A stretch of DNA of 64,000 nucleotides from Deltaproteobacteria bacterium (GCA_016933965.1 JAFGTS010000034.1:2696-66695), one strand, 5' to 3'. Counted from the stretch's first letter, positions 1-64,000 are shown. A program made the numbers and translations. The notes: generated from the sequence alone by a model not told the origin.

Positions 1-1443
1 AAGGCGTTCAGTACCGGATGGGGGGTCTGGAACGCGCCGGGGAGCGATCATGTCGTTCAGATAGATCTGCGAAGAATGAACAAAATGGAGATCGACGAAA
101 AAAATATGATCGCCCTTGTCGAGCCCTATGCTTCGGGGGCACAGATCCAGTCTGAGGGTATGAAGCATGGTCTTAATCTTCATATGGTTGGTTGCGGATG
201 CCATGCTTCGCCTCTCGCAAGCGCCACGTCGCTGATGGGACCGGGTTGCAGCGGGATCACAACAGGATACAGCCCCCGCAATGTGCTGGGAGTGGAGTGG
301 GTGCTTCCCGACGGGGAGATCCTCAGGATTGGAACAGCCGGTCAGGGCACCGATGAATGGTATTACGGCGACGGGCCCGGACCGAGCTTGCGGGGCATCA
401 TGCGGGGAACACTCGGCGCCTGCGGAGGGCTGGGCGTCTTCACAAAATGTGCCTTGAAACTTTTCCCCTGGCCAGGTCCGCCGCAACCGAAGGTGTCCGG
501 CGTTCTGATGGATGCAAAGGCGGAGATACCCGATTCGCACGCCGCCTTTATGTGTTTTTTCCCCAACCTTCAGGGATTTGCCGATGCGCTCTATAAGATA
601 TCCAACGCGGAAATCGGGTATTTTCTCGGCAAGCATGCCGTTACCGGGGCTATTCTGGCGGGAACCCTGCCGCGCGCGTACAAGAATCTGGTCAAAAGCG
701 AATTCGTGCGCAGCATCTTGAAGGCACTTCAGAATACCTTTACCATCATTCTCTGCGGAAGAACTAAGCGGGAATATGAGTACCAAAACAAGGTGTTGAC
801 ACAGATCATCGATGACTGCCGGGGATTCATGCTCGACTTCAGTCATATCCCGATGATGCACTCGATGATCTGGTGGGGATTTATCAGGAACTCCCTGCCA
901 CCGGCTATTTTCAGAGCCGGCGGCAGATTTACGACGGCCCTGGGGGGATTTGAAGCGATCGATCAGGCGGTGTTCCAGAGCAAAGTCGGAGCTGAGATAA
1001 AGCAGGAGTTGATCGATTCGGGCGATCTCATGGATGATCTCGCCGATAATTCCTGGGGCGGGCTCTATGAAGGCAGCTCCTGTTTGGCCCATCAGGAGGA
1101 ACTGGCAATATTCGATCCACGTGATCCTCAGCAGAATGAAGGTTCCAGCAAATATGTCGACAAGACCATGGAAGCGGCCGCCAGGTATACGATGACCCCG
1201 GGCATAGGATTCGGCGGAGGAGGCGCCATCCCGCATGTGCTGGGCCCCATGATATGCAACTATCATCGGTGGCTTCTCAAGATTAAAGAAACCCTCGACC
1301 CGAACAACAGTTCCGACCCAAGTTTTTATATTGCACCGGAATCAGAGAAGGAACAGTATCTGAAGGAATACGCCAGGAGACGTCCGCAGGTCGCCAAACT
1401 GGTGGAACAGATACTCATGGCCGGAAAAGAAACTCCCGGTTGA
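1..1443 (+). CDS. FAD-linked oxidoreductase (VAO/PCMH-GlcD superfamily), 5'-truncated by window edge
   Basis: Frame is open from base 1 (KAFSTGWGVWNAPG...IDLRRMNK). Motifs NVLGVEWVLPDGEILRIG, GGLGVFTK and C-terminal KETLDPNN; directly followed by etfA and etfB. Confidence 0.8.
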   Translation, partial: KAFSTGWGVWNAPGSDHVVQIDLRRMNKMEIDEKNMIALVEPYASGAQIQSEGMKHGLNLHMVGCGCHASPLASATSLMGPGCSGITTGYSPRNVLGVEWVLPDGEILRIGTAGQGTDEWYYGDGPGPSLRGIMRGTLGACGGLGVFTKCALKLFPWPGPPQPKVSGVLMDAKAEIPDSHAAFMCFFPNLQGFADALYKISNAEIGYFLGKHAVTGAILAGTLPRAYKNLVKSEFVRSILKALQNTFTIILCGRTKREYEYQNKVLTQIIDDCRGFMLDFSHIPMMHSMIWWGFIRNSLPPAIFRAGGRFTTALGGFEAIDQAVFQSKVGAEIKQELIDSGDLMDDLADNSWGGLYEGSSCLAHQEELAIFDPRDPQQNEGSSKYVDKTMEAAARYTMTPGIGFGGGGAIPHVLGPMICNYHRWLLKIKETLDPNNSSDPSFYIAPESEKEQYLKEYARRRPQVAKLVEQILMAGKETPG

Positions 1444-1457
1444 GGGTGTGACCTGTT

Positions 1458-2459
1458 ATGAAATCCTCTTCGATCGCAATTATCATCGAATTGTCGGCGC
1501 AGCGGACCGTTGCGGCCGTTTCCCGGGAGTGTCTGCACATGGGCAGAAAGATCGCGGACACTCTGGGCTGCGAGCTTGCCGCCATTGTCTTGGGCAGTTC
1601 TATTGACGCCGCCGCAGTGGAAGCGACTTGCTATGATACCGATATCGTGTATGCCATCGAGCATTCTCTGCTTGAAGGTTATGAACCTGAGCTGTATCTG
1701 GCAGCCTTCCTCCATAGCTATGAGATATATCGTCCCGCCGGCATCCTCATGGGGCACTCGCTGTTTTCCCAGGACCTGGCTCCCCGCATTGCATGTACCC
1801 TCGGGGCCGGCCTGGTGATGGACGCGACGGGATTTGAATTTACCTCCGGCGAGATGCTCTTCATCAAGCCGGTTTACAGCGGCAATGTGATCGCCCACTT
1901 CTCGGTTGATACAGAACCGTTCGTGACAACCATCCGTCCAAAGTCGGAGGGGCCCGCCCTTTTTTCTTCCGAACGGCGCGGAAAGCTTGTCTCCGTTCCT
2001 GTTGCAATCGACCGGTCTCTCACCACGATCGAGGTCGTGGAAAGGGTCCACGAAGACAATCATGGCATGCGTCTTCAGAATGCGGATGTCATCGTGGCGG
2101 GAGGACGGGGAATGGGCGGCCCAGAAGGATTTGATGCGCTTGCAGACCTCGCCGGTGTTCTCGGCGGGACAGTCGGTTCGAGCAGGCCACCCTGTGACCT
2201 GGGATGGATTCCGCCGTCGACCCAGATCGGGCAAACCGGCGAAATCGTCAAGCCCGACCTGTATATCGCCGTGGGAATATCAGGATCGACCCAGCACATC
2301 ACGGGCATGGCGGGAGCAAAAACCGTCATCGCGATCAACACGGACCCCGGAGCGAACATATTCAGGATAGCCGATTATGGATTGATCGCCGATTATCATG
2401 AGGCCATCCCGGCATTCACGGAATCGCTGCGTGAGATCATCGGGGAAAGGGACACATAG
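1458..2459 (+). CDS. etfA: Electron transfer flavoprotein alpha subunit
   Basis: ADVIVAGGRGMG, QIGQTG, LYIAVGISGSTQHITGM, IAINTDPGANIF. Confidence 0.95.
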   Translation: MKSSSIAIIIELSAQRTVAAVSRECLHMGRKIADTLGCELAAIVLGSSIDAAAVEATCYDTDIVYAIEHSLLEGYEPELYLAAFLHSYEIYRPAGILMGHSLFSQDLAPRIACTLGAGLVMDATGFEFTSGEMLFIKPVYSGNVIAHFSVDTEPFVTTIRPKSEGPALFSSERRGKLVSVPVAIDRSLTTIEVVERVHEDNHGMRLQNADVIVAGGRGMGGPEGFDALADLAGVLGGTVGSSRPPCDLGWIPPSTQIGQTGEIVKPDLYIAVGISGSTQHITGMAGAKTVIAINTDPGANIFRIADYGLIADYHEAIPAFTESLREIIGERDT

Positions 2460-2470
2460 AAGGTACGGTC

Positions 2471-3271
2471 ATGCATATCATTGTCTGTATTAAGCAGGTT
2501 CCCGACCCCGAGGGGCCTCCCGATTCATTTGTCATCAACGAGGTCCTGAACAGGGTGGAGCCCCGGGGTATTCCGCCGGTTCTCAGTCTCTTCGACGAAA
2601 ACGCCCTTGAGGCAGCCCTCAGGCTGAAAGAATCTTCTGCGGAACCCGTGAAAATTTCGGTTCTCAGCGTCGGCAGACACATTTCAAAGGCTCTTATCCT
2701 CAAGGCACTGGCCGCCGGTGCCGACGAGTTCTTTAAAGTGGAAGACGAGCGCTTCCTTACCGACAGTCACGACAGCCATGCAACGGCTTCGGTTATCGTT
2801 TCATCTATCAGGAACATGGGTGAATACGATTTGATCCTCACGGGGAGACAGTCGGCTGACTGGAATGGCGGCCAGACAGGCATCGGCATAGCCTCCCTGC
2901 TCGGCATCCCCGTCGTAACTCTCGCCCGGACAGTTGAAATTGTCTCGAATACCGCTTTTGTCAAGCGGGTGTCGCCCGACGGCCATGAACTTGTCAGGGT
3001 ACCTCTTCCCGCGCTTGTCATGACAAGCAATGAAATCGGCATGTTGCGATATCCCACAATGCTTGAACGCCGGAACGCCGCGAAAAAATCGGTGACGGCA
3101 TGGGATACCGATGATATAGGATTCGTTCCGGTCCAAGCATTGACGGTATTGAAGAAACTCGGAAAACCACAATCCCGGGAAAGGCGGTGCCGGATAATAG
3201 AGGGTGTCTCACCGGCAGCAGCGGCAAAAAACCTTGTCTCTCAATTACGGGCTGACCTGGTTATCTCATAA
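2471..3271 (+). CDS. etfB: Electron transfer flavoprotein beta subunit
   Basis: MHIIVCIKQVPDP, FDENALEAAL, YDLILTGRQSAD..GQTG. Confidence 0.95.
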   Translation: MHIIVCIKQVPDPEGPPDSFVINEVLNRVEPRGIPPVLSLFDENALEAALRLKESSAEPVKISVLSVGRHISKALILKALAAGADEFFKVEDERFLTDSHDSHATASVIVSSIRNMGEYDLILTGRQSADWNGGQTGIGIASLLGIPVVTLARTVEIVSNTAFVKRVSPDGHELVRVPLPALVMTSNEIGMLRYPTMLERRNAAKKSVTAWDTDDIGFVPVQALTVLKKLGKPQSRERRCRIIEGVSPAAAAKNLVSQLRADLVIS

Positions 3272-3411
3272 AATGAATGAACTTCTCCTTCGGGGCGCTG
3301 TCGGGTTGACACCTTTTCCCTGTATTCCACCTGTCGGTCACCCCTTTTTCCCTTGACAAATCGTTCCGGCAATGGTCAGAAGTGCCCGTTTTAAATTCAG
3401 GAAGGTGTTCC

Positions 3412-3903
3412 GTGGCGGAACGTGACAGCAAACTGGTGCCGATCCTGCGTCAGGGAGTGGCAGTCGTCCAGATGGTCTTTTTCAAACGCCTGAAAGACCA
3501 CCTGGGCGATCACTATCCCGGCCGGGAGGCGGCCTTCATTCACATGCTCGCCGGCGCGATCATCAACGACATCTTCGGCACTCCCAATAGGGAGGAACCC
3601 TTCGCCTCCTTCATCATTGAGAACCGTGATATCGTCGGTGAATCGCTCAGGAGGATCCCCCTGGAGCTGGTCGACATGATGGTACCCCTGACGGACGCCC
3701 TGCGGGTGCAGGTCCTGTGCGACGGGCAGGAAGGGATCGACAGTTCATCGATCCTGGTACGTGCCAACGAGTTGAAGATCCTGCTCGTGCCGCGTGAAAT
3801 ACCATTGCCGGCACGGTTCATCCGGATGGTCCGCCGGTTGGGAAACCACTATGACATCATCCTCCCGCCGGAGATCGGGGAACCGAACAGCACCGTTCAC
3901 TGA
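3412..3903 (+). CDS. Hypothetical protein
   Basis: GTG start after AGGAAGG; upstream TTGACA at 3353; protein-like composition; no motif recognised. Confidence 0.7.
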   Translation: MAERDSKLVPILRQGVAVVQMVFFKRLKDHLGDHYPGREAAFIHMLAGAIINDIFGTPNREEPFASFIIENRDIVGESLRRIPLELVDMMVPLTDALRVQVLCDGQEGIDSSSILVRANELKILLVPREIPLPARFIRMVRRLGNHYDIILPPEIGEPNSTVH

Positions 3904-3944
3904 TCGGGGGAAGACCAGGCGGGAGCTTACAGGAAACAGGCGCA

Positions 3945-4126
3945 ATAAGCACAAAGAAACTGCTCGGCATCGTCGGATCATACCGGAAGCTGGGAAATTC
4001 CGAGATCGTTGTCAAATCGACGGCCGAAAAACTCGGAACGGACTGGGAGCTGTCCCTGATCAACCTCCCCCGCCTGAAGATCGAACCCTGCAAGGGCTGC
4101 TACGTCTGCCTGCTCGAACCGGTTCC
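3945..4126 (+). pseudogene. Truncated iron-sulfur flavoprotein / flavodoxin-family gene fragment
   Basis: Reads (ATA)STKKLLGIVGSYRKLGNSEIVVK...KIEPCKGCYVC, with the start codon as ATA. Homology stops at the 3' end of the opposite-strand DMT gene. Confidence 0.75.
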
Positions 4127-4984
4127 TCAGGCCGCTCTGATCAGGAGCATTCCACCCACGATCAGAGTGATCGCCGTTATTTTCCAGGGGGTTACTGTTT
4201 CCTTCAGCAGGAGAAACCCGAGGACCGCGCCGATGACAACGGCGAACTCCCGCAGGGCGATGACGTAACTGACCGGTGCCAGCGTATAGGCAAAAAGTAT
4301 CATCAGGTACGTCCCCAGGGAAACGATGCCGATCATCAGGATAACCCCCGTGTGGTCCCGCGCGGTCCGTACGATGGTTCCCCGGTATCTTGCAAGGAGT
4401 CGCGGCACAAGCAGAAGCACCGTTATCACGATCATGAACCAGAGGTACAGTATGGGGTTCATGGTACTGACACCGACCTTGTCCACCAGTGAATAGGCCG
4501 TGATGGTCAGGCCGACGCAGAGGGCGAACCCATAGCCTTTCCCTCCACCGGAACGCCTTCCGACAGCCATTCCCATTGCCGTGACACCGATGAAAATGAG
4601 GGTGATACCGCCGGCACCGCAGGGGGATATTCCCTCCCGGAGCACCACGCCCGCGATGATGGCGGTCAGCCCGATACCCGAACCGCGGGCAATGGGATAG
4701 ACGACCGATATTTCCCCGTATTCGTATGCCCGCGAGAGAAAGGTGAAATAGATCGAGTGGATCACTCCGGTGGCGATAACGTACCACAGGGCGGCCGGCC
4801 TGGTCGCCGCATGAATATCGTGAAAGACGACCGCCGCGGCAACGACGGGGAAAAACAGCAGGCACCCGGCACAAAGTGCCAGCCAGAGTATAACAAAGTT
4901 GCCCTCCACGTTCCGCGCGGCAAAATTCCACAGCGCGTGGCACAGGGCCGCCGTCAGAACCAGTGCAAACACCCCCAGGGTCAT
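4127..4984 (-). CDS. DMT/EamA-family transporter
   Basis: About 10 hydrophobic helices; LCHALWN, GEISVVYPIARG, YSLVDK, SYVIALRE. Confidence 0.9.
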   Translation of the reverse strand: MTLGVFALVLTAALCHALWNFAARNVEGNFVILWLALCAGCLLFFPVVAAAVVFHDIHAATRPAALWYVIATGVIHSIYFTFLSRAYEYGEISVVYPIARGSGIGLTAIIAGVVLREGISPCGAGGITLIFIGVTAMGMAVGRRSGGGKGYGFALCVGLTITAYSLVDKVGVSTMNPILYLWFMIVITVLLLVPRLLARYRGTIVRTARDHTGVILMIGIVSLGTYLMILFAYTLAPVSYVIALREFAVVIGAVLGFLLLKETVTPWKITAITLIVGGMLLIRAA

Positions 4985-5119
4985 AGTGGTCTTCTCCACG
5001 AGTGGAATCCGTGCAGGCACTCATGATATGCACTGTAACAGCTTGAATTGTCAATACATATAATTGTGACTGCTTTTGAGTAGCTGATGTCTCTCCCATC
5101 GGGACACCGGCTATAATGA

Positions 5120-5148
5120 TTGACACCCGGTTGAATTTCCGATAATTT
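5120..5148 (+). promoter_or_regulatory. Putative sigma70 promoter of the ABC importer operon
   Basis: TTGACA at 5120-5125, then GATAAT (15-bp spacer) or TAATTT (17-bp spacer). Confidence 0.5.
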
Positions 5149-5251
5149 TCAAAAACAGTCCTTATTCGACACAACGGTCCGGGACATGCCTGCAGGGCAG
5201 CCCGTGAAACATTCGTTGCGTACCCTGTTGCTCAACGAAAGGAGGGGCATC

Positions 5252-6364
5252 ATGAAAAAAACAGTATCCGTTTTATGTATCCTGGCCTTTGTATTCGGCC
5301 TTACCGTGGCAGTTGCGGCCGAAACCTTCAACGAGAAGGCGCTCTATGACGCCGCGAAGAAGGAAGGAGAGGTGAACATCTATTCCTATTCCTCACGGGT
5401 CTTCAAATTCGGAAAGACCTTCGAGGCAAAATACCCGGGCATCAAGGTGAACGGCTTCGACATGGATTCACCGGAGATCGTGACAAAGGTCCTGGCCGAG
5501 CAGGCTGCGAAGAACTACGTCGCCGACGTCATCTTCCTGAAGGACCCCGCAACGGTCGTCAATGAACTCTACCAAAAAAAACTTGTCTATAATTACGTTC
5601 CCTCGGACCTTGAAAAACTTATCCCTGCCATGTACCGGGAACCCCTTCTGGTTCACCACGCGAGCGTCGACGCGCTGGTATACAACAACGAAAAGATGAG
5701 CGCATTTCCGATAAAATCGCTCTGGGACCTCACAACGGAAGAATGGAGAGGCCGGGTCATCTTCGCTGATCCTCAGAAAATGTCGGAATTCGTTGAGGTC
5801 CTGGCAACCATCGTCCAGCATGCCGACGAAATGGCAGCCGATTACAAAAAGGTCTTCGGGAAAGAGATCACACTGAGCCCCGGTGTCGAGAACGCGGGAT
5901 ACGAGTGGATCCTCAGGCTCCTGAACAACGATGTCATCATCCTGGGATCGACGAACAGCGTATCCGAGGCGGTCGGCCTCTCCGACCAGGCGAATCCTCC
6001 CGTGGGATTTACGGCATATTCACGGCTGAGGGACAAGGAAAAGAACCCGAATCTCAAATTCGACGTGATCACTTCATTAGAACCGGTCATGGGCATCACC
6101 ACAGAGGTGGTCATCGCCATGGTGAAGGGCGGGGCACATCCCAACGCGGCCAAGCTGCTGATCCACTGGATGATGGGGGACTCACAGGGTGGAGAAGGGT
6201 ATGAACCCTACTTCGTCCTGGGTAACTTCCCCGTTCGCACGGACGTGCCGGCACCGCAAGGTTCCAAAAGCCTCGCCGAGCTGAAACTCTGGAAGGCCGA
6301 CGCCGTCTATGTCTGGAACCAGGGACAGAAGGTACTGGATTTTTGGGTGGCACACCTGAAATAG
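5252..6364 (+). CDS. ABC transporter substrate-binding protein (AfuA/FbpA-like cluster)
   Basis: Signal peptide MKKTVSVLCILAFVFGLTVAVAA after GGAGG; AAKKEGEVNIY, FEAKYPGIKV, HPNAAKLLIHW. Confidence 0.9.
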   Translation: MKKTVSVLCILAFVFGLTVAVAAETFNEKALYDAAKKEGEVNIYSYSSRVFKFGKTFEAKYPGIKVNGFDMDSPEIVTKVLAEQAAKNYVADVIFLKDPATVVNELYQKKLVYNYVPSDLEKLIPAMYREPLLVHHASVDALVYNNEKMSAFPIKSLWDLTTEEWRGRVIFADPQKMSEFVEVLATIVQHADEMAADYKKVFGKEITLSPGVENAGYEWILRLLNNDVIILGSTNSVSEAVGLSDQANPPVGFTAYSRLRDKEKNPNLKFDVITSLEPVMGITTEVVIAMVKGGAHPNAAKLLIHWMMGDSQGGEGYEPYFVLGNFPVRTDVPAPQGSKSLAELKLWKADAVYVWNQGQKVLDFWVAHLK

Positions 6365-6373
6365 CGGGATCAT

Positions 6374-6411
6374 GCGACCGGAGGGATGGGCTTCTTCCAT
6401 CCCCCGGTCGC
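6374..6411 (+). other. Intercistronic stem-loop after the binding-protein gene
   Basis: GCGACCGGAGGGATGG ... CCATCCCCCGGTCGC inverted repeat. Confidence 0.6.
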
Positions 6412-6467
6412 TCCTGTACTGAATGCAGAACCGCCGGGGCTCATGACCGCGGCGTGAACGTAATTGT

Positions 6468-8300
6468 GTGTCCTCGGCAGTCATTCCACCGGAACCCGCT
6501 GTTTCTATGAAGAATAAGAGAAAAACAAGACGTTTCAGCCGGGTCAGGAACTACATTCGACAACCCCATATCGTCATTTCTCTGGTCCTTCTGGGCATCC
6601 TCCTGTTCATCGTCATCCTTCCCTTTGCCAAGATGATAGAGGATTCATTCGTCTGGCAGTTCGCCGACATACGCCTCTCGAGGGACGCCGAGCCCGGAGC
6701 GTTGACGCTGTTTCACTGGAAGCGGGTCTTTGCCAGCACGCTCACGCAAAACATCCTTTTCCGTCCCCTGATGAATTCGGTATCAACCTCCCTGAGCGTT
6801 TCGGTCCTCGCCATGTTCATCGGTTCCGTTCTGGCCTGGCTGGTGTCGCGAACGGACCTGCCCTTTAAGAAAATAATCGCGACCACGGCGGTTTTGCCCT
6901 ATGTCATTCCTTCCTATATCCATGCCCTCGCCTGGCTGAACCTCTTTAAGAACAGCCGCATCGGCGGGGCCGTCGGGGTCTTTCAATACCTGACGGGCGT
7001 TACCCCGCCGGACTGGCTCTCGTACGGCTACCTCCCCATCGTCATCACGCTCTCGATCCATTATTTCCCCTTTACCTTTCTTCTGGTCTCGGCGGCGCTC
7101 ACGAGCATCGACTCCCGCCTTGAGGAATCGGGGGAAATACTGGGGGCTACGCGCTTCCATATCCTGCGGCGGATCACATTTCCCCTGGTTCTGCCGGCCC
7201 TCCTGTCAAGCTTCATACTGACCTTTTCCCGGGTCCTGGGAACCTTCGGAACACCTTATTTTCTCGGGACCCCTGTTCGATACTACACGCTCTCGACCCA
7301 GATCTATTCGAACATCATCAACCGCGTCCCTTCGGTGGGGTATATCCTGGCCTTTGTGCTGATCATCATCTCATCGGCCTTCATTTACCTGAACCAGCGG
7401 ATGATCGGTAAGAGCAAAAGCTTCGTGACCATTGCAGGCAAGGGGTTCAGGGTTACGGAAACACCCCTGGAAAAACTGCGCTATCCTCTCTTATGTATGA
7501 TCATCCTGCTCTTTATCGCCTCCGTCATTCTTCCCCTGGTCCTGCTGGTATGGCAGACCCTCACGCTCTATCCGAACGATTATTCGATCGAACACCTGAC
7601 AATTCTCTTCTGGATCGGGCAGGCCAACACGGCCTTTGCCGAAGGAGAGGCGGGCATACTTCGGAATCCCGCCATACTCGGGGCCGCCTGGAACAGCATC
7701 AAACTGGCCCTGGTATCCTCGGTAATTGCCGGATTTCTGGGCATTTTCATCGGCTATGCCGTGGTCAAGGGCCGAAATACAAAACTGGCCTTTGCCGTGG
7801 AACAGATGTCGTTCCTTCCCTATCTTGTTCCCGGGATCGCCTTCGGCGCCCTTTACCTTGCCCTCTTTTCACACCGAATCGGCCCGCTCCCGGCGCTGTA
7901 CGGCACATTCACGCTCGTGGCACTCGTGTGCATCGCCAAGAACCTTCCTTTCACGGGAAGGGCCGGCATCACCTCCATGCTGCAGATCGGAAGTGAGCTC
8001 GAGGAGGCATCGGAAACACTCGGTGCCCGATGGATCACGCGTTTCAGGAAGATCATCCTGCCGCTGTCGATACAGGGGGCCATTTCGGGTTTTATCCTGG
8101 TATTCATAACGGTCATGCGGGAACTTTCGCTGATCATACTCCTCGTGACCCCTGAAACGAGAACGCTCACCACCATGACCTTCCGGTATCAGGAACAGGG
8201 GTATACCCAGTTTTCGAGCGCCATCAGCGTATTGATCATAATAATCGTCGTCTTCGGCGAACTGCTCTCCCGGAGGTTCGGCAGAAAAAACGGCATATGA
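6468..8300 (+). CDS. ABC transporter permease (FbpB/AfuB-type, duplicated TM domain)
   Basis: Two EAA-like loops (RLEESGEILGA, ELEEASETLGA) and many TM helices. Confidence 0.92.
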   Translation: MSSAVIPPEPAVSMKNKRKTRRFSRVRNYIRQPHIVISLVLLGILLFIVILPFAKMIEDSFVWQFADIRLSRDAEPGALTLFHWKRVFASTLTQNILFRPLMNSVSTSLSVSVLAMFIGSVLAWLVSRTDLPFKKIIATTAVLPYVIPSYIHALAWLNLFKNSRIGGAVGVFQYLTGVTPPDWLSYGYLPIVITLSIHYFPFTFLLVSAALTSIDSRLEESGEILGATRFHILRRITFPLVLPALLSSFILTFSRVLGTFGTPYFLGTPVRYYTLSTQIYSNIINRVPSVGYILAFVLIIISSAFIYLNQRMIGKSKSFVTIAGKGFRVTETPLEKLRYPLLCMIILLFIASVILPLVLLVWQTLTLYPNDYSIEHLTILFWIGQANTAFAEGEAGILRNPAILGAAWNSIKLALVSSVIAGFLGIFIGYAVVKGRNTKLAFAVEQMSFLPYLVPGIAFGALYLALFSHRIGPLPALYGTFTLVALVCIAKNLPFTGRAGITSMLQIGSELEEASETLGARWITRFRKIILPLSIQGAISGFILVFITVMRELSLIILLVTPETRTLTTMTFRYQEQGYTQFSSAISVLIIIIVVFGELLSRRFGRKNGI

Positions 8301-8364
8301 CCGCCGGCGGGTCATGCGGCATCCGACCCCCAGGCTGACAGTACAGAAGAAATGGAAGGAATCC

Positions 8365-9465
8365 ATGGGACGTCCCATCATCGAGGTCGAAAATCTGACA
8401 AAAGTGTTCGGAAACATCATGGCTGTTGACGATGTGACCTTTTCCATAGAAGAAAAGGAGTTCCTGATCCTTCTGGGTCCGTCCGGCTGTGGAAAGACGA
8501 CCATCCTCAGGATGATAGCGGGCCTGGAAATTCCCACGGAAGGTGAGATCCGCCTGAAGGGCAGGGTCGTCTTTTCAAGCGGCAAGGGTATCTTCGTCCC
8601 CGCCCGCGAACGGGACGTCGGTCTTGTCTTTCAGAGCTATGCCCTGTGGCCCCATATGACGGTTTTCCAGAACATCGCATTCGGCCTGAAGGTGAAGCGC
8701 GAGACAGCCGCCGGGATCAAAAAGAAGGTGACCGACATTATTTCGTACATGCAGCTCGAAGGATTGAAGGACCGGTATCCCCAGGAAATGAGCGGCGGCC
8801 AGCAGCAACGGGTCGCCCTGGCACGGATGCTGGTGAGCCGGCCGGACATACTGCTCATGGACGAACCGCTTTCCAATCTTGACGCAAAGCTCCGGCTCGA
8901 CATGAGGGCCGAGATCAAGAACATACATGCCCAGACGGGAGCAACGACCGTGTATGTAACACACGACCAGGTCGAGGCACAGACCATGGCCAGCAATATC
9001 GCCGTGATCAACAAGGGTATCATCGAGCAGACAGCCCCTCCGAAGACCATATATAACAGGCCGGCCAACCTGTTCGTCGCGGATTTCATCGGGAGTCCGT
9101 CCATCAATCTGATAGAGGGGACGGCGGATACCGGTGACGACGGAAGGGTTTCCATGACCAACGCACTGTTCACGCTGAAGACCACCTATCGTGATATTCC
9201 TCCCGGCACACCGCTCGTGGCGGCCATACGGCCGGAAAACATCTCGATCGTCGCTCAGGAAGGTATCAACACCGTACAAGGAGACGTTCGGACGATCCTT
9301 CCATCGGGACCTGAAGCAGTTCTGCGGGTCCGCCATGATACGTTCGTTTTCAGTCTTCTGGTCACCCAGGAAGTGAATCTTTCCCCGGGTCAGTCGGTTC
9401 ACCTCTATCTGCCCCCGGACAACATCCTGATTTTCGACAAGGGAACAGGAAAGCTCCTGTCTTGA
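8365..9465 (+). CDS. ABC transporter ATP-binding protein
   Basis: Walker A GPSGCGKT, MSGGQQQRVALAR, DEPLSNLD, YVTHDQ, C-terminal TOBE-like domain. Confidence 0.95.
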   Translation: MGRPIIEVENLTKVFGNIMAVDDVTFSIEEKEFLILLGPSGCGKTTILRMIAGLEIPTEGEIRLKGRVVFSSGKGIFVPARERDVGLVFQSYALWPHMTVFQNIAFGLKVKRETAAGIKKKVTDIISYMQLEGLKDRYPQEMSGGQQQRVALARMLVSRPDILLMDEPLSNLDAKLRLDMRAEIKNIHAQTGATTVYVTHDQVEAQTMASNIAVINKGIIEQTAPPKTIYNRPANLFVADFIGSPSINLIEGTADTGDDGRVSMTNALFTLKTTYRDIPPGTPLVAAIRPENISIVAQEGINTVQGDVRTILPSGPEAVLRVRHDTFVFSLLVTQEVNLSPGQSVHLYLPPDNILIFDKGTGKLLS

Positions 9466-9485
9466 CGCATACGGAAGGGATAGAC

Positions 9486-10724
9486 ATGATACAGGATTTC
9501 ATCCTGGAAAACCGAAAGGTGACCGCCCGCTTCCTCGAACTGACACGGAGGGTGCAACCCTCATTACGAGTGGTCCATCACAATGACGCCGACGGCATCG
9601 CCGCCGCCGCGGCCCTTTCCACTGCGTTCAAACAACTCGGCCTGACTCACCGGTTGATACCCGTTGAAAAGATCTATGAACCACTCGTGGAGAAAGTCCA
9701 CACCGGAACCGGCGACATTCTCCTCTATGCCGATCTGGGCGGGCAGTCATCGAGCCTGATCGGCCGGTACGCCTCCGGGAATCTTCTCGTCGTCATCCTC
9801 GATCATCATCTGCCGGGAGGTCCCGTTCCTGATAATGTGATCCACCTTAATCCCGAACGTTTCAATATAAGCGGGGACAACGACGCGTCGGGTGCTTCCG
9901 TCTGCGCCCTGTTCGCCCGGGAGCTCCTCAGTGCCGGCGGTCTTGACGGGCCGGATGAAACAGCGTGGCTGGCGGCATTGGGCGTCATCGGGGCCGTTGG
10001 TGACGGGCAGGAACTGAACGGCGCCTTCACCGGATTGAACGAACTGCTGTTTTCGGAAGCCGTGAAGGCGGGGATGATACAAAAAGACGGAAGCAGCTTG
10101 GTACTGCCCCGTATGCGCGGAATGACCGTTGAGGAGATCGTGGAGGTACTGACCCTCCTGGGCTCCGTGGGATTCTACTCCGGCGACGCTGCTTCAGCAA
10201 AGGCACTTCTCATGGGAGAAAACACGGATGATGCCCTCCGTCGGGCGGGGCACCTCGGGGAGATCAAGAAAACCTGTTTTGCAGGAGAGATGGCGCGGAT
10301 CAGGCAAGCGGGCCTCGAAAGATCGGAACATTTTCAGTGGATCAATGTACAGGACCGCTTCGCCCCCATGGGGGTGAAGGCTATCGGTCTTTTTCTTGAA
10401 GAGCTGATAGCGCATGAGATCGCTGCAAAGGAGAACTACCTCGTCGGGTTTCAGCATCTTCCCGCCGAGGCACCCGGTATCGGCGGTTTTGACACGGCGC
10501 TGTCAAAGATATCGACCCGCGTGCACCCGGAATTGAGACGATCGATCGAAGAAGGAAAACTGCCCGATTTCATGAGCCTTGTCCCCGGAGCGACCGCTCT
10601 CGTCAAGGGTATCGCCGACGGATGCCACCGTTTTGCCGCGGGATCGCTCATCGACAGGGGTCTTGAGGAGGACTTCATCAGGGCCCTCGAAAAGGTCCTG
10701 AGCCAACACTCCGGTACATTTTGA
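9486..10724 (+). CDS. DHH-family phosphoesterase
   Basis: HHNDADG, ADLG, ILDHH, GAVGD and C-terminal GCHRFAAG; alternative TTG start at 9462 overlaps the ATPase stop. Confidence 0.85.
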   Translation: MIQDFILENRKVTARFLELTRRVQPSLRVVHHNDADGIAAAAALSTAFKQLGLTHRLIPVEKIYEPLVEKVHTGTGDILLYADLGGQSSSLIGRYASGNLLVVILDHHLPGGPVPDNVIHLNPERFNISGDNDASGASVCALFARELLSAGGLDGPDETAWLAALGVIGAVGDGQELNGAFTGLNELLFSEAVKAGMIQKDGSSLVLPRMRGMTVEEIVEVLTLLGSVGFYSGDAASAKALLMGENTDDALRRAGHLGEIKKTCFAGEMARIRQAGLERSEHFQWINVQDRFAPMGVKAIGLFLEELIAHEIAAKENYLVGFQHLPAEAPGIGGFDTALSKISTRVHPELRRSIEEGKLPDFMSLVPGATALVKGIADGCHRFAAGSLIDRGLEEDFIRALEKVLSQHSGTF

Positions 10725-10800
10725 CACACACCCCCTTTCCATCCTCCGGTCAATGGAGAAAAGAGAATCCTTTTGAAGCGGCCATTGAAACGTTTTTTGT

Positions 10801-10824
10801 GATCGCGATTCGAGAATCGCGATC
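10801..10824. terminator. Hairpin, possible terminator
   Basis: GATCGCGATTC-GA-GAATCGCGATC inverted repeat downstream of the ABC-DHH operon. Confidence 0.4.
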
Positions 10825-10886
10825 CGGAAAATCAGTATCGTTTTATTGTTGCGTCGATGCTTTTCTGTTATATGGTTTTGTGATTT

Positions 10887-10918
10887 TCACTCTGTCACTG
10901 TGCCACTTTGCCACTGTA
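10887..10918 (+). repeat. Four tandem 8-bp imperfect direct repeats (YCACTNTR)
   Basis: TCACTCTG TCACTGTG CCACTTTG CCACTGTA. Confidence 0.6.
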
Positions 10919-10937
10919 AAACGAAGGAACCCGAACG

Positions 10938-12164
10938 ATGGGCCTGTTCACATTTCTATCCGGCAAGGATCCGGAAGAGTACGAAAGAAAAGGTGATGCC
11001 TATTTCGAGCATGGCGAGATCGGCGCGGCCAAGCTGGAATACGAGAACGCCCTAATCAAGCTCGAGAAAAAGCGCCCCGGCGACGAGAGCGGCATCCGGC
11101 GGCTTGAGGAAAAGATCATCCGCGCCAGGGAATCGCTGGCGCGCGCCCACCGGGACGGCGCAGCGGAACTGATGGATTCCGAAGAATACGATGATGCCCG
11201 GGACCTGTTGCTGCTCGCCCGGGAACTGACGCAGGATCAGGCGCTGAGAAGTGACATCGATACGCTTATGCAGGAAATCACGGCCCGCAGAACAAAGGAA
11301 TTCTCCGACGGATCGCCGGACATGCCGGAACAGGGTGAGCATGAAGCACCACGCTACCAGGAAAGGGACGATGAATACTTCACCACCCTGGTGAGCGCTC
11401 TCCCTGAAGACATCCGCAATGAGTATCTTGACTACGGTGAACCCTTTCGGGAAGGGTACCTGGCGCTCAACCGCGGGGATTATGAAAGGGCGCTCACGCT
11501 CCTGACCGCCGCCCGGGAGGAACGGCCGGCGGGGAGTCATATGCTCTATGAGATCGGCACGGCCTGCCTCAACCATGGCTCTCTGGAAGAGGCCCGCTCC
11601 GCCGCGGAACAATATGTAAAGGAGAATCCCCTGCTGCTGCGGGGCTACCACCTTCTCTGCGAGGTCCTCTGGGAAATGACGGCTTTCGATGAGGCCCACG
11701 CCCTGATCGGTTCAAGCCCCGCCGAACTGGGGCGCTCCCTTCCCCTGCACCTGCTGCGGGGAGAGACCCTGCATCGTGCGGGCAGGTACAATGAAGCGGA
11801 GTCCTTCTACACTCAGTGCCTGGATTCCTTCGGCAGGCATGAGACCATCCTGCGGGCGTTGGCGCTGAACCATGAATCCCTGGGCAGGACCCAGGCTGCG
11901 CACCGGCTGTACGGCGAGATCATGACCGAATGCCATTGCAGCCGTACCCGTGTCGACCCTTTCATCAAGGACCGGTATGCCGAGACGGCCTTCGCGCTGG
12001 GAACCCGAACCGGCGCCATCCTTGAGGTCTACCTGTCCCTTGCCGAGGAGATACCGGAAGAACGGGCACGGTATTTCCACCGCATCAGCCGGATCTACGA
12101 GGACCAGGGATTCGAGAACGAGGCCCTTCGCTACCGGGCGCTCGCGGAAAAGCTCGAGGCATGA
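10938..12164 (+). CDS. Tetratricopeptide-repeat protein
   Basis: Repeated TPR-like helices (YERKGDAYFEHGEIGAAKLEYENAL; LRGETLHRAGRYNEAESFY). Confidence 0.8.
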   Translation: MGLFTFLSGKDPEEYERKGDAYFEHGEIGAAKLEYENALIKLEKKRPGDESGIRRLEEKIIRARESLARAHRDGAAELMDSEEYDDARDLLLLARELTQDQALRSDIDTLMQEITARRTKEFSDGSPDMPEQGEHEAPRYQERDDEYFTTLVSALPEDIRNEYLDYGEPFREGYLALNRGDYERALTLLTAAREERPAGSHMLYEIGTACLNHGSLEEARSAAEQYVKENPLLLRGYHLLCEVLWEMTAFDEAHALIGSSPAELGRSLPLHLLRGETLHRAGRYNEAESFYTQCLDSFGRHETILRALALNHESLGRTQAAHRLYGEIMTECHCSRTRVDPFIKDRYAETAFALGTRTGAILEVYLSLAEEIPEERARYFHRISRIYEDQGFENEALRYRALAEKLEA

Positions 12165-12343
12165 GAACGGTTTCATCCGATCCCCATAACGCCGCAGCGC
12201 ATCACTTCTCTATGTCACATTTTCAATTCCGGGGAACGCCGCGCCTGATGAAACATTAAAAGAACCAGGAAATTAGTTGCTTACGATTCCCCAGACCATT
12301 ATAATGAGGGCACCTTCGGGGGGCTTACAGACAGGGGGACATC

Positions 12344-14512
12344 ATGAAACTGAAAAACAGGAAGGTTGTTCTGAAGGGGAAGGACGGGGATATCCATGTC
12401 AGGAGAAACCAGTACGGCATTCCGGAGATCCAGGCCCAGAGCCTGGCGGATTGCGCCTACGGGCTTGGATGGGTCCACGCCTGCGACCGCCAGCTCCAGA
12501 TGATGCTGACCCGTATCCTCCTGCAGGGCAGAGCGGCGGAACACCTGAAAGGCGATCCGGAACTCATAGAGATCGACACCTATATGCGTCGGATGAACTT
12601 TCTTCCCGACCCCGACGGCGAGATGGACAAGCTCAAACCGGATATCCGGCGACAGCTCCAATCCTACGCCGACGGATGCAATCTGTATCTGTCGGAGAAC
12701 AGACCGATCCTTGAATTCAGGCTCCTGGGATATGACCCGGAACCCTGGGAGATCAAGGATACGTTGCTCATCGCCAAGGTCTTCGGATTCATCGGCCTCG
12801 CGGAAGCCCAGGGAAACATGGAGAAATTCCTGGTACAGATGATACAGAACGGCTGTGAAGAAGAGAAATTGCGCGAGCTGTTCCCTTACCTGGTCGAGGA
12901 CATCAACCATGATCTGATACAGAAGATCACCCTGACACCGCCCCTCGTCCCGGAAGTGCTGCAATGGATCGGAAAGGCTCCCCTCTTTTCCGCCAGCAAC
13001 AACTGGACCGTATCGGGGACACGGACCGAATCAGGGAAACCCATTCTTTGCGGGGACCCGCACCTGGAGGTGAACCGCCTGCCCTCGGTCTGGCAGGAAA
13101 TCGTCATGTCCGTGCCCGGCAACAGGCTTATCGGCGTCAGCGTCCCCGGCGCGCCGGGCCTTATTCTCGGAAGGACGGATTTCATCGCCTGGAGCGCGAC
13201 TTACGGGTTCATGGACGTGCTCGATTACCGGATAGAACGGTGCAAGGACGGAAAATACCACCGAAGGGACGGGTGGCGGGATTTCAGGCGGCGCCGGGAA
13301 ACCATCGTCGTGAAGAAAGGAAGACCGGTCATCATCGATGTCTATGAGAACGAACACGGGCTCCTGGAGGGAGACCCCGGCAGGGAAGGTCATTATCTTG
13401 TACTTGGATGGTCCGCAAAAGAGGGCTGCGGGGCGATGGACATGGACGCCGTCCTGAACCTGCCCGGCGCCCGCACCGCACGGGAGGCGATGGAACTGTT
13501 CAAGCAGGTTGACGCGTCACCCATGAACTGGGTCGTGGCTGACCGGGATGGGAACATCGGCTATCAGATGAGCGGGAGATTGTTCAACCGGCCTGAGGGA
13601 GTGAGCGGCCTGCTGCCGCTCCCGGGATGGGAGGAGCGTTACGATCATGACGGGTTCGTGGACAAGGACCTGCTTCCAACGGAGTACAACCCCGAAGAAG
13701 GGATCATCGCCACGGCGAACCAGGACCTGAACTATCTGGGACGGTCGACCCCTATCAACCTGCCCATGGGCAAATACCGGGCGGAAAGAATAAAGGATCG
13801 GCTCCGTGAAGGAGGCACGCTGAACGTGGATTACATGAAAAGCATGCATTTTGACCTTTACTCCCTTCAGGCCGAGCAGTTCATGGAGCGAATCAGGCCG
13901 CTTCTGCCCGACACGGAGAACGGAAACATCCTCAGGGACTGGCACCTGAGATATGAGACCGATTCAAAGGGTGCCATGCTTTTCGAGTCGGTCTACCGGG
14001 CGCTGATCGCGACCGTCTTCGGCGATCACGGCTTCGGGCGCGCGGTGGTCGATTATGTTCTGAGAGAAACAAGCCTCTTCAACGATTACTATGAAAATTT
14101 CGATACCATTCTCCTGAAGGAGACATCCCCCTGGTTCGAGGGGATGACCCGTGAGGAGATCTACCGGCAGGCCATCGATGAGGGGCTGAACGTCGAGGCG
14201 CTACGGTACGGTGAGACGCGCAGGATCATGCTCTCACATCTCCTGTTCGGCGGCAAGTTGCCCCGTTTTCTCGGGTATGACTACGGGCCGATCGAACTGC
14301 CCGGCTCCAGCGCGACCATTCCGCAGGGCCAGATATTCAGAAGCGCCGGGAGGCTGACCACCTTCTGCCCCTCCTATCGATTCATCGCGGATCTGGGAAG
14401 CAAGGGAATACACACCACCCTGGCGGGTGGTCCCTCGGACAGGCGGTTTTCAAAGTGGTACGTGAGCGACGTGAAGAACTGGCTGGACGGCATATACAAG
14501 GAGTTGCAATGA
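12344..14512 (+). CDS. Penicillin acylase-family Ntn hydrolase
   Basis: YGIPEI..A, GWVHACDRQLQM, autoprocessing site SNNW, CGDPHL, IATANQ. Confidence 0.92.
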   Translation: MKLKNRKVVLKGKDGDIHVRRNQYGIPEIQAQSLADCAYGLGWVHACDRQLQMMLTRILLQGRAAEHLKGDPELIEIDTYMRRMNFLPDPDGEMDKLKPDIRRQLQSYADGCNLYLSENRPILEFRLLGYDPEPWEIKDTLLIAKVFGFIGLAEAQGNMEKFLVQMIQNGCEEEKLRELFPYLVEDINHDLIQKITLTPPLVPEVLQWIGKAPLFSASNNWTVSGTRTESGKPILCGDPHLEVNRLPSVWQEIVMSVPGNRLIGVSVPGAPGLILGRTDFIAWSATYGFMDVLDYRIERCKDGKYHRRDGWRDFRRRRETIVVKKGRPVIIDVYENEHGLLEGDPGREGHYLVLGWSAKEGCGAMDMDAVLNLPGARTAREAMELFKQVDASPMNWVVADRDGNIGYQMSGRLFNRPEGVSGLLPLPGWEERYDHDGFVDKDLLPTEYNPEEGIIATANQDLNYLGRSTPINLPMGKYRAERIKDRLREGGTLNVDYMKSMHFDLYSLQAEQFMERIRPLLPDTENGNILRDWHLRYETDSKGAMLFESVYRALIATVFGDHGFGRAVVDYVLRETSLFNDYYENFDTILLKETSPWFEGMTREEIYRQAIDEGLNVEALRYGETRRIMLSHLLFGGKLPRFLGYDYGPIELPGSSATIPQGQIFRSAGRLTTFCPSYRFIADLGSKGIHTTLAGGPSDRRFSKWYVSDVKNWLDGIYKELQ

Positions 14513-14814
14513 AACGGCGACGGCGGCTCCGGCATGCGACCGCTCCGGACCGCCTCGCTTCGGAATGACAGCAAGCCGTCGTACCGCTCCTGCAGGTCAC
14601 CCAAACGACGAAAAAGATGAAGAATTATACATGCGGTTTGTGATATGTTCAGTGCTTCTGAAGGGCGATATCCACTCGTAATATCAACCTCATGCTCAGA
14701 TTCGCCCGACGGGCCGCTCCCGCGTGAACGCGTGAGGCCCCCGATGACGGGGAGTTTTGCGCCGATGGAACGGCGGACCGGCAGAGAATATTTTCAAGTG
14801 GAAAGGAGTGTACC

Positions 14815-16530
14815 ATGAATTATCTGATGCAACCGAAAAAGTACAGGACCCTCACGGGCGACGCGGGATTTCAAGCGATGCTGGATAAGACCGTCACCTT
14901 TTTCGAGACCATGGGCAAGGAACGGCTTCTCGATGATTACAACAAGAAGGTCTGGTATCGGGAATTTGTCGATTTTATCGGCAGAGAGCAGATATTCGCC
15001 AAGCTTTTGACCCCGATCGAATATGCCGGAGGGGATCCCGACTGCCGGTGGGACACGGCTCGGAACAATGAGTTCAGCGAACTCCTCGCCTTTTACGGCC
15101 TGGGGTACTGGTACTGTTTCCAGGTGACCATCCTGGGGCTGGGCCCCATCTGGATGAGCCCCAACGAGAAAGCCAAGCAGAAAGCCGCCAGGCTCCTGAA
15201 AGAGGGCGCTATTTTCGCCTTCGGTCTCTCCGAACGGGTGCACGGCGCCGACATCTATTCCACCGAGACGGCCCTGACGCCCAAGGACGACGGCACCTGG
15301 GTGGCGAACGGCGAAAAATACTATATCGGCAATGGTAACGAGGCGGAGATGGTCTCCACCCTCGGAAAGGTCAAGGACGAAACCGACGACTATGTCTTCT
15401 TCGTCACCAATTACCGGAACAAGGCCTATGAGCTGAAGAAAAACGTCATTTCCCACCAGGAGTATGTGTCCAATTTCGCCCTCCATGATTACCCGATCAC
15501 GGAGGATGACATCCTCTCCCGGGGACCGCACGCCTGGGATTCCGCACTGAACACGGTGAACATCGGCAAATTCAACATCGGCCCGGCATCCATCGGACTG
15601 GCCGAGCACTGCTTCTACGAGGCCATCACCCACGCGGCGAACCGCATCCTCTACGGGATGCGCGTCACCGACATGCCCCACGTGAGAAAAAATTTCATGG
15701 ACGCCTGGCTGCGCCTCGTGGCCATGAAGCTCTACCAGCGGCGCTCGACGGACTACTTCAGAAATGCCGACGCGAACGACCGCCGCTACCTTCTGTATAA
15801 TCCCACGAGCAAGATGAAGGTGACCCTCCAGTCAGAGGATGTGGTCAACCTTCTGTGGGACGTGATCGCGGCGAAGGGATTCGAAAAGGACACCTACTTC
15901 CACATGGCCGCCTCCGACATGCGGGGGCCCTCCAAGCTTGAGGGTACGGTTCACGTGAACGTCCAGCTGATCCGCAAGTTCATGAAGAACTACTTCTTCA
16001 ATCCCGCGGAATACACCGCCGTTGAACCCGACTTCTCAGCCGTGGACGACCTGTTCCTGTTCAACCAGGGACCGACGAAGGGCCTCGGCGCGGTCCAGTT
16101 CCACGACTTCGGACCCGTCTTCGAGGCTAACAAGGGCCTGCCGAACGTGGCGACCTTCATGAAGCAGTTCAATATTTTCAGGGAATTTCTGGAAAAGGCG
16201 GGCCCCGACAAGATGCAGGACATGGACCCCTCATTTTCCCTGCCGCTGGGCGAGATGTTCTCCATCGTGGTGTACGGCCAGCTGATCCTCGAACAGGCAC
16301 GGATCGACACTGTCGACGAGGACATCATCAACCAGATATTCGACTTCATGGTACGCGACTTCGCCCTCTTCGCCCTCCAGATCTATGGAAATCACAGCAC
16401 CCGGGATGAACAGCGGACCTTCTGCAGGGATATCATGACGATCAAGGCCGTCGGTGACAACGAGCAGTATCAGCGTGTCTGGGAGAAGTACGTATTTCCG
16501 TTGAACGGCGAGTACGCGATGAACGAGTAA
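14815..16530 (+). CDS. Acyl-CoA dehydrogenase (long form)
   Basis: FAFGLSE..HGAD, ANGEKYYIGNG, KLEGT. Confidence 0.9.
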   Translation: MNYLMQPKKYRTLTGDAGFQAMLDKTVTFFETMGKERLLDDYNKKVWYREFVDFIGREQIFAKLLTPIEYAGGDPDCRWDTARNNEFSELLAFYGLGYWYCFQVTILGLGPIWMSPNEKAKQKAARLLKEGAIFAFGLSERVHGADIYSTETALTPKDDGTWVANGEKYYIGNGNEAEMVSTLGKVKDETDDYVFFVTNYRNKAYELKKNVISHQEYVSNFALHDYPITEDDILSRGPHAWDSALNTVNIGKFNIGPASIGLAEHCFYEAITHAANRILYGMRVTDMPHVRKNFMDAWLRLVAMKLYQRRSTDYFRNADANDRRYLLYNPTSKMKVTLQSEDVVNLLWDVIAAKGFEKDTYFHMAASDMRGPSKLEGTVHVNVQLIRKFMKNYFFNPAEYTAVEPDFSAVDDLFLFNQGPTKGLGAVQFHDFGPVFEANKGLPNVATFMKQFNIFREFLEKAGPDKMQDMDPSFSLPLGEMFSIVVYGQLILEQARIDTVDEDIINQIFDFMVRDFALFALQIYGNHSTRDEQRTFCRDIMTIKAVGDNEQYQRVWEKYVFPLNGEYAMNE

Positions 16531-16556
16531 ACGGCCGTCAAAACGACGATGACTGA

Positions 16557-16627
16557 GGCGGCTTCGTAAAAAGCCCGGTAACACGGCGTGCGCTGCTGCG
16601 CGCGGGGGGACTTCTTACGAAGCCGTC
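16557..16627. repeat. REP/MITE-like inverted repeat
   Basis: GGCGGCTTCGTAAAAAGCCC ... GGACTTCTTACGAAGCCGTC (17/20 complementary). Confidence 0.7.
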
Positions 16628-18072
16628 GATCGTTCCCTCATCTCATAATACCGCAACAGGGCCGCCAGTGACCGTGCCGCCCGGTCAGGATCATTGTAAG
16701 CGGGAATGCCCTTTTCCAGGAGACTCCGCATCAGTTGCTCCTGGAGACTCCGGTATGTGTAGACCACCACGGGCTTGTCGTATTTTTTCGTTACCTCGAT
16801 GAAGCTGTCACCGAGCCGGTCCATCATGGCAACGGTCTCTTCAGCGGCCTTATCGGGCTTCATTCCCGTACGTTCCAGCATCGGTTTGACAAAGATATGG
16901 GGTGACAGGATATAGATCATCAGGATATCGGTATTGGTATCCCGTAAAAGCACGTCGGGTATTTCCCTGAATTCGTTCATGATGTCCTTGCTGAAGGTGA
17001 TGTCCACGGGATTTTGCAGGCTGGCCGTATTGGGAAGATAGGGTTTCAGGGCGTCGATCGTGTCACTCGAAAGCGCGGGTACTTCCAGGCCCGCACGCCC
17101 GCAGGAATCCGCCGCCGTCGCCCCCGGTCCCCCCGAGTGGGTCTGAATGACCACCCGGCGGCCCGCCGGTTTCGGCAGATTTCCCAGCGCGAGACAATAA
17201 TCAAATAATTCCGTAAGGTTGAATGCTCGAATGATGCCGCACTGGCGGAACATGCTGTCATATATCTCATCGGGTCCCGCCAGGGCTCCCGTGTGTGAAA
17301 CACCGGCCCGCCGGCCCGCCTCGGAGCCTCCCGCATAGAGGGCCACGATGGGTTTCCGGGGCACAACGGAACGGGCCATCCGGATAAAGTCCTTTCCCCG
17401 GCGTATCCCTTCGATATACAGGGCGATCACCTTCGTATCCGGACAGGCCCCCAGGTACTCGATACAGTCGACGAGATCTATGTTGGCCTCGTTCCCCACG
17501 CTGAAGGCGGTGCTGAACCCCAGACCGATCCGGTAGAGGTAATTATGCATCTGCGTAAGGAAGCTTCCGCTCTGTGACGCCAACCCCACGAACCCCGGAG
17601 GACCTTCCGCCTGGATCGGCGTGGGATTGAACTTGAGATGGGTATTGACGACACCGAGGCAATTCGGCCCCAGAAAGCGGATCCCACAGGTATCGGCGAT
17701 CCGGGCCAGTTCTCTCTGCAGGTCGACGCCGCTGTCGCCGGATTCGGCGAACCCGCCGGAAATGATGGCTGCGTGCCTGATACCCTTCCTGCCGCACTCT
17801 TCCAGCGTCCGGGAGACGATGTTCGTGGGGAGAACGATAATGGCCAGGTCGGGAACGGCGGGTATCTCATCCACGCTCCGGTATGCCGTGAATCCCTGTA
17901 TCTGCTTTTCTTCCGGGTGGATCGGATACACGGCTCCTTCATAGCCGAGGGCTATGAGGGATGACAGCATGATAGAGCCCATCCGTAACGGATGACCGGA
18001 GGCCCCGAAAAAGGCAATACTTTCAGGATTCGCGATCGTATACAGCGGGCTGTCCCGATGTGACGTGAGCAT
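16615..18072 (-). CDS. Acyl-CoA synthetase (ADP-forming) alpha subunit
   Basis: CoA-binding domain PESIAFFGAS, GPNCLG, SQSG, GNEANID, phospho-His motif SHTGALAG, NPVD. Confidence 0.9.
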   Translation of the reverse strand: MLTSHRDSPLYTIANPESIAFFGASGHPLRMGSIMLSSLIALGYEGAVYPIHPEEKQIQGFTAYRSVDEIPAVPDLAIIVLPTNIVSRTLEECGRKGIRHAAIISGGFAESGDSGVDLQRELARIADTCGIRFLGPNCLGVVNTHLKFNPTPIQAEGPPGFVGLASQSGSFLTQMHNYLYRIGLGFSTAFSVGNEANIDLVDCIEYLGACPDTKVIALYIEGIRRGKDFIRMARSVVPRKPIVALYAGGSEAGRRAGVSHTGALAGPDEIYDSMFRQCGIIRAFNLTELFDYCLALGNLPKPAGRRVVIQTHSGGPGATAADSCGRAGLEVPALSSDTIDALKPYLPNTASLQNPVDITFSKDIMNEFREIPDVLLRDTNTDILMIYILSPHIFVKPMLERTGMKPDKAAEETVAMMDRLGDSFIEVTKKYDKPVVVYTYRSLQEQLMRSLLEKGIPAYNDPDRAARSLAALLRYYEMRERSTAS

Positions 18073-18349
18073 GCTTCCCTCCTTGAGAACGTGATCGAAA
18101 AATCAAGAGATCGGGCGGCACGCTTCTTTTCCGCAGGGTGTCCGTGGTCCCGGCCATACCCTGCGAGCACCCCCTCAAAAGCATGGAAAGGGAACCACGT
18201 TTGGTTCGATATGTCAATTGATTTTACGGGAATCGGGACACCCGGGCCGGCACAGGGCATGTGAACGCATCCCCGGAAGAGTTCAGCGGGCCCCTTGACT
18301 GAGACCCCGGAAAAACATAGGATCTGGTATCATCCAAGGAGAAAACATC

Positions 18350-19327
18350 ATGAAACCTTACAGCGTATATGTTACCAGGCTCATTCCCCGGGAAGGGATC
18401 GACCTTCTGAAGGAACACTGCGACGTGGAGGTAAACCCGGATGATCGGCCTCTGACCCGGGAGGAGCTTCTCGACAGGGTCGGTGGACGGGACGGGGTTA
18501 TCAGCCTTCTCACCGACAGGATCGATGCCGAGGTCTATGACGCGGCCACCGGTATCAGGGGGTTCGCCAATTATGCCGTCGGCTACGACAACATCGACGT
18601 GGCCGAGGCAACAAGACGCAAGATCCCCATATCGAACACCCCCGGGGTGCTGACCGATGCAACGGCCGAGATGGCCTGGGCCCTGCTCTTCGCCGCGGCG
18701 CGCCGTGTCGTTGAATCGGACGGTGTCATGCGCTCCTGTGGCTGGAAGGGCTGGGGGCCGCTGCAGTTCATCGGCGGCGACGTGGGAGGCAAGACCCTCG
18801 GTATCGTCGGTGCGGGTCGCATCGGAACGGCCATGGCATTGAGATCAAAGGGATTTTCCATGAGGGTGCTCTACACGGATGTGTCCGTGAACAAGACCCT
18901 GGAAGACGAGCTCGGCGCGGAGCGGGTGCCGTTACGCCGTCTTCTCGAAGAATCGGATTTCATCAGTATCCATGTCCCCCTGATGGAAGAGACACGGCAC
19001 CTTTTCAACCAGGATATCTTCAGGAAAATGAAAACCACCGCCTACCTCATCAATACCTCCCGCGGTCCCGTGATACATGAAGCGCACCTCGTCGAAGCCC
19101 TGCAAAAAGGGACGATCGCGGGCGCCGGGCTCGATGTCTACGAATTCGAGCCGCGGATGGTGGAGGGACTTGCCGAACTGCCGAACGTGGTCATAACGCC
19201 GCACATCGCCTCGGCGACGCGACAGTCCCGGACGGGCATGGCACTGAAGGCGGCCGGGAATCTCCTCGCCATGCTCAGGGGCGAGCGACCGCCGGACTGC
19301 GTGAACCCGGAAATCTTTTCGAATTAG
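18350..19327 (+). CDS. D-2-hydroxyacid dehydrogenase (glyoxylate reductase / D-glycerate dehydrogenase)
   Basis: AVGYDNID, NTPGVLTDATAE, GAGRIG, INTSRG, AGLDVYEFEP, TPHIASAT. Confidence 0.92.
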   Translation: MKPYSVYVTRLIPREGIDLLKEHCDVEVNPDDRPLTREELLDRVGGRDGVISLLTDRIDAEVYDAATGIRGFANYAVGYDNIDVAEATRRKIPISNTPGVLTDATAEMAWALLFAAARRVVESDGVMRSCGWKGWGPLQFIGGDVGGKTLGIVGAGRIGTAMALRSKGFSMRVLYTDVSVNKTLEDELGAERVPLRRLLEESDFISIHVPLMEETRHLFNQDIFRKMKTTAYLINTSRGPVIHEAHLVEALQKGTIAGAGLDVYEFEPRMVEGLAELPNVVITPHIASATRQSRTGMALKAAGNLLAMLRGERPPDCVNPEIFSN

Positions 19328-19404
19328 GATCGTAAGGGATTGTGTCTTGAGAGCGTTCCGGGCGATGGAACCATCGCCCGGAACACGGATCGTTCAGGAC
19401 CTTT

Positions 19405-21057
<1,653 letters not shown>

Positions 21058-21541
21058 TTATATCATTAATTATTACAATATTGACTTTGTGTATCCCCCG
21101 TTATCCCTGAATATCGATCCCTGCCTCACCGCCGGCACCTTTCCCGAAAGAACAACCCTCGATCCGGTCATGTTCTGTTCCTGATGCCGGTTTTTCTCTC
21201 TCGCTCATCTTCCTGGTTATAATACGGTACCGGCTGTCCCGGTATCCCGTCATGGTTGCGATGGAAATGACCCGTTTTCGGCGCGGGGAACAGTATGGGG
21301 CGGATGGAATTTACAGAAAGCCATGATAGGGAAATAAATGAAACACGACCGAAGCTCCATTACTTCATTCTGAAGGTGTATTCATCAAGCCATAAATTAA
21401 TCACGGCTGCGGCCATGTCAATAGGGCCGGATTAATTTTTCAACAGCCCGGGTCTTCTTGTCGATCCACGTGTCCCGAAAGATGGCCCGATTGCCTGCCG
21501 CGGGCGGGGCAAAGCAGGTATTTTCTCCCCTCCATAAAGGT

Positions 21542-21570
21542 TAAAGCTTAAAGTATAACTTCTTGATTTA
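21542..21570. promoter_or_regulatory. Four-half-site palindromic operator (site 1)
   Basis: TAAAG-CT-TAAAG-TATAA-CTTCT-TG-ATTTA, plus an extra TAAAG at 21535; upstream of the CrtI-like operon. Confidence 0.7.
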
Positions 21571-21827
21571 TGATGACTTCTCAGATTTGTGTTGACACAC
21601 ACCTAAATTATCGATATTCAAGCCTTTACGGGCTTACAGGCAATCAAAATACAGTCTTTATGAAAAATGATCTCAGGCGCTTTTCGGGACGCAGAGGACA
21701 CTACCATTCGCTTTCCGGGAAGAGGACACCGGCCGGGAATGAAGGGACCCACATCTCTATGAACGGCCGGAAAACCTTGATACATCGGCATATGCCGAGA
21801 TTTGAAAGACCATGATTGAGGTGATCT

Positions 21828-23330
21828 ATGGCAGACTATGACGCGATTGTAATCGGCGCCGGCAACGGCGGGTTGACCGCCTCCTGCGCCCTTGCCCAGA
21901 AGGGGCTCAAGGTCCTGCTCCTGGAACGCCATAATATTCCAGGCGGTTGCGGCACGACCTTCTGCCGGGGACGCTTCGAGTTCGAAGTGGCCCTCCATCA
22001 ACTGAGCGGTCTGGGCAGACCTGAAAAACCGGGGCCCCTGCGCATGACCTTCGATAAGCTCGGCGTAACGGAGGACCTGGAATTCGTTGAAGCAAAGGAC
22101 CTGTATAATTTCGTGATGCCCGACGGGTTCAGCCTTCCCCTGAAGACGGAGATCACTCAGGTTATCGAGGCCATTCAGAAAAAATTCCCCCACGAAAAAG
22201 AAGCCATAGGGAAGTTCTTCGGCCTCATGGAGCGTTACGCAAAGGATATGTTGAGCGCTTTCATCTTCCGTGATCCCGAGCCGTCCCGTGAAAAGTACCC
22301 GACGCTGTATGCATACGCCCTGCGTGACGCTGAATCGGTCCTGAACGATTATTTCAAGGACCCCCTGCTCAAGGCGATCCTTGCTGCCTACTGGGGCTAC
22401 CTGGGCGTTCCTCCCAGCCGCCTCTCCTTCGCGTACCTGGCACTTCTCTTCTTCCAGTACACGGAATTCAAGCCCTTTCATGTCAAAGGCGGTTCACAGG
22501 CCATGTCGAACGCCATATTCAACAAATTTCTCAGCTATGGCGGCAAGGCACGATTCAACTGCGGGGCCGCGAAGATCGTCGTAAAGAACGGCGCCGTCCA
22601 GGCGGTGATCACCGAAGAAGGAGACGAGATCACCACGAAATATGTGGTTTCCAACGCCTCCCAGGCATACACCTATATCCATATGATCGATCCGGCCCAG
22701 GTGCCGGACGGGGTGTTCGATGAGGTCAAGTCCCGGAACGTGGCCATCTCGGCCTTTGTCGTCTTTGCCGGCTACGATTGCGAACCGGAAACGCTGGGCA
22801 TCACGGAATCAATGAACTTTATGCTCGCCAACACGGATATCTCGGCCCAAAAGATCGTGAACAACATGTGGAACCTGGGGCTCAAGGACGATTTTATGGC
22901 CTTCAGTTGCTATGACCTGATCGATGACAGTTTCTCCCCGCCCGGGGCATGCCAGACGAGCGCGGTGGCCGTGAAATACGGGGACCCCTGGCTGACTATA
23001 CCGCCCCATAAATACCACGATGTCAAGTTCCGGTGCGCTGATGAAATGCTGAACCGCATGGAGCAGGTCTTTCCGGACATACGGAAGCATATCGAGGAGA
23101 TAGAAGTGGCGACACCCCTGACCTTCATGCGGTATCTCGCTCACCCCGGCGGGTCGATCTACGGGTACGAACAGCTTATGAAGGATTCGTTGTTCTTCCA
23201 GCCGGACCGCAATTCACCGATCAAGGGATTGTACTTTGCGGGCAGTTGGGCGGGGGACTGCGGTTTCGAACCGACGTTCAATTCCGGTGTAGCCGTCGCC
23301 CGATCGATCAGCAGACAACTCGGAAAATAA
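21828..23330 (+). CDS. Phytoene desaturase / retinol saturase-like FAD oxidoreductase
   Basis: DAIVIGAGNGGL..LLLERHNIPGGC, VKGGSQAMSNA, EVATPLTFMRY..PGGSIYG, GLYFAGSW. Confidence 0.85.
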   Translation: MADYDAIVIGAGNGGLTASCALAQKGLKVLLLERHNIPGGCGTTFCRGRFEFEVALHQLSGLGRPEKPGPLRMTFDKLGVTEDLEFVEAKDLYNFVMPDGFSLPLKTEITQVIEAIQKKFPHEKEAIGKFFGLMERYAKDMLSAFIFRDPEPSREKYPTLYAYALRDAESVLNDYFKDPLLKAILAAYWGYLGVPPSRLSFAYLALLFFQYTEFKPFHVKGGSQAMSNAIFNKFLSYGGKARFNCGAAKIVVKNGAVQAVITEEGDEITTKYVVSNASQAYTYIHMIDPAQVPDGVFDEVKSRNVAISAFVVFAGYDCEPETLGITESMNFMLANTDISAQKIVNNMWNLGLKDDFMAFSCYDLIDDSFSPPGACQTSAVAVKYGDPWLTIPPHKYHDVKFRCADEMLNRMEQVFPDIRKHIEEIEVATPLTFMRYLAHPGGSIYGYEQLMKDSLFFQPDRNSPIKGLYFAGSWAGDCGFEPTFNSGVAVARSISRQLGK

Positions 23331-23343
23331 GAGGAGTGGAATC

Positions 23344-24501
23344 ATGAAACAGGGAATATGGCAAGAATTCGATGGATATAATGATATCGTTCGTGAGATC
23401 GAAGCGACCCGGAAGTACCGTGAGAACATCATCCCCGACAAGTACCTGACGAAACCGTTCATCGAACGGCTCCACCCGCCGAAGATGGACCTTCGGATCA
23501 CTGAGGTCATCGAGGAATCTTCCACAACGAAAACCTTCCGCCTGGTATCGGATGACCATTACCTGCCGCCGTTTCTTGCGGGGCAGTATATCACCCTCTA
23601 TCTGACCATCGGAAATATCAGGACGGGCCGCCCCTACAGCATTTCATCGTCACCCAATCAGACCGGATACTATGACATCACCGTACGTCGCGTGGAAAAC
23701 GGCCTGGTCTCGAACCATCTCCTGGACGAGGTGACTACGGGCGATGTCATCGAAACATCGGGCCCGTCGGGGAATTTCTATCACAATCCCCTGGTCCACG
23801 AAAAAACCATGGTCTGTATCGCCGGCGGCAGCGGCATCACGCCCTTCATGAGCATGATACGGGAGATCGCCGAAAGCGGCCTTGACCGCACGGTGTTCCT
23901 TTTTTACGGGAACAAGAACCAGGAGGACGTCATCTTCCACGATGAACTGGTCCGTCTTTCCCTTACGCACGCGAACATCACGTACACACCGGTCATCGAG
24001 GAACCCCTGGAAGACTATGACGGCACATGCGGATTTATCACCGGCGCCGTGGTCAGCGAAATTTCGGGCGATCACGCCGGCAAGACCTATTTTCTCTGCG
24101 GTCCCCGGGGCCTGTATGATTTCTGCCTCCCGGAACTTGAAAAGCTGGGGGTCCCCCAGCGGAAGACGCGCCGGGAAATGTACGGCCCCCCCCTTGGCAT
24201 CACCGATTACCCCGGATGGCCCGCTAAGATCAAGGCGGAAGACCGGTTCACGGTTTCCGTCAAAGGAAAGAGATCATTTCAGGCGAAGGCGGGGGAATCA
24301 TTGCTCACCGCGCTGGAAAACAACGGCATACTCGTGCCGTCCCTCTGCCGCTCGGGTGAGTGCAGCATGTGCCGGGTGAAGATCCTTTCAGGGAGCGTCT
24401 ATCAGCCGGCCGGCACGATGGTTCGAAAATCGGACCGGAAGCATGGATACGTGCATTCCTGCGTCTCTTTTCCCCTTGAGGACCTTGAAGTCCTTGTGTA
24501 G
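23344..24501 (+). CDS. Ferredoxin-NAD(P) reductase-type protein with C-terminal [2Fe-2S] domain (PaaE/Hcr-like)
   Basis: RPYSISSSP, AGGSGITP, LCGP, CRSGECSMC...SC. Confidence 0.92.
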   Translation: MKQGIWQEFDGYNDIVREIEATRKYRENIIPDKYLTKPFIERLHPPKMDLRITEVIEESSTTKTFRLVSDDHYLPPFLAGQYITLYLTIGNIRTGRPYSISSSPNQTGYYDITVRRVENGLVSNHLLDEVTTGDVIETSGPSGNFYHNPLVHEKTMVCIAGGSGITPFMSMIREIAESGLDRTVFLFYGNKNQEDVIFHDELVRLSLTHANITYTPVIEEPLEDYDGTCGFITGAVVSEISGDHAGKTYFLCGPRGLYDFCLPELEKLGVPQRKTRREMYGPPLGITDYPGWPAKIKAEDRFTVSVKGKRSFQAKAGESLLTALENNGILVPSLCRSGECSMCRVKILSGSVYQPAGTMVRKSDRKHGYVHSCVSFPLEDLEVLV

Positions 24502-24522
24502 CACGGTTTAACAACGGATTTT

Positions 24523-24550
24523 GAAGGGGCCGCCCCGGGGCGGCCCTTTC
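24523..24550 (+). terminator. Rho-independent terminator
   Basis: GAAGGGGCCGCCC-CG-GGGCGGCCCTTTC. Confidence 0.7.
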
Positions 24551-24622
24551 TGTCCCCGCCGCGTTCAGGACAGCCCTCCCATTCCCGCCCTTCAAAGGCC
24601 TTGTCGCCATTTCAAATATTCC

Positions 24623-24677
24623 TTGACAGGCAGGATGAATACATATACTAAACCATAAAGTTACACTTCATGCTTCA
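24623..24677 (+). promoter_or_regulatory. Sigma70-like promoter with operator site 2
   Basis: TTGACA at 24623, TATACT at 24644; operator TAAAC-CA-TAAAG-TTACA-CTTCA-TG-CTTCA at 24649-24677. Confidence 0.75.
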
Positions 24678-24758
24678 TTATTTCCCCGCTCGCGGGAAGA
24701 CACGTCCCGTGCCGGGATAATCGAAACAGTATAAAGATAATCAGAGGAGGTTGAAAAC

Positions 24759-25904
24759 ATGTCGCTTCTTGAACGGATCCATACCGAGGAACATCGAATC
24801 TTCAGAGACGCTCTCAAAAAATACCTCGAAAAGAACGTGGTCCCCTACGTTGAGGAATGGGAGGAACAGGGGATCGTCCCCCGGCAGGCATGGAAGGATT
24901 TCGGTTCCCAGGGTTTTCTCTGCACCTGGCTGCCCGAGGAATACGGGGGCTCCGGCGTGGGATTTGAATACTCCGTCATGATCATCGAGGAAATGGAACG
25001 GACGAACCAGTTGGGTTTCGTGGCGCCGCTCCACAGCGATGTCGTCGTTCCCTACATCTATTCCTTCGGCAACGAAGAACAGAAACAGAAATGGCTCCCG
25101 GGCTGCGCCAGCGGCGACATCGTCACCGCCGTCGCCATGACGGAACCCGTGGCGGGCTCGGACCTGGCATCCATCCGGGCCACCGCCGTCCGCGACGGTG
25201 ACGATTACATCATCAACGGACAGAAGACATTCATTTCAAACGGTATCATCTGTGACCTCGTCGTCGTGGCGGCACTGACCAATCCCGCGGCCCCCTATGC
25301 GGGGATGAGCCTCTTTGTCGTCGAGGACGGGACCCCCGGCTTTGTGAAAGGCAGAAAGCTCCACAAGATCGGCATGAAGAGTCAGGATACGTCGGAGCTT
25401 TTTTTCGAGGACTGCCGCGTTCCCGCCGCCAACCTTCTCGGGGAGGAGGGGAGCGGTTTCAAGTACCTCATGGAAAAACTGCAGCAGGAACGGCTGGTCT
25501 CCGCCTGGGGATCACAGATCATGGCCGAGATGGCCCTTGAATACACCATTGATTTCACGAAATCCAGGGTCGCCTTCGGACGGCCGGTCTCCCGCCACCA
25601 GCACGTCTCGTTCAAGCTCGCCGAGATGGCCACGGAAGTGGAACTCGGAAGGACCTTCATGGAATCCTTGACACTGGATCATATTGATGGAAAGAACATC
25701 GTCAAGAAGGTGTCCATGGCCAAATACTGGATCGCCGAGATGGCGAACCGCATCGCCCAGCAGGGGGTCCAACTCCATGGCGGCTATGGATACATGGAAG
25801 AATATCCCATTGCTCGTCTGTTCCGGGACGTCCGGGTCCAGACCATCTTTGCGGGAACATCGGAAATCATGAAGCTCATTATCTCCAGGATGATGGACCT
25901 GTAA
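24759..25904 (+). CDS. Acyl-CoA dehydrogenase (LCAD-like)
   Basis: AMTEPVAGSD, INGQKTFISNG, LQQERL, QLHGGYGY, IFAGTSEI. Confidence 0.95.
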   Translation: MSLLERIHTEEHRIFRDALKKYLEKNVVPYVEEWEEQGIVPRQAWKDFGSQGFLCTWLPEEYGGSGVGFEYSVMIIEEMERTNQLGFVAPLHSDVVVPYIYSFGNEEQKQKWLPGCASGDIVTAVAMTEPVAGSDLASIRATAVRDGDDYIINGQKTFISNGIICDLVVVAALTNPAAPYAGMSLFVVEDGTPGFVKGRKLHKIGMKSQDTSELFFEDCRVPAANLLGEEGSGFKYLMEKLQQERLVSAWGSQIMAEMALEYTIDFTKSRVAFGRPVSRHQHVSFKLAEMATEVELGRTFMESLTLDHIDGKNIVKKVSMAKYWIAEMANRIAQQGVQLHGGYGYMEEYPIARLFRDVRVQTIFAGTSEIMKLIISRMMDL

Positions 25905-25968
25905 TGGAATCCCGGCGGAGGGTGACGGGGCCTGTCATCGGTTTTTCAACCACAAAGGAGGGAACCTT

Positions 25969-27699
25969 ATGGGGAAGAACTTCACCTGCTGGCCGAAAGG
26001 GATTTTTCGCGCGCTCAGTTACCCGGAAGTGCCGATCTTTGAGATCATCCGCTCTTCAGCGAAGAAATGGCCCAATCGCAATGCCCTGATCTTCGCGGGC
26101 ATGGAAATGACCTACCGCGAACTGGATCAGCTGTCCGACCGGTTCGCGGCCGCCCTCCACGCACTGGGCGTACGCAAGGGAGACCGGGTGGCGCTGTACC
26201 TGCCGAACAGTCCGCAGTTCGCCATCGCCTACTACGGCCTGCTCAAGGCCGGCGCTGTCTTCGTACCGGTCAGCCTGTTGCTGGCGGACCGGGAGATCAC
26301 CTTCCAGCTGAACGATTCAGGTGCCGAGACCTTTATCGGGATCGATCTTTTCTATCCCGTCGCCAAGGAAGCCCTGTCAAAGTCGCCCGTGAAAAACATT
26401 ATCCTCACGAGCCTGGCGGACTGCTACCCGCCGGTGAACGCGCCGGTCAAGCTGCTCTCGAAATCACCCTTCGAGGAGGGGATCATCGATTTCACGTCCC
26501 TACTGCGCGACTATCCCGCCGAAGCACCTGACATATCATTTCAGGTCACGGAAGACCTGGCGCATATCTCCTACACGGGCGGAACCACGGGAACACCCAA
26601 AGGGGTCATGGTCACCCATTTCAACGGTGTCGTGGCATCCTGCCAGCTCCAGTACTGGTTCACGGGCGGTGATGTGACCTATGAGGACGGGATCTTCGGG
26701 ATCAGGCGGGAAGCGGGTGATTCCCCGGAGGACCACCCCGTCAAGCCGGGCCGTGAAATGTCCCTGGTCGTACCGCCCTGGTTTCATGCCATGGGAACCT
26801 TCGCCTTTCTGAACATGCAGCTCCTCGCGGGAGCCACCCTGGTGGTCATGCCCCGCTTCGATCCGCAGGAATTTCTCGAAGCGATCCCCAAGTACCGGGC
26901 GACCATATTCGGCGGCGCGCCGCAGCTCTTTGTCCCCATGGTCGAGCACCCGGTGTTCAAGGAGATCGACATGTCCGACATCAGCCTTGTCGCGTCCGGG
27001 GCCGCCCCGATCTCACCGGGGCTTCTGGAAGCCATGAAGGCGAAGATCCCCGGCGCCGTCACGGAGGCATACGGCCTTTCGGAGGCCACCGTTGCCTGTT
27101 CGTTCGGCATCGCAGAACGGGAAAAACACCGCATGGGTTCCGTGGGGCTGCCCATACAGGACACAGAGATCAAGATCGTGGACACCGAGGATTTTTCAAA
27201 GGAAATGCCCACGGGCGAAGTGGGCGAGATCTGCGTCCACGGCCCCCAGGTGATGAAGGGATACTGGAATAAACCGGAAGAGACCGAACAGGTCCTGACA
27301 AAGGACGGCTGGCTTCTCACCGGCGACATGGGCAGGTTCGATGAGGACGGGTTCCTCTATATCGCCGACCGGAAAAAGGACATGCTCATTTACAAGGGAT
27401 ATAATATCTACCCACGCGACCTGGAGGAGGTGCTGAACGCGCATCCCTCCGTGGCCCAGTCCGCCGTGGTCGGGAAACGCGACGACCGGTTCGGTGACCT
27501 TCCCGTCGCCTTCGTGCAGCTGGTCCCGGGCGCAGCGGCGACGGAAGATGAACTCATGGAGTATGCCAACTCGAAACTGGCGAAATACAAGAAGATCAGG
27601 CTCGTCAAGATCATCGAACAATTGCCGGTGAGCGGCGTGGGGAAGATACTCAAGCGGGAGCTGCACCCGGTGGTGGAGGAGCTCGAGATCAATCTATGA
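25969..27699 (+). CDS. Long-chain fatty-acid--CoA ligase
   Basis: YTGGTTGTPKG, AYGLSE, GWLLTGD, GKILKR. Confidence 0.93.
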   Translation: MGKNFTCWPKGIFRALSYPEVPIFEIIRSSAKKWPNRNALIFAGMEMTYRELDQLSDRFAAALHALGVRKGDRVALYLPNSPQFAIAYYGLLKAGAVFVPVSLLLADREITFQLNDSGAETFIGIDLFYPVAKEALSKSPVKNIILTSLADCYPPVNAPVKLLSKSPFEEGIIDFTSLLRDYPAEAPDISFQVTEDLAHISYTGGTTGTPKGVMVTHFNGVVASCQLQYWFTGGDVTYEDGIFGIRREAGDSPEDHPVKPGREMSLVVPPWFHAMGTFAFLNMQLLAGATLVVMPRFDPQEFLEAIPKYRATIFGGAPQLFVPMVEHPVFKEIDMSDISLVASGAAPISPGLLEAMKAKIPGAVTEAYGLSEATVACSFGIAEREKHRMGSVGLPIQDTEIKIVDTEDFSKEMPTGEVGEICVHGPQVMKGYWNKPEETEQVLTKDGWLLTGDMGRFDEDGFLYIADRKKDMLIYKGYNIYPRDLEEVLNAHPSVAQSAVVGKRDDRFGDLPVAFVQLVPGAAATEDELMEYANSKLAKYKKIRLVKIIEQLPVSGVGKILKRELHPVVEELEINL

Positions 27700-27717
27700 A
27701 ACGCAGGAGGAACGGTT

Positions 27718-28464
27718 GTGAAGACGGTACTGGCATTTAACGGAAGTCCGCGGGGAGCAAAGGGCAACACGGAAAAGATCCTTCAGCCCTTCCTTGAAGG
27801 AATGCGCGACGCGGGTGCGTCGGTGGAGACGTTGTACCTGAAGGACCTTGACATCAAGGAGTGCCGCGGGTGTTACAACTGCCACATGAAAACGCCGGGC
27901 CGATGCATCATGAGTGATGACATGGACTGGATCGGAGAGCGGATCAAGGCAGCCGACGTCCTTGTCTTCGCGACACCGCTCTATGTCTTTACCGTCAGCG
28001 CCCTGATGAAGCTGCTCATGGACCGGTTCATCATTTTCGGAGACCTCAAGCTCTCCTATACGGACGGCCTGACGGGCCATCCGCCCCGCGATCCCGACAA
28101 GAAATGGGAGTGGGTGCTTATTTCCAATGCCGGTTTTCCCGAACGGGAACATTTCACCGCTCTGGAGCTGACCTTTGAAAAGTTCGCCTGGGCCTTCGGT
28201 GGGGGAACGCACGCGTCCGTCGCCGCGCGGATACTGAAGGGAATGGGAGAAATTCTGACCGTCAAAAAACTGCTGCCTCAATTCGAGTGGTTTTTCCAGG
28301 CATGCAGGCAGGCAGGCCGCGAGGTCGCCGAACAGGGAAGGATCGCCCCGGAAACCCAGGAGATCCTTGACCGGCCGTTCATCGATCTCCCCGTCGAACA
28401 ACTCGTCTCGATCCTCAATCAGAACATCGATAAGGCGCAGAAGCTCATCATGGGAAAAGGCTGA
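27718..28464 (+). CDS. Iron-sulfur flavoprotein / flavodoxin-family protein
   Basis: FNGSPRG..GNT, CRGCYNC....GRC, ATPLYVF..SALMK. Confidence 0.88.
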   Translation: MKTVLAFNGSPRGAKGNTEKILQPFLEGMRDAGASVETLYLKDLDIKECRGCYNCHMKTPGRCIMSDDMDWIGERIKAADVLVFATPLYVFTVSALMKLLMDRFIIFGDLKLSYTDGLTGHPPRDPDKKWEWVLISNAGFPEREHFTALELTFEKFAWAFGGGTHASVAARILKGMGEILTVKKLLPQFEWFFQACRQAGREVAEQGRIAPETQEILDRPFIDLPVEQLVSILNQNIDKAQKLIMGKG

Positions 28465-28509
28465 CCGGCGGCGGCAACAGGGCCGCTCTTTCGGAAGTGC
28501 GAACAAAAG

Positions 28510-28537
28510 AGGGGATGGCCGCCACAGGCCATCCCCT
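28510..28537. terminator. Bidirectional terminator between convergent genes
   Basis: AGGGGATGGCC-GCCACA-GGCCATCCCCT with A-rich and T-rich flanks. Confidence 0.75.
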
Positions 28538-28565
28538 TTCTGTTCATCCGCGATAGACCAATCCG

Positions 28566-30239
28566 TCAGGCGGCGGAGGCCCCTTTCCTCTTTTTATCCA
28601 GATCCCTCACTTCACGTCGCAGGATCTTTCCCACGGCGCTCTTGGGCAGTTCATCGATGAACTCTATGTCCTTGGGAACCTTGTAGGCCCCGAGGTTATC
28701 CTTGCAATGCCGGATGATTTCCTCGGCATCGGCCGTCTCCCCGGGCTTGAGGACGATATAGCATTTGACCGTCTCACCCCGGTACTCATGGGGAACACCG
28801 ATAGTACAGGCCTCGAACACCTTGGGATGTTTGTAGAGAACATCGTCGATCTCCGCGGGGTAGATATTGTAGCCGCCGGCGATGATCATGTCCTTCATGC
28901 GATCGACGATTGACAGGTACCCCTCTTCATCCATGACACCCACATCACCCGTATGAAGCCACCCGTCCACGATCGTCTCCGCCGTTTCCTTCGGCTTCTT
29001 GTAATAGCCTTTCATGACCTGGGGGCCCCGGAAACAGATCTCGCCGCTTTCCCCGATGGACATATCCTTTCCGTCCTCTCCGACGATCCGGATATCGGTG
29101 TTGCACACGGGCAGGCCCACGGTCCCCACCTTGATCTTGCCGCCCCAGGGGGTCACCGTCGCCACGGGGCTCGTTTCCGTCTGGCCGTATATCTCGAGAA
29201 TGGTCGAACCCGTCGCATCCTTCAACTGCCTGATGATCTCAACGGGCAGGGGCGCCGCACCGGAGAAAAACCCCTTGATGAAGGTCACGTCCTGATTCTT
29301 GAACTTCGGCTCTTTCAGCATACCCACGTAGATGGTGGGAACACCGCCGATGTACGTGGGCTTGTACTTGCTGATCATGTCGGCCAGCGCCTTGGGTTCC
29401 GGCCGGGGAATCAGCACGTTCGTCAGTCCCGTCCAGACGCAGAAGTTCTGACAGAGGTATCCCGCCGTGTGAAAGACGGGGAAGATGTACAGAAGGCTGT
29501 CCTTCCCGTCTTCGAGATCGTGGATCCAGTATCGCAACTGCTGGACGTTGCTCGAGCAGTTAGCATGGGTCAGCATCACCCCCTTGCTGACGCCGGTCGT
29601 GCCCCCCGTATAGACGAGGGCGGCAAGACCGTCCCATTCAGCCTGTATCTTCACCGTACTGTCAGGGTATTGTTTGATGAGTTCCGTGAATTCATATACC
29701 CCGGCCTGGGGTTCGACCTTCCTGAACATGTCCTTTTTGACGAAGGGGAAGAGCTGCTTCGCCGGAAAGGGGAGAAAATCGTTAATGTGGCAGGTGATGA
29801 TCCGTTCTATTTTCGTCTTACCCTTCAAAGAAAGCGCCCGCGGCAGCAGAAGATCGAGGGTGATCAGCGTCGTGGAATCGGAATCGTTCAGTTGGTATTC
29901 AAGCTCCCGTTCCGTGTACAGGGGGTTGTTCATGACGGTGACGCCGCCGATCTTGTATGTTGCATAATTCGCGATCACCATCTGAGGAATATTGGGAAGG
30001 AGCATGGCCACCATGTCCCCTTTTTTCACTCCCAGACCGATGAGCGCATTGGCAAACCGGTTGACCAGGGAATTGAATTCACGGTACGTGATCTTTTTAC
30101 CCATAAAGTTCAGGGTATTGACCGACGGGAACCGCTTCGCGTTCCTTTCGAGCACCTCGGCCATGGTGATCTTCTCAATGTCCGCCTCATAGGGCACACC
30201 GGGCACATAGGACTTGTGCCAGAACCGTTCGAATGCCAT
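28566..30239 (-). CDS. Long-chain fatty-acid--CoA ligase
   Basis: YTGGTTGVSKG, YGQTE, GWLHTGD, PKSAVGKILRR. Confidence 0.95.
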   Translation of the reverse strand: MAFERFWHKSYVPGVPYEADIEKITMAEVLERNAKRFPSVNTLNFMGKKITYREFNSLVNRFANALIGLGVKKGDMVAMLLPNIPQMVIANYATYKIGGVTVMNNPLYTERELEYQLNDSDSTTLITLDLLLPRALSLKGKTKIERIITCHINDFLPFPAKQLFPFVKKDMFRKVEPQAGVYEFTELIKQYPDSTVKIQAEWDGLAALVYTGGTTGVSKGVMLTHANCSSNVQQLRYWIHDLEDGKDSLLYIFPVFHTAGYLCQNFCVWTGLTNVLIPRPEPKALADMISKYKPTYIGGVPTIYVGMLKEPKFKNQDVTFIKGFFSGAAPLPVEIIRQLKDATGSTILEIYGQTETSPVATVTPWGGKIKVGTVGLPVCNTDIRIVGEDGKDMSIGESGEICFRGPQVMKGYYKKPKETAETIVDGWLHTGDVGVMDEEGYLSIVDRMKDMIIAGGYNIYPAEIDDVLYKHPKVFEACTIGVPHEYRGETVKCYIVLKPGETADAEEIIRHCKDNLGAYKVPKDIEFIDELPKSAVGKILRREVRDLDKKRKGASAA

Positions 30240-30302
30240 ACACGTCCCTCCTTTTCAGATTATTTCCATGTTCGCGCGTGACGAAACCCCTCCGCCGTCC
30301 GG

Positions 30303-31979
30303 TCAGGGGCGTTTTTTGAGCTCCTGTTCCCGCAATTCCTTTCTGAGTATCTTCCCGACGGCGGATTTCGGAAGTTCATCAACAAATTCATAGAGTTTCG
30401 GGGCCTTGAAGGCGGCAAGCCGTTCCCTGCAGAAGGCATCCAGTTCTTCGGCGGTCAGGGTCTCCCCCGGTTTCACCACCACAAAGGCCTTTACCGTCTC
30501 ACCCCGGTATTCATGGGGAACGCCGACGGTGCAGGCCTCGAGAACGCGAGGATGCTCATAGAGTATTTCATCGATCTCCCGGGGATAGATATTGTATCCG
30601 CCGGCGATGATCATGTCCTTTGTCCGATCCACGATATAGAGAAAACCGTCTTCATCGAGCTTTCCGATATCACCCGTGTGAAACCATCCGTTCCTGAGAG
30701 CGGTGTCGGTTTCCTCGGGCATATTGTAATAGCCGGCGCACATCTGAGGACCCCTGAAAACGATCTCACCCTCTTCACCGGGGGCCAGTTCCCGTTCTCC
30801 CGTTTCCAGATCGACGATCCGCATGTCCGTGTTGGGCAGGGCGACGCCGACGCTTCCCGGCTTGTGAAGTCCCCGCCAGGGCGTCATGTGGGTGATGCCC
30901 GTCGATTCCGTCATTCCGTACCCCTCGATAACGCCGATCTTCGCATCGGAAACTCCCTTGAGGGCCCCGATGGTTTCAACGGGCAGGGGCGCCGCACCGG
31001 AAAAGAAGGCCCTGATAAAGGACAGGTCCGCCGTCTTGAAGGCCGGGAGATTCAGTATGCCCGTATAGATGGTGGGAACGGCCAGGAATATGGAGGGTTT
31101 GTACTTGAGCGCCATGTCCAGCGCGATCTCCGGCTCGGGCCGGGGAACCAGTATGATCTCCCAGGCCCGGTACAGGCAGATGCACATGACGAGCAGGAAC
31201 CCGGCCATGTGAAAGAAGGGGAACAGGGCTATCTCGCTTTCCTTGCCCTCCTCCATGTCAAAGAGCCAGGCCCCGACGATCTGCACGATCGATGAGATAT
31301 TGCGATGTGAAATGATCGCTCCCTTTGATACCCCGGTGGTACCGCCCGTGTAAGGAATGATCGCGAGATCGTCAAGCTTCGGGTGTGCCGGTGCGTCGGT
31401 GCGTGAACTTCCCCGCATCAGATCCATGAACTGGTAGTATCCCGGACGTTTCCTGTAGGGCGCGTACATTCCCTTCTTGACGAAGGGAAACAGCTGCTTG
31501 ACGGGAAAAGGAAGATAGTCGTTGATGTGTGCCGTTATGATCGTCTTCAGCCGTGTTTTCGTCTTGAGCGCCAGCATCCGTTCCGCCAGCAGGTCCAGAG
31601 TGATCAGGACCGACGCGCCGGACATGTTCAACTGGTGTTCTATTTCACGATCCGAGTAGAGAGGATTGACGGGAACCGCCGTCGCGCCCGCCCGCCATAT
31701 GCCGAAATAAGCAATGGTGATCTGGGGCACGTTCGGCAGGAGCAGGGCCACCCGGTCCCCCGCACCGACACCGATGGCGCGAAGGGCGTGGGCGAAACGG
31801 TTCGACAGGGTATCAAGTTCGCGGAACGATATCCGCTTTCCCATAAATATCAGGGCTGTCTTTGAGGGATACTTCCCGGCGTTTCGGCTCAGGAACTCCG
31901 ATATGGTGAGTTGCTCAAATTCCAGTTCCGGCGGGATTCCGGTGACATAGGCCCCATGCCATATCCTGTTGAATGCCAT
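30303..31979 (-). CDS. Long-chain fatty-acid--CoA ligase
   Basis: YTGGTTGVSKG, GYGMTE, GWFHTGD, PKSAVGKILRK. Confidence 0.95.
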   Translation of the reverse strand: MAFNRIWHGAYVTGIPPELEFEQLTISEFLSRNAGKYPSKTALIFMGKRISFRELDTLSNRFAHALRAIGVGAGDRVALLLPNVPQITIAYFGIWRAGATAVPVNPLYSDREIEHQLNMSGASVLITLDLLAERMLALKTKTRLKTIITAHINDYLPFPVKQLFPFVKKGMYAPYRKRPGYYQFMDLMRGSSRTDAPAHPKLDDLAIIPYTGGTTGVSKGAIISHRNISSIVQIVGAWLFDMEEGKESEIALFPFFHMAGFLLVMCICLYRAWEIILVPRPEPEIALDMALKYKPSIFLAVPTIYTGILNLPAFKTADLSFIRAFFSGAAPLPVETIGALKGVSDAKIGVIEGYGMTESTGITHMTPWRGLHKPGSVGVALPNTDMRIVDLETGERELAPGEEGEIVFRGPQMCAGYYNMPEETDTALRNGWFHTGDIGKLDEDGFLYIVDRTKDMIIAGGYNIYPREIDEILYEHPRVLEACTVGVPHEYRGETVKAFVVVKPGETLTAEELDAFCRERLAAFKAPKLYEFVDELPKSAVGKILRKELREQELKKRP

Positions 31980-32141
31980 GATTCGACCTCCTGGCGGTTA
32001 GGTTCATTGCATCGCGTAATATGGCAATCAGCCATTGAACCGCGGTTCCCCGGATGAGTTCCGCTCACGTCCGCTCCACGTATACCGGGGATCACTCCGT
32101 CATCATTCATCGAACAGCAAGGGACGGTTCAGTGGCGTTTT

Positions 32142-32915
32142 CTATCGGTCCATGAAGACCGGCTTACGCTTTTCAATGAAGGCGGCGACCCCCTCCTTCT
32201 TGTCGGCACTCTCGGCCAGCCTTCCAAGAAGCGTCCGCTCCATCTTCAAGCCCTCGGCAAGGGGCATCTTCAGACCCTCGACGACGGCCGTGACGATCGC
32301 ACGCACGGCCAGTTGGCCCTTTGAGGCGATCTTGCCGGCGAGCTTTCCCGCTTCTTCAAGAAGTGATGCATCGGGAACAACAGCGTTTACCAGGCCGATC
32401 TTTTCTGCTTCGGCCATGCCTATGAATGCGCCGGTCAGCATCAGCTCCATCGCTTTCGCGGAACCGAGAAGCCGCGCGCTTCTCTGGGTGCCGCCGAATC
32501 CGGGCAGGATCCCGAGCCGTACCTCGGGCAGCCCCATTTGCGCCGATTGAGCACCGATCCTGATATGGCAGGCGAGGGCCAGTTCAGTTCCACCACCAAG
32601 GGCCAGACCGTTGATTGCGGCAATGACAGGTTTCTGCGAATGTTCGATCAAATTGAGAATTGACTGGCCCCGCTCCGCCATAGATTCGGCTTCTGATGCC
32701 GTATTGATCTCCTGCATTTTCTTGATATCGGCACCGGCGATGAACGCCATGCCTTCACCGGTGATGATCACCACCTTGACCGCCGGGTCGTCCGCGATGT
32801 CACGCAGTGATCTTTCCAGATCATTGAGAACATCTTCATCAATGGCATTTAAGGGAGGGTTATCGATCTTGAGGATCGCAATACCTTTTTCATCTACATC
32901 ATACCGGCATTTCAT
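32142..32915 (-). CDS. Enoyl-CoA hydratase (crotonase) with both catalytic Glu
   Basis: AFIAGADI, GGGTELALACH, LPEVRLGILPGFGGTQR. Confidence 0.93.
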   Translation of the reverse strand: MKCRYDVDEKGIAILKIDNPPLNAIDEDVLNDLERSLRDIADDPAVKVVIITGEGMAFIAGADIKKMQEINTASEAESMAERGQSILNLIEHSQKPVIAAINGLALGGGTELALACHIRIGAQSAQMGLPEVRLGILPGFGGTQRSARLLGSAKAMELMLTGAFIGMAEAEKIGLVNAVVPDASLLEEAGKLAGKIASKGQLAVRAIVTAVVEGLKMPLAEGLKMERTLLGRLAESADKKEGVAAFIEKRKPVFMDR

Positions 32916-32976
32916 AACTGATCCTTTCACGGTTCCTTTGCATGATCCCGATACAGATGGATATGGAAACAAAAGG

Positions 32977-33031
32977 TGAAGCATGAAGTATAACTTTAAG
33001 CTACACTATCGCGTCTTCCGGCACCTGTCAA
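32977..33031 (-). promoter_or_regulatory. Sigma70-like promoter with operator site 3
   Basis: Minus strand: TTGACA at 33031-33026; operator TGTAG-CT-TAAAG-TTATA-CTTCA-TG-CTTCA at 33005-32977. Confidence 0.75.
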
Positions 33032-33050
33032 GAAAAATATGCGGAGGCCT

Positions 33051-33238
33051 TCATTCCTCATCCTCTTCCGGAACCAGTGCCGCCTGGTTCGCGGCGCCGA
33101 AGCGCAGGCCGGCCGATATCCCGCGATCCCGGCCGTGCACGATCGCTTCCTTATGATGTTGCGCTTCTCGGGCCGGTTGAAGATGAACCACGCAACCGGT
33201 CCTTCCCGCCGAATGATGAATATTTCCTGGTCTCCCAT
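33051..33238 (-). pseudogene. Internally deleted crotonase-family gene
   Basis: N-terminus MGDQEIFIIRREGPVAWFIFNRPEKRN is joined out of frame to a C-terminal segment KEAIVHGRDRGISAGLRFGAANQAALVPEEDEE*. Confidence 0.75.
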
Positions 33239-33264
33239 GGGGTCTCCTTTTCGACCGGTTTGTT

Positions 33265-34431
33265 TTACAGTCCTTCCATCCGGGCGAGAATTTCTCTCAT
33301 GATCTCATCGGCACCGCCGCCTATCGACATGAGACGGGCGTCCTTGTAATAGCGTGACACGAGGGTTTCGTTCATGAATCCCATGCCGCCGTACATCTGC
33401 AGGCATCCGTCGGCGACACGCGAAATAAGCTGGCCGGCGATCAGCTTCCCCATGGACACCTCACGGGTCACATCGATACCCTCCATCTTCATCCTGACGA
33501 CATGATAGGTGAGCTGCCGAAGCGCCTCGATCTCCGTCAGCCAGTCGACCAGCCGGTGTCTCAGGACCTGCCGGACGATCAGGGGTTTCCCGAACACGAT
33601 CCGCTGTCTCAGGTAATCGACGGTCATGGCGATGATGTCCCCGGCGGCCACATAAAGGAAGGGAAGGGCTGAAAACCGCTCATGCTGAAACTGCTGCATC
33701 TGATAGATGAATCCCTCTCCCTCTTCTCCTACGAGATGCTCTCCGGGAACGCGGAGGTTGTCGAAGAACAGTTCGGCCGTATCGCTGCTCCTGAGACCCA
33801 TCTTATCGAGCTTCTTGCTGACATGAAACCCGGGAAGATCGGTGGGAATTACAAAGAGACTGAAACAATGATGGCCCCGTTCATCGCTTGTCCGTGCCAG
33901 AAGAGTCAGAAAATCCGCCTGCGTGCCGTTCGTTATGAATGTCTTTGAACCATTTATCACATAGGAATCTCCATCTTTGACCGCCCGCGTCTTGAGCGCG
34001 GCAACATCGGACCCGGCATCGGGCTCCGTCACCGCGATGGCCGCCACGAGGTCGCCGGCGACGGCCCCTCGAAGGAACCTGTCCTTCAGATAGTCACTGC
34101 CGAACTGGGCGATGGCGGGTGTCGCCATGTTCGTCTGAACCGCTATGGCCGTGGGCACGCCGAATCCGTGAATATGTCCCAGTTCCTCCAGAAAGGCCGT
34201 TTCGAACCAGTAATCAAGACCCTGACCTCCATACTGTTCATCATAGCGGATGCCCAGCAGTCCGAGATCTCCCATTTTTTTGAACAGCTCATGGAGCGGG
34301 ACCGTGCGCTCTTCCCACAGGTCCATACAGGGGTTTATCTCATTTTTCACGAAGTCATATACGGTGTTCCGAAGCATCTGGTGATCCTCATTGAAATAGA
34401 GCCGTGCTGCTGCATTTGATTGTGCCATCAT
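33265..34431 (-). CDS. Acyl-CoA dehydrogenase, citronellyl-CoA dehydrogenase (AtuD)-like
   Basis: GVPTAIAVQTNMATPAIAQFGSD, GFIYQMQQFQHER and SIGGGADEIM resemble the AtuD family as recalled. Confidence 0.85.
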   Translation of the reverse strand: MMAQSNAAARLYFNEDHQMLRNTVYDFVKNEINPCMDLWEERTVPLHELFKKMGDLGLLGIRYDEQYGGQGLDYWFETAFLEELGHIHGFGVPTAIAVQTNMATPAIAQFGSDYLKDRFLRGAVAGDLVAAIAVTEPDAGSDVAALKTRAVKDGDSYVINGSKTFITNGTQADFLTLLARTSDERGHHCFSLFVIPTDLPGFHVSKKLDKMGLRSSDTAELFFDNLRVPGEHLVGEEGEGFIYQMQQFQHERFSALPFLYVAAGDIIAMTVDYLRQRIVFGKPLIVRQVLRHRLVDWLTEIEALRQLTYHVVRMKMEGIDVTREVSMGKLIAGQLISRVADGCLQMYGGMGFMNETLVSRYYKDARLMSIGGGADEIMREILARMEGL

Positions 34432-34533
34432 CCGTGTCCCTCCTGTTCTCATGAAATGGTCGATACACCGGCAATACAACATCCGGCCGACGGAACATCC
34501 TCTTTCTTTCGTTACAAGAAATTCACGCGAACC

Positions 34534-34594
34534 GGCAACTTAAAGTATCACTCTAAGCTTTACGATAATTATACCACACCGGCCATCCTGTCAA
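34534..34594 (-). promoter_or_regulatory. Sigma70-like promoter with operator site 4
   Basis: Minus strand: TTGACA at 34594-34589, TG-G-TATAAT; operator TAAAG-CT-TAGAG-TGATA-CTTTA-AG-TTGCC at 34562-34534. Confidence 0.7.
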
Positions 34595-34744
34595 GACAAG
34601 AAACGAGGCCCGGGGATGTGTCCTGCAAACCGGCAAAAACCCGGCAGGACGGCGGAAACGACCCCGGCTCCCGGGTTGCATGGAGGCATCCGGAACCTGT
34701 TTCGTCACTCCCTCCCGAAGAGAAGGAAAAGCGACAAAAACAGC

Positions 34745-34799
34745 TTGACAGGGATCCGGCAACCTTGTAATAAAGTCTAAAGCTGAACTTTAAGCTTTA
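34745..34799 (+). promoter_or_regulatory. Sigma70-like promoter with operator site 5 (all four half-sites perfect)
   Basis: TTGACA at 34745; TAAAG-TC-TAAAG-CTGAA-CTTTA-AG-CTTTA at 34771-34799. Confidence 0.8.
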
Positions 34800-34846
34800 G
34801 TATAACGAACAGGGCCTTTCTCAACGCATACCAAGGGGGTGTAAAC

Positions 34847-35812
34847 ATGAAACAGGAAGATTATGTGTGGGATTATCGCGATCCCTATGCGTGGATGGAG
34901 CGGGTCAGAGGGCACAATTTCCCGCCCATGATGATCACCTGCGCGGTCACCGGCGGTGTTCAGGGCAAGGAAATGAACGAAAACCTTCCCGAAAGCGTCG
35001 AGGAACAGGCGGATGCCGTTTACGAGGCCTACCAGGCCGGGGCGGTGTCTGTTCACCTGCACGCAAGAGATCCGCAAAATCTCTCCATGACCACGAACAA
35101 TCCGGAACACTATTCACGGCTGAACACTCTCATTCGCGAACGTTGTCCGGACATCATCATCAATAACACAACCGGCGGCGGTCCCTGGCTTTCCACGGAA
35201 GAGCGCATGTGCTGCCTCTTCGCCGACCCGGCTCCGGACATGGCCAGTTTGAACCTGGGACCATTCATGCTCAAGGTCCCTCTGAAAGACCGGAAAGAAC
35301 CCCTGCCGAATCCACGGCCCGGATTTCTTTTCGATCAGTGCATACCGACGAGCTACAGCGACGTTAATCTGTATGCGAAAACAATGCAGGAAAAAGGCAT
35401 CAAGCCGGAAGTGGAACTGTATCACCCCGGGCAGTACTGGGTCCTTCTCGATCTGATGCGTGAGGGCACGATCGATCCGCCCTACATGATCCAGTTCGTC
35501 ATGGGGTTCCAGACATCTTCCTTCCCGACGCCGGCGAATGTCCTCTCCCTGATAAACGAATTGCCTCCCCAGTCGATGTTCTCCCTCATCGGCGTGGGAC
35601 CATTCCAGATCCCCATGAACGTCTTCTCCATTATGATGGGAGGTCATGTGCGGGTCGGCATGGAGGATAACCTGTATTTCCGCAAGGGGGAAAAATTGCA
35701 ATCCAACGCCCAGTTGGTGGCCCGCATCAAAGGGATAGCGGAAGAGATGAACAGGACGGTGGCAACTGTGGCCCAGGCCCGGGAAATGCTGGGGCTTCCC
35801 CAGAAACCGTAA
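34847..35812 (+). CDS. Beta-keto acid cleavage enzyme (BKACE/DUF849, Kce family)
   Basis: ITCAVTGG, VHLHARDP, INNTTGG, ASLNLG, KPEVELY, HVRVGMEDN, EMLGL. Confidence 0.92.
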   Translation: MKQEDYVWDYRDPYAWMERVRGHNFPPMMITCAVTGGVQGKEMNENLPESVEEQADAVYEAYQAGAVSVHLHARDPQNLSMTTNNPEHYSRLNTLIRERCPDIIINNTTGGGPWLSTEERMCCLFADPAPDMASLNLGPFMLKVPLKDRKEPLPNPRPGFLFDQCIPTSYSDVNLYAKTMQEKGIKPEVELYHPGQYWVLLDLMREGTIDPPYMIQFVMGFQTSSFPTPANVLSLINELPPQSMFSLIGVGPFQIPMNVFSIMMGGHVRVGMEDNLYFRKGEKLQSNAQLVARIKGIAEEMNRTVATVAQAREMLGLPQKP

Positions 35813-35876
35813 GTAACACGGCAACGGTTGCTCCGGTAAGATAAAGCCGTGGAACAACGAATGCAGGAGGAATGTT

Positions 35877-36326
35877 ATGGATGTTGAAAACATGTACTAT
35901 CACGGTCGTATCAACGTACCCTACAAGTGGTATGTCGGTGCCACAGGAAGCCGGTTCCTCGTCGGGCTGAGAGATGGAAAGGAATTCTGGGGTATCACGT
36001 GCCCGAAATGTGGAAAGGTATATGTGCCGCCACTGAAGACATGCCCGGAATGCTTCGTGCCGAACGAAGAGTGGGTACGGCTCGCGGATACGGGCACCGT
36101 TGAATCCTTCACGGTCGCCCATTACTCGAACGGTGTTTCTCCGTCGGACATCCCTTATGTCCTGGGTCTCATCAAGATGGACGGCGCCGACGGTTCATTT
36201 CTTCACTATATCGGAGATGCCGATCCCGCCGACGTGAAAGTGGGTATGCGGGTCAAGGCGGTCTTCGCCGATGAACGAACGGGGAACATCATGGATATCA
36301 AGCACTTCGCTCCGGTAAACGAATAA
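35877..36326 (+). CDS. Zn-ribbon/OB-fold protein (DUF35)
   Basis: CPKCGKVYVPP..CPEC, GTVESFTV, VKVGMRVKAVF. Confidence 0.92.
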   Translation: MDVENMYYHGRINVPYKWYVGATGSRFLVGLRDGKEFWGITCPKCGKVYVPPLKTCPECFVPNEEWVRLADTGTVESFTVAHYSNGVSPSDIPYVLGLIKMDGADGSFLHYIGDADPADVKVGMRVKAVFADERTGNIMDIKHFAPVNE

Positions 36327-36337
36327 GGAGAGGGACT

Positions 36338-37474
36338 ATGGAAAAGGTAGGTATTGTCGGTGTTGGTCAGACCATATACGAACGACGGAAAACAGACACC
36401 TTCGCGGAGCTTGTATTCGAAGCCTGCACCAGCGCCCTCGCCGATGCGGGGATCGGAATACAGGATATCGATAACGTGGTAACCGTCTCAAATGATTTCT
36501 GGGACGGACGGACGATTTCATCCATGGCCATTCAGGATGCCGCGGGCGCATGGGAAAAGGACGTATCGACCGTCGAGGGGGACGGCATTTTCGGCGCTCT
36601 CTACGGAATGATGCGAACCCTCTCCGGTTCCTTCGACACGACGCTCATCGTGTCACACGTGAAGGGATCGGAGGGAAACATGAACCTCATCACGAACGCC
36701 ATGTTCGATCCCATCTATCAGCGGCACCTGGGGGTGGACGCCACGACATCGGCGGCCCTGCAGGCCCGGGCGTACATGGAAAAAACGGGGGCGACGGAAG
36801 AGGACTTCGCCAGGGTGTCGGTGAAAAATCACGGAAACGGCGTGAACAACCCCTTCGCCCAGATCCGGAAAAAGATCAGTCTTGAGGACGTTTTGAATTC
36901 TCGCAAGATATCAGAACCATTGAAACTTTATGACTGTTCCCCCATATCCGACGGCGCCGCGGCCATTGTTCTTTCCAATGAGAAGGGGCTGGCGAGATTC
37001 AAGAAGGACCCGGTATGGATACTTGGCGTGGGGCATTGTTCCGATTCCTATTCCCTGGGATATCGCGACCTGACGTTTCCCCGGGCATTGCAGGCCGCGG
37101 CGGGCAAAGCATTTGCGTCGGCAGGGATCAAAAACCCCTTGAAGGAACTCGACGTGGCGGAAATCGCCGATGCCTATTCCTATATGGAACTCATCTGGTA
37201 CGAGGGTTTCGGTTTCGCCGCCGAAGGCGCGGGAGCGGACCTGATCCGCTCGGGCGCGACCGCAATGGACGGGGCACTGCCCGTAAACCCCTCCGGCGGG
37301 CTTCTGTCCGCCCATCCCGTTCTGGTGGCCGGTCTGGCGCGCATCGTCGAGGCGACGCTTCAACTCCGGGGCGAGGCGGGTGACAGGCAGGTTAAGGGGG
37401 CGAAAAAAGCCCTTGCACACGGAATCAACGGCCCCTGCGGACAATCACACGGGGTCTTTGTGTTGGGAGCATAA
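36338..37474 (+). CDS. Thiolase-fold (SCP2-type) protein, Ltp4-like, lacking the N-terminal catalytic Cys
   Basis: CSPISDGAAA, NPSGGLLSAHP, LAHGINGP; STVEGDG occupies the position of the thiolase xCxS motif. Confidence 0.85.
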   Translation: MEKVGIVGVGQTIYERRKTDTFAELVFEACTSALADAGIGIQDIDNVVTVSNDFWDGRTISSMAIQDAAGAWEKDVSTVEGDGIFGALYGMMRTLSGSFDTTLIVSHVKGSEGNMNLITNAMFDPIYQRHLGVDATTSAALQARAYMEKTGATEEDFARVSVKNHGNGVNNPFAQIRKKISLEDVLNSRKISEPLKLYDCSPISDGAAAIVLSNEKGLARFKKDPVWILGVGHCSDSYSLGYRDLTFPRALQAAAGKAFASAGIKNPLKELDVAEIADAYSYMELIWYEGFGFAAEGAGADLIRSGATAMDGALPVNPSGGLLSAHPVLVAGLARIVEATLQLRGEAGDRQVKGAKKALAHGINGPCGQSHGVFVLGA

Positions 37475-37485
37475 GGGAGGCTGAT

Positions 37486-38679
37486 ATGGGTAAGAGAGTA
37501 GCCGTTGTAGGTTTTGGACAGACGAAAGGACGAAGTTCCCGCAAAGACGTGAATGGACAGGAACTCATCAATGAAGCGGTTGTAACGGCGCTGCAGGATG
37601 CGGAACTGACAATCCGGGACATTGACGCCATCGTCATCGGAAATATGGATCATTTTGAGGGCATTAACTATGTCGACACCTGGAGTGTCGAGGGCGCGGG
37701 CGGCGTCATGAAGCCCATATTCAAGGTGACCACGGGTGGGACGACGGGAACGACCGTCGCCATGAGCGCCTATTATCATGTCGCCTCAGGCATGTTCGAC
37801 CGGGTGCTCGCCATCGGCTGGGAAAAGAACTCCGAATCGGACACCACGGGCGCCATTATCACCGCCTTCGACCCCGTATGGGAACGGCCCAACCTGGGCG
37901 GAGCCGTCGCGGGACTGGCGATCGAGGCAAGCAAGTACATGAGCAACTACGGGGTCACCGAACGGGACGGGGCCCGTGTGGCGGTGCGGGAACGTCTCCA
38001 CGCGCTGAACAACCCTTACGCCCACCTGCATCAGGAGTGGATGAAGGGTATCCCGGTGGATCAGCTGGTCGATCTGATAGTCGGGTCCGAGCAGAATGTC
38101 ATGCTGGCGTATCCACTTCGGATGAGCGACATGTGCCCGCGGACGGACGGCGCCGCGGCGGCCGTCTTCGCGTCCGAAGATGTGGCCGAAAAGATCGCCC
38201 CGATCCCGGCCTGGGTCCTCTCCACGGTGAACAGGCATAATTTCGCTCTCGCCGGCGATGTGGACATGGACCGGAACACAACCATGGCAAAAGCCTCAAA
38301 AAAGGCCTTCGAGAAAGCGGGAATAAAGGAGCCTCTCAAAGAGATAGATGTCTGCGAGCTTTATCTTCCCTATTCATACGCCGGCCTCAAGTGGATGGAG
38401 GATTACGGCTTCTGTGAATACGGTGAAGGCCCGAAGCTGCTCTGGGACGGTGTCACCGACATGGACGGCGAGCTGCCGGTCAATCCTTCCGGCGGTGTCA
38501 TGAGCTCTAATGCCATTGGCGCGACGGCGCTCATCCGCGTCGGTGAGGCGGCGACCCAGGTGATGGGCAAGGCGGGAACCCGGCAGGTGCCGAAGGATGT
38601 GAACATCGCCTTCGCAACGGGCTTCGGCGGTTGTTACTGGGCTGACGTAATGATCCTGGGCAGGCGGAAACCGGCCTGA
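37486..38679 (+). CDS. Thiolase-fold (SCP2-type) protein, Ltp3-like, lacking the N-terminal catalytic Cys
   Basis: KVTTGGTTG, VLAIGWEKNSES, NPSGGVMSSNAIGA..RVGEAATQVMGKAG.RQV. Confidence 0.88.
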   Translation: MGKRVAVVGFGQTKGRSSRKDVNGQELINEAVVTALQDAELTIRDIDAIVIGNMDHFEGINYVDTWSVEGAGGVMKPIFKVTTGGTTGTTVAMSAYYHVASGMFDRVLAIGWEKNSESDTTGAIITAFDPVWERPNLGGAVAGLAIEASKYMSNYGVTERDGARVAVRERLHALNNPYAHLHQEWMKGIPVDQLVDLIVGSEQNVMLAYPLRMSDMCPRTDGAAAAVFASEDVAEKIAPIPAWVLSTVNRHNFALAGDVDMDRNTTMAKASKKAFEKAGIKEPLKEIDVCELYLPYSYAGLKWMEDYGFCEYGEGPKLLWDGVTDMDGELPVNPSGGVMSSNAIGATALIRVGEAATQVMGKAGTRQVPKDVNIAFATGFGGCYWADVMILGRRKPA

Positions 38680-38707
38680 TCCTTTTTGAACGCGACGGAG
38701 GAACATC

Positions 38708-39193
38708 ATGGAAAAAAATGAACAGAAGAAAAACGAACAGGAGCTTCTCACCGTAACGTCCGGTGACATGTTCCAGCCCTACGACTGGAGCGTCGGATTG
38801 TTCGGATCCAGATTTCTGGCCGAGCTCAGGGATAATAAGAAGATATACGGCATAAAATGTCCGAAGTGCGGAAAAGTGTACGTCCCGCCCCGCAAGATCT
38901 GCGGCAGTTGCTACGTGGCGATGGATGAATTCGTACCGTTATCCGATGAAGGTGAAGTGTATGTCTGCACGATCGTCCATTTCGGCTTCGTCGATCCCGA
39001 AACGGGCAAGCAGCGTCCTGTTCCATATGGATACGCCTTCATCAAGCTTGACGGCGCGGACACATGCCTCACCCATTTCGTCAACAGCACCGACCCGGAG
39101 AAGTTCAAGGTCGGCGCCCGGGTAAAGGCCGTCTTTGAAGAAAAACGAAAGGGCAGTATCGCCGATATCAAACACTTCGATATCATCGATTAG
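38708..39193 (+). CDS. Zn-ribbon/OB-fold protein (DUF35)
   Basis: CPKCGKVYVPPR.ICGSC, VPYGYAFIKLDGAD, KVGARVKAVF. Confidence 0.92.
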   Translation: MEKNEQKKNEQELLTVTSGDMFQPYDWSVGLFGSRFLAELRDNKKIYGIKCPKCGKVYVPPRKICGSCYVAMDEFVPLSDEGEVYVCTIVHFGFVDPETGKQRPVPYGYAFIKLDGADTCLTHFVNSTDPEKFKVGARVKAVFEEKRKGSIADIKHFDIID

Positions 39194-39224
39194 TCTGTTC
39201 CGCTGTATCATTGGGGAGGTTTAC

Positions 39225-39698
39225 ATGATTGAAGAACGGTTCAAGGAAATCGCCGAGATCGCCGTAACCAGTATCGAAGCGATCAAACGGACAGGGATCC
39301 GGGTCACCGACATGCAGGAAGGGTATGCCAAGATGCTCATGCCGCTGGAGGGAAACATCAACCATGTGGGCATGATGTATGCGGGGACGCTCTTCACCCT
39401 GGGTGAGTTCTGCGGAGGCATCATATACGGAGCCGCCTTCGATGTGAACAAGTACTACCCCATCGTAAAAGAGGTGACCATCAGGTTCCGCCGCCCGGTC
39501 CTTACGGATGCGACCATCGAGGTGTCACTCAACCGGGAGGAAGCCGAACGTATTCAGAAGGTCTGCGATGAGCAGGGCAAAAGCGACTTTGTCCTGAACC
39601 TGGAGATCAAGGATGCCGGCGGTACGGTCGTGGCCCTCGTCGACGGGACCTGGCAGATCAGGCAGATACCCAAGGAGATGGGAAACCCATTCAGGTAG
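39225..39698 (+). CDS. Hotdog-fold thioesterase (YiiD/PaaI-like)
   Basis: GNINHVGMMYAGTLFTLGE, IVKEVTIRFRRP; RBS GGAGG. Confidence 0.85.
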   Translation: MIEERFKEIAEIAVTSIEAIKRTGIRVTDMQEGYAKMLMPLEGNINHVGMMYAGTLFTLGEFCGGIIYGAAFDVNKYYPIVKEVTIRFRRPVLTDATIEVSLNREEAERIQKVCDEQGKSDFVLNLEIKDAGGTVVALVDGTWQIRQIPKEMGNPFR

Positions 39699-39826
39699 AC
39701 CGACGGCGGCGGGGTTTCCTTCCCGCGTCACAGGGAAAACAATGGCCGCAGTGTACGAATGAGCGGCGGGGACCGCAATCTGCAATCCCTGCCGTTCAGG
39801 GGGGTAATTCCGAAAAGGAGGGAACC

Positions 39827-40285
39827 ATGGAAAAAATATGTTTTGAGGATTATCAACTCGACGAAGTGCTGGTCAGCCCGGGCCGGACCATCACGGAAGC
39901 CGACATTGTCATGTTCGCCGCCCTCACCGGTGACTGGCACCCCATTCACACGAACGTGGAGTACGCCAAAAAAACAATTTTCGGTGAGCGGATCGCCCAC
40001 GGCATGCTGGGTCTGACCATCGGGTCGGCTCTCATATTCCGCCTCGGTCCCTATGTATTTACACCGAAGAAATTCATCGCCTTCTACGGAATGGACAAGA
40101 TCCGTTTCACCGGTCCCATAAAGATCGGCGATACGATCCGGTGTGAAGCGAAGGTCGCCATCCTCAAGGAACGGGATGAAAAGACGGGCGTTATCGGCTA
40201 CGAGGCAGCCATAAAAAATCAGCGCGACGAGAACTGTGTCGTTTTCTCACCGCGCATTCTTGTCGGCAGGCGGGACAACGATTGA
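39827..40285 (+). CDS. MaoC-family (R)-specific enoyl-CoA hydratase
   Basis: RTITEADIVMFAALTGDWHPIH...FGERIAHG. Confidence 0.92.
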   Translation: MEKICFEDYQLDEVLVSPGRTITEADIVMFAALTGDWHPIHTNVEYAKKTIFGERIAHGMLGLTIGSALIFRLGPYVFTPKKFIAFYGMDKIRFTGPIKIGDTIRCEAKVAILKERDEKTGVIGYEAAIKNQRDENCVVFSPRILVGRRDND

Positions 40286-40298
40286 AAAGGGGCTCTCT

Positions 40299-41447
40299 AT
40301 GGACTTTGAACTGACGAAAGAACAACAGATGCTCAAAGAGGCGGTCGCCCGCTTCGTTGATGACCGGGTCATTCCCCTGGCACCGACCATCGACAACGAC
40401 GGGGCCTTCCCCGAAGAAAGTTTCAGGACCATGGCGGAGATGGGGCTTTTCGGCATAACGATACCCCAGGAATACGGGGGGAGCGGGGCGGACCTGCTTT
40501 CCTGCGTGGTGGTGATGGAGGAACTTGGAAGGGGATGCGCCGCAACGGCCAACACCTTCGGTGCTCATGCAATTCTATGTACCGAAAACATTTACCGGAA
40601 CGGCACCGATGAACAGAGAAAGCGGTATCTCCCGGACCTGATAGCGGGGAAAAAGATCGGCGCCATCGCCATTACGGAACCGGGAGCCGGCTCCGACGCG
40701 ACATCCTTGACGACCCGGGCCGAGAAGCGGGGTGACGCCTATTACCTGAACGGAACGAAGATGTTCATCACGAACGGACCGGTGGCTGATGTCATGGTCG
40801 TCTACGCAAAGACGAACCCCGAAGCCGGCCCTCACGGCATCAGCACGTTCATCGTTGAAAAAGATTTCCCCGGCTTCTCCCGGGGCAAATCACTCAAGAA
40901 AATGGGGGTAAAGGGGTCCCCGACGGGCGAACTGATCTTTGAGGACTGCCGGGTTCCTGCTGAAAACCTCCTGGGAAAAGAGAACGAAGGTATCCGGGTG
41001 CTGATGAGCGGTCTTGACCGGGAACGGATCACCTATGCCATCTGTCCCATCGGGGTGGCTCAGGGTGCCTTCGATGTGGCATTCAAATATGCCTGTGAGC
41101 GCGTCCAGTTCGGCGCACCCATTATCAGCTTTCAGATGATCCAGGAGATGGTCGCCGACATGGCAACGGACATCAATGCGGGACGTCTCGTGGGGTACTG
41201 GGCGGCGGCGGAAGCGGACCGCGGGAAGCGCGTACGGCTCGAGGCGTCCTACGCAAAGCTCTTCTGTTCGCAGGCCGGCCTGCGGGTCGTTGACCGGGCG
41301 ATCCAGATCCTCGGCGGTTACGGCTTCATCAGCGAATTTCCCATTGAACGCATGTATCGTGACATCAAGGGGATCGAGTTCGGTGCCGGCACCACGCAGA
41401 TCCAGAAACTCATCATCGTCAGGGAACTGATGAAAAATCTCGGATAA
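40299..41447 (+). CDS. Acyl-CoA dehydrogenase, isovaleryl-CoA dehydrogenase-like
   Basis: FGAHAILC..NIYRNGT.EQ, ITNGPVAD..VVYAKT, VLMSGLDRER, FGAGT. Confidence 0.9.
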   Translation: MDFELTKEQQMLKEAVARFVDDRVIPLAPTIDNDGAFPEESFRTMAEMGLFGITIPQEYGGSGADLLSCVVVMEELGRGCAATANTFGAHAILCTENIYRNGTDEQRKRYLPDLIAGKKIGAIAITEPGAGSDATSLTTRAEKRGDAYYLNGTKMFITNGPVADVMVVYAKTNPEAGPHGISTFIVEKDFPGFSRGKSLKKMGVKGSPTGELIFEDCRVPAENLLGKENEGIRVLMSGLDRERITYAICPIGVAQGAFDVAFKYACERVQFGAPIISFQMIQEMVADMATDINAGRLVGYWAAAEADRGKRVRLEASYAKLFCSQAGLRVVDRAIQILGGYGFISEFPIERMYRDIKGIEFGAGTTQIQKLIIVRELMKNLG

Positions 41448-41662
41448 TCAACTTCTTGACTCTATGGCAGCGTGCCTGAACGCCTCCGCGCGGCGCGCTG
41501 CCCTTCAAAATCGCTTCTTAAGAAAACAATTCGCCATCTTGCATTACATCCCCAATTCACCGTATAATCACTCTGTTAAATCTCAACCGGCACGTTACAG
41601 GATTCTCCTGTTCATTTCCCCACCAATACACAAGAATGATGAAGACAGAAGGAGACGGGATC

Positions 41663-43363
41663 ATGGCGAAAAAGAAAAAGATCATTGTCATCGGGGGATC
41701 GGCGGCGGGGCCGAAGGCCGCCGCCAAGGCACGGCGGTTGGACAACGACGCAGATGTCATCATTCTGCAGAAGGACCCGGACCTTTCCATGGCATCCTGC
41801 GGATACCCCTATTACGTGGGTGGCTATTTCGACGACCGCAACATGCTGCTCTGCACACCCACAGGCGTCACACGGGACCCGCAATTCTACCTCAACGCGA
41901 AGAACATCGACGCGCGGGTCAACTCTGAAGTGACAGAGGTCGACCGGGAGAATCACCGGATAACCTACCGGAACATCCTGACCGGTGCTACGGATACCAT
42001 GGAGTACGACAAGCTTATCTTTGCCGTCGGATCCACACCCCGGATGCCCCCGGTACCCGGTGTGGGACTGAGGGGTATTACCACCCTTCACTCGATGAGG
42101 GACGCTGATCTGCTGAGAAAGATACGGGATAATAAAACGATCAAGAAGGCCGTGGTCATCGGCGGCGGCCTGATCGGTATCGAAACCTGCGAGGCGCTTC
42201 AGCTCGCCGGCATCGAGATCACCGTGATCGAACTGCTGCCGCAACTGCTGACCTTCCTCGATTGGGAACTGGCAAAACTGGTCGAGAACCACGTGAGGGA
42301 GAAGGCCGCCAACGTCATCACCGGCAACGGCATCGCGGAATTTCTCGGTGAGAACGGCACACTGACGGGAGTCAAACTTCAGAACGGCACGGAGCTTCCC
42401 TGCGAGTTGGCCGTCGTTGCCATCGGGGTCAATCCGAACACCGCCCTAGCCCAGGCATCGGGTTTGAAAATAGGCGAACGGGGAGGGGTCGAGGTCAACG
42501 AATACATGCAGACCTCCGACCCCGACATTTATGCCGTCGGCGACTGTATCGAAACCGTCAACCGCATCACCGGGGCCAAGGTGCTGGCACCTTACGGAGA
42601 CCTGGCCAATCTCCAGGGCCGTGTCGCCGGGGAAAACGCCGCGGCGGGGAATTGCGTCACCTTTCCGGGCACCATCCAGACGGGTATCTGCAAGGTCTTC
42701 GATTATGCGGCGGGTTCGACGGGACTTTCGGAAACCGTGGCCACACGGCTCGGATACGAGGATATCATCACTGTCATTAACGCCAGCCCTGACAAGCCGG
42801 GGTTCATGGAAGGCCTCCTGATCGTCACGAAAATGGTGGCCGACAGGAAGACCGGCCGCATCCTGGGCGCCCAGTGCGTGGGTCCCGGTAACGTGAGCAA
42901 ACAGATCGCTCAGTGGGCAATGGCCATCCAGGGCAATCTGACCGTGGAAGACCTCATCAACGCGGATCTCCCTTACGCGCCCCCCTTCTCGCTCGCCATC
43001 GACCACTTCATAGCAACGGCCCATATCATGCAGAACAAGATGAAGGGGCGGTTCAAAGGGATATCAACCGTGGAGGTCAAAAAGAAAGTCGAAGGGGGCG
43101 AGAAACCCTATCTGCTTGATGTGCGGGGTCCCGACGAGTTCGAAGAAATGCGGCTCGGTATCGGCGAAACGCTCATCCCCCTGGGCGCGCTTCGAAAGCG
43201 GCTGAAAGAAATGCCCCCGGACAAGAAACGGGAGATCATCTGCTACTGCAAGATATCCCTCAGGGGATATGAGGCCGCCCTGGTGCTTGAAGCGAACGGG
43301 TGGAAGAACGTGAAGGTCATGGAAGGGGGGATCATGGCCTGGCCCTTTACGCGGGAAAAATAA
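41663..43363 (+). CDS. CoA-disulfide/persulfide reductase with C-terminal rhodanese domain
   Basis: GGSAAG, SMASCGYPYY, GGGLIG.E, LPYAPPFS, rhodanese LLDVR...CYCKISLRGY. Confidence 0.92.
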   Translation: MAKKKKIIVIGGSAAGPKAAAKARRLDNDADVIILQKDPDLSMASCGYPYYVGGYFDDRNMLLCTPTGVTRDPQFYLNAKNIDARVNSEVTEVDRENHRITYRNILTGATDTMEYDKLIFAVGSTPRMPPVPGVGLRGITTLHSMRDADLLRKIRDNKTIKKAVVIGGGLIGIETCEALQLAGIEITVIELLPQLLTFLDWELAKLVENHVREKAANVITGNGIAEFLGENGTLTGVKLQNGTELPCELAVVAIGVNPNTALAQASGLKIGERGGVEVNEYMQTSDPDIYAVGDCIETVNRITGAKVLAPYGDLANLQGRVAGENAAAGNCVTFPGTIQTGICKVFDYAAGSTGLSETVATRLGYEDIITVINASPDKPGFMEGLLIVTKMVADRKTGRILGAQCVGPGNVSKQIAQWAMAIQGNLTVEDLINADLPYAPPFSLAIDHFIATAHIMQNKMKGRFKGISTVEVKKKVEGGEKPYLLDVRGPDEFEEMRLGIGETLIPLGALRKRLKEMPPDKKREIICYCKISLRGYEAALVLEANGWKNVKVMEGGIMAWPFTREK

Positions 43364-43376
43364 ACGCAACAAAGAA

Positions 43377-43406
43377 GCAAAGGGCTGCCGTGAGGCAGCC
43401 CTTTGC
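43377..43406. terminator. Bidirectional terminator
   Basis: GCAAAGGGCTGCC-GTGA-GGCAGCCCTTTGC between convergent genes. Confidence 0.8.
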
Positions 43407-43445
43407 GTTTCATCAGAGGAACGGTGATATGTTCTACTACTACTC

Positions 43446-44150
43446 CTACTCCTCCTCCTCTTCCTCTTTTTTTCCGTTCACGCTTCGCTGGATGATTGAC
43501 TGGATATTACGCTGGAACAACCGCCGCATGATGTAACTGTGCATCGTATCGACCCGTTTCGCTACTTCCAGAGTAAATCGCATGTTCTCATCCCGGGATT
43601 TTCCCTTCACGATCCGCCGGCGCAAGGCCGCCTCGTGTTCCATGATCTCCTTGCCCAGCCGAACGTAAAAATCAAGGTCCTTGAACTCCAATCCCAACTC
43701 CAGGATCTTCTTCAGCAGGTCCCGACCGAAGCGGACGTCCTCCTCATTGAACAGAACACGGCCCTTCTCCTTCACACAGGGCATCAGCAGACCGACACGC
43801 TCCGCATCCCGATATTGTGCCAGCGTCAATCCCGTCCGCTCCAGAAATTCATTGCGGTCAATAAGGTTGTTCGCCGTCCCGAACACCACGTCCTCGATCG
43901 CTTCCGCCTCCTCCAGGCTCATCCCCTCGTCAAGACGCCGCACGATATTCTTGATGATCGACAACGGGAAAAACCGCCGTTCCTGCAGATGTCGAATCGC
44001 CTGGATCTTTTCCACGCAACTCTCATCATAGTATGCCATGCTCTTGTTCACCTTTTCCGGCTCCGGCAATAACCCCTGCCGCACATAGTACCGGATCGTC
44101 GACGGTTGTACCCCGCTGCGCTTTGCTATCTCACCGATTTTCAACGCCAT
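43446..44150 (-). CDS. MerR-family transcriptional regulator with a second HTH-like domain
   Basis: LKIGEIAKRSGV..STIRYY.RQGLLP; second segment IDRNEFLERTGLTLAQYRDAERVGLL. Confidence 0.9.
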   Translation of the reverse strand: MALKIGEIAKRSGVQPSTIRYYVRQGLLPEPEKVNKSMAYYDESCVEKIQAIRHLQERRFFPLSIIKNIVRRLDEGMSLEEAEAIEDVVFGTANNLIDRNEFLERTGLTLAQYRDAERVGLLMPCVKEKGRVLFNEEDVRFGRDLLKKILELGLEFKDLDFYVRLGKEIMEHEAALRRRIVKGKSRDENMRFTLEVAKRVDTMHSYIMRRLFQRNIQSIIQRSVNGKKEEEEEE

Positions 44151-44240
44151 ATAACCCTCAAGCTCCTCTCGTGTTCCACCTGAACACCTATAAACTATTC
44201 TCTTCGCCCTGTCAAAGACCTTCATCAACCGAAATATCCC

Positions 44241-44296
44241 TTGACAGGGGCGTCGCTTTCCATATAGTAAAGTATAAAGTAATGCTTTAAGATAAG
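44241..44296 (+). promoter_or_regulatory. Sigma70-like promoter with operator site 6 (divergent merR/fadH region)
   Basis: TTGACA at 44241, TATAGT at 44263; TAAAG-TA-TAAAG-TAATG-CTTTA-AG at 44268-44291; back-to-back TTGACA on the minus strand at 44215. Confidence 0.75.
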
Positions 44297-44367
44297 CAAG
44301 TCTAAAATTACAACTTTGACGTTACCATTACCAACCGCATGGAACGTATGGAAGCAGAGAGGAGCGG

Positions 44368-46383
44368 ATGATGGAGTACAAGCGGCTTTTTGAGCCCATT
44401 ACGATACAGGGACTCATAATACCGAACAGGATCGTCATGCCCGCCATGGGTCTTGCCTATACCGACGATTATACGTTTAACGACCGGTTCGCGGCCTTCT
44501 ACCGCGAGCGTGCGCGGGGAGGCGTGGGATTGATGATCGTGGGACCCATCGCCATTGATGAGGTCGGCGCCGCCCCCTTCATGCCGGGACTGTTCGACGG
44601 GAGAAACATGGAGTCCCTGAAGCGGTTCATCGAGGAAATTCACCAGGATACAGAGACGAAGGTCGCGACACAGCTGTTCCACATGGGACGCAACGCCTCT
44701 TCCCTGTTCACCGGCAGGACACCGGTGGCGCCGTCCGCCGTGCCCAGCCAACTGACCGGTGAAATGCCCCGCGAGATGTCACGGGACGATATCGAAGAAA
44801 CACAGACGTCATTCGTGAAAGCGGCCCTGCGTGCCAAAGAGGCGGGCTTTGATTTTATCGAGATAATCGCCTGCACGGGGTATCTGATCAGCCAGTTCCT
44901 CTCTCCCGTGACCAACAGGCGTTCCGACGAGTACGGCGGCCCCTTCGAAAACAGGATGCGTTTCGGGCTCGAGGTCGTATCGAGTGTCAGGGCAGCCGTG
45001 GGAAAGAACTTTCCGCTGGGAATCAGGATCGCCGGCAACGATTTTATCAAGGGAGGACATACAAATGCCGAGCAGGCGCTTTTCGCCGCCGAGGCCGAGA
45101 AGGCCGGCATAGACGCGATCAATGTTACCGGCGGGTGGCACGAGACGAATATTCCCCAGTTGACGACGAACGTCCCCCCCGGCGCATACGTCTATCTTGC
45201 CCGGGGAGTAAAGGAAAAGGTGACGATTCCCGTTTTCGCGTCAAACCGGCTGGGAGACCCGGCGGTGGCCGAGCGCGCCCTGAGAAGCGATTCCTGTGAC
45301 ATGATCTGCATGGGTCGGCCGCTCATAGCCGATCCGGAGCTCCCCGTAAAGGCCCGGGACGGCCGCCGTGATGAGATCGTGTCGTGCATCGCCTGTAATC
45401 AGGGCTGCTTCGACGCCCTGTTCTCGGGCTTTTCCGTGTCCTGCGTCCTGAATCCGCGGGCAGGCCGGGAAAATGAACTGATCGAGACCCCCGCCCGGCA
45501 CAGCAGGAACATTCTTGTCGCCGGCGGCGGCCCTGCCGGTATGGAGTTCGCCCTGACCGCGGCCCGGCGAGGACATTCGGTCACCCTCTGCGAAAAGGAA
45601 CCCGAACTGGGAGGGCAGATCAATCTGGCCATGACGCCTCCGGGGAAGGCGGAATTCGGGAACATGATCGGCGGCATGAAGCGACGAATGGAACGGGCCG
45701 GCGTAACGGTGCGCACACACACGGAGGTGACCCCCGAAATGCTTCAAAACGGCGGGAGACCCTACGATCTCGTCGCTGTTGCCACGGGAGCCGAACCCAT
45801 TGAGATATCCGTTCCCGGGATCGACAAACCGCATGTGGTCGGCGCCTGGGATGTGTTAAGTGAAAAGGTCCACCGCATCGGACGGAACGTGGTGGTCGTG
45901 GGCGGCAGCGCCACCGGCTGTGAAACGGCGTATTTCATAGCCGCCATGGGGACGGTGAACGCCGCCGTGTTCACTCACCTGATGTACCATGAAGCGGAAG
46001 AAGGTGATCTCGCCCGCGCCCTTCTCCGTGACACGGGAAGAACCATAACCGTCATCGACATGGTCGATCGGATGGCCGATAACGTGGGTCGTACCGCTCG
46101 CTGGTCCCTCTTGAAGAGCCTTAAGCTCATGGGAATCACCATGAAAACGGAAACGCGGCTGATCGAAATAGGGGACGACGAGGTGATCGCCGAATCCAGG
46201 GGGGAACTTCTGAAGATCCCCGCCGACACGGTTGTGATCGCCGTGGGTTCCCGGTCTCTTGACAGGCTCACCGATCTGTGCAAGGAAAAGGGACTCGCGA
46301 CGATCTCCATCGGTGACGCCCGGCAACCCCGGAAAATAACCGACGCTATCCGCGAGGGATTTGAGGCCGCACTCTCTCTGTAA
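44368..46383 (+). CDS. fadH: 2,4-dienoyl-CoA reductase-like flavo-FeS enzyme (FadH/BaiCD OYE family)
   Basis: PNRIVMPAM, GYLISQFLSP.TN.R.DEYGG, GWHE, CIACNQGC, GGGPAG. Confidence 0.85.
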   Translation: MMEYKRLFEPITIQGLIIPNRIVMPAMGLAYTDDYTFNDRFAAFYRERARGGVGLMIVGPIAIDEVGAAPFMPGLFDGRNMESLKRFIEEIHQDTETKVATQLFHMGRNASSLFTGRTPVAPSAVPSQLTGEMPREMSRDDIEETQTSFVKAALRAKEAGFDFIEIIACTGYLISQFLSPVTNRRSDEYGGPFENRMRFGLEVVSSVRAAVGKNFPLGIRIAGNDFIKGGHTNAEQALFAAEAEKAGIDAINVTGGWHETNIPQLTTNVPPGAYVYLARGVKEKVTIPVFASNRLGDPAVAERALRSDSCDMICMGRPLIADPELPVKARDGRRDEIVSCIACNQGCFDALFSGFSVSCVLNPRAGRENELIETPARHSRNILVAGGGPAGMEFALTAARRGHSVTLCEKEPELGGQINLAMTPPGKAEFGNMIGGMKRRMERAGVTVRTHTEVTPEMLQNGGRPYDLVAVATGAEPIEISVPGIDKPHVVGAWDVLSEKVHRIGRNVVVVGGSATGCETAYFIAAMGTVNAAVFTHLMYHEAEEGDLARALLRDTGRTITVIDMVDRMADNVGRTARWSLLKSLKLMGITMKTETRLIEIGDDEVIAESRGELLKIPADTVVIAVGSRSLDRLTDLCKEKGLATISIGDARQPRKITDAIREGFEAALSL

Positions 46384-46407
46384 GGACTTGAAGGAAAGGG
46401 CTTACCG

Positions 46408-47136
46408 ATGAAATCATTCGAGTACCAGGACCTGCTCTTTGCGGCGATACTCCCGGGCAACAAGGTGTCCACGCACAGCGCGCCGGGCGATGCCGTCCTG
46501 ATCGATCTCGATCTCGGCATCCTTGCCGTCGCCGACGGACCGGAACGCAACCCGTCGGCATCTGCCTGTTTTCTCGAACGGTTTCATGCCCTGGCGGGAG
46601 CGTCGACATCGTTCGACCCGGACGGGCGGTCCCTGGATACGCATTTCGAGTCCATCGTCGCCGAAACGAACGATCTTCTCCTGGCTACCAGCTACCACGA
46701 GAACACCACGTTCTCGGCCCTCATAATCGGCGGGGACAACCGCGCCGTGCTGCTCCATACGGGCGATAGCCTCGTATACCTCATCTCCGGAACGGACCGG
46801 CGCGTGACACAGATCAGCAGATCGAACCATTTCATGGTGGGACGGGCCCCCCGGCTGTTCCAGACCGAGGTCCTGACCGTTACCGGGAGTGACCTGGTAT
46901 TGCTGGCAACGGACGGCCTGACGGACCTGGCACGCTGTCACAAACTTCCCGTTGATCGTTTCCTGCTGCACGGGCTCAACGGCGGCGGGCCGCGGTATCT
47001 TTCGGACAGCATTATCGCCCGCTCTGGGACCGTCGAGGTCGATCTTGACGATCTGTCGATAATCGTCGCGGATCCTCGATCGGTCAGGTCCGGCGTGTCC
47101 CATCCCGCCAGAAGAAAAAAATTGCTGCGCTACTGA
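46408..47136 (+). CDS. PP2C/PPM-family phosphatase-like protein
   Basis: LAVADG, TTFSAL, HTGDS, LLATDGL, DDLSII. Confidence 0.8.
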   Translation: MKSFEYQDLLFAAILPGNKVSTHSAPGDAVLIDLDLGILAVADGPERNPSASACFLERFHALAGASTSFDPDGRSLDTHFESIVAETNDLLLATSYHENTTFSALIIGGDNRAVLLHTGDSLVYLISGTDRRVTQISRSNHFMVGRAPRLFQTEVLTVTGSDLVLLATDGLTDLARCHKLPVDRFLLHGLNGGGPRYLSDSIIARSGTVEVDLDDLSIIVADPRSVRSGVSHPARRKKLLRY

Positions 47137-47198
47137 GAACTCCGTTCCATCCTCGGGAAAAACGGCACCAGAGGGGTACATGGCGGAGTTGCCGGCGA

Positions 47199-48887
47199 TC
47201 AGGCGTGTCCCGTGTCCGAGCCGGCCATCGCCTTGTATTGCTCCTTCACCTCGCGACGCAGGATCTTGCCCACGTTACTCTTGGGAAGCTCCTTCACGAA
47301 AATGACCTCCCGGGGCACCTTGTAAGGGGCGAGCTTTTCCTTGCAGTACTGCATGACCTCTTCCGCGGTCAGTGATTCCCCCTCTTTCACGACAATGAAG
47401 GCCTTTACCGTTTCCCCCCGGTAAGAGTCCGCCACGCCGAAAGAACAGGCTTCCAGTATCTTCGGGTGGTCGAAGAGGATGTTGTCTATTTCGACAGGAT
47501 AGATATTGTATCCTCCCGCAATGATCATGTCCTTTATGCGATCCACGATGCTGAGGTAGCCGTCCTCGTCAAAAAATCCCACGTCGCCCGTGTGAAGCCA
47601 TCCATCCTTTAAAACCTTGTTCGTTTCCTCCGGTTTCTTGTAATAGCCCATCATGATCTGGGGACCCTTGATACAGACCTCCCCCGTTTCACCGAGGGGA
47701 AGTTCCTTTTCTCCGGTCTCGAGATCGAGGATCCTGATGTCGGTGTCGGGAACGGGAATTCCCACGGTCCCCGGTTTTATCACCCCCTTCCAGGGGGTTA
47801 CCGTCGCGATGGGGCTTGTCTCCGTCTGCCCGTAAACCTCGCACATGGTCGCACCGGTGAGGTCCTTCAGGTCCTTGATCGTGTCGGCCGCCAGGGGTGC
47901 CGCCCCGGAAAAGAACCCCTTGATGAAACCGAGGTCCATCTTCCTGAACTCGGGCTCGGCGAGCAATCCCACGAAAATAGTAGGCGCCCCCGGGATAAAG
48001 GTCGGCTTGTATTTTTTAATGAGGTCTATGATCCCTTTCGGGTCCGGACGCGGGATCATGAGATGCTCGTAGGCCTGCCAGACAAAGAAGTTCTGGACCG
48101 CCGTAAATCCCGCTGTATGGAACACGGGAAACGTTCCCACCAGGCGTTCTTCACCGGGATTGAGGTCCGGGAACCAGGCAATGAACTGCTGGACATTACA
48201 ACTGAGATTCTTGTGGCTGAGCATCACACCCTTGCTGACGCCCGTCGTTCCCCCCGTATACACGATGGCGGCAAGTTCCTCCCATTCCGTCGCGTCCGCG
48301 ACGGGATCGTCCGGGTACCGGTCGATCAGGTCCTTGAACACCATGACCTGATCGGTTGTCTCGATCTTTTTGTACATCTCCTTCTTGACGAAGGGAAACA
48401 GCTGTTTCTTCGGGAAGGGGAGGTAACTGTTGATATGGCAGCCGATGACCTTTCGCACCTTCGTCCCCGGCATGATCTTGAGAATGCGGGGGACCAGGAG
48501 TGTCAGCGTTATGGCAAGAACAGAATCCGAGTCGTCAAGCTGATACTGGAGTTCCCGTTCCGTATAGAGGGGATTGTTCTGAACCGCGACGGCGCCGATG
48601 CGGAAGATCGCCAGGTTCGCGATGATCGTCTGGGGAAGGTTGGGCATGATCACCGCCACCTTGTCTCCCTTCTTGACCCCCAGGTCCAGAAGGACCCGGG
48701 CAAACCTGTTGACCAGGCCGTTGAGCTCCCGGTAGGTTATCCTCCTGCCCATGTAATTCAGGGCGGTCACCGCGGGAAATCGCTTCGCCGAATTCTCCAG
48801 CGCTTGGGAAATACTGATCTTTTGATAGTCCAGAGACGGCTTCACCCCCGGAACATAGGACTTGTGCCAGAACCGTTCAAAGCTCAT
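47199..48887 (-). CDS. Long-chain fatty-acid--CoA ligase
   Basis: YTGGTTGVSKG, YGQTE, GWLHTGD, PKSNVGKILRR. Confidence 0.95.
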   Translation of the reverse strand: MSFERFWHKSYVPGVKPSLDYQKISISQALENSAKRFPAVTALNYMGRRITYRELNGLVNRFARVLLDLGVKKGDKVAVIMPNLPQTIIANLAIFRIGAVAVQNNPLYTERELQYQLDDSDSVLAITLTLLVPRILKIMPGTKVRKVIGCHINSYLPFPKKQLFPFVKKEMYKKIETTDQVMVFKDLIDRYPDDPVADATEWEELAAIVYTGGTTGVSKGVMLSHKNLSCNVQQFIAWFPDLNPGEERLVGTFPVFHTAGFTAVQNFFVWQAYEHLMIPRPDPKGIIDLIKKYKPTFIPGAPTIFVGLLAEPEFRKMDLGFIKGFFSGAAPLAADTIKDLKDLTGATMCEVYGQTETSPIATVTPWKGVIKPGTVGIPVPDTDIRILDLETGEKELPLGETGEVCIKGPQIMMGYYKKPEETNKVLKDGWLHTGDVGFFDEDGYLSIVDRIKDMIIAGGYNIYPVEIDNILFDHPKILEACSFGVADSYRGETVKAFIVVKEGESLTAEEVMQYCKEKLAPYKVPREVIFVKELPKSNVGKILRREVKEQYKAMAGSDTGHA

Positions 48888-49164
48888 GGAAACCCTCCTT
48901 TTCAACCCGGCGCGCCGTGGCGCTGCCGTTATAGTTCATGCCATTCTTTCACGCTCATGCCGTCGTGATGTTTTCTTCGGGGAAATTCCCGAGCTTACAT
49001 CAGCACCGGCTTTACCATCTCTATTTACCGGCCGGTGCGGTGCATTCCCGCACGGCACCGGCGGATCACACGACAGAACATATTCAGAACGCGAACATCG
49101 GGAGGATCTTCGCAATAACACCATCATCGCGCAGGACGCTCTAGCTATTGATGATCAAACCACC

Positions 49165-49935
49165 CTATGATTTCATTTTAGATTTGAAAAACCGTTCTCC
49201 CGCCTCCTTGACGGCATCGGTCTGGACCATGATCGCCTGCTGGGCCGCTTCCCATTCAAGCACCTCCGGCAGGGTCATGTCAAAACTCTTTTCCAGGCTG
49301 CTCTTGATGAGGGCCACGGCGCCGGGAGGTTTCTTCGCGAGACGCCGGGCGAGGGCATGTACCGCCTCATCAAGCTCATTATCAGGGCAGGCACGGTATA
49401 TGAGGCCGCACTCGGCGGCAGTCCGCCCGTCTAACATCTCCCCCAGGAGGGCCAATTCCCGTGCCTTCACCATACCGACCAGGCGTGGGAGAAAGTAGGT
49501 CCCTCCGCTGTCCAGAACGAGCCCATGGTTGACAAAAACTTCCCGGAATCGGGCACTTTCCCCTGCCAGAACGAAATCGCCGGCAAGGGCGATATTGATA
49601 CCGCCACCCACCGCCATTCCCCGCACCTTTGTTATGACCGGTTGAGGTATCTCTCTCATGGTCAGAATAACACGGTGCAGCTTCTTCATGGCCATCTGCC
49701 AGAAAGGAGCGGAAAGGCCTTCCGTGAACCGCGCCATGGAAGCCCCGGTACAGAAGTTCCCGCCTGCGCCCTCAATGACGACTACATGGACCTCCTCGTT
49801 CGGCGCGAGGGCGTCGAGGGCCTTCTGGAAATCGTCGATCATGTCAAGATCAAGGGCATTCATCATTTCCGGCCGGTTCATGACGATCGTCGCAATTGTC
49901 TCATCCACGCTCACCAGTATTCTTTCTTCGGACAT
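49165..49935 (-). CDS. Crotonase-family protein (PaaG-like isomerase type)
   Basis: NRPEMMNAL, FCTGA, AVGGGINIALAGD, FVNHGLVLDSGG (no catalytic Glu pair). Confidence 0.88.
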   Translation of the reverse strand: MSEERILVSVDETIATIVMNRPEMMNALDLDMIDDFQKALDALAPNEEVHVVVIEGAGGNFCTGASMARFTEGLSAPFWQMAMKKLHRVILTMREIPQPVITKVRGMAVGGGINIALAGDFVLAGESARFREVFVNHGLVLDSGGTYFLPRLVGMVKARELALLGEMLDGRTAAECGLIYRACPDNELDEAVHALARRLAKKPPGAVALIKSSLEKSFDMTLPEVLEWEAAQQAIMVQTDAVKEAGERFFKSKMKS

Positions 49936-50326
49936 GAATCCCTCCTTTTCTTCTCCTGCAGTACTCACCCGCTCATTCATCCTCTTTGAAAGAGCACAGC
50001 ATTCCCCTCGGGGGAATACGAGACCAGGTTGTCATGTCTATGTTCCGGCAGGACACCGGATCGGGGAGTTCTTCAGATGTTCCCTCTTATGGCCACTATA
50101 GGTAACACATTCACGCTGCGGATACAAATGATTCCTTCAGAAAAGAGTGTTTTTCACAGCCCCGGTGACCCGGCAGGTGTGCGGACATTTGTCTCATGTT
50201 TCAAAAAATATTATTTTGGGGCTCATCTCCGAAGAAGTTACTGTCTTTTTCGGGATTCAAGAGATCTGGGGTTCAATGATCCGAGTGAAAAACCGGGTCA
50301 TTTCACATGAGAGTTTTTAGTGTGAT

Positions 50327-50737
50327 CTACATATTTGTATTTGTCAGCATACGGACGCACGCAACGACCTCTGCCATGGAACACCCCGGCGGAAAAATCT
50401 CACATACGCCGTTTCTTTTAAGCTTTTCCGCGTCTTCCGGCGGGATGATCCCGCCGACAATAATGGGAATGTTCTGTAGCCCTTTTTCCTTCAGGCTCTC
50501 TATGATCCGGGGGACCAAGGTCATATGGCCGCCTGAGAAGATCGAGAGGCCGATCACATCGACGCTTTCCTGTTCTGCTGCCTGCGCAACCTGATCAGGA
50601 GTTACCTGAAGCCCAAGAAAAACAACCTCGATCCCTGAATCCCGCAATGCCTGTGCGACCACATAGACACCGCGATCATGACCATCAAGTCCCGGTTTTG
50701 CAAGAAGTACTCTCACGCGTGGATCGTTCTTACTCAT
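50327..50737 (-). CDS. Acyl-CoA mutase small (cobalamin-binding) subunit
   Basis: AKPGLDGHDRG (DxHxxG), GLSIFSGGH, VGGIIP. Confidence 0.93.
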   Translation of the reverse strand: MSKNDPRVRVLLAKPGLDGHDRGVYVVAQALRDSGIEVVFLGLQVTPDQVAQAAEQESVDVIGLSIFSGGHMTLVPRIIESLKEKGLQNIPIIVGGIIPPEDAEKLKRNGVCEIFPPGCSMAEVVACVRMLTNTNM

Positions 50738-50768
50738 GTTCTGACCTCTCACATAGGAATTCTGCAAC

Positions 50769-52421
50769 TTATCCTTTTATTCCCGTGCATGCCTTCATCA
50801 TTTCCTCAATGCTGGCATAGGTATGCGATGCGTCAATGAAATAAGGGAACACATTTTCTCCCGTTGCCGCCGCCTCGTGCAACCTGTCCAATGAATCTTT
50901 CACCATTTTCTCGTCTCTCTGTTCGCGCACTTTGACGAGATTCTTTTTCTGGAGTTCCTCATAGGAAGGATCGATCTTGAGTATTTCGATGGGAAGCTCA
51001 TCCTTTTCAACCTCAAAACAGTTAACCCCTACAATCAACCTCTTTTTCTCCTCAATATCTTTTTTGTATGCATAAGAGGCATCCTGGATCTGTTTTTGGA
51101 CCCACCCTTCCGATACGGCCTGAAGCATTCCACCTTGATCATCGATCTTTTCGATGATGGATCGGGCTTCCTCTTCCAGATCATCCGTCAGCTTTTCGAT
51201 AAAGTACGAACCGCCCAAAGGATCAACAGTATGAGTGACCCCGCTTTCATGGGCAATTATCTGCTGCGTTCGAAGTGCGACACGAACCGCTGTTTCAGAA
51301 GGGAGAGCGTACGCTTCATCCATCGAATTGGTATGGAGAGAATGCGTTCCTCCCAGGACAGCGGCGAGAGCCTGAATGGTCGTTCGTATGATGTTGTTCA
51401 TCGGCTGTTGGGCGGTAAGCGAACAACCCGCGGTTTGTACATGGTATCTCAAAAGCCAGCTTAATGGATTCTCGGCACCAAAGCGATCTTTCATGATCCG
51501 CGCCCAGAGTCGTCTTGCCGCTCGATACTTACAGACCTCCTCGAAAAAATCGTTGTGGGCATTGAAGAAAAACGAGAATCGCGGGGCAAAATCATCCACA
51601 TTCAATCCCCGTGCGATAAGTGCATTTGCATATTCCACCGCACTTCCAAAAGTAAAAGCTATTTCCTGCGCGGCCGTTGAGCCTTTTTCACGTATCTGGT
51701 ATCCGATAAAACTGATGGGATTCCAGTGAGGCATTTCTTTGACGCAATATTCAACAACATCGACGGTCAGTTTATAAAGGGTTTGGAGGGGGAGGCGCCT
51801 GAAATTAACCGTGTAATACAGGGATACCGCATCGTTTTGAAGGGTACCCCTAAGCACATTGAAGGGAATGTTCCTTTTTTGGGCAAGCGCAAGGAACATG
51901 GACATGACGGCGGGTCCGCCCGTTATAATTGATGTGGAGATCGATCCGATATCAATTCCGTCAAAGATCACCTCAACGTCTCTCAGTGTATCGACAGGTA
52001 CTCCGTCCTTCCCCACTTCTCCCTCACAGAGGGGATTATCAGAGTCAAGTTGATTGTGTGTAGGGAGGTCGAAGACGATGTTAAGACCCGTCTGACCCTC
52101 TTTTTGAAGATACTTAAGTCGTTTGTTGGTTTCCTCGGGCGTTGCAAATCCTGTCACCTGTCTTCGAGTCCACAATTTTCCCCGGTATCCCGTCGGAAGA
52201 ACTCCACGCGTAAAGGGATAACTGCCTGGAAAATTGATTTCTTCAAGATACTCCTTGTTCGAAATATCGAGTGGCGTGTACAGACGTTTTACTTCTTTTC
52301 CCGAGAGTGTTTCAAAAGATCGTTTCTCTTCGCCCCACTTATCAAGTACGAGCTTCAGAGGACCCTTTTCCCACTTCTCTTTTTCCTTGCTTATTTTCTC
52401 AATTTCTTCCCCTGCATACAT
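50769..52421 (-). CDS. Acyl-CoA mutase large (substrate-binding) subunit, atypical specificity
   Basis: FPGSYPFTRG, WTRRQVTGF, FFEEVCKYRAARR, AQQPMNNIIRT, SLHTNSMDEA, DPLGGSY. Confidence 0.93.
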   Translation of the reverse strand: MYAGEEIEKISKEKEKWEKGPLKLVLDKWGEEKRSFETLSGKEVKRLYTPLDISNKEYLEEINFPGSYPFTRGVLPTGYRGKLWTRRQVTGFATPEETNKRLKYLQKEGQTGLNIVFDLPTHNQLDSDNPLCEGEVGKDGVPVDTLRDVEVIFDGIDIGSISTSIITGGPAVMSMFLALAQKRNIPFNVLRGTLQNDAVSLYYTVNFRRLPLQTLYKLTVDVVEYCVKEMPHWNPISFIGYQIREKGSTAAQEIAFTFGSAVEYANALIARGLNVDDFAPRFSFFFNAHNDFFEEVCKYRAARRLWARIMKDRFGAENPLSWLLRYHVQTAGCSLTAQQPMNNIIRTTIQALAAVLGGTHSLHTNSMDEAYALPSETAVRVALRTQQIIAHESGVTHTVDPLGGSYFIEKLTDDLEEEARSIIEKIDDQGGMLQAVSEGWVQKQIQDASYAYKKDIEEKKRLIVGVNCFEVEKDELPIEILKIDPSYEELQKKNLVKVREQRDEKMVKDSLDRLHEAAATGENVFPYFIDASHTYASIEEMMKACTGIKG

Positions 52422-52431
52422 GGTCATCTCC

Positions 52432-53931
52432 TCATTTTGGTCTCCGATCCACAATACGTAATTCCTTCATTTCTTTTTCAATACTCAACCGTTCAAGCAG
52501 GCTTTCCAGCGGCTCGAATATTATTTTTGTCGGTGTGATCTCCATCTGCTCTTTCATTCTGAGTTCTATCAGCTTCGAGACTTCCTCCTCACGGGTACCT
52601 TCCGCCGACGTGATATAAATAATCAACTCATCGTTCTCGAAGGGATCATCATTCTTTTTACGGAGTTCCGCGTGCCACTCCTTAACCTCGGCGAGGGGCG
52701 GAATCACGGAATACAAGAGATTGAGATTGACGAGAGTCCCCTTCATCTTTGTAAGATACATGTCTTTAATTTCCGATTTTCTGGAAATAACACTGTTTAT
52801 CCGAGGGACCCTCAACCCGCAATAAGGGCAGGAGTCATAGCTTATGGCAGGTGCGTCAACGATATCGCCGGTGCGGTAACGCATAACGATACTCCCTCTG
52901 CCGTCAAGCGCCGTATACACCAGCTCGCCGGAGGCATCATCCGGCAGCCGTTCTCCGCTTTCAGTGTCTATGATTTCAAAAAAATCGAGGTCGGGCCACG
53001 TATGGTACCCCGTTTTAACGCCACCGATACATTCTATGGGGTAATGCTTCTGTTCGGTAAATCCCCCTGCGGCAAGAAATCCGGGATCAACTGCGCCACA
53101 ATCCCTCGCCATTTGCAATACTTTCTCACGATATTCAGGATGCGCTCGTTCACCGCCGGTGATGAGCAGCTTGAGAGAACCTAAATCTCTTCCCTCATCC
53201 CTTGCGATACGGAGAAGATGGTAGAGATATCCGGGAATTGCAATGAGCGCAACAGCCCTTCCCTTTGAAATTGCATTGAGGATACGTTCCGTTCCCATAA
53301 CCTTTCCACCACCGCTCTGTAACGTGAGAATTCCCTGCAGGGAGGTCATTCTGTATACCTGCCAGAATCCGCCATGGGGAGCGTACGGAAAGGCATTGAT
53401 AAAGAGCTGCCCCGGTTGATAATCGATCTGTTGTTTCAGTACATCCATGGTCCTGCTGCTGTGAAGATTCCATATTTCGAAATCATACCGGGTGAACACA
53501 AAGGGCGTGGGATCAGCTGTGCGGCCCGTCGTGAAGATATTGAAGACCGGGGCATATTCCCATTCTAGTGATTCCTTAAGCCCCTTTTCCCCCTTGATGA
53601 GTTTTGTAAGGGCTATGTGAGCAAGAGCTGTTCTGGGAAGATACTTTTTTATCAACTCTTCATTCGGCTGGAGAATGAATTCCCGTGGTCGGGCTGGATT
53701 GTCATCGGAAGGGGCGATATCACTTTTCATGGAAAAGGGTAATTTTTGAAGATCATCGATAGTCCGAATTGAATCGGCATCGATGCCTTCTCTTTCAAAC
53801 ATGGCACGATAAAATGGTGAGAATGGGTAGACTTGTTTTTTAATAAAACTCCTCAGCTTTCGATTCTGCAGTTCCCGCATATCGTCAAAAGTCCAGGAAC
53901 TCATTGTTTTCCGCCAATTTCGTGTATCCAT
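52432..53931 (-). CDS. Phenylacetate--CoA ligase (PaaK)-like adenylate-forming enzyme
   Basis: SPFYR..GID...DDLQKLPF, FTTGRT, GELVYTAL, MRYRTGD. Confidence 0.82.
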   Translation of the reverse strand: MDTRNWRKTMSSWTFDDMRELQNRKLRSFIKKQVYPFSPFYRAMFEREGIDADSIRTIDDLQKLPFSMKSDIAPSDDNPARPREFILQPNEELIKKYLPRTALAHIALTKLIKGEKGLKESLEWEYAPVFNIFTTGRTADPTPFVFTRYDFEIWNLHSSRTMDVLKQQIDYQPGQLFINAFPYAPHGGFWQVYRMTSLQGILTLQSGGGKVMGTERILNAISKGRAVALIAIPGYLYHLLRIARDEGRDLGSLKLLITGGERAHPEYREKVLQMARDCGAVDPGFLAAGGFTEQKHYPIECIGGVKTGYHTWPDLDFFEIIDTESGERLPDDASGELVYTALDGRGSIVMRYRTGDIVDAPAISYDSCPYCGLRVPRINSVISRKSEIKDMYLTKMKGTLVNLNLLYSVIPPLAEVKEWHAELRKKNDDPFENDELIIYITSAEGTREEEVSKLIELRMKEQMEITPTKIIFEPLESLLERLSIEKEMKELRIVDRRPK

Positions 53932-54073
53932 ATATCCTCCTTTGTACCATGCGGAATGTCATGAAGGATTTTTTATGCACGCCGGCAGAACGTGAGTGTT
54001 TGAATTTTCGCGACAGGATCATGCCCGTAGGCTGAGTGTTTTCCGCTGCATCATGGATTCGATAGAAACCCTT

Positions 54074-54706
54074 TCATGCTTTTTTTATTCCCTGCATTAT
54101 TATTTCAAATGCCCTATCAAGCGTTTTCTTCATATGGCGTTTGCGGGGATCGAGCGCGCTTTTGCTTTCTTCCCAGATGACCAGCCCGGAGAAGAGGCTC
54201 CAGATAATATCCGCAAAGACGATCGGTTCCATTTCTTTGAACACCCCCATATGAACCCCGTCTTCATAATTTTGGGACATGAAGCGGATTGCCCGACTTG
54301 CAAGGTCTTTGATCTGCGTTATCAATTCTTCCGAAATATTTTTGTAAACCTCGCTTGTCTGAAAGTGGAATATATTCATAAAAATCAGGGGGTCATACTC
54401 ATACAACGTGTACAGGGACTCCTTGATTGCCAGGATTCTTTTTTCCGGGTCCTTTTCTGCGTTTTTTTCCCTTTCATCAAATTCTTCGATCAGATTTTCA
54501 AGAAACTTGAGGCTGAGGGCTGCATGAAGTTCTTCCTTGTTTGAAAAGTAAAGGTACAGGGTTGAAGGGCTCAACTCGATATCATTTGCAATATCTCCCA
54601 TCGTGGTCCTGCTGAACCCCTTTTTACTGAAATGTTTTTCCGCTGCTTCCAGAATTTTCTGACGACGTTCCTTTTTCTCTCGCTCCTTTCTCTCTGCAAT
54701 TCCCAT
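54074..54706 (-). CDS. TetR-family transcriptional regulator
   Basis: RRQKILEAAEKHFSKKGFSRTTMGDIA...STLYLYFSNKEEL. Confidence 0.95.
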   Translation of the reverse strand: MGIAERKEREKKERRQKILEAAEKHFSKKGFSRTTMGDIANDIELSPSTLYLYFSNKEELHAALSLKFLENLIEEFDEREKNAEKDPEKRILAIKESLYTLYEYDPLIFMNIFHFQTSEVYKNISEELITQIKDLASRAIRFMSQNYEDGVHMGVFKEMEPIVFADIIWSLFSGLVIWEESKSALDPRKRHMKKTLDRAFEIIMQGIKKA

Positions 54707-54767
54707 ATATCGGTCCTTTCGATCTTTAATGTCTTGATGTCAGGTCGCGATTCCTTTGTGAATATGC

Positions 54768-54797
54768 TTTATTTAATGAATATATTCATTAAATAAA
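54768..54797. promoter_or_regulatory. Perfect 30-bp palindrome, probable TetR operator
   Basis: TTTATTTAATGAATA|TATTCATTAAATAAA overlaps the -10 region of a minus-strand TTGACA (54813-54808). Confidence 0.8.
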
Positions 54798-55103
54798 CAG
54801 GCTCATTTGTCAAGAAAAAAGTGATGTCCCGGAGAAAAGGTTTCGAGAAATCAGATCATCCCGGGCTTCTGCGAAAAGTCTACAGACAAAGGGGTCACTC
54901 CCGCATTTGTGATGCATATAGTGATATTGTAAGGATTGATCGCATGTTGGATAAATCATTGAGACCGCGAAAGCTTCCTGTTATGATTCTATTCGTTGGT
55001 ATGAGGGATATAAAATGGTCGCCCCGCGGCGCATAGCGTGATTGTAAAGGCATGCCGGTACGAGCGCCTGTCGTCGTGCCCGGGTATGTGCCGGAGAGGA
55101 ATA

Positions 55104-56906
55104 ATGGAAAAACATCACAAGTTTTCTATCTGGTACGTTCTGATCGCCATCTGGGCCGTCCTGATCGTGCAGAACTATCTTTCCACCGTGTTCGCCGTGA
55201 AGGTCATCCCCTACAGTCAGTTCCTGACACTCCTGAAGGAGGACCGGATTCAGGAGGTCGCCGTGACGGAGAACCGGATACAGGGGAAGATGAAGGACGA
55301 AGCAGGGTCCGCTCACAGCTTCAAGACGATCAGGGTCGATCCGGAACTGTCGGACCTCCTGCAGCAGCACCAGGTCATTTTCAAGGGCGAGATAGAGTCG
55401 AACTTTCTTCCGAATCTCCTCTCCTGGGTGGTACCGGTCATCCTTTTCGTGGCGATCTGGTATTTTCTCATGAAGCGGATGGCGGGTCAGCAACCGGGAT
55501 TCATGTCCTTTGGAAAGAACAAGAGCCGGATATACATGGAAAACGAGCTCAACGTGACCTTTAACGATGTCGCCGGCGTTGATGAGGCGAAACAGGAGTT
55601 GATAGAGGTCATCGATTTTCTGAAAAACCCGGGGAAATTCAGCGGAATCGGCGGCAAAATACCCAAGGGCATCCTCCTCGTGGGGCCTCCGGGAACAGGG
55701 AAAACGCTCCTGGCGAAAGCCGTGGCGGGGGAAAGCGGTGTTCCCTTTTTCAGCATGAGCGGATCGGAGTTCGTCGAGATGTTCGTGGGCGTCGGAGCAG
55801 CGCGGGTGCGGGATCTCTTCGTCCAGGCAAAGGGGAAAGCCCCCTGCATCATCTTTATCGACGAACTGGACGCCCTCGGAAAGGCCCGAGGCATGGGCGT
55901 GATGGGGGGACACGACGAGCGCGAGCAGACCCTGAACCAGCTGCTGGTGGAGATGGACGGGTTCGATCCGAAATCGGGGGTCATTCTCATGGCCGCCACG
56001 AATCGTCCCGAGATACTCGACCCCGCTCTCCTGCGCCCGGGGCGCTTCGACCGCCACATCCTGGTCGACCGTCCCGACCGGAAGGGACGGGAAGATATCC
56101 TCAGGGTACACCTTCGCGGCATAAAAACCGCTCCCGACCTTGACGTAGAACTGATCGCCAACATGACGCCGGGAATGGTCGGCGCCGATCTGGCGAACCT
56201 CGTCAACGAGGCGGCCCTCCTGGCCGTCCGGAGGAACAAGACGGTGGTGGGAATAGCGGAGTTCGAGGAATCCGTCGAACGGATCATCGCCGGCCTGGAG
56301 AAGAAGAACCGGCTCATCAACCGCCGTGAGCGGGAGATCGTGGCCCACCACGAGATGGGTCATGCCCTGGTGGCACTTTCCCTGCCGGGGACGGATCCTG
56401 TTCAGAAGATCTCCATCATCCCCCGGGGGATCGCGGCCCTGGGATATACCATGCAGGTCCCCACTGAGGACCGCTTTCTCATGAGCAGGTCCGAACTCCT
56501 CAACAAGATCGCCACGCTCCTCGGCGGGCGTGCCGCCGAAGAACTGATGTTCGGCGATATCTCAACGGGGGCCCACAATGACCTTTCCCGGGCAACGGAT
56601 ATCGCCAAGAGCATGGTGAAGGAGTACGGGATGAGCGATACACTGGGCCAGGTCTATCTCTCTCACGACAAGCGGGGCAATCGTTTTATCGACATCGGCA
56701 TGGCCGAACAGGCGGATTACAGCGAGGCAACGGCGGAGGCCATCGATGAGGAGGTACGGACCATTATTTCAGGCCAGTATGAAAAGGCCCTTGATATCCT
56801 GCGGGAGAAGAGGGATATCCTGGTGAAAGGCGCGGAACTGCTCCTCGAAAAGGAAAAAATAGAGAGCAGCGAGATCCGGGCGCTTCTCGCTTCCAACAGC
56901 GCGTGA
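55104..56906 (+). CDS. ftsH: ATP-dependent zinc metalloprotease FtsH
   Basis: Two TM helices, [30 protein letters not shown]. Confidence 0.97.
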
Positions 56907-56988
56907 TGAGAGTGCACGCAACCCCGACGTGTCATGCCCGGTTCGGGTGTGCGGTCTCTGAAACCGGACCATACAGGGCCGCCCGCGG

Positions 56989-57651
56989 TTAATCGTCTCC
57001 GGCAGTGGTCTTTCCGATCGCTTTGCGGATCTCCCGAAGCGTTTCCTGCTCGGAGAGCGCTCCCGTAAATCCATGCTCCTCGTTGATGACCGTGTGAGGA
57101 ACGCTACCCACGTTGTATCTCACCACCAGATGGGGGAATTCCGATCCCTCGATCATATCGGCGGTGATGTGATCGCTCGCCATGGCAAAGCGGTGCGCGG
57201 CGCGCACGGCACCGGGACAGTAAGGTCAGGTCGGTGATATGATGACCTGCAGATGCACCGGCCGATCAACGTCCCGCAGCCCGGAGAGGATATTTTCGCT
57301 CAACCCCGGGGAGCGCCGTCCCGCGTCCATTACATCCTGTATCAGGGTGGTGAACTCGTACCCGGAGGGCACGCCGTAAAACCTGACCCCGTAATCGCGG
57401 TCCCCCATCACGATCGTTGCCGGCACCTTGTCGATCCCGTGGCTCGAAACCGCATCCTTGTCCTTGACAAAATCGTACACCTCGAGCGTGAGCCTGTCCG
57501 ACAGGGCCGTGACCTCCTCCAGGAGCTTCCGTGTCATCTCACAGTACTGGCATTCCATCTCCTGGGTGAACATGACCAGCGTCACCGCTTCCGGCAGGGT
57601 TTTCAAAAGCTCCGTCAGTTTTTCCCTGTCCTTGTCCTTCAACAATGCCAT
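56989..57651 (-). CDS. Selenocysteine-containing protein-disulfide oxidoreductase (AhpF-N/PDO type), in-frame UGA at 57228-57226
   Basis: N-terminal CQYC and C-terminal SPT-U-PYC; the frame continues through TGA into ..SVPHTVIN..FTGA. Confidence 0.9.
57191..57225 (-). promoter_or_regulatory. Candidate bacterial SECIS hairpin
   Basis: GTGCGC-GCC-GCGCAC stem-loop starting 18 nt after the UGA, loop beginning with G. Confidence 0.55.
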
Positions 57652-57663
57652 GGTGTTCCTCCC

Positions 57664-58701
57664 TTAGATCAGCCGTTCATCCATCAGGTACTCATAGGCG
57701 GACAGGGCCGCCTTGGCCCCCTCGCCCGCGGATATGACGATCTGCTTGTGTGGCACGGTGGTTACATCACCGGCCCCGAACAACCCTTTCACGCTGGTCC
57801 GGCAGGCGCAATCGACGATGATCTCGCCCGCGTCGTTCAGCCTGACGAGGTCCTTCACGGAATCGCTGTTCGGCAGGAGACCGATCTCCACGAAGAGACC
57901 CGCCGCGTCGATCCTCTTCTCGTCACCGTCATCACGGCCCTTTACCACGACCGCTTCCACCCTGTCCGCACCTTCGATACGGACGACCTCCGTGTTCTCG
58001 AGGAAGTCGACACCGGGATAGCGGGACACCCGTTCATACAGCGATCCATCCGCCTGCCACCCCTTCAGAAAATTGACCAGAATGACCTGAGCGCCCACCT
58101 TGAGGAGATCGGCCGCCGTGGTAAAGGCCGAATTCCCGCCGCCGGCCACGACCACGCGTTTCTCCTTGAACAGGGGCGCGTCACAGGTAGCGCAATAGGC
58201 CACTCCTTTGCCGACCAGTTCCTTTTCACCGGGCACGTTCAGGGAACGATGGCGTTTCCCCGTGGCAACCACAACGGCATGACCCCGGTAGCTCCGACCG
58301 TCAGCGGTAATGACGGAAAAAAGGCCTCCCTCTTTTTGTACCTCACGGACGGCAGTGTTCATGCGTACCGAGATGTCGAAGCTTTTTACATGCTCGCCGA
58401 ACATGCCCGCCAGTTCACGCCCGCTGATACTCTGAAACCCCAGCCAGTTCTCAACGTCGGAGGTTTCCAGCATCTGCCCGCCGAAGTCCTTCGTCACGAC
58501 GGCCAGGCTCAGCATCTTTCGCGCGGCGTAAATGGCGGCCGACATGGCGGCCGGCCCGCCGCCAACGATGAGAAGGTCATATGTCCGGTCCTCCGCGGGA
58601 ACCGCCGCGTCTTCGAGCACCGACGTGTCAAGTTCAAACTCGGGAAGGTCCATCTGTTCACTCCTTGCCGGTGTGCCTGCCACCTGTTCCGGGGCCATCA
58701 A
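57664..58701 (-). CDS. trxB: Thioredoxin reductase (AhpF C-terminal-like)
   Basis: GGGPAA, GKGVAYCATCD, GGGNSA, GLFGAGDVT, GEGAKAAL. Confidence 0.93.
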   Translation of the reverse strand: MMAPEQVAGTPARSEQMDLPEFELDTSVLEDAAVPAEDRTYDLLIVGGGPAAMSAAIYAARKMLSLAVVTKDFGGQMLETSDVENWLGFQSISGRELAGMFGEHVKSFDISVRMNTAVREVQKEGGLFSVITADGRSYRGHAVVVATGKRHRSLNVPGEKELVGKGVAYCATCDAPLFKEKRVVVAGGGNSAFTTAADLLKVGAQVILVNFLKGWQADGSLYERVSRYPGVDFLENTEVVRIEGADRVEAVVVKGRDDGDEKRIDAAGLFVEIGLLPNSDSVKDLVRLNDAGEIIVDCACRTSVKGLFGAGDVTTVPHKQIVISAGEGAKAALSAYEYLMDERLI

Positions 58702-58713
58702 CCCCGGAGCTTA

Positions 58714-60561
58714 TTACATGTAAACGATATCGTCCCAGGGGTGACGGTACAACCCCTGCTTGAGCCGTTTCTGATCCAGATAATGCCCCATAAGGCCGAT
58801 ACTCCGTCCCAGGACGAACAGCCCGTTCAATGCTCCCATGTTGATGTACTCGTCCGCCTCTTCCTTGCCCAGTTCGGCCCGCAGGAGGTCGGCCAGGCAG
58901 ATACCCGTGCAGCCGTCCACATTGAGAATGAGATTGTCCCGTTTCGCCGTGGTGAGCTTCTCTACCTCAAGGGCAAAATCGAGAATCTTCGTCTCCTTGA
59001 AATGCCGCCGCGCGTAACGCTTAACGAGGGTCACCCGCATGTCCGGATTATGTATCGACTTGACGCGATGGCCGATGCCCTGAATATTGACGCCCCGTTT
59101 CCGCATGTAGGCAACGAACTCCCCGGGGCTCATCCCCCGGTCGTAGGCGCTGGAAAACTGCTGCGCCGCCCCGTCCATGGCACCGCCGAAGAGGGGGCCG
59201 ATACAGAGCAGACCCGACGCGAGCGACGAGACGAGGTCCTTTCCGGCCCTGGTGGCAACGATGGTATTGTGAGCCCCCGATACGGCGGGTCCGTGATCGG
59301 CGGTCACCATGATGATCATTTCTATGAACTTCGTGGCGTACTCGGGAAGGAGTTTTTTGAACCACAGTATGCTCACGACGCCGCCTATGCCGATGTTGTT
59401 CCTGATCACCCGGGAAATAGGCATTTTCCCGTACCGCAACTCTTCTCCCCGATCGTCCGATATGGTACTGACGAAATGGCCCGGCTTTCTCACAGACCCT
59501 TCTTTCAGCACCTTGTCGAGATCGATGGGAACGCGGGGGACCTCCTCCTCTTCGCGTGCGGATATGACGCCCCGTTTCCTGAGATCCTGAAAGGTTTCGC
59601 GTATCTTGACTCCGAAATCATCGAAGGATGCGGGAACGATGGCTCCCTCTTTTTTCAGGGCCCTGTTCTTGGCATCAGCCGTTTCGACGTCTCTGTCGGC
59701 CTTTGCACCGGCATGACCGAACTGTATCTCCGTCTTGAAGGCCTTCGAGCAGGTTCCCGTCACCCAGATGACCAGGGGTTTCGTGATGTCCTTTTTTACC
59801 AGCGCCTCGACGATATCGTGTTCATCGCTCCCCCCAACCTCGCCGAGACAGACCAGCATCTTCACGGAGGGATTCCGTTCATATCGAAGCAGGTGGTCAA
59901 GCAGGGTCGTACCGGGGTAACGGTCGCCGCCGATGGCAATCCCTTCGTAGAGACCGTCGGTGTTCAGGGCAATGATATTGTACGCCTCGTTCGACAGCCC
60001 TCCCGATTTGGAGACGAACCCCACGGAACCGGGCCGGTACAGCTTGGACTCGATAATATTCTCGATGGTCCCTCCCGTGTTGCCGATCTTAAAGGCGCCC
60101 GCCTTGACGCCGCCCACCGTCGCCGGCCCGATGATCACTTTTCCCTGTTTCTTCGCCTTCGCCGCCAGCAGCTTCATTGTCCGTTCGGGAACACCCTCCG
60201 CTATAATGACGATGGTCCGTATTCTGTCGATCGCGAGGGCCTCCTCCACAGACTGGGCCGCGGAACGAAAGGAGGCGAAACTGATGAGTACGTCGGCTTT
60301 CGGGTGTTTCTCCGCCGCCGATTCCAGGGTCATGTGAACGGGGATCAGGATCTCCCGCGCACCGAAGAAAAACTTTTGCAGGGCTTCCCTCCCCGTGGGA
60401 TTCACGATGGCGGCGACGGAGGGAATGCTCCTCCCCGCCACGTAATCGAAGTCAAGCATTCTCTGCACGGCGTTCGTCTGGAGATTATACACTATCGCCT
60501 GTGTCCCGCGATCGAACAGCTCATACTCGGGCCTTCCCGTCCCTTTTCTCATCGGCACCAT
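58714..60561 (-). CDS. aclA: ATP citrate lyase alpha subunit
   Basis: MLDFDY, IIAEGVPE, IIGPATVGG, QFGHAGA (phospho-His), ADHGPAVSGAHN, GIGHRVKS, LILNVDG. Confidence 0.95.
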   Translation of the reverse strand: MVPMRKGTGRPEYELFDRGTQAIVYNLQTNAVQRMLDFDYVAGRSIPSVAAIVNPTGREALQKFFFGAREILIPVHMTLESAAEKHPKADVLISFASFRSAAQSVEEALAIDRIRTIVIIAEGVPERTMKLLAAKAKKQGKVIIGPATVGGVKAGAFKIGNTGGTIENIIESKLYRPGSVGFVSKSGGLSNEAYNIIALNTDGLYEGIAIGGDRYPGTTLLDHLLRYERNPSVKMLVCLGEVGGSDEHDIVEALVKKDITKPLVIWVTGTCSKAFKTEIQFGHAGAKADRDVETADAKNRALKKEGAIVPASFDDFGVKIRETFQDLRKRGVISAREEEEVPRVPIDLDKVLKEGSVRKPGHFVSTISDDRGEELRYGKMPISRVIRNNIGIGGVVSILWFKKLLPEYATKFIEMIIMVTADHGPAVSGAHNTIVATRAGKDLVSSLASGLLCIGPLFGGAMDGAAQQFSSAYDRGMSPGEFVAYMRKRGVNIQGIGHRVKSIHNPDMRVTLVKRYARRHFKETKILDFALEVEKLTTAKRDNLILNVDGCTGICLADLLRAELGKEEADEYINMGALNGLFVLGRSIGLMGHYLDQKRLKQGLYRHPWDDIVYM

Positions 60562-60562
60562 G

Positions 60563-61840
60563 TCACCGCCCCCCTTTTAAAGCCATGGCAACAATGTTCG
60601 TCATGTGGGTCTCGGGACCATATACATCAATATCGATACCCTCTTCGCTTCCCAAAACCTTCATCCTCCGAAGCCCCTCCTTGTAGTTCGGGCCTCCCCG
60701 CCTGACGAATATCCTTATGTTCTGTTTCCTGATCCGGGAGGCGTATTCCCTCAGGGCCCTGATGATCCCCGCAAAGGTCTTTGCCACATCGGTAAAATTG
60801 GCGATGCCTCCACCGATGATCAGTATCTTTCCGTCGGGATGTTTTTCCCTGGTCATGAGATCGAGGATGGTCCGGGCATAGAGGTAGGTCGTGTGCTCAT
60901 CGGGATTCCCGGAATACTCGCCGTAATTAGCCATTTCATCCATATACCCCAGGTCGGTGATGGTGTCCGCGTAAATGACGGATGCCCCGCCGCCGGCCAC
61001 CATTGTCCAGACCCGCCCCCGGGGGTTCAGCAGGGACAATTTCAGGGATGCCCCGGTCTTTGCGTCGAGCTCCTCGATGAATCTCTCTTCCCGCGCGGGC
61101 TCACGCCCGAAGGGTTTGGGAAAGATGATGTTCCCCCATTCCTTTTCGTTGATAAAGGCTGCCGTGTCATCGAGCTTGGCGGCGTAATCGAGGGGTATTA
61201 CCGTTCTTCCCTTCACCACGAAGGGGTTCATTTCGAGATAGGCGTAGTTGAGATCGCAGTAAAATTGGAAAAGCCCCGTGATGAATGCCGTCATGAGGGA
61301 CTTTTCGGAATCCGGAAGGTTTTTCAAAAGATGCGTTTCTATTTCCTGAAGCGGCGGGGTTTCACCGATCGGCACAAAGAGCTTTTCCGCCCGCGCGTCG
61401 ATGTCACCTACATCGACACCGCCCTGATGAAAAAAGAGGATCCGGTCACCTTCCCGTTCCGACGTGAGAGCGATGTACCGTTCGTCACGGGTCTCGTGGG
61501 GCAGGAACGGTTCGATGATGAAATGTTTGAGAACGCCCGTCACTCCTTCTATGGTGACGGTCCGGTTCATATTGCCGGCGATCCATTCCTTCGCGGTGTT
61601 CCATTCGGCGTCGAGGAGAAGAAGTCCTCCCTTTCCCCGGCGCTTGATCAGCTGGTCCGGCTTGACCACCAGTCGTTTTTTCTCCAGCCACCGGTGACGT
61701 GATGCGGCTTTTTCGAGGTCCGTAAAGGGATCCACGGACAGGCATTGTGCCCTGACGGTGAACCGACCGTCGGCGTACCGCTTCATAAGACGGGCAAGCA
61801 TACTCTTGCCGTCGGCTTCCCTGATGGCCCGCTGTGCCAT
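60563..61840 (-). CDS. aclB: ATP citrate lyase beta subunit
   Basis: VVKPDQLIKRRGK, LDAKTGASLKL, WTMVAGGGASV, ANYGEYSG, GGGIANFT, VRRGGPNY. Confidence 0.95.
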   Translation of the reverse strand: MAQRAIREADGKSMLARLMKRYADGRFTVRAQCLSVDPFTDLEKAASRHRWLEKKRLVVKPDQLIKRRGKGGLLLLDAEWNTAKEWIAGNMNRTVTIEGVTGVLKHFIIEPFLPHETRDERYIALTSEREGDRILFFHQGGVDVGDIDARAEKLFVPIGETPPLQEIETHLLKNLPDSEKSLMTAFITGLFQFYCDLNYAYLEMNPFVVKGRTVIPLDYAAKLDDTAAFINEKEWGNIIFPKPFGREPAREERFIEELDAKTGASLKLSLLNPRGRVWTMVAGGGASVIYADTITDLGYMDEMANYGEYSGNPDEHTTYLYARTILDLMTREKHPDGKILIIGGGIANFTDVAKTFAGIIRALREYASRIRKQNIRIFVRRGGPNYKEGLRRMKVLGSEEGIDIDVYGPETHMTNIVAMALKGGR

Positions 61841-61924
61841 GGCTCTCCCCCTTTTCGCCCCCCGGCACCTCGCTATCCATCCGATCCGCGGCGCACATCG
61901 CAGGGAACAGTGAATGCGAGGGTC

Positions 61925-63139
61925 CTACAGGGTTTTCCCCAGGTTCTCCTGAATGTGGGCGATGAAATCCTCCGTCGATACCTGCCTGTTGCGTGAATCG
62001 GGATCGGCGACCCTCATCAGGTCTCCCGTCATGATACCGCTCTCAACGGTGAACACTGCTGCATCTTCAATTTTCTTCGCGAATTCAAAGAGTTCCGGTG
62101 TCCCATCAAGCTCGGCCCGTTTCTTCAACCCGCCCGTCCAGGCAAAGATGAGGGCCATGGAGTTCGTCGATGTCGCCTCACCGGCAAGATGTTTGTAATA
62201 ATGCTTCTGAACCGTTCCATGGGCGGCCTCATATTCGAAATACCCGCGGGGGGACACCAGGACGGACGTCATCATGGCAAGGCTCCCGTTGGCCGATGCG
62301 AGCATATCTGACATGACGTCACCGTCGTAGTTCTTGCATGCCCAGAGCATTCCTCCCTCGGACTTGATGATCCGGGCCACTGCGTCATCGATGAGGGTAA
62401 AGAAATATTCTATGCCCCGTTCCCGGAACTTCTCCGTCCAGTGTTCTTCATACTCCTGCTCAAAGATGTTCCGGAATTCGGCATCATAGGTCTTTGAGAT
62501 CGTGTCCTTCGTGCTGAACCAGAGATCTATCGCCTGATCATAGGCATAGGTAAAGCAGGCAACGGCGAAGCTTCTGATGGAAGCGTCGGTGTTGTGGATA
62601 CCCTGCAGTATCCCCGGGCCGTCAAAGTCATGAATGACCGTTCTGACCGGTTCCCCGCCGTCGCGGGGGGTGAAGACCATCTCCGCCCTCCCGGCACCGG
62701 GGACCTTCATTTCACGGTTCATATACACGTCACCATAAGCGTGCCTTCCGATATGGATCGGTTTCTTCCAGGTCCGGACGGCGGGCCGTATGTTCCCGAC
62801 CAGTATGGGCGCCCGGAACACGGTCCCGTCGAGGATGCCCCTGATGGTTCCGTTCGGACTCGGCCATTGCTTTTTCAGGCCGTATTCCCTGACCCGGTCC
62901 GCGTTGGGGGTTATGGTCGCGCACTTCACGCCCACGGTGTGCTTTTTTATCGCTTCTGCCGCTTCAACGGTCACCCGGTCGTCCGTCTCGTCCCGGTGTT
63001 TCAGACCCAGATCGTAATAATCGGTCGTCAGATCAAGGTAGGGCAGCAGGAGTTTCTCCTTTACCATGGCCCACATGATCCGGGTCATTTCGTCTCCGTC
63101 GATCTCGACGATAGGCGTCTTCACGACAATCTTCTTCAT
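61925..63139 (-). CDS. icd: Isocitrate dehydrogenase (homodimeric, eukaryote-like NADP type)
   Basis: [40 protein letters not shown]. Confidence 0.95.
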
Positions 63140-63153
63140 TCACTTCCTCTCCT

Positions 63154-64000
63154 TCAGCAGTTGTTCTTCCTTCCCGCGTAGGACAGCATGCCCCCGGCCA
63201 GGACGATCTCCCTGGCACGCTCGGAAAGATCGCAGGCAAGGGCATATTCCTCGCCCGTCCTCATGTTCTTCACTGTCAGTGTTTCACCCCGGCTTATGCG
63301 CTCCCGGACCAGCGGTATCTCCAGTTCTTCACCCTGGTTGATCGATTCGTAATCGGCCTCCCGGAGAAACGTGAGCGGAAGGACACCGAAGTTGACCAGG
63401 TTTGCCGCATGGATCCGCTCAAAGGATTTCGCCAGCACCGCCCTGACACCCATGAACATGGGGCAAAGCGCCGCGTGTTCCCGTGACGAGCCCTGGCCGT
63501 AACTGACCCCGGCCACGATGATGTTATGCTTTCCTGAATCCCTGATCTGCCGGGCTCTTCCGTAAAAATCGGGGTCGATCACCTCAAAGAGGAATTCCGA
63601 GTACCGGGGTACGTTGGAGCGGTATTTCATGCGTGACCCCGCGGGGATGATATGGTCCGTCGTGATATTGTCTTCCACCTTGATCGTGACGATCCCTGTG
63701 ATGTTCTCGGGAAGCTCCGTGTTCACGGGCGGTTCACCGATATTGGGACCGCGGTATATTTCTATCTTCTCCGGTTCCGACGGCGGGGAAAGGATCATCG
63801 AGTCATCCACGGGGAAGCGGTCCGGCAGCAAAATGACGGGGCAGGGAATGCCGAGCTTTCTCGGGTCTGTCAGGGTTCCGGTGATGACCGCCGCGGCGGC
63901 TGTTTCCGGGCTTACCAGATACACCCGGGCATCCTTCGTTCCCGACCGCCCCAGAAAATTCCTGTTGCTCGTCCGAAGGGAAACGGCACCGGTCGCCGGG
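63154..64000 (-). CDS. Aconitate hydratase, 5'-truncated by window edge
   Basis: [55 protein letters not shown]. Confidence 0.92.

Follow-up and report, generated by a model that had tools for sequence, protein, structure and literature searches.

The closest described counterparts of the operon reported here are thiolase-fold proteins with DUF35 partners. The actinobacterial pair Ltp3-Ltp4, a heteromeric aldol-lyase which is described from genetics only (PMC6678751), acts on C24-branched sterol side chains. Its cleavage is described as following C28 carboxylation and as leaving a free carboxylate (PMC6678751, PMC10049677), which must then be re-esterified (PMC6678751). Ltp2 is a ketone-forming aldolase partnered by a MaoC hydratase (PMC6678751, PMC12329534). 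Sal is described as working alongside a MaoC hydratase. It cleaves secondary 3-hydroxyacyl-CoAs, which yields an aldehyde plus acetyl-CoA or propionyl-CoA, and a Gly at its nucleophile position rules out thiolysis (PMC12329534).

Gene organization

A stretch of 64,000 nucleotides (the window) from an uncultured anaerobic syntroph, a host whose genome has its relatives in the Syntrophales, was analyzed. Positions 34847-41447 are filled by eight open reading frames on the plus strand in the order BKACE (an enzyme that cleaves beta-keto acids), DUF35, thiolase-fold A, thiolase-fold B, DUF35, hotdog, MaoC and acyl-CoA dehydrogenase (ACAD), with successive intergenic gaps of 64, 11, 11, 28, 31, 128 and 13 nt. 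The starts of the hotdog gene (39225) and the dehydrogenase gene (40299) are the likely ones judged from the sequence. The initial annotation had described eight co-oriented genes in this order, two thiolase folds lacking the nucleophilic Cys and an operator, and these observations were confirmed. A survey of gene neighborhoods covered 80 loci, 28 of them in the close clade, and the cassette of A and B-type subunits with DUF35 and BKACE was conserved. Its distribution is patchy (52 of 301 Syntrophales genomes).

The first DUF35 protein (35877-36326, plus strand), a Zn-ribbon/OB-fold partner identified by profile match, has four invariant Cys residues and shares 50% identity with the second (38708-39193, plus strand). 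The two genes were present in 27 and 26 of the 28 clade loci. The hotdog-fold protein (39225-39698, plus strand) is by profile match a putative thioesterase (DUF4442/YiiD_C), probably accessory, and was found in 12 of these loci. The MaoC-type enoyl-CoA hydratase (39827-40285, plus strand) carries the D-x4-H motif; it is a separate, unfused reading frame, as are the DUF35 proteins. The last gene (40299-41447, plus strand) encodes an ACAD of the isovaleryl-CoA dehydrogenase (IVD) type, and its top two solved relatives are isovaleryl-CoA dehydrogenases. Glu242 and Gly362-Ala363 occupy what we take to be the catalytic Glu position and the branch pocket of IVD. This active site supports the beta-branched substrate proposed in the initial annotation. 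MaoC was found in 9 and the IVD-type ACAD in 15 of the 28 clade loci, several of which are incomplete.

Thiolase-fold subunits

In each thiolase fold a Gly stands in place of the nucleophile, Gly83 in subunit A (36338-37474, plus strand) and Gly85 in subunit B (37486-38679, plus strand). Asn342 of subunit B stands where subunit A retains His326, the His replacement that had been noted earlier. In the alignment, Tyr293 of subunit B occupies the position of Sal's catalytic Tyr302 (YDHF/YDCY motif), at which subunit A has Ala277. From these residues, subunit B is likely the catalytic subunit and subunit A likely a non-catalytic or accessory one. Subunit A was present in 27 of the 28 close-clade loci. 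Gly85, Cys217 and Tyr293 were found in all 117 B-type sequences, which include 27 actinobacterial PRK08313 proteins, and Pro295 and Asn342 in 116 of the 117. The signature Gly/Tyr-x-Pro/Asn is common to all 27 actinobacterial proteins. The known general acids are absent from subunit B, which has Pro295 for Cys304 of Sal and Asn342 for Tyr344 of Ltp2.

The names Ltp4 and Ltp3, given to A and B in the initial annotation, are suitable as labels at clade level. Subunits A and B fall into two sister clades, and the actinobacterial pair is split in the same way (SH-aLRT 99 and 92). In this quick tree (135 of 239 rows, none of them from BbsB, Ltp2, Sal or PhlC) both lie outside the actinobacterial subclades. 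Both also score below the NCBIfam cut-offs, 339.6 bits against 514 for B (PRK08313) and 184.8 against 419 for A (PRK07937), families that we equate with Ltp3 and Ltp4, and they share 28-39% identity with actinobacterial Ltp proteins. The two folds reach only 150.1 and 107.1 bits with the BbsB model (cut-off 750), which together with Gly at the nucleophile position separates them from Cys-retaining BbsB-type thiolases. The closest solved fold is nevertheless a true thiolase, 6ET9 (TM 0.87), followed by Ltp2 (0.80) and Sal (0.78). Two other Cys residues are widespread: Cys383 is conserved among the B subunits of anaerobes (76 of 78), and most A subunits have Cys367 (70 of 73). Cys383 is missing in all 27 actinobacterial B subunits and in four of the five B paralogues of the same genome, which also encodes six classical thiolases. 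A retro-aldolase formed by the Cys-less A/B pair and its DUF35 partners is, on these sequence features, the most likely function.

BKACE

The first gene of the operon (34847-35812, plus strand) matches PF05853 with 280.8 bits (cut-off 24.8). Residues H70, H72, E273, R269, E188, S134 and N136 are invariant among 23 aligned sequences, and T108, S134 and N136 are presumed by us to bind the carboxylate of the substrate. Val38 is found at the position of Glu14 in Kce; the roles assigned to the Kce residues are in part our assumption. Scores against the named subfamilies, which include Kce, 3-oxoadipate and 3,5-dioxohexanoate, were below all four cut-offs (among them 227 against 382, 185 against 350 and 191 against 430 bits). 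BKACE was present in 24 of the 28 close-relative loci, DUF35-BKACE fusions occur in 6 of the 80 loci, and 21 of 22 Syntrophales genomes with the same type of BKACE also have subunit B. Three BKACE subfamilies were found beside such cassettes. A classical thiolase lies nearby in 10 of the more distant loci and a CoA-transferase in 8. Since BKACE is catalytically intact and closely linked to the cassette, with DUF35 fusions at some loci, the product of the aldolase reaction would be a free beta-keto acid, and the ketone product suggested in the initial annotation fits poorly.

Carboxylases

No carboxylase family was detected among the 52 reading frames of the window that were scanned, in agreement with the earlier remark that biotin carboxylase is missing from the window, and a carboxylase gene was found in none of the 80 loci surveyed. 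The description of the route as carboxylase-free is only partly supported, since the genome has a complete methylcrotonyl-CoA carboxylase (MCC)-type operon with AtuA on contig C30. No operator was found at this operon (best score 4.7), and the carboxylase is thus not co-regulated with the cassette; the co-regulated carboxylase that would have refuted the route according to the initial annotation did not turn up. An MCC orthologue occurs in only 6 of 27 operon-bearing genomes, and 7 of the 27 have no full-length carboxyltransferase, although four of these seven are close kin with a shared gene neighborhood and a completeness figure is given for none of the seven. Some full-length carboxyltransferase was present in all 16 Syntrophales relatives tested. 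Acetone-carboxylase gamma was found in four of the seven carboxyltransferase-less genomes and in 2 of 21 other genomes searched; it is absent from the genome studied here and from all 14 high-quality genomes. In one genome (G303) the ketone-carboxylase-like genes lie on a different contig from the operon.

HMG-CoA lyase (PRK05692) gave no match in the genome studied here (96.7% complete). It scored above the cut-off in 13 of 28 genomes searched that also carry the cassette, so the cassette is not simply a replacement of HMG-CoA lyase. AtuA has reportedly been proposed as a lyase and could serve the MCC operon itself.

Promoter, operator and regulon

A predicted sigma-70-like promoter, TTGACA-17 nt-TAATAA (34745-34773, plus strand), was read by eye; a consensus scan, which demands T at the last position, did not list it. 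Directly downstream of the -10 box lies the operator (34777-34800), an inverted repeat with 8-bp arms that contains a 15-bp core (34778-34792). The motif TAAAGT-N3-ACTTTA, with at most one mismatch, occurs at six sites genome-wide, five of them in one 20-kb part of the window and all five intergenic. Since chance alone would place about 2.9 of them in the genome, the evidence for the operator lies in their clustering and not in their number. The operon's site had been called the best operator. It has the longest perfect inverted repeat of the six but the lowest matrix score (23.3 compared to 25.1-30.5), and its leave-one-out score of 16.6 barely exceeds the best non-site (16.5). In relatives, the region upstream of BKACE contains a site scoring at least 21 at 6 of 24 loci.

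Other operators precede a divergent ACAD (33265-34428, minus strand; operator 34541-34555) that shares 73% identity with the ACAD encoded in the atuA/MCC operon of this genome, an enoyl-CoA hydratase with two long-chain CoA ligases (28566-32915, minus strand; operator 32984-32998), an ACAD with a CoA ligase and a flavodoxin-like protein (24759-28464, plus strand; operator 24656-24670), a CrtI/carotenoid-isomerase-like FAD oxidoreductase with an FNR-2Fe2S reductase (21828-24501, plus strand; operator 21549-21563) and a FadH/OYE-type 2,4-dienoyl-CoA-reductase-like flavoenzyme (44368-46383, plus strand; operator 44275-44289). A MerR-family regulator identified by profile match (43446-44150, minus strand) is likely the operator-binding protein. 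Its orthologues (83%) occur in two relative loci (L029 and L030), both with operator sites. No ring-cleavage gene set was evident in the regulon.

Proposed pathway

From gene order, residues, conservation, the operator and co-occurrence we infer a complex, a substrate class and a series of reactions, which as a whole form our best, still tentative model. A beta-branched acyl-CoA would first be dehydrogenated by the IVD-type enzyme and then hydrated by MaoC to a tertiary alcohol. The two Cys-less thiolase folds and two DUF35 partners would form a heteromeric retro-aldolase, with Tyr293 of subunit B as catalytic base. Its predicted substrate is a CoA ester of the 3-hydroxy-3-alkylglutaryl type, from which it would release acetyl-CoA together with a free beta-keto acid. 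BKACE could then use the released acetyl-CoA to turn the beta-keto acid into a shortened acyl-CoA and acetoacetate. Such a pairing would replace HMG-CoA lyase, re-activation and thiolase, and spare one CoA-activation step. The second carboxyl group may come from a carboxyltransferase encoded elsewhere, such as the one in this genome, or the substrate may already be a 3-alkylglutarate, for example a terpenoid or alkyl-aromatic ring-cleavage product. A syntrophic degrader of terpenes has been proposed to form 3-alkylglutaryl-CoAs as intermediates (PMC12583861). Only with a 3-alkylglutarate as substrate is the route truly carboxylase-free, and the genomes without a full-length carboxyltransferase would require a natively dicarboxylic one. 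Points against the model are the absence of carboxylases from the loci and of the operator from the MCC operon, the many clade loci lacking MaoC and the IVD-type ACAD, the missing general acids, the true thiolase as nearest fold and AtuA as a possible lyase of the MCC operon. If correct, the model describes an undescribed, ATP-sparing and oxygen-free removal of chain branches, with no ATP spent on re-activation.

The initial annotation instead had a tertiary 3-hydroxyacyl-CoA undergo retro-aldol release of acetyl-CoA and a ketone. As considered here, the substrate would be a monocarboxylic 3-hydroxy-3-methylacyl-CoA that has not been carboxylated beforehand, and the resulting methyl ketone might be excreted, be carboxylated later so that BKACE receives a beta-keto acid, or be accepted by a variant BKACE. 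This route is unlikely, as ketones have not been described among BKACE substrates and the presumed carboxylate-binding residues are kept, even though the operon holds the dehydrogenase and MaoC, Ltp2 provides a precedent, and carboxylases are absent from the loci and MCC orthologues scarce. The acetone-carboxylase gamma genes of carboxyltransferase-less genomes would suit it, but their absence from this genome and the high-quality genomes, the kinship of four of the seven and the separate contig in G303 weaken the argument. The Ltp3-Ltp4 precedent cited for it counts against a carboxylase-free route, because that cleavage follows C28 carboxylation. Of the earlier interpretation, the probable retro-aldolase, the beta-branch and the lack of a nearby carboxylase are supported, while the ketone and the precedent are not, and the genome does encode a carboxylase. 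For the sterol substrate that was suggested, the analysis yielded no evidence, and the suggested energy saving is a prediction.

Release of an aldehyde and acetyl- or propionyl-CoA from a secondary 3-hydroxyacyl-CoA, as in Sal, with BKACE acting elsewhere in the same lipid pathway, is improbable. It would not account for the DUF35-BKACE fusion or for a dehydrogenase of beta-branch type, and the regulon has no aldehyde-oxidizing gene; 5 of the 80 loci do have aldehyde:ferredoxin oxidoreductase genes close to the cassette, but all five are outside the close clade. There is similarly little to recommend a non-canonical thiolase or acyltransferase with Cys383 of B or Cys367 of A as nucleophile. 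Thiolases and acylases bound to DUF35 (6ET9, 5M3K, 7PYT) are the nearest solved structures, both Cys residues are widespread and His326 is retained in A, yet it is the aldolase-type Tyr that is invariant, and the low BbsB scores, the absence of Cys383 from actinobacterial proteins and most paralogues, and the six classical thiolases of the genome argue against it. Every step is formally reversible, and FabK/NMO-like flavoproteins lie near 13 of the 80 loci, so that the operon might work in the biosynthetic direction, where an aldol addition followed by dehydration and reduction would yield beta-methyl-branched acyl-CoAs, for example iso-fatty-acid primers. Thermodynamics disfavor the addition step unless a thioester is hydrolyzed, and the CoA ligases, dehydrogenases and dienoyl-CoA-reductase-like enzyme of the regulon, operators placed like repressor sites and the patchy distribution make this direction very improbable.

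Comparison with known systems

The BKACE section of the NetSyn paper (10.1101/2023.02.15.528638) names gene contexts that do not include the one of this operon. Compared to Kce of lysine fermentation, the BKACE (DUF849) found here has the full catalytic set and the Pfam match, but a hydrophobic residue at the amine-binding position. BbsAB, the archaeal thiolase-DUF35-HMGS complex and PhlABC share the SCP2-type thiolase fold with DUF35 and the highest fold similarity; unlike the present subunits, they retain the nucleophilic Cys. The steroid side-chain aldolases Ltp2-ChsH2 and Sal-Shy (PDB 6OK1, 9MYR), in which ChsH2 and Shy are the DUF35 proteins, resemble the present proteins in the thiolase fold, the Gly at the nucleophile position, the Tyr base, the DUF35 partner and an upstream MaoC hydratase (PMC12329534). 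They differ in being homodimers with DUF35 fused to the hydratase, in their general acids and in forming a ketone or aldehyde, and structural alignments gave 23-24% identity. Actinobacterial Ltp3-Ltp4 share the adjacent Cys-less A and B pair with DUF35, the G85/Y293/P295/N342 signature and, in the quick tree, the two broad sister clades but not the subclades, whereas the present operon, at the low identities given above, has two separate DUF35 genes, an anaerobic host, a tightly linked BKACE, an IVD-type ACAD and MaoC. The Liu/Atu pathways (IVD or AtuD, MCC or GCC, crotonase-type hydratase, HMG-CoA lyase) likewise use beta-branch-type dehydrogenases and cleave a 3-hydroxy-3-alkylglutaryl-CoA, as is predicted here. 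In contrast to them, neither operon nor regulon holds a carboxylase, MaoC stands in place of crotonase, a thiolase-fold lyase would replace HMG-CoA lyase, and BKACE would replace CoA-transferase and thiolase.

Gene organization and host genome

Eight genes occupy positions 34847-41447 of the window (forward strand) in the order claimed by the initial annotation: BKACE, DUF35, thiolase-fold subunit A (36338-37474), thiolase-fold subunit B (37486-38679), a second DUF35, hotdog, MaoC and an acyl-CoA dehydrogenase (ACAD) of the isovaleryl-CoA dehydrogenase (IVD) type. The intergenic gaps are 64, 11, 11, 28, 31, 128 and 13 nt. Library scans of the eight ORFs returned BKACE, DUF35, two SCP2-type thiolase folds, DUF35, a DUF4442/YiiD hotdog, MaoC and an acyl-CoA dehydrogenase, which has the IVD-type Glu242 and Gly362-Ala363. 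A CoA-disulfide-reductase-like gene comes next at 41636-43363, but the 215-nt gap before it and a weak match in one relative locus only (L043) ruled it out as an operon member.

The window is part of contig C51 in a 2.85 Mb genome (G000, 96.7% complete), whose closest relatives are Syntrophales or Syntrophaceae. Judged by its gene content, the organism is a lipid-catabolism specialist, because the genome holds 47 ACAD, 50 CoA-ligase-like and 24 crotonase homologues and five paralogous cassettes of subunit A, subunit B and DUF35. A BKACE gene adjoins three of the cassettes. Besides the cassette of the window, two stand in tandem on contig C7 (L014:7595-16828), separated by a BKACE gene and a gene for an SCP2-SCP2-DUF35 fusion protein; the BKACE of this tandem is a DUF35 fusion in six relative loci.

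Conservation of the gene neighbourhood

Neighbourhoods were compared for the best 80 loci of 478 relatives found in one scan. The close clade comprised 28 loci at at least 75% identity, several of them truncated and some sharing one genome. Of these, 24 had BKACE, 27 subunit A, 27 the first DUF35 and 26 the second, against 15 with the IVD-type ACAD, 12 with the hotdog gene and 9 with MaoC, so that the conserved core is BKACE-DUF35-A-B-DUF35. The identical eight-gene order was found again in two loci (L027 and L030). The other 52 loci had BKACE of another subfamily in 16 cases, six of these DUF35-fused, a classical thiolase nearby in 10 and a CoA-transferase in 8. When 301 Syntrophales genomes were sampled, the BKACE type of the window was found in 22, of which 21 also had subunit B. 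Subunit B occurred in 52 of the 301, in 31 of them without this BKACE type. With these 52 genomes, the 478 relatives and the five cassettes of the own genome, the module is common in uncultured anaerobes.

Variants of the arrangement were also seen. Downstream of the cassette in L047-L050 lies an IVD-type ACAD, then a ligase and a 493-aa HpaB-family (4-hydroxybutyryl-CoA-dehydratase-like) gene replacing MaoC. A 60-kb island of genome G085 (L300-L302; G085:C21:240000-300000) contains two cassettes, two near-identical BKACE copies and many ligases, ACADs and SDR-SCP2 fusions, with no carboxylase among its labelled genes. Related thiolase-fold/DUF35 sets are found on plasmids of Rhodococcus qingshengii, Simplicispira suum and Streptomyces clavuligerus (L262, L263, L264), the last adjoining a terpene synthase gene.

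Operator and regulon

The palindrome TAAAGT-N3-ACTTTA, at up to one mismatch, occurs six times genome-wide; five of these sites are in the window, all between genes. About 2.9 sites are expected by chance, and the operator argument therefore rests on their clustering. A further site with two mismatches at 21549 gives six sites in the window. They head six transcription units: the CrtI-like oxidoreductase with FNR; an ACAD, a ligase and a flavodoxin-like protein; a crotonase with two ligases; the divergent ACAD (33265-34428, reverse strand); the BKACE operon; and a FadH-like enzyme divergent from a MerR-family gene (43446-44150, reverse strand). Five of the six sites lie directly downstream of a TTGACA-type promoter (read by eye), a placement like that of repressor sites. 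The MerR-family protein is likely to bind them. A consensus scan for promoters and terminators gave counts close to those expected by chance (7 against 5.6, and 10 against 11.1). The site before BKACE, earlier called the best operator, surpasses the other five in length as a perfect inverted repeat, but its matrix score is the lowest; it is kept in 6 of 24 relative loci. The divergent ACAD was named AtuD-like from context and from what we presume of AtuD; its plasmid matches are only generically named.

The CrtI/carotenoid-isomerase-like FAD enzyme and its FNR-2Fe2S partner (21828-24501, forward strand), which share the operator of the BKACE operon, resemble what we take to be the limonene-dehydrogenase arrangement. 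The CrtI-like protein had 2367 homologues at E<=1e-60 under generic names, with no functionally characterised name among the 120 matches listed. Its gene was near the cassette again in 6 of the 80 loci (at least 45% identity).

Elsewhere in the window, a run on the reverse strand (49165-54797) encodes TetR, a PaaK-like ligase, a split B12 acyl-CoA mutase and a crotonase, and a palindrome with 15-bp arms (54768-54797) precedes the TetR gene. In this mutase, Val replaces the Tyr or Phe that paralogues carry at the specificity position, and Val also stands at the site of an Arg in the MCM-like paralogue; it is a candidate for a mutase of new specificity. Another split B12 mutase is found on contig C46 (L020:3367-10901) in one run with an MmgE/PrpD protein, a radical-SAM activase and an 892-aa glycyl-radical enzyme, behind a sigma-54 activator. 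A two-subunit ATP-citrate lyase, isocitrate dehydrogenase and an aconitase fragment form one run at 58714-63924 (reverse strand). The 1150-aa ORF at 57253-60705 (forward strand), which matched no Pfam family, probably represents a shadow frame.

The thiolase-fold pair

Both subunits have Gly at the position of Cys in solved thiolases, which confirmed the absence of the nucleophilic Cys noticed at the outset. According to the accessible text of the study on Sal, which like Ltp2 is a steroid side-chain aldolase with a DUF35 partner (PMC12329534), Gly at this position precludes thiolysis, the catalytic base of both enzymes is a Tyr (Tyr302 in Sal), and Cys304 of Sal and Tyr344 of Ltp2 serve as general acid. 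Tyr293 of subunit B aligned in register with Sal Tyr302. At the two general-acid positions of Sal and Ltp2, Pro295 and Asn342 are found in subunit B; Glu58, His56 and Cys383 are candidates for this role. Among 117 B-type sequences (78 anaerobe, 27 actinobacterial, 7 other and 5 own-genome), G85, C217 and Y293 were invariant, and P295 and N342 were present in 116. The Asn previously pointed out in the second thiolase fold is thus a family signature and not a local oddity. The site in subunit A equivalent to Tyr293 is Tyr in 68 of 73 anaerobe sequences, Ala in the window and variable in actinobacteria, which makes subunit B more likely to be the catalytic subunit.

In a quick tree of 135 of the 239 collected rows, with BbsB, Ltp2, Sal and PhlC outside the set, A (Ltp4-like) and B (Ltp3-like) formed two sister clades. 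Both include the actinobacterial pair and are separate from single-subunit thiolase-like proteins. The actinobacterial rows were proteins from the phylum of genome G301 that passed PRK08313, which we take to be the Ltp3 model. Both window proteins scored under the PRK08313 and PRK07937 cut-offs; the Ltp3/Ltp4 labels therefore hold for relatives and not for members.

The predicted model of subunit B was confident (pLDDT 86.7, pTM 0.91). Its nearest solved fold was a true archaeal thiolase (TM 0.87), followed by Ltp2 (0.80) and Sal (0.78); such predicted folds alone cannot tell aldolase from thiolase chemistry. No Ltp3/Ltp4-type structure was found in the PDB, the closest solved structure to the module having about 31% identity, and the best library matches were named thiolase or lipid-transfer protein. 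The complex is most probably a retro-aldolase of some kind, and a non-canonical thiolase is improbable.

Carboxylase dependence

A carboxylase had initially been reported as absent from the window. None of the 80 loci had a biotin carboxylase or carboxyltransferase. In the genome, however, contig C30 carries a complete operon of the methylcrotonyl-CoA carboxylase type (L013:6859-15192) with carboxyltransferase, biotin carboxylase, biotin carrier, crotonase, AtuA, ACAD and, last, TetR. As foreseen in the carboxylase-free proposal, a search for a carboxylase with the same operator found this operon to lack it (best score 4.7) and to have its own TetR. An AtuC/F-like assignment was rejected, PDB matches favouring methylcrotonyl-CoA carboxylase (E 1e-193) over geranyl-CoA carboxylase (E 2e-143). 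Operator control of carboxylases in relatives was likewise rejected: in 5 of 6 loci the best upstream score did not exceed 3.1, and genome G508 gave a borderline 13.9 that was not accepted as a site.

For a carboxylase-free route count the 80 loci without carboxylase, the missing operator of the C30 operon and the finding of a C30 carboxylase orthologue in 6 of 27 distinct genomes with the operon (28 entries, G506 being a duplicate of G201). G201 has the adjoining atuA and ACAD and may lack the orthologue because of a contig end. Seven genomes (G303, G304, G509, G510, G511, G513 and G514) gave only short AccA/AccD-type carboxyltransferase matches or none. It weighs against this that the seven come without completeness figures, that four are close kin and that four have an acetone-carboxylase gamma subunit. 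As a weak completeness control, the single marker AlaRS was present in 10 of 10 genomes including all seven, frameshifted in G303, G509 and G510. In the long islands of G085, G099, G513 and G122, no carboxylase was seen among panel matches or the 45 further ORFs scanned from 171 unlabelled candidates.

Against such a route count the complete C30 operon, with an ACAD 73% identical to the operator-controlled ACAD beside BKACE, and the lack of an HMG-CoA lyase match in the own genome. The Ltp3-Ltp4 precedent counts against it too, as it itself needs carboxylation: PMC6678751 and PMC10049677 describe the removal of C24 branches as carboxylation at C28 followed by hydration and cleavage by Ltp3-Ltp4, with re-esterification of the carboxylate needed afterwards. 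Ltp3/Ltp4 are termed aldol-lyases in available parts of PMC8708139 and PMC6593523. At least one full-length carboxyltransferase was present in 16 of 16 Syntrophales relatives tested, some paired with MaoC or crotonase genes. A ketone carboxylase was rejected as universal partner, hydantoinase-B being found in 10 and the gamma subunit in 6 of 28 genomes.

In L072 an AtuA gene lies directly 3' of the A-B-DUF35 cassette. MaoC genes 53-59% identical to that of the window adjoin stand-alone carboxyltransferases, without neighbouring biotin carboxylase and followed by a distant HMG-CoA-lyase-like gene, in L178 and L180-L184; these are possible transcarboxylase or decarboxylase modules.

Proposed reaction sequence

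The BKACE retains the Zn ligands and the catalytic Arg and Glu, and has Val at the amine-binding Glu position of Kce, which suggests a hydrophobic beta-keto acid as substrate. The roles of the Kce residues are partly our assumption. The BKACE reaction and substrate groups are described in the consulted parts of PMC11961710 and PMC4922564, respectively. Following the accessible text of PMC12329534, the CoA-bearing fragment of a thiolase-fold aldolase would leave as enolate, and the other as ketone, aldehyde or, with a second carboxyl, free beta-keto acid. Only the last would be a BKACE substrate. Given this, the repeated recruitment of BKACE and its fusion to a docking protein, BKACE is best explained as receiver of the aldolase product. 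In the model that we put forward, with a little less than even confidence, a beta-branched acyl-CoA would undergo IVD-type dehydrogenation, carboxylation in trans (none if the substrate were a 3-alkylglutarate) and MaoC hydration. Retro-aldol cleavage would then give acetyl-CoA and a beta-keto acid, which BKACE would convert to a shortened acyl-CoA and acetoacetate. For a syntrophic limonene degrader, formation of 3-isopropenylglutaryl-CoA and its cleavage by a different enzyme have been proposed (PMC12583861), which makes such substrates plausible in a syntrophic habitat. We lean towards unsaturated isoprenoid-type acids because CrtI-like, dienoyl-reductase-like and long-chain ligase genes are co-regulated; for the sterol side chain suggested earlier, no specific pointer was found.

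The module could also be a self-contained, ATP-free debranching machine without biotin carboxylase, in which a heteromeric thiolase-fold aldolase with a new catalytic set would pass its product by DUF35 docking to BKACE and anaerobes would thereby free isoprenoid-type acyl chains of their beta-branches. This we consider doubtful. In its boldest form, the aldolase would free a methyl ketone, onto which this BKACE clade would transfer acetyl-CoA, with a shortened acyl-CoA and acetone as products. The ketone route of the initial annotation, with a ketone released by the aldolase, is rather unlikely; release of an aldehyde is still less likely, and operation in the biosynthetic direction is very improbable.

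Significance and comparison with known systems

Little is understood of how energy-limited anaerobes pass beta-methyl branches in acyl chains of the isoprenoid and similar kinds; the known solution consumes ATP. The module offers a set of six small soluble proteins. If the BKACE model holds, BKACE would stand in for re-activation and thiolysis. If the retro-aldolase chemistry holds, the pair would be a third catalytic architecture among thiolase-fold aldolases, with bearing on the Ltp3/Ltp4 reaction. New from this locus are a regulon defined as six units and a test, at the level of genomes, of carboxylase dependence. The claim that no described pathway has this combination agreed with our search, in which literature joining BKACE with DUF35 or Ltp3/Ltp4 was not found, most subscription literature lying outside it; the main-text BKACE section of NetSyn, as available, does not name this gene context. 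The module is akin to the known but biochemically uncharacterised Ltp3/Ltp4 kind, of which it is a variant new to the literature searched.
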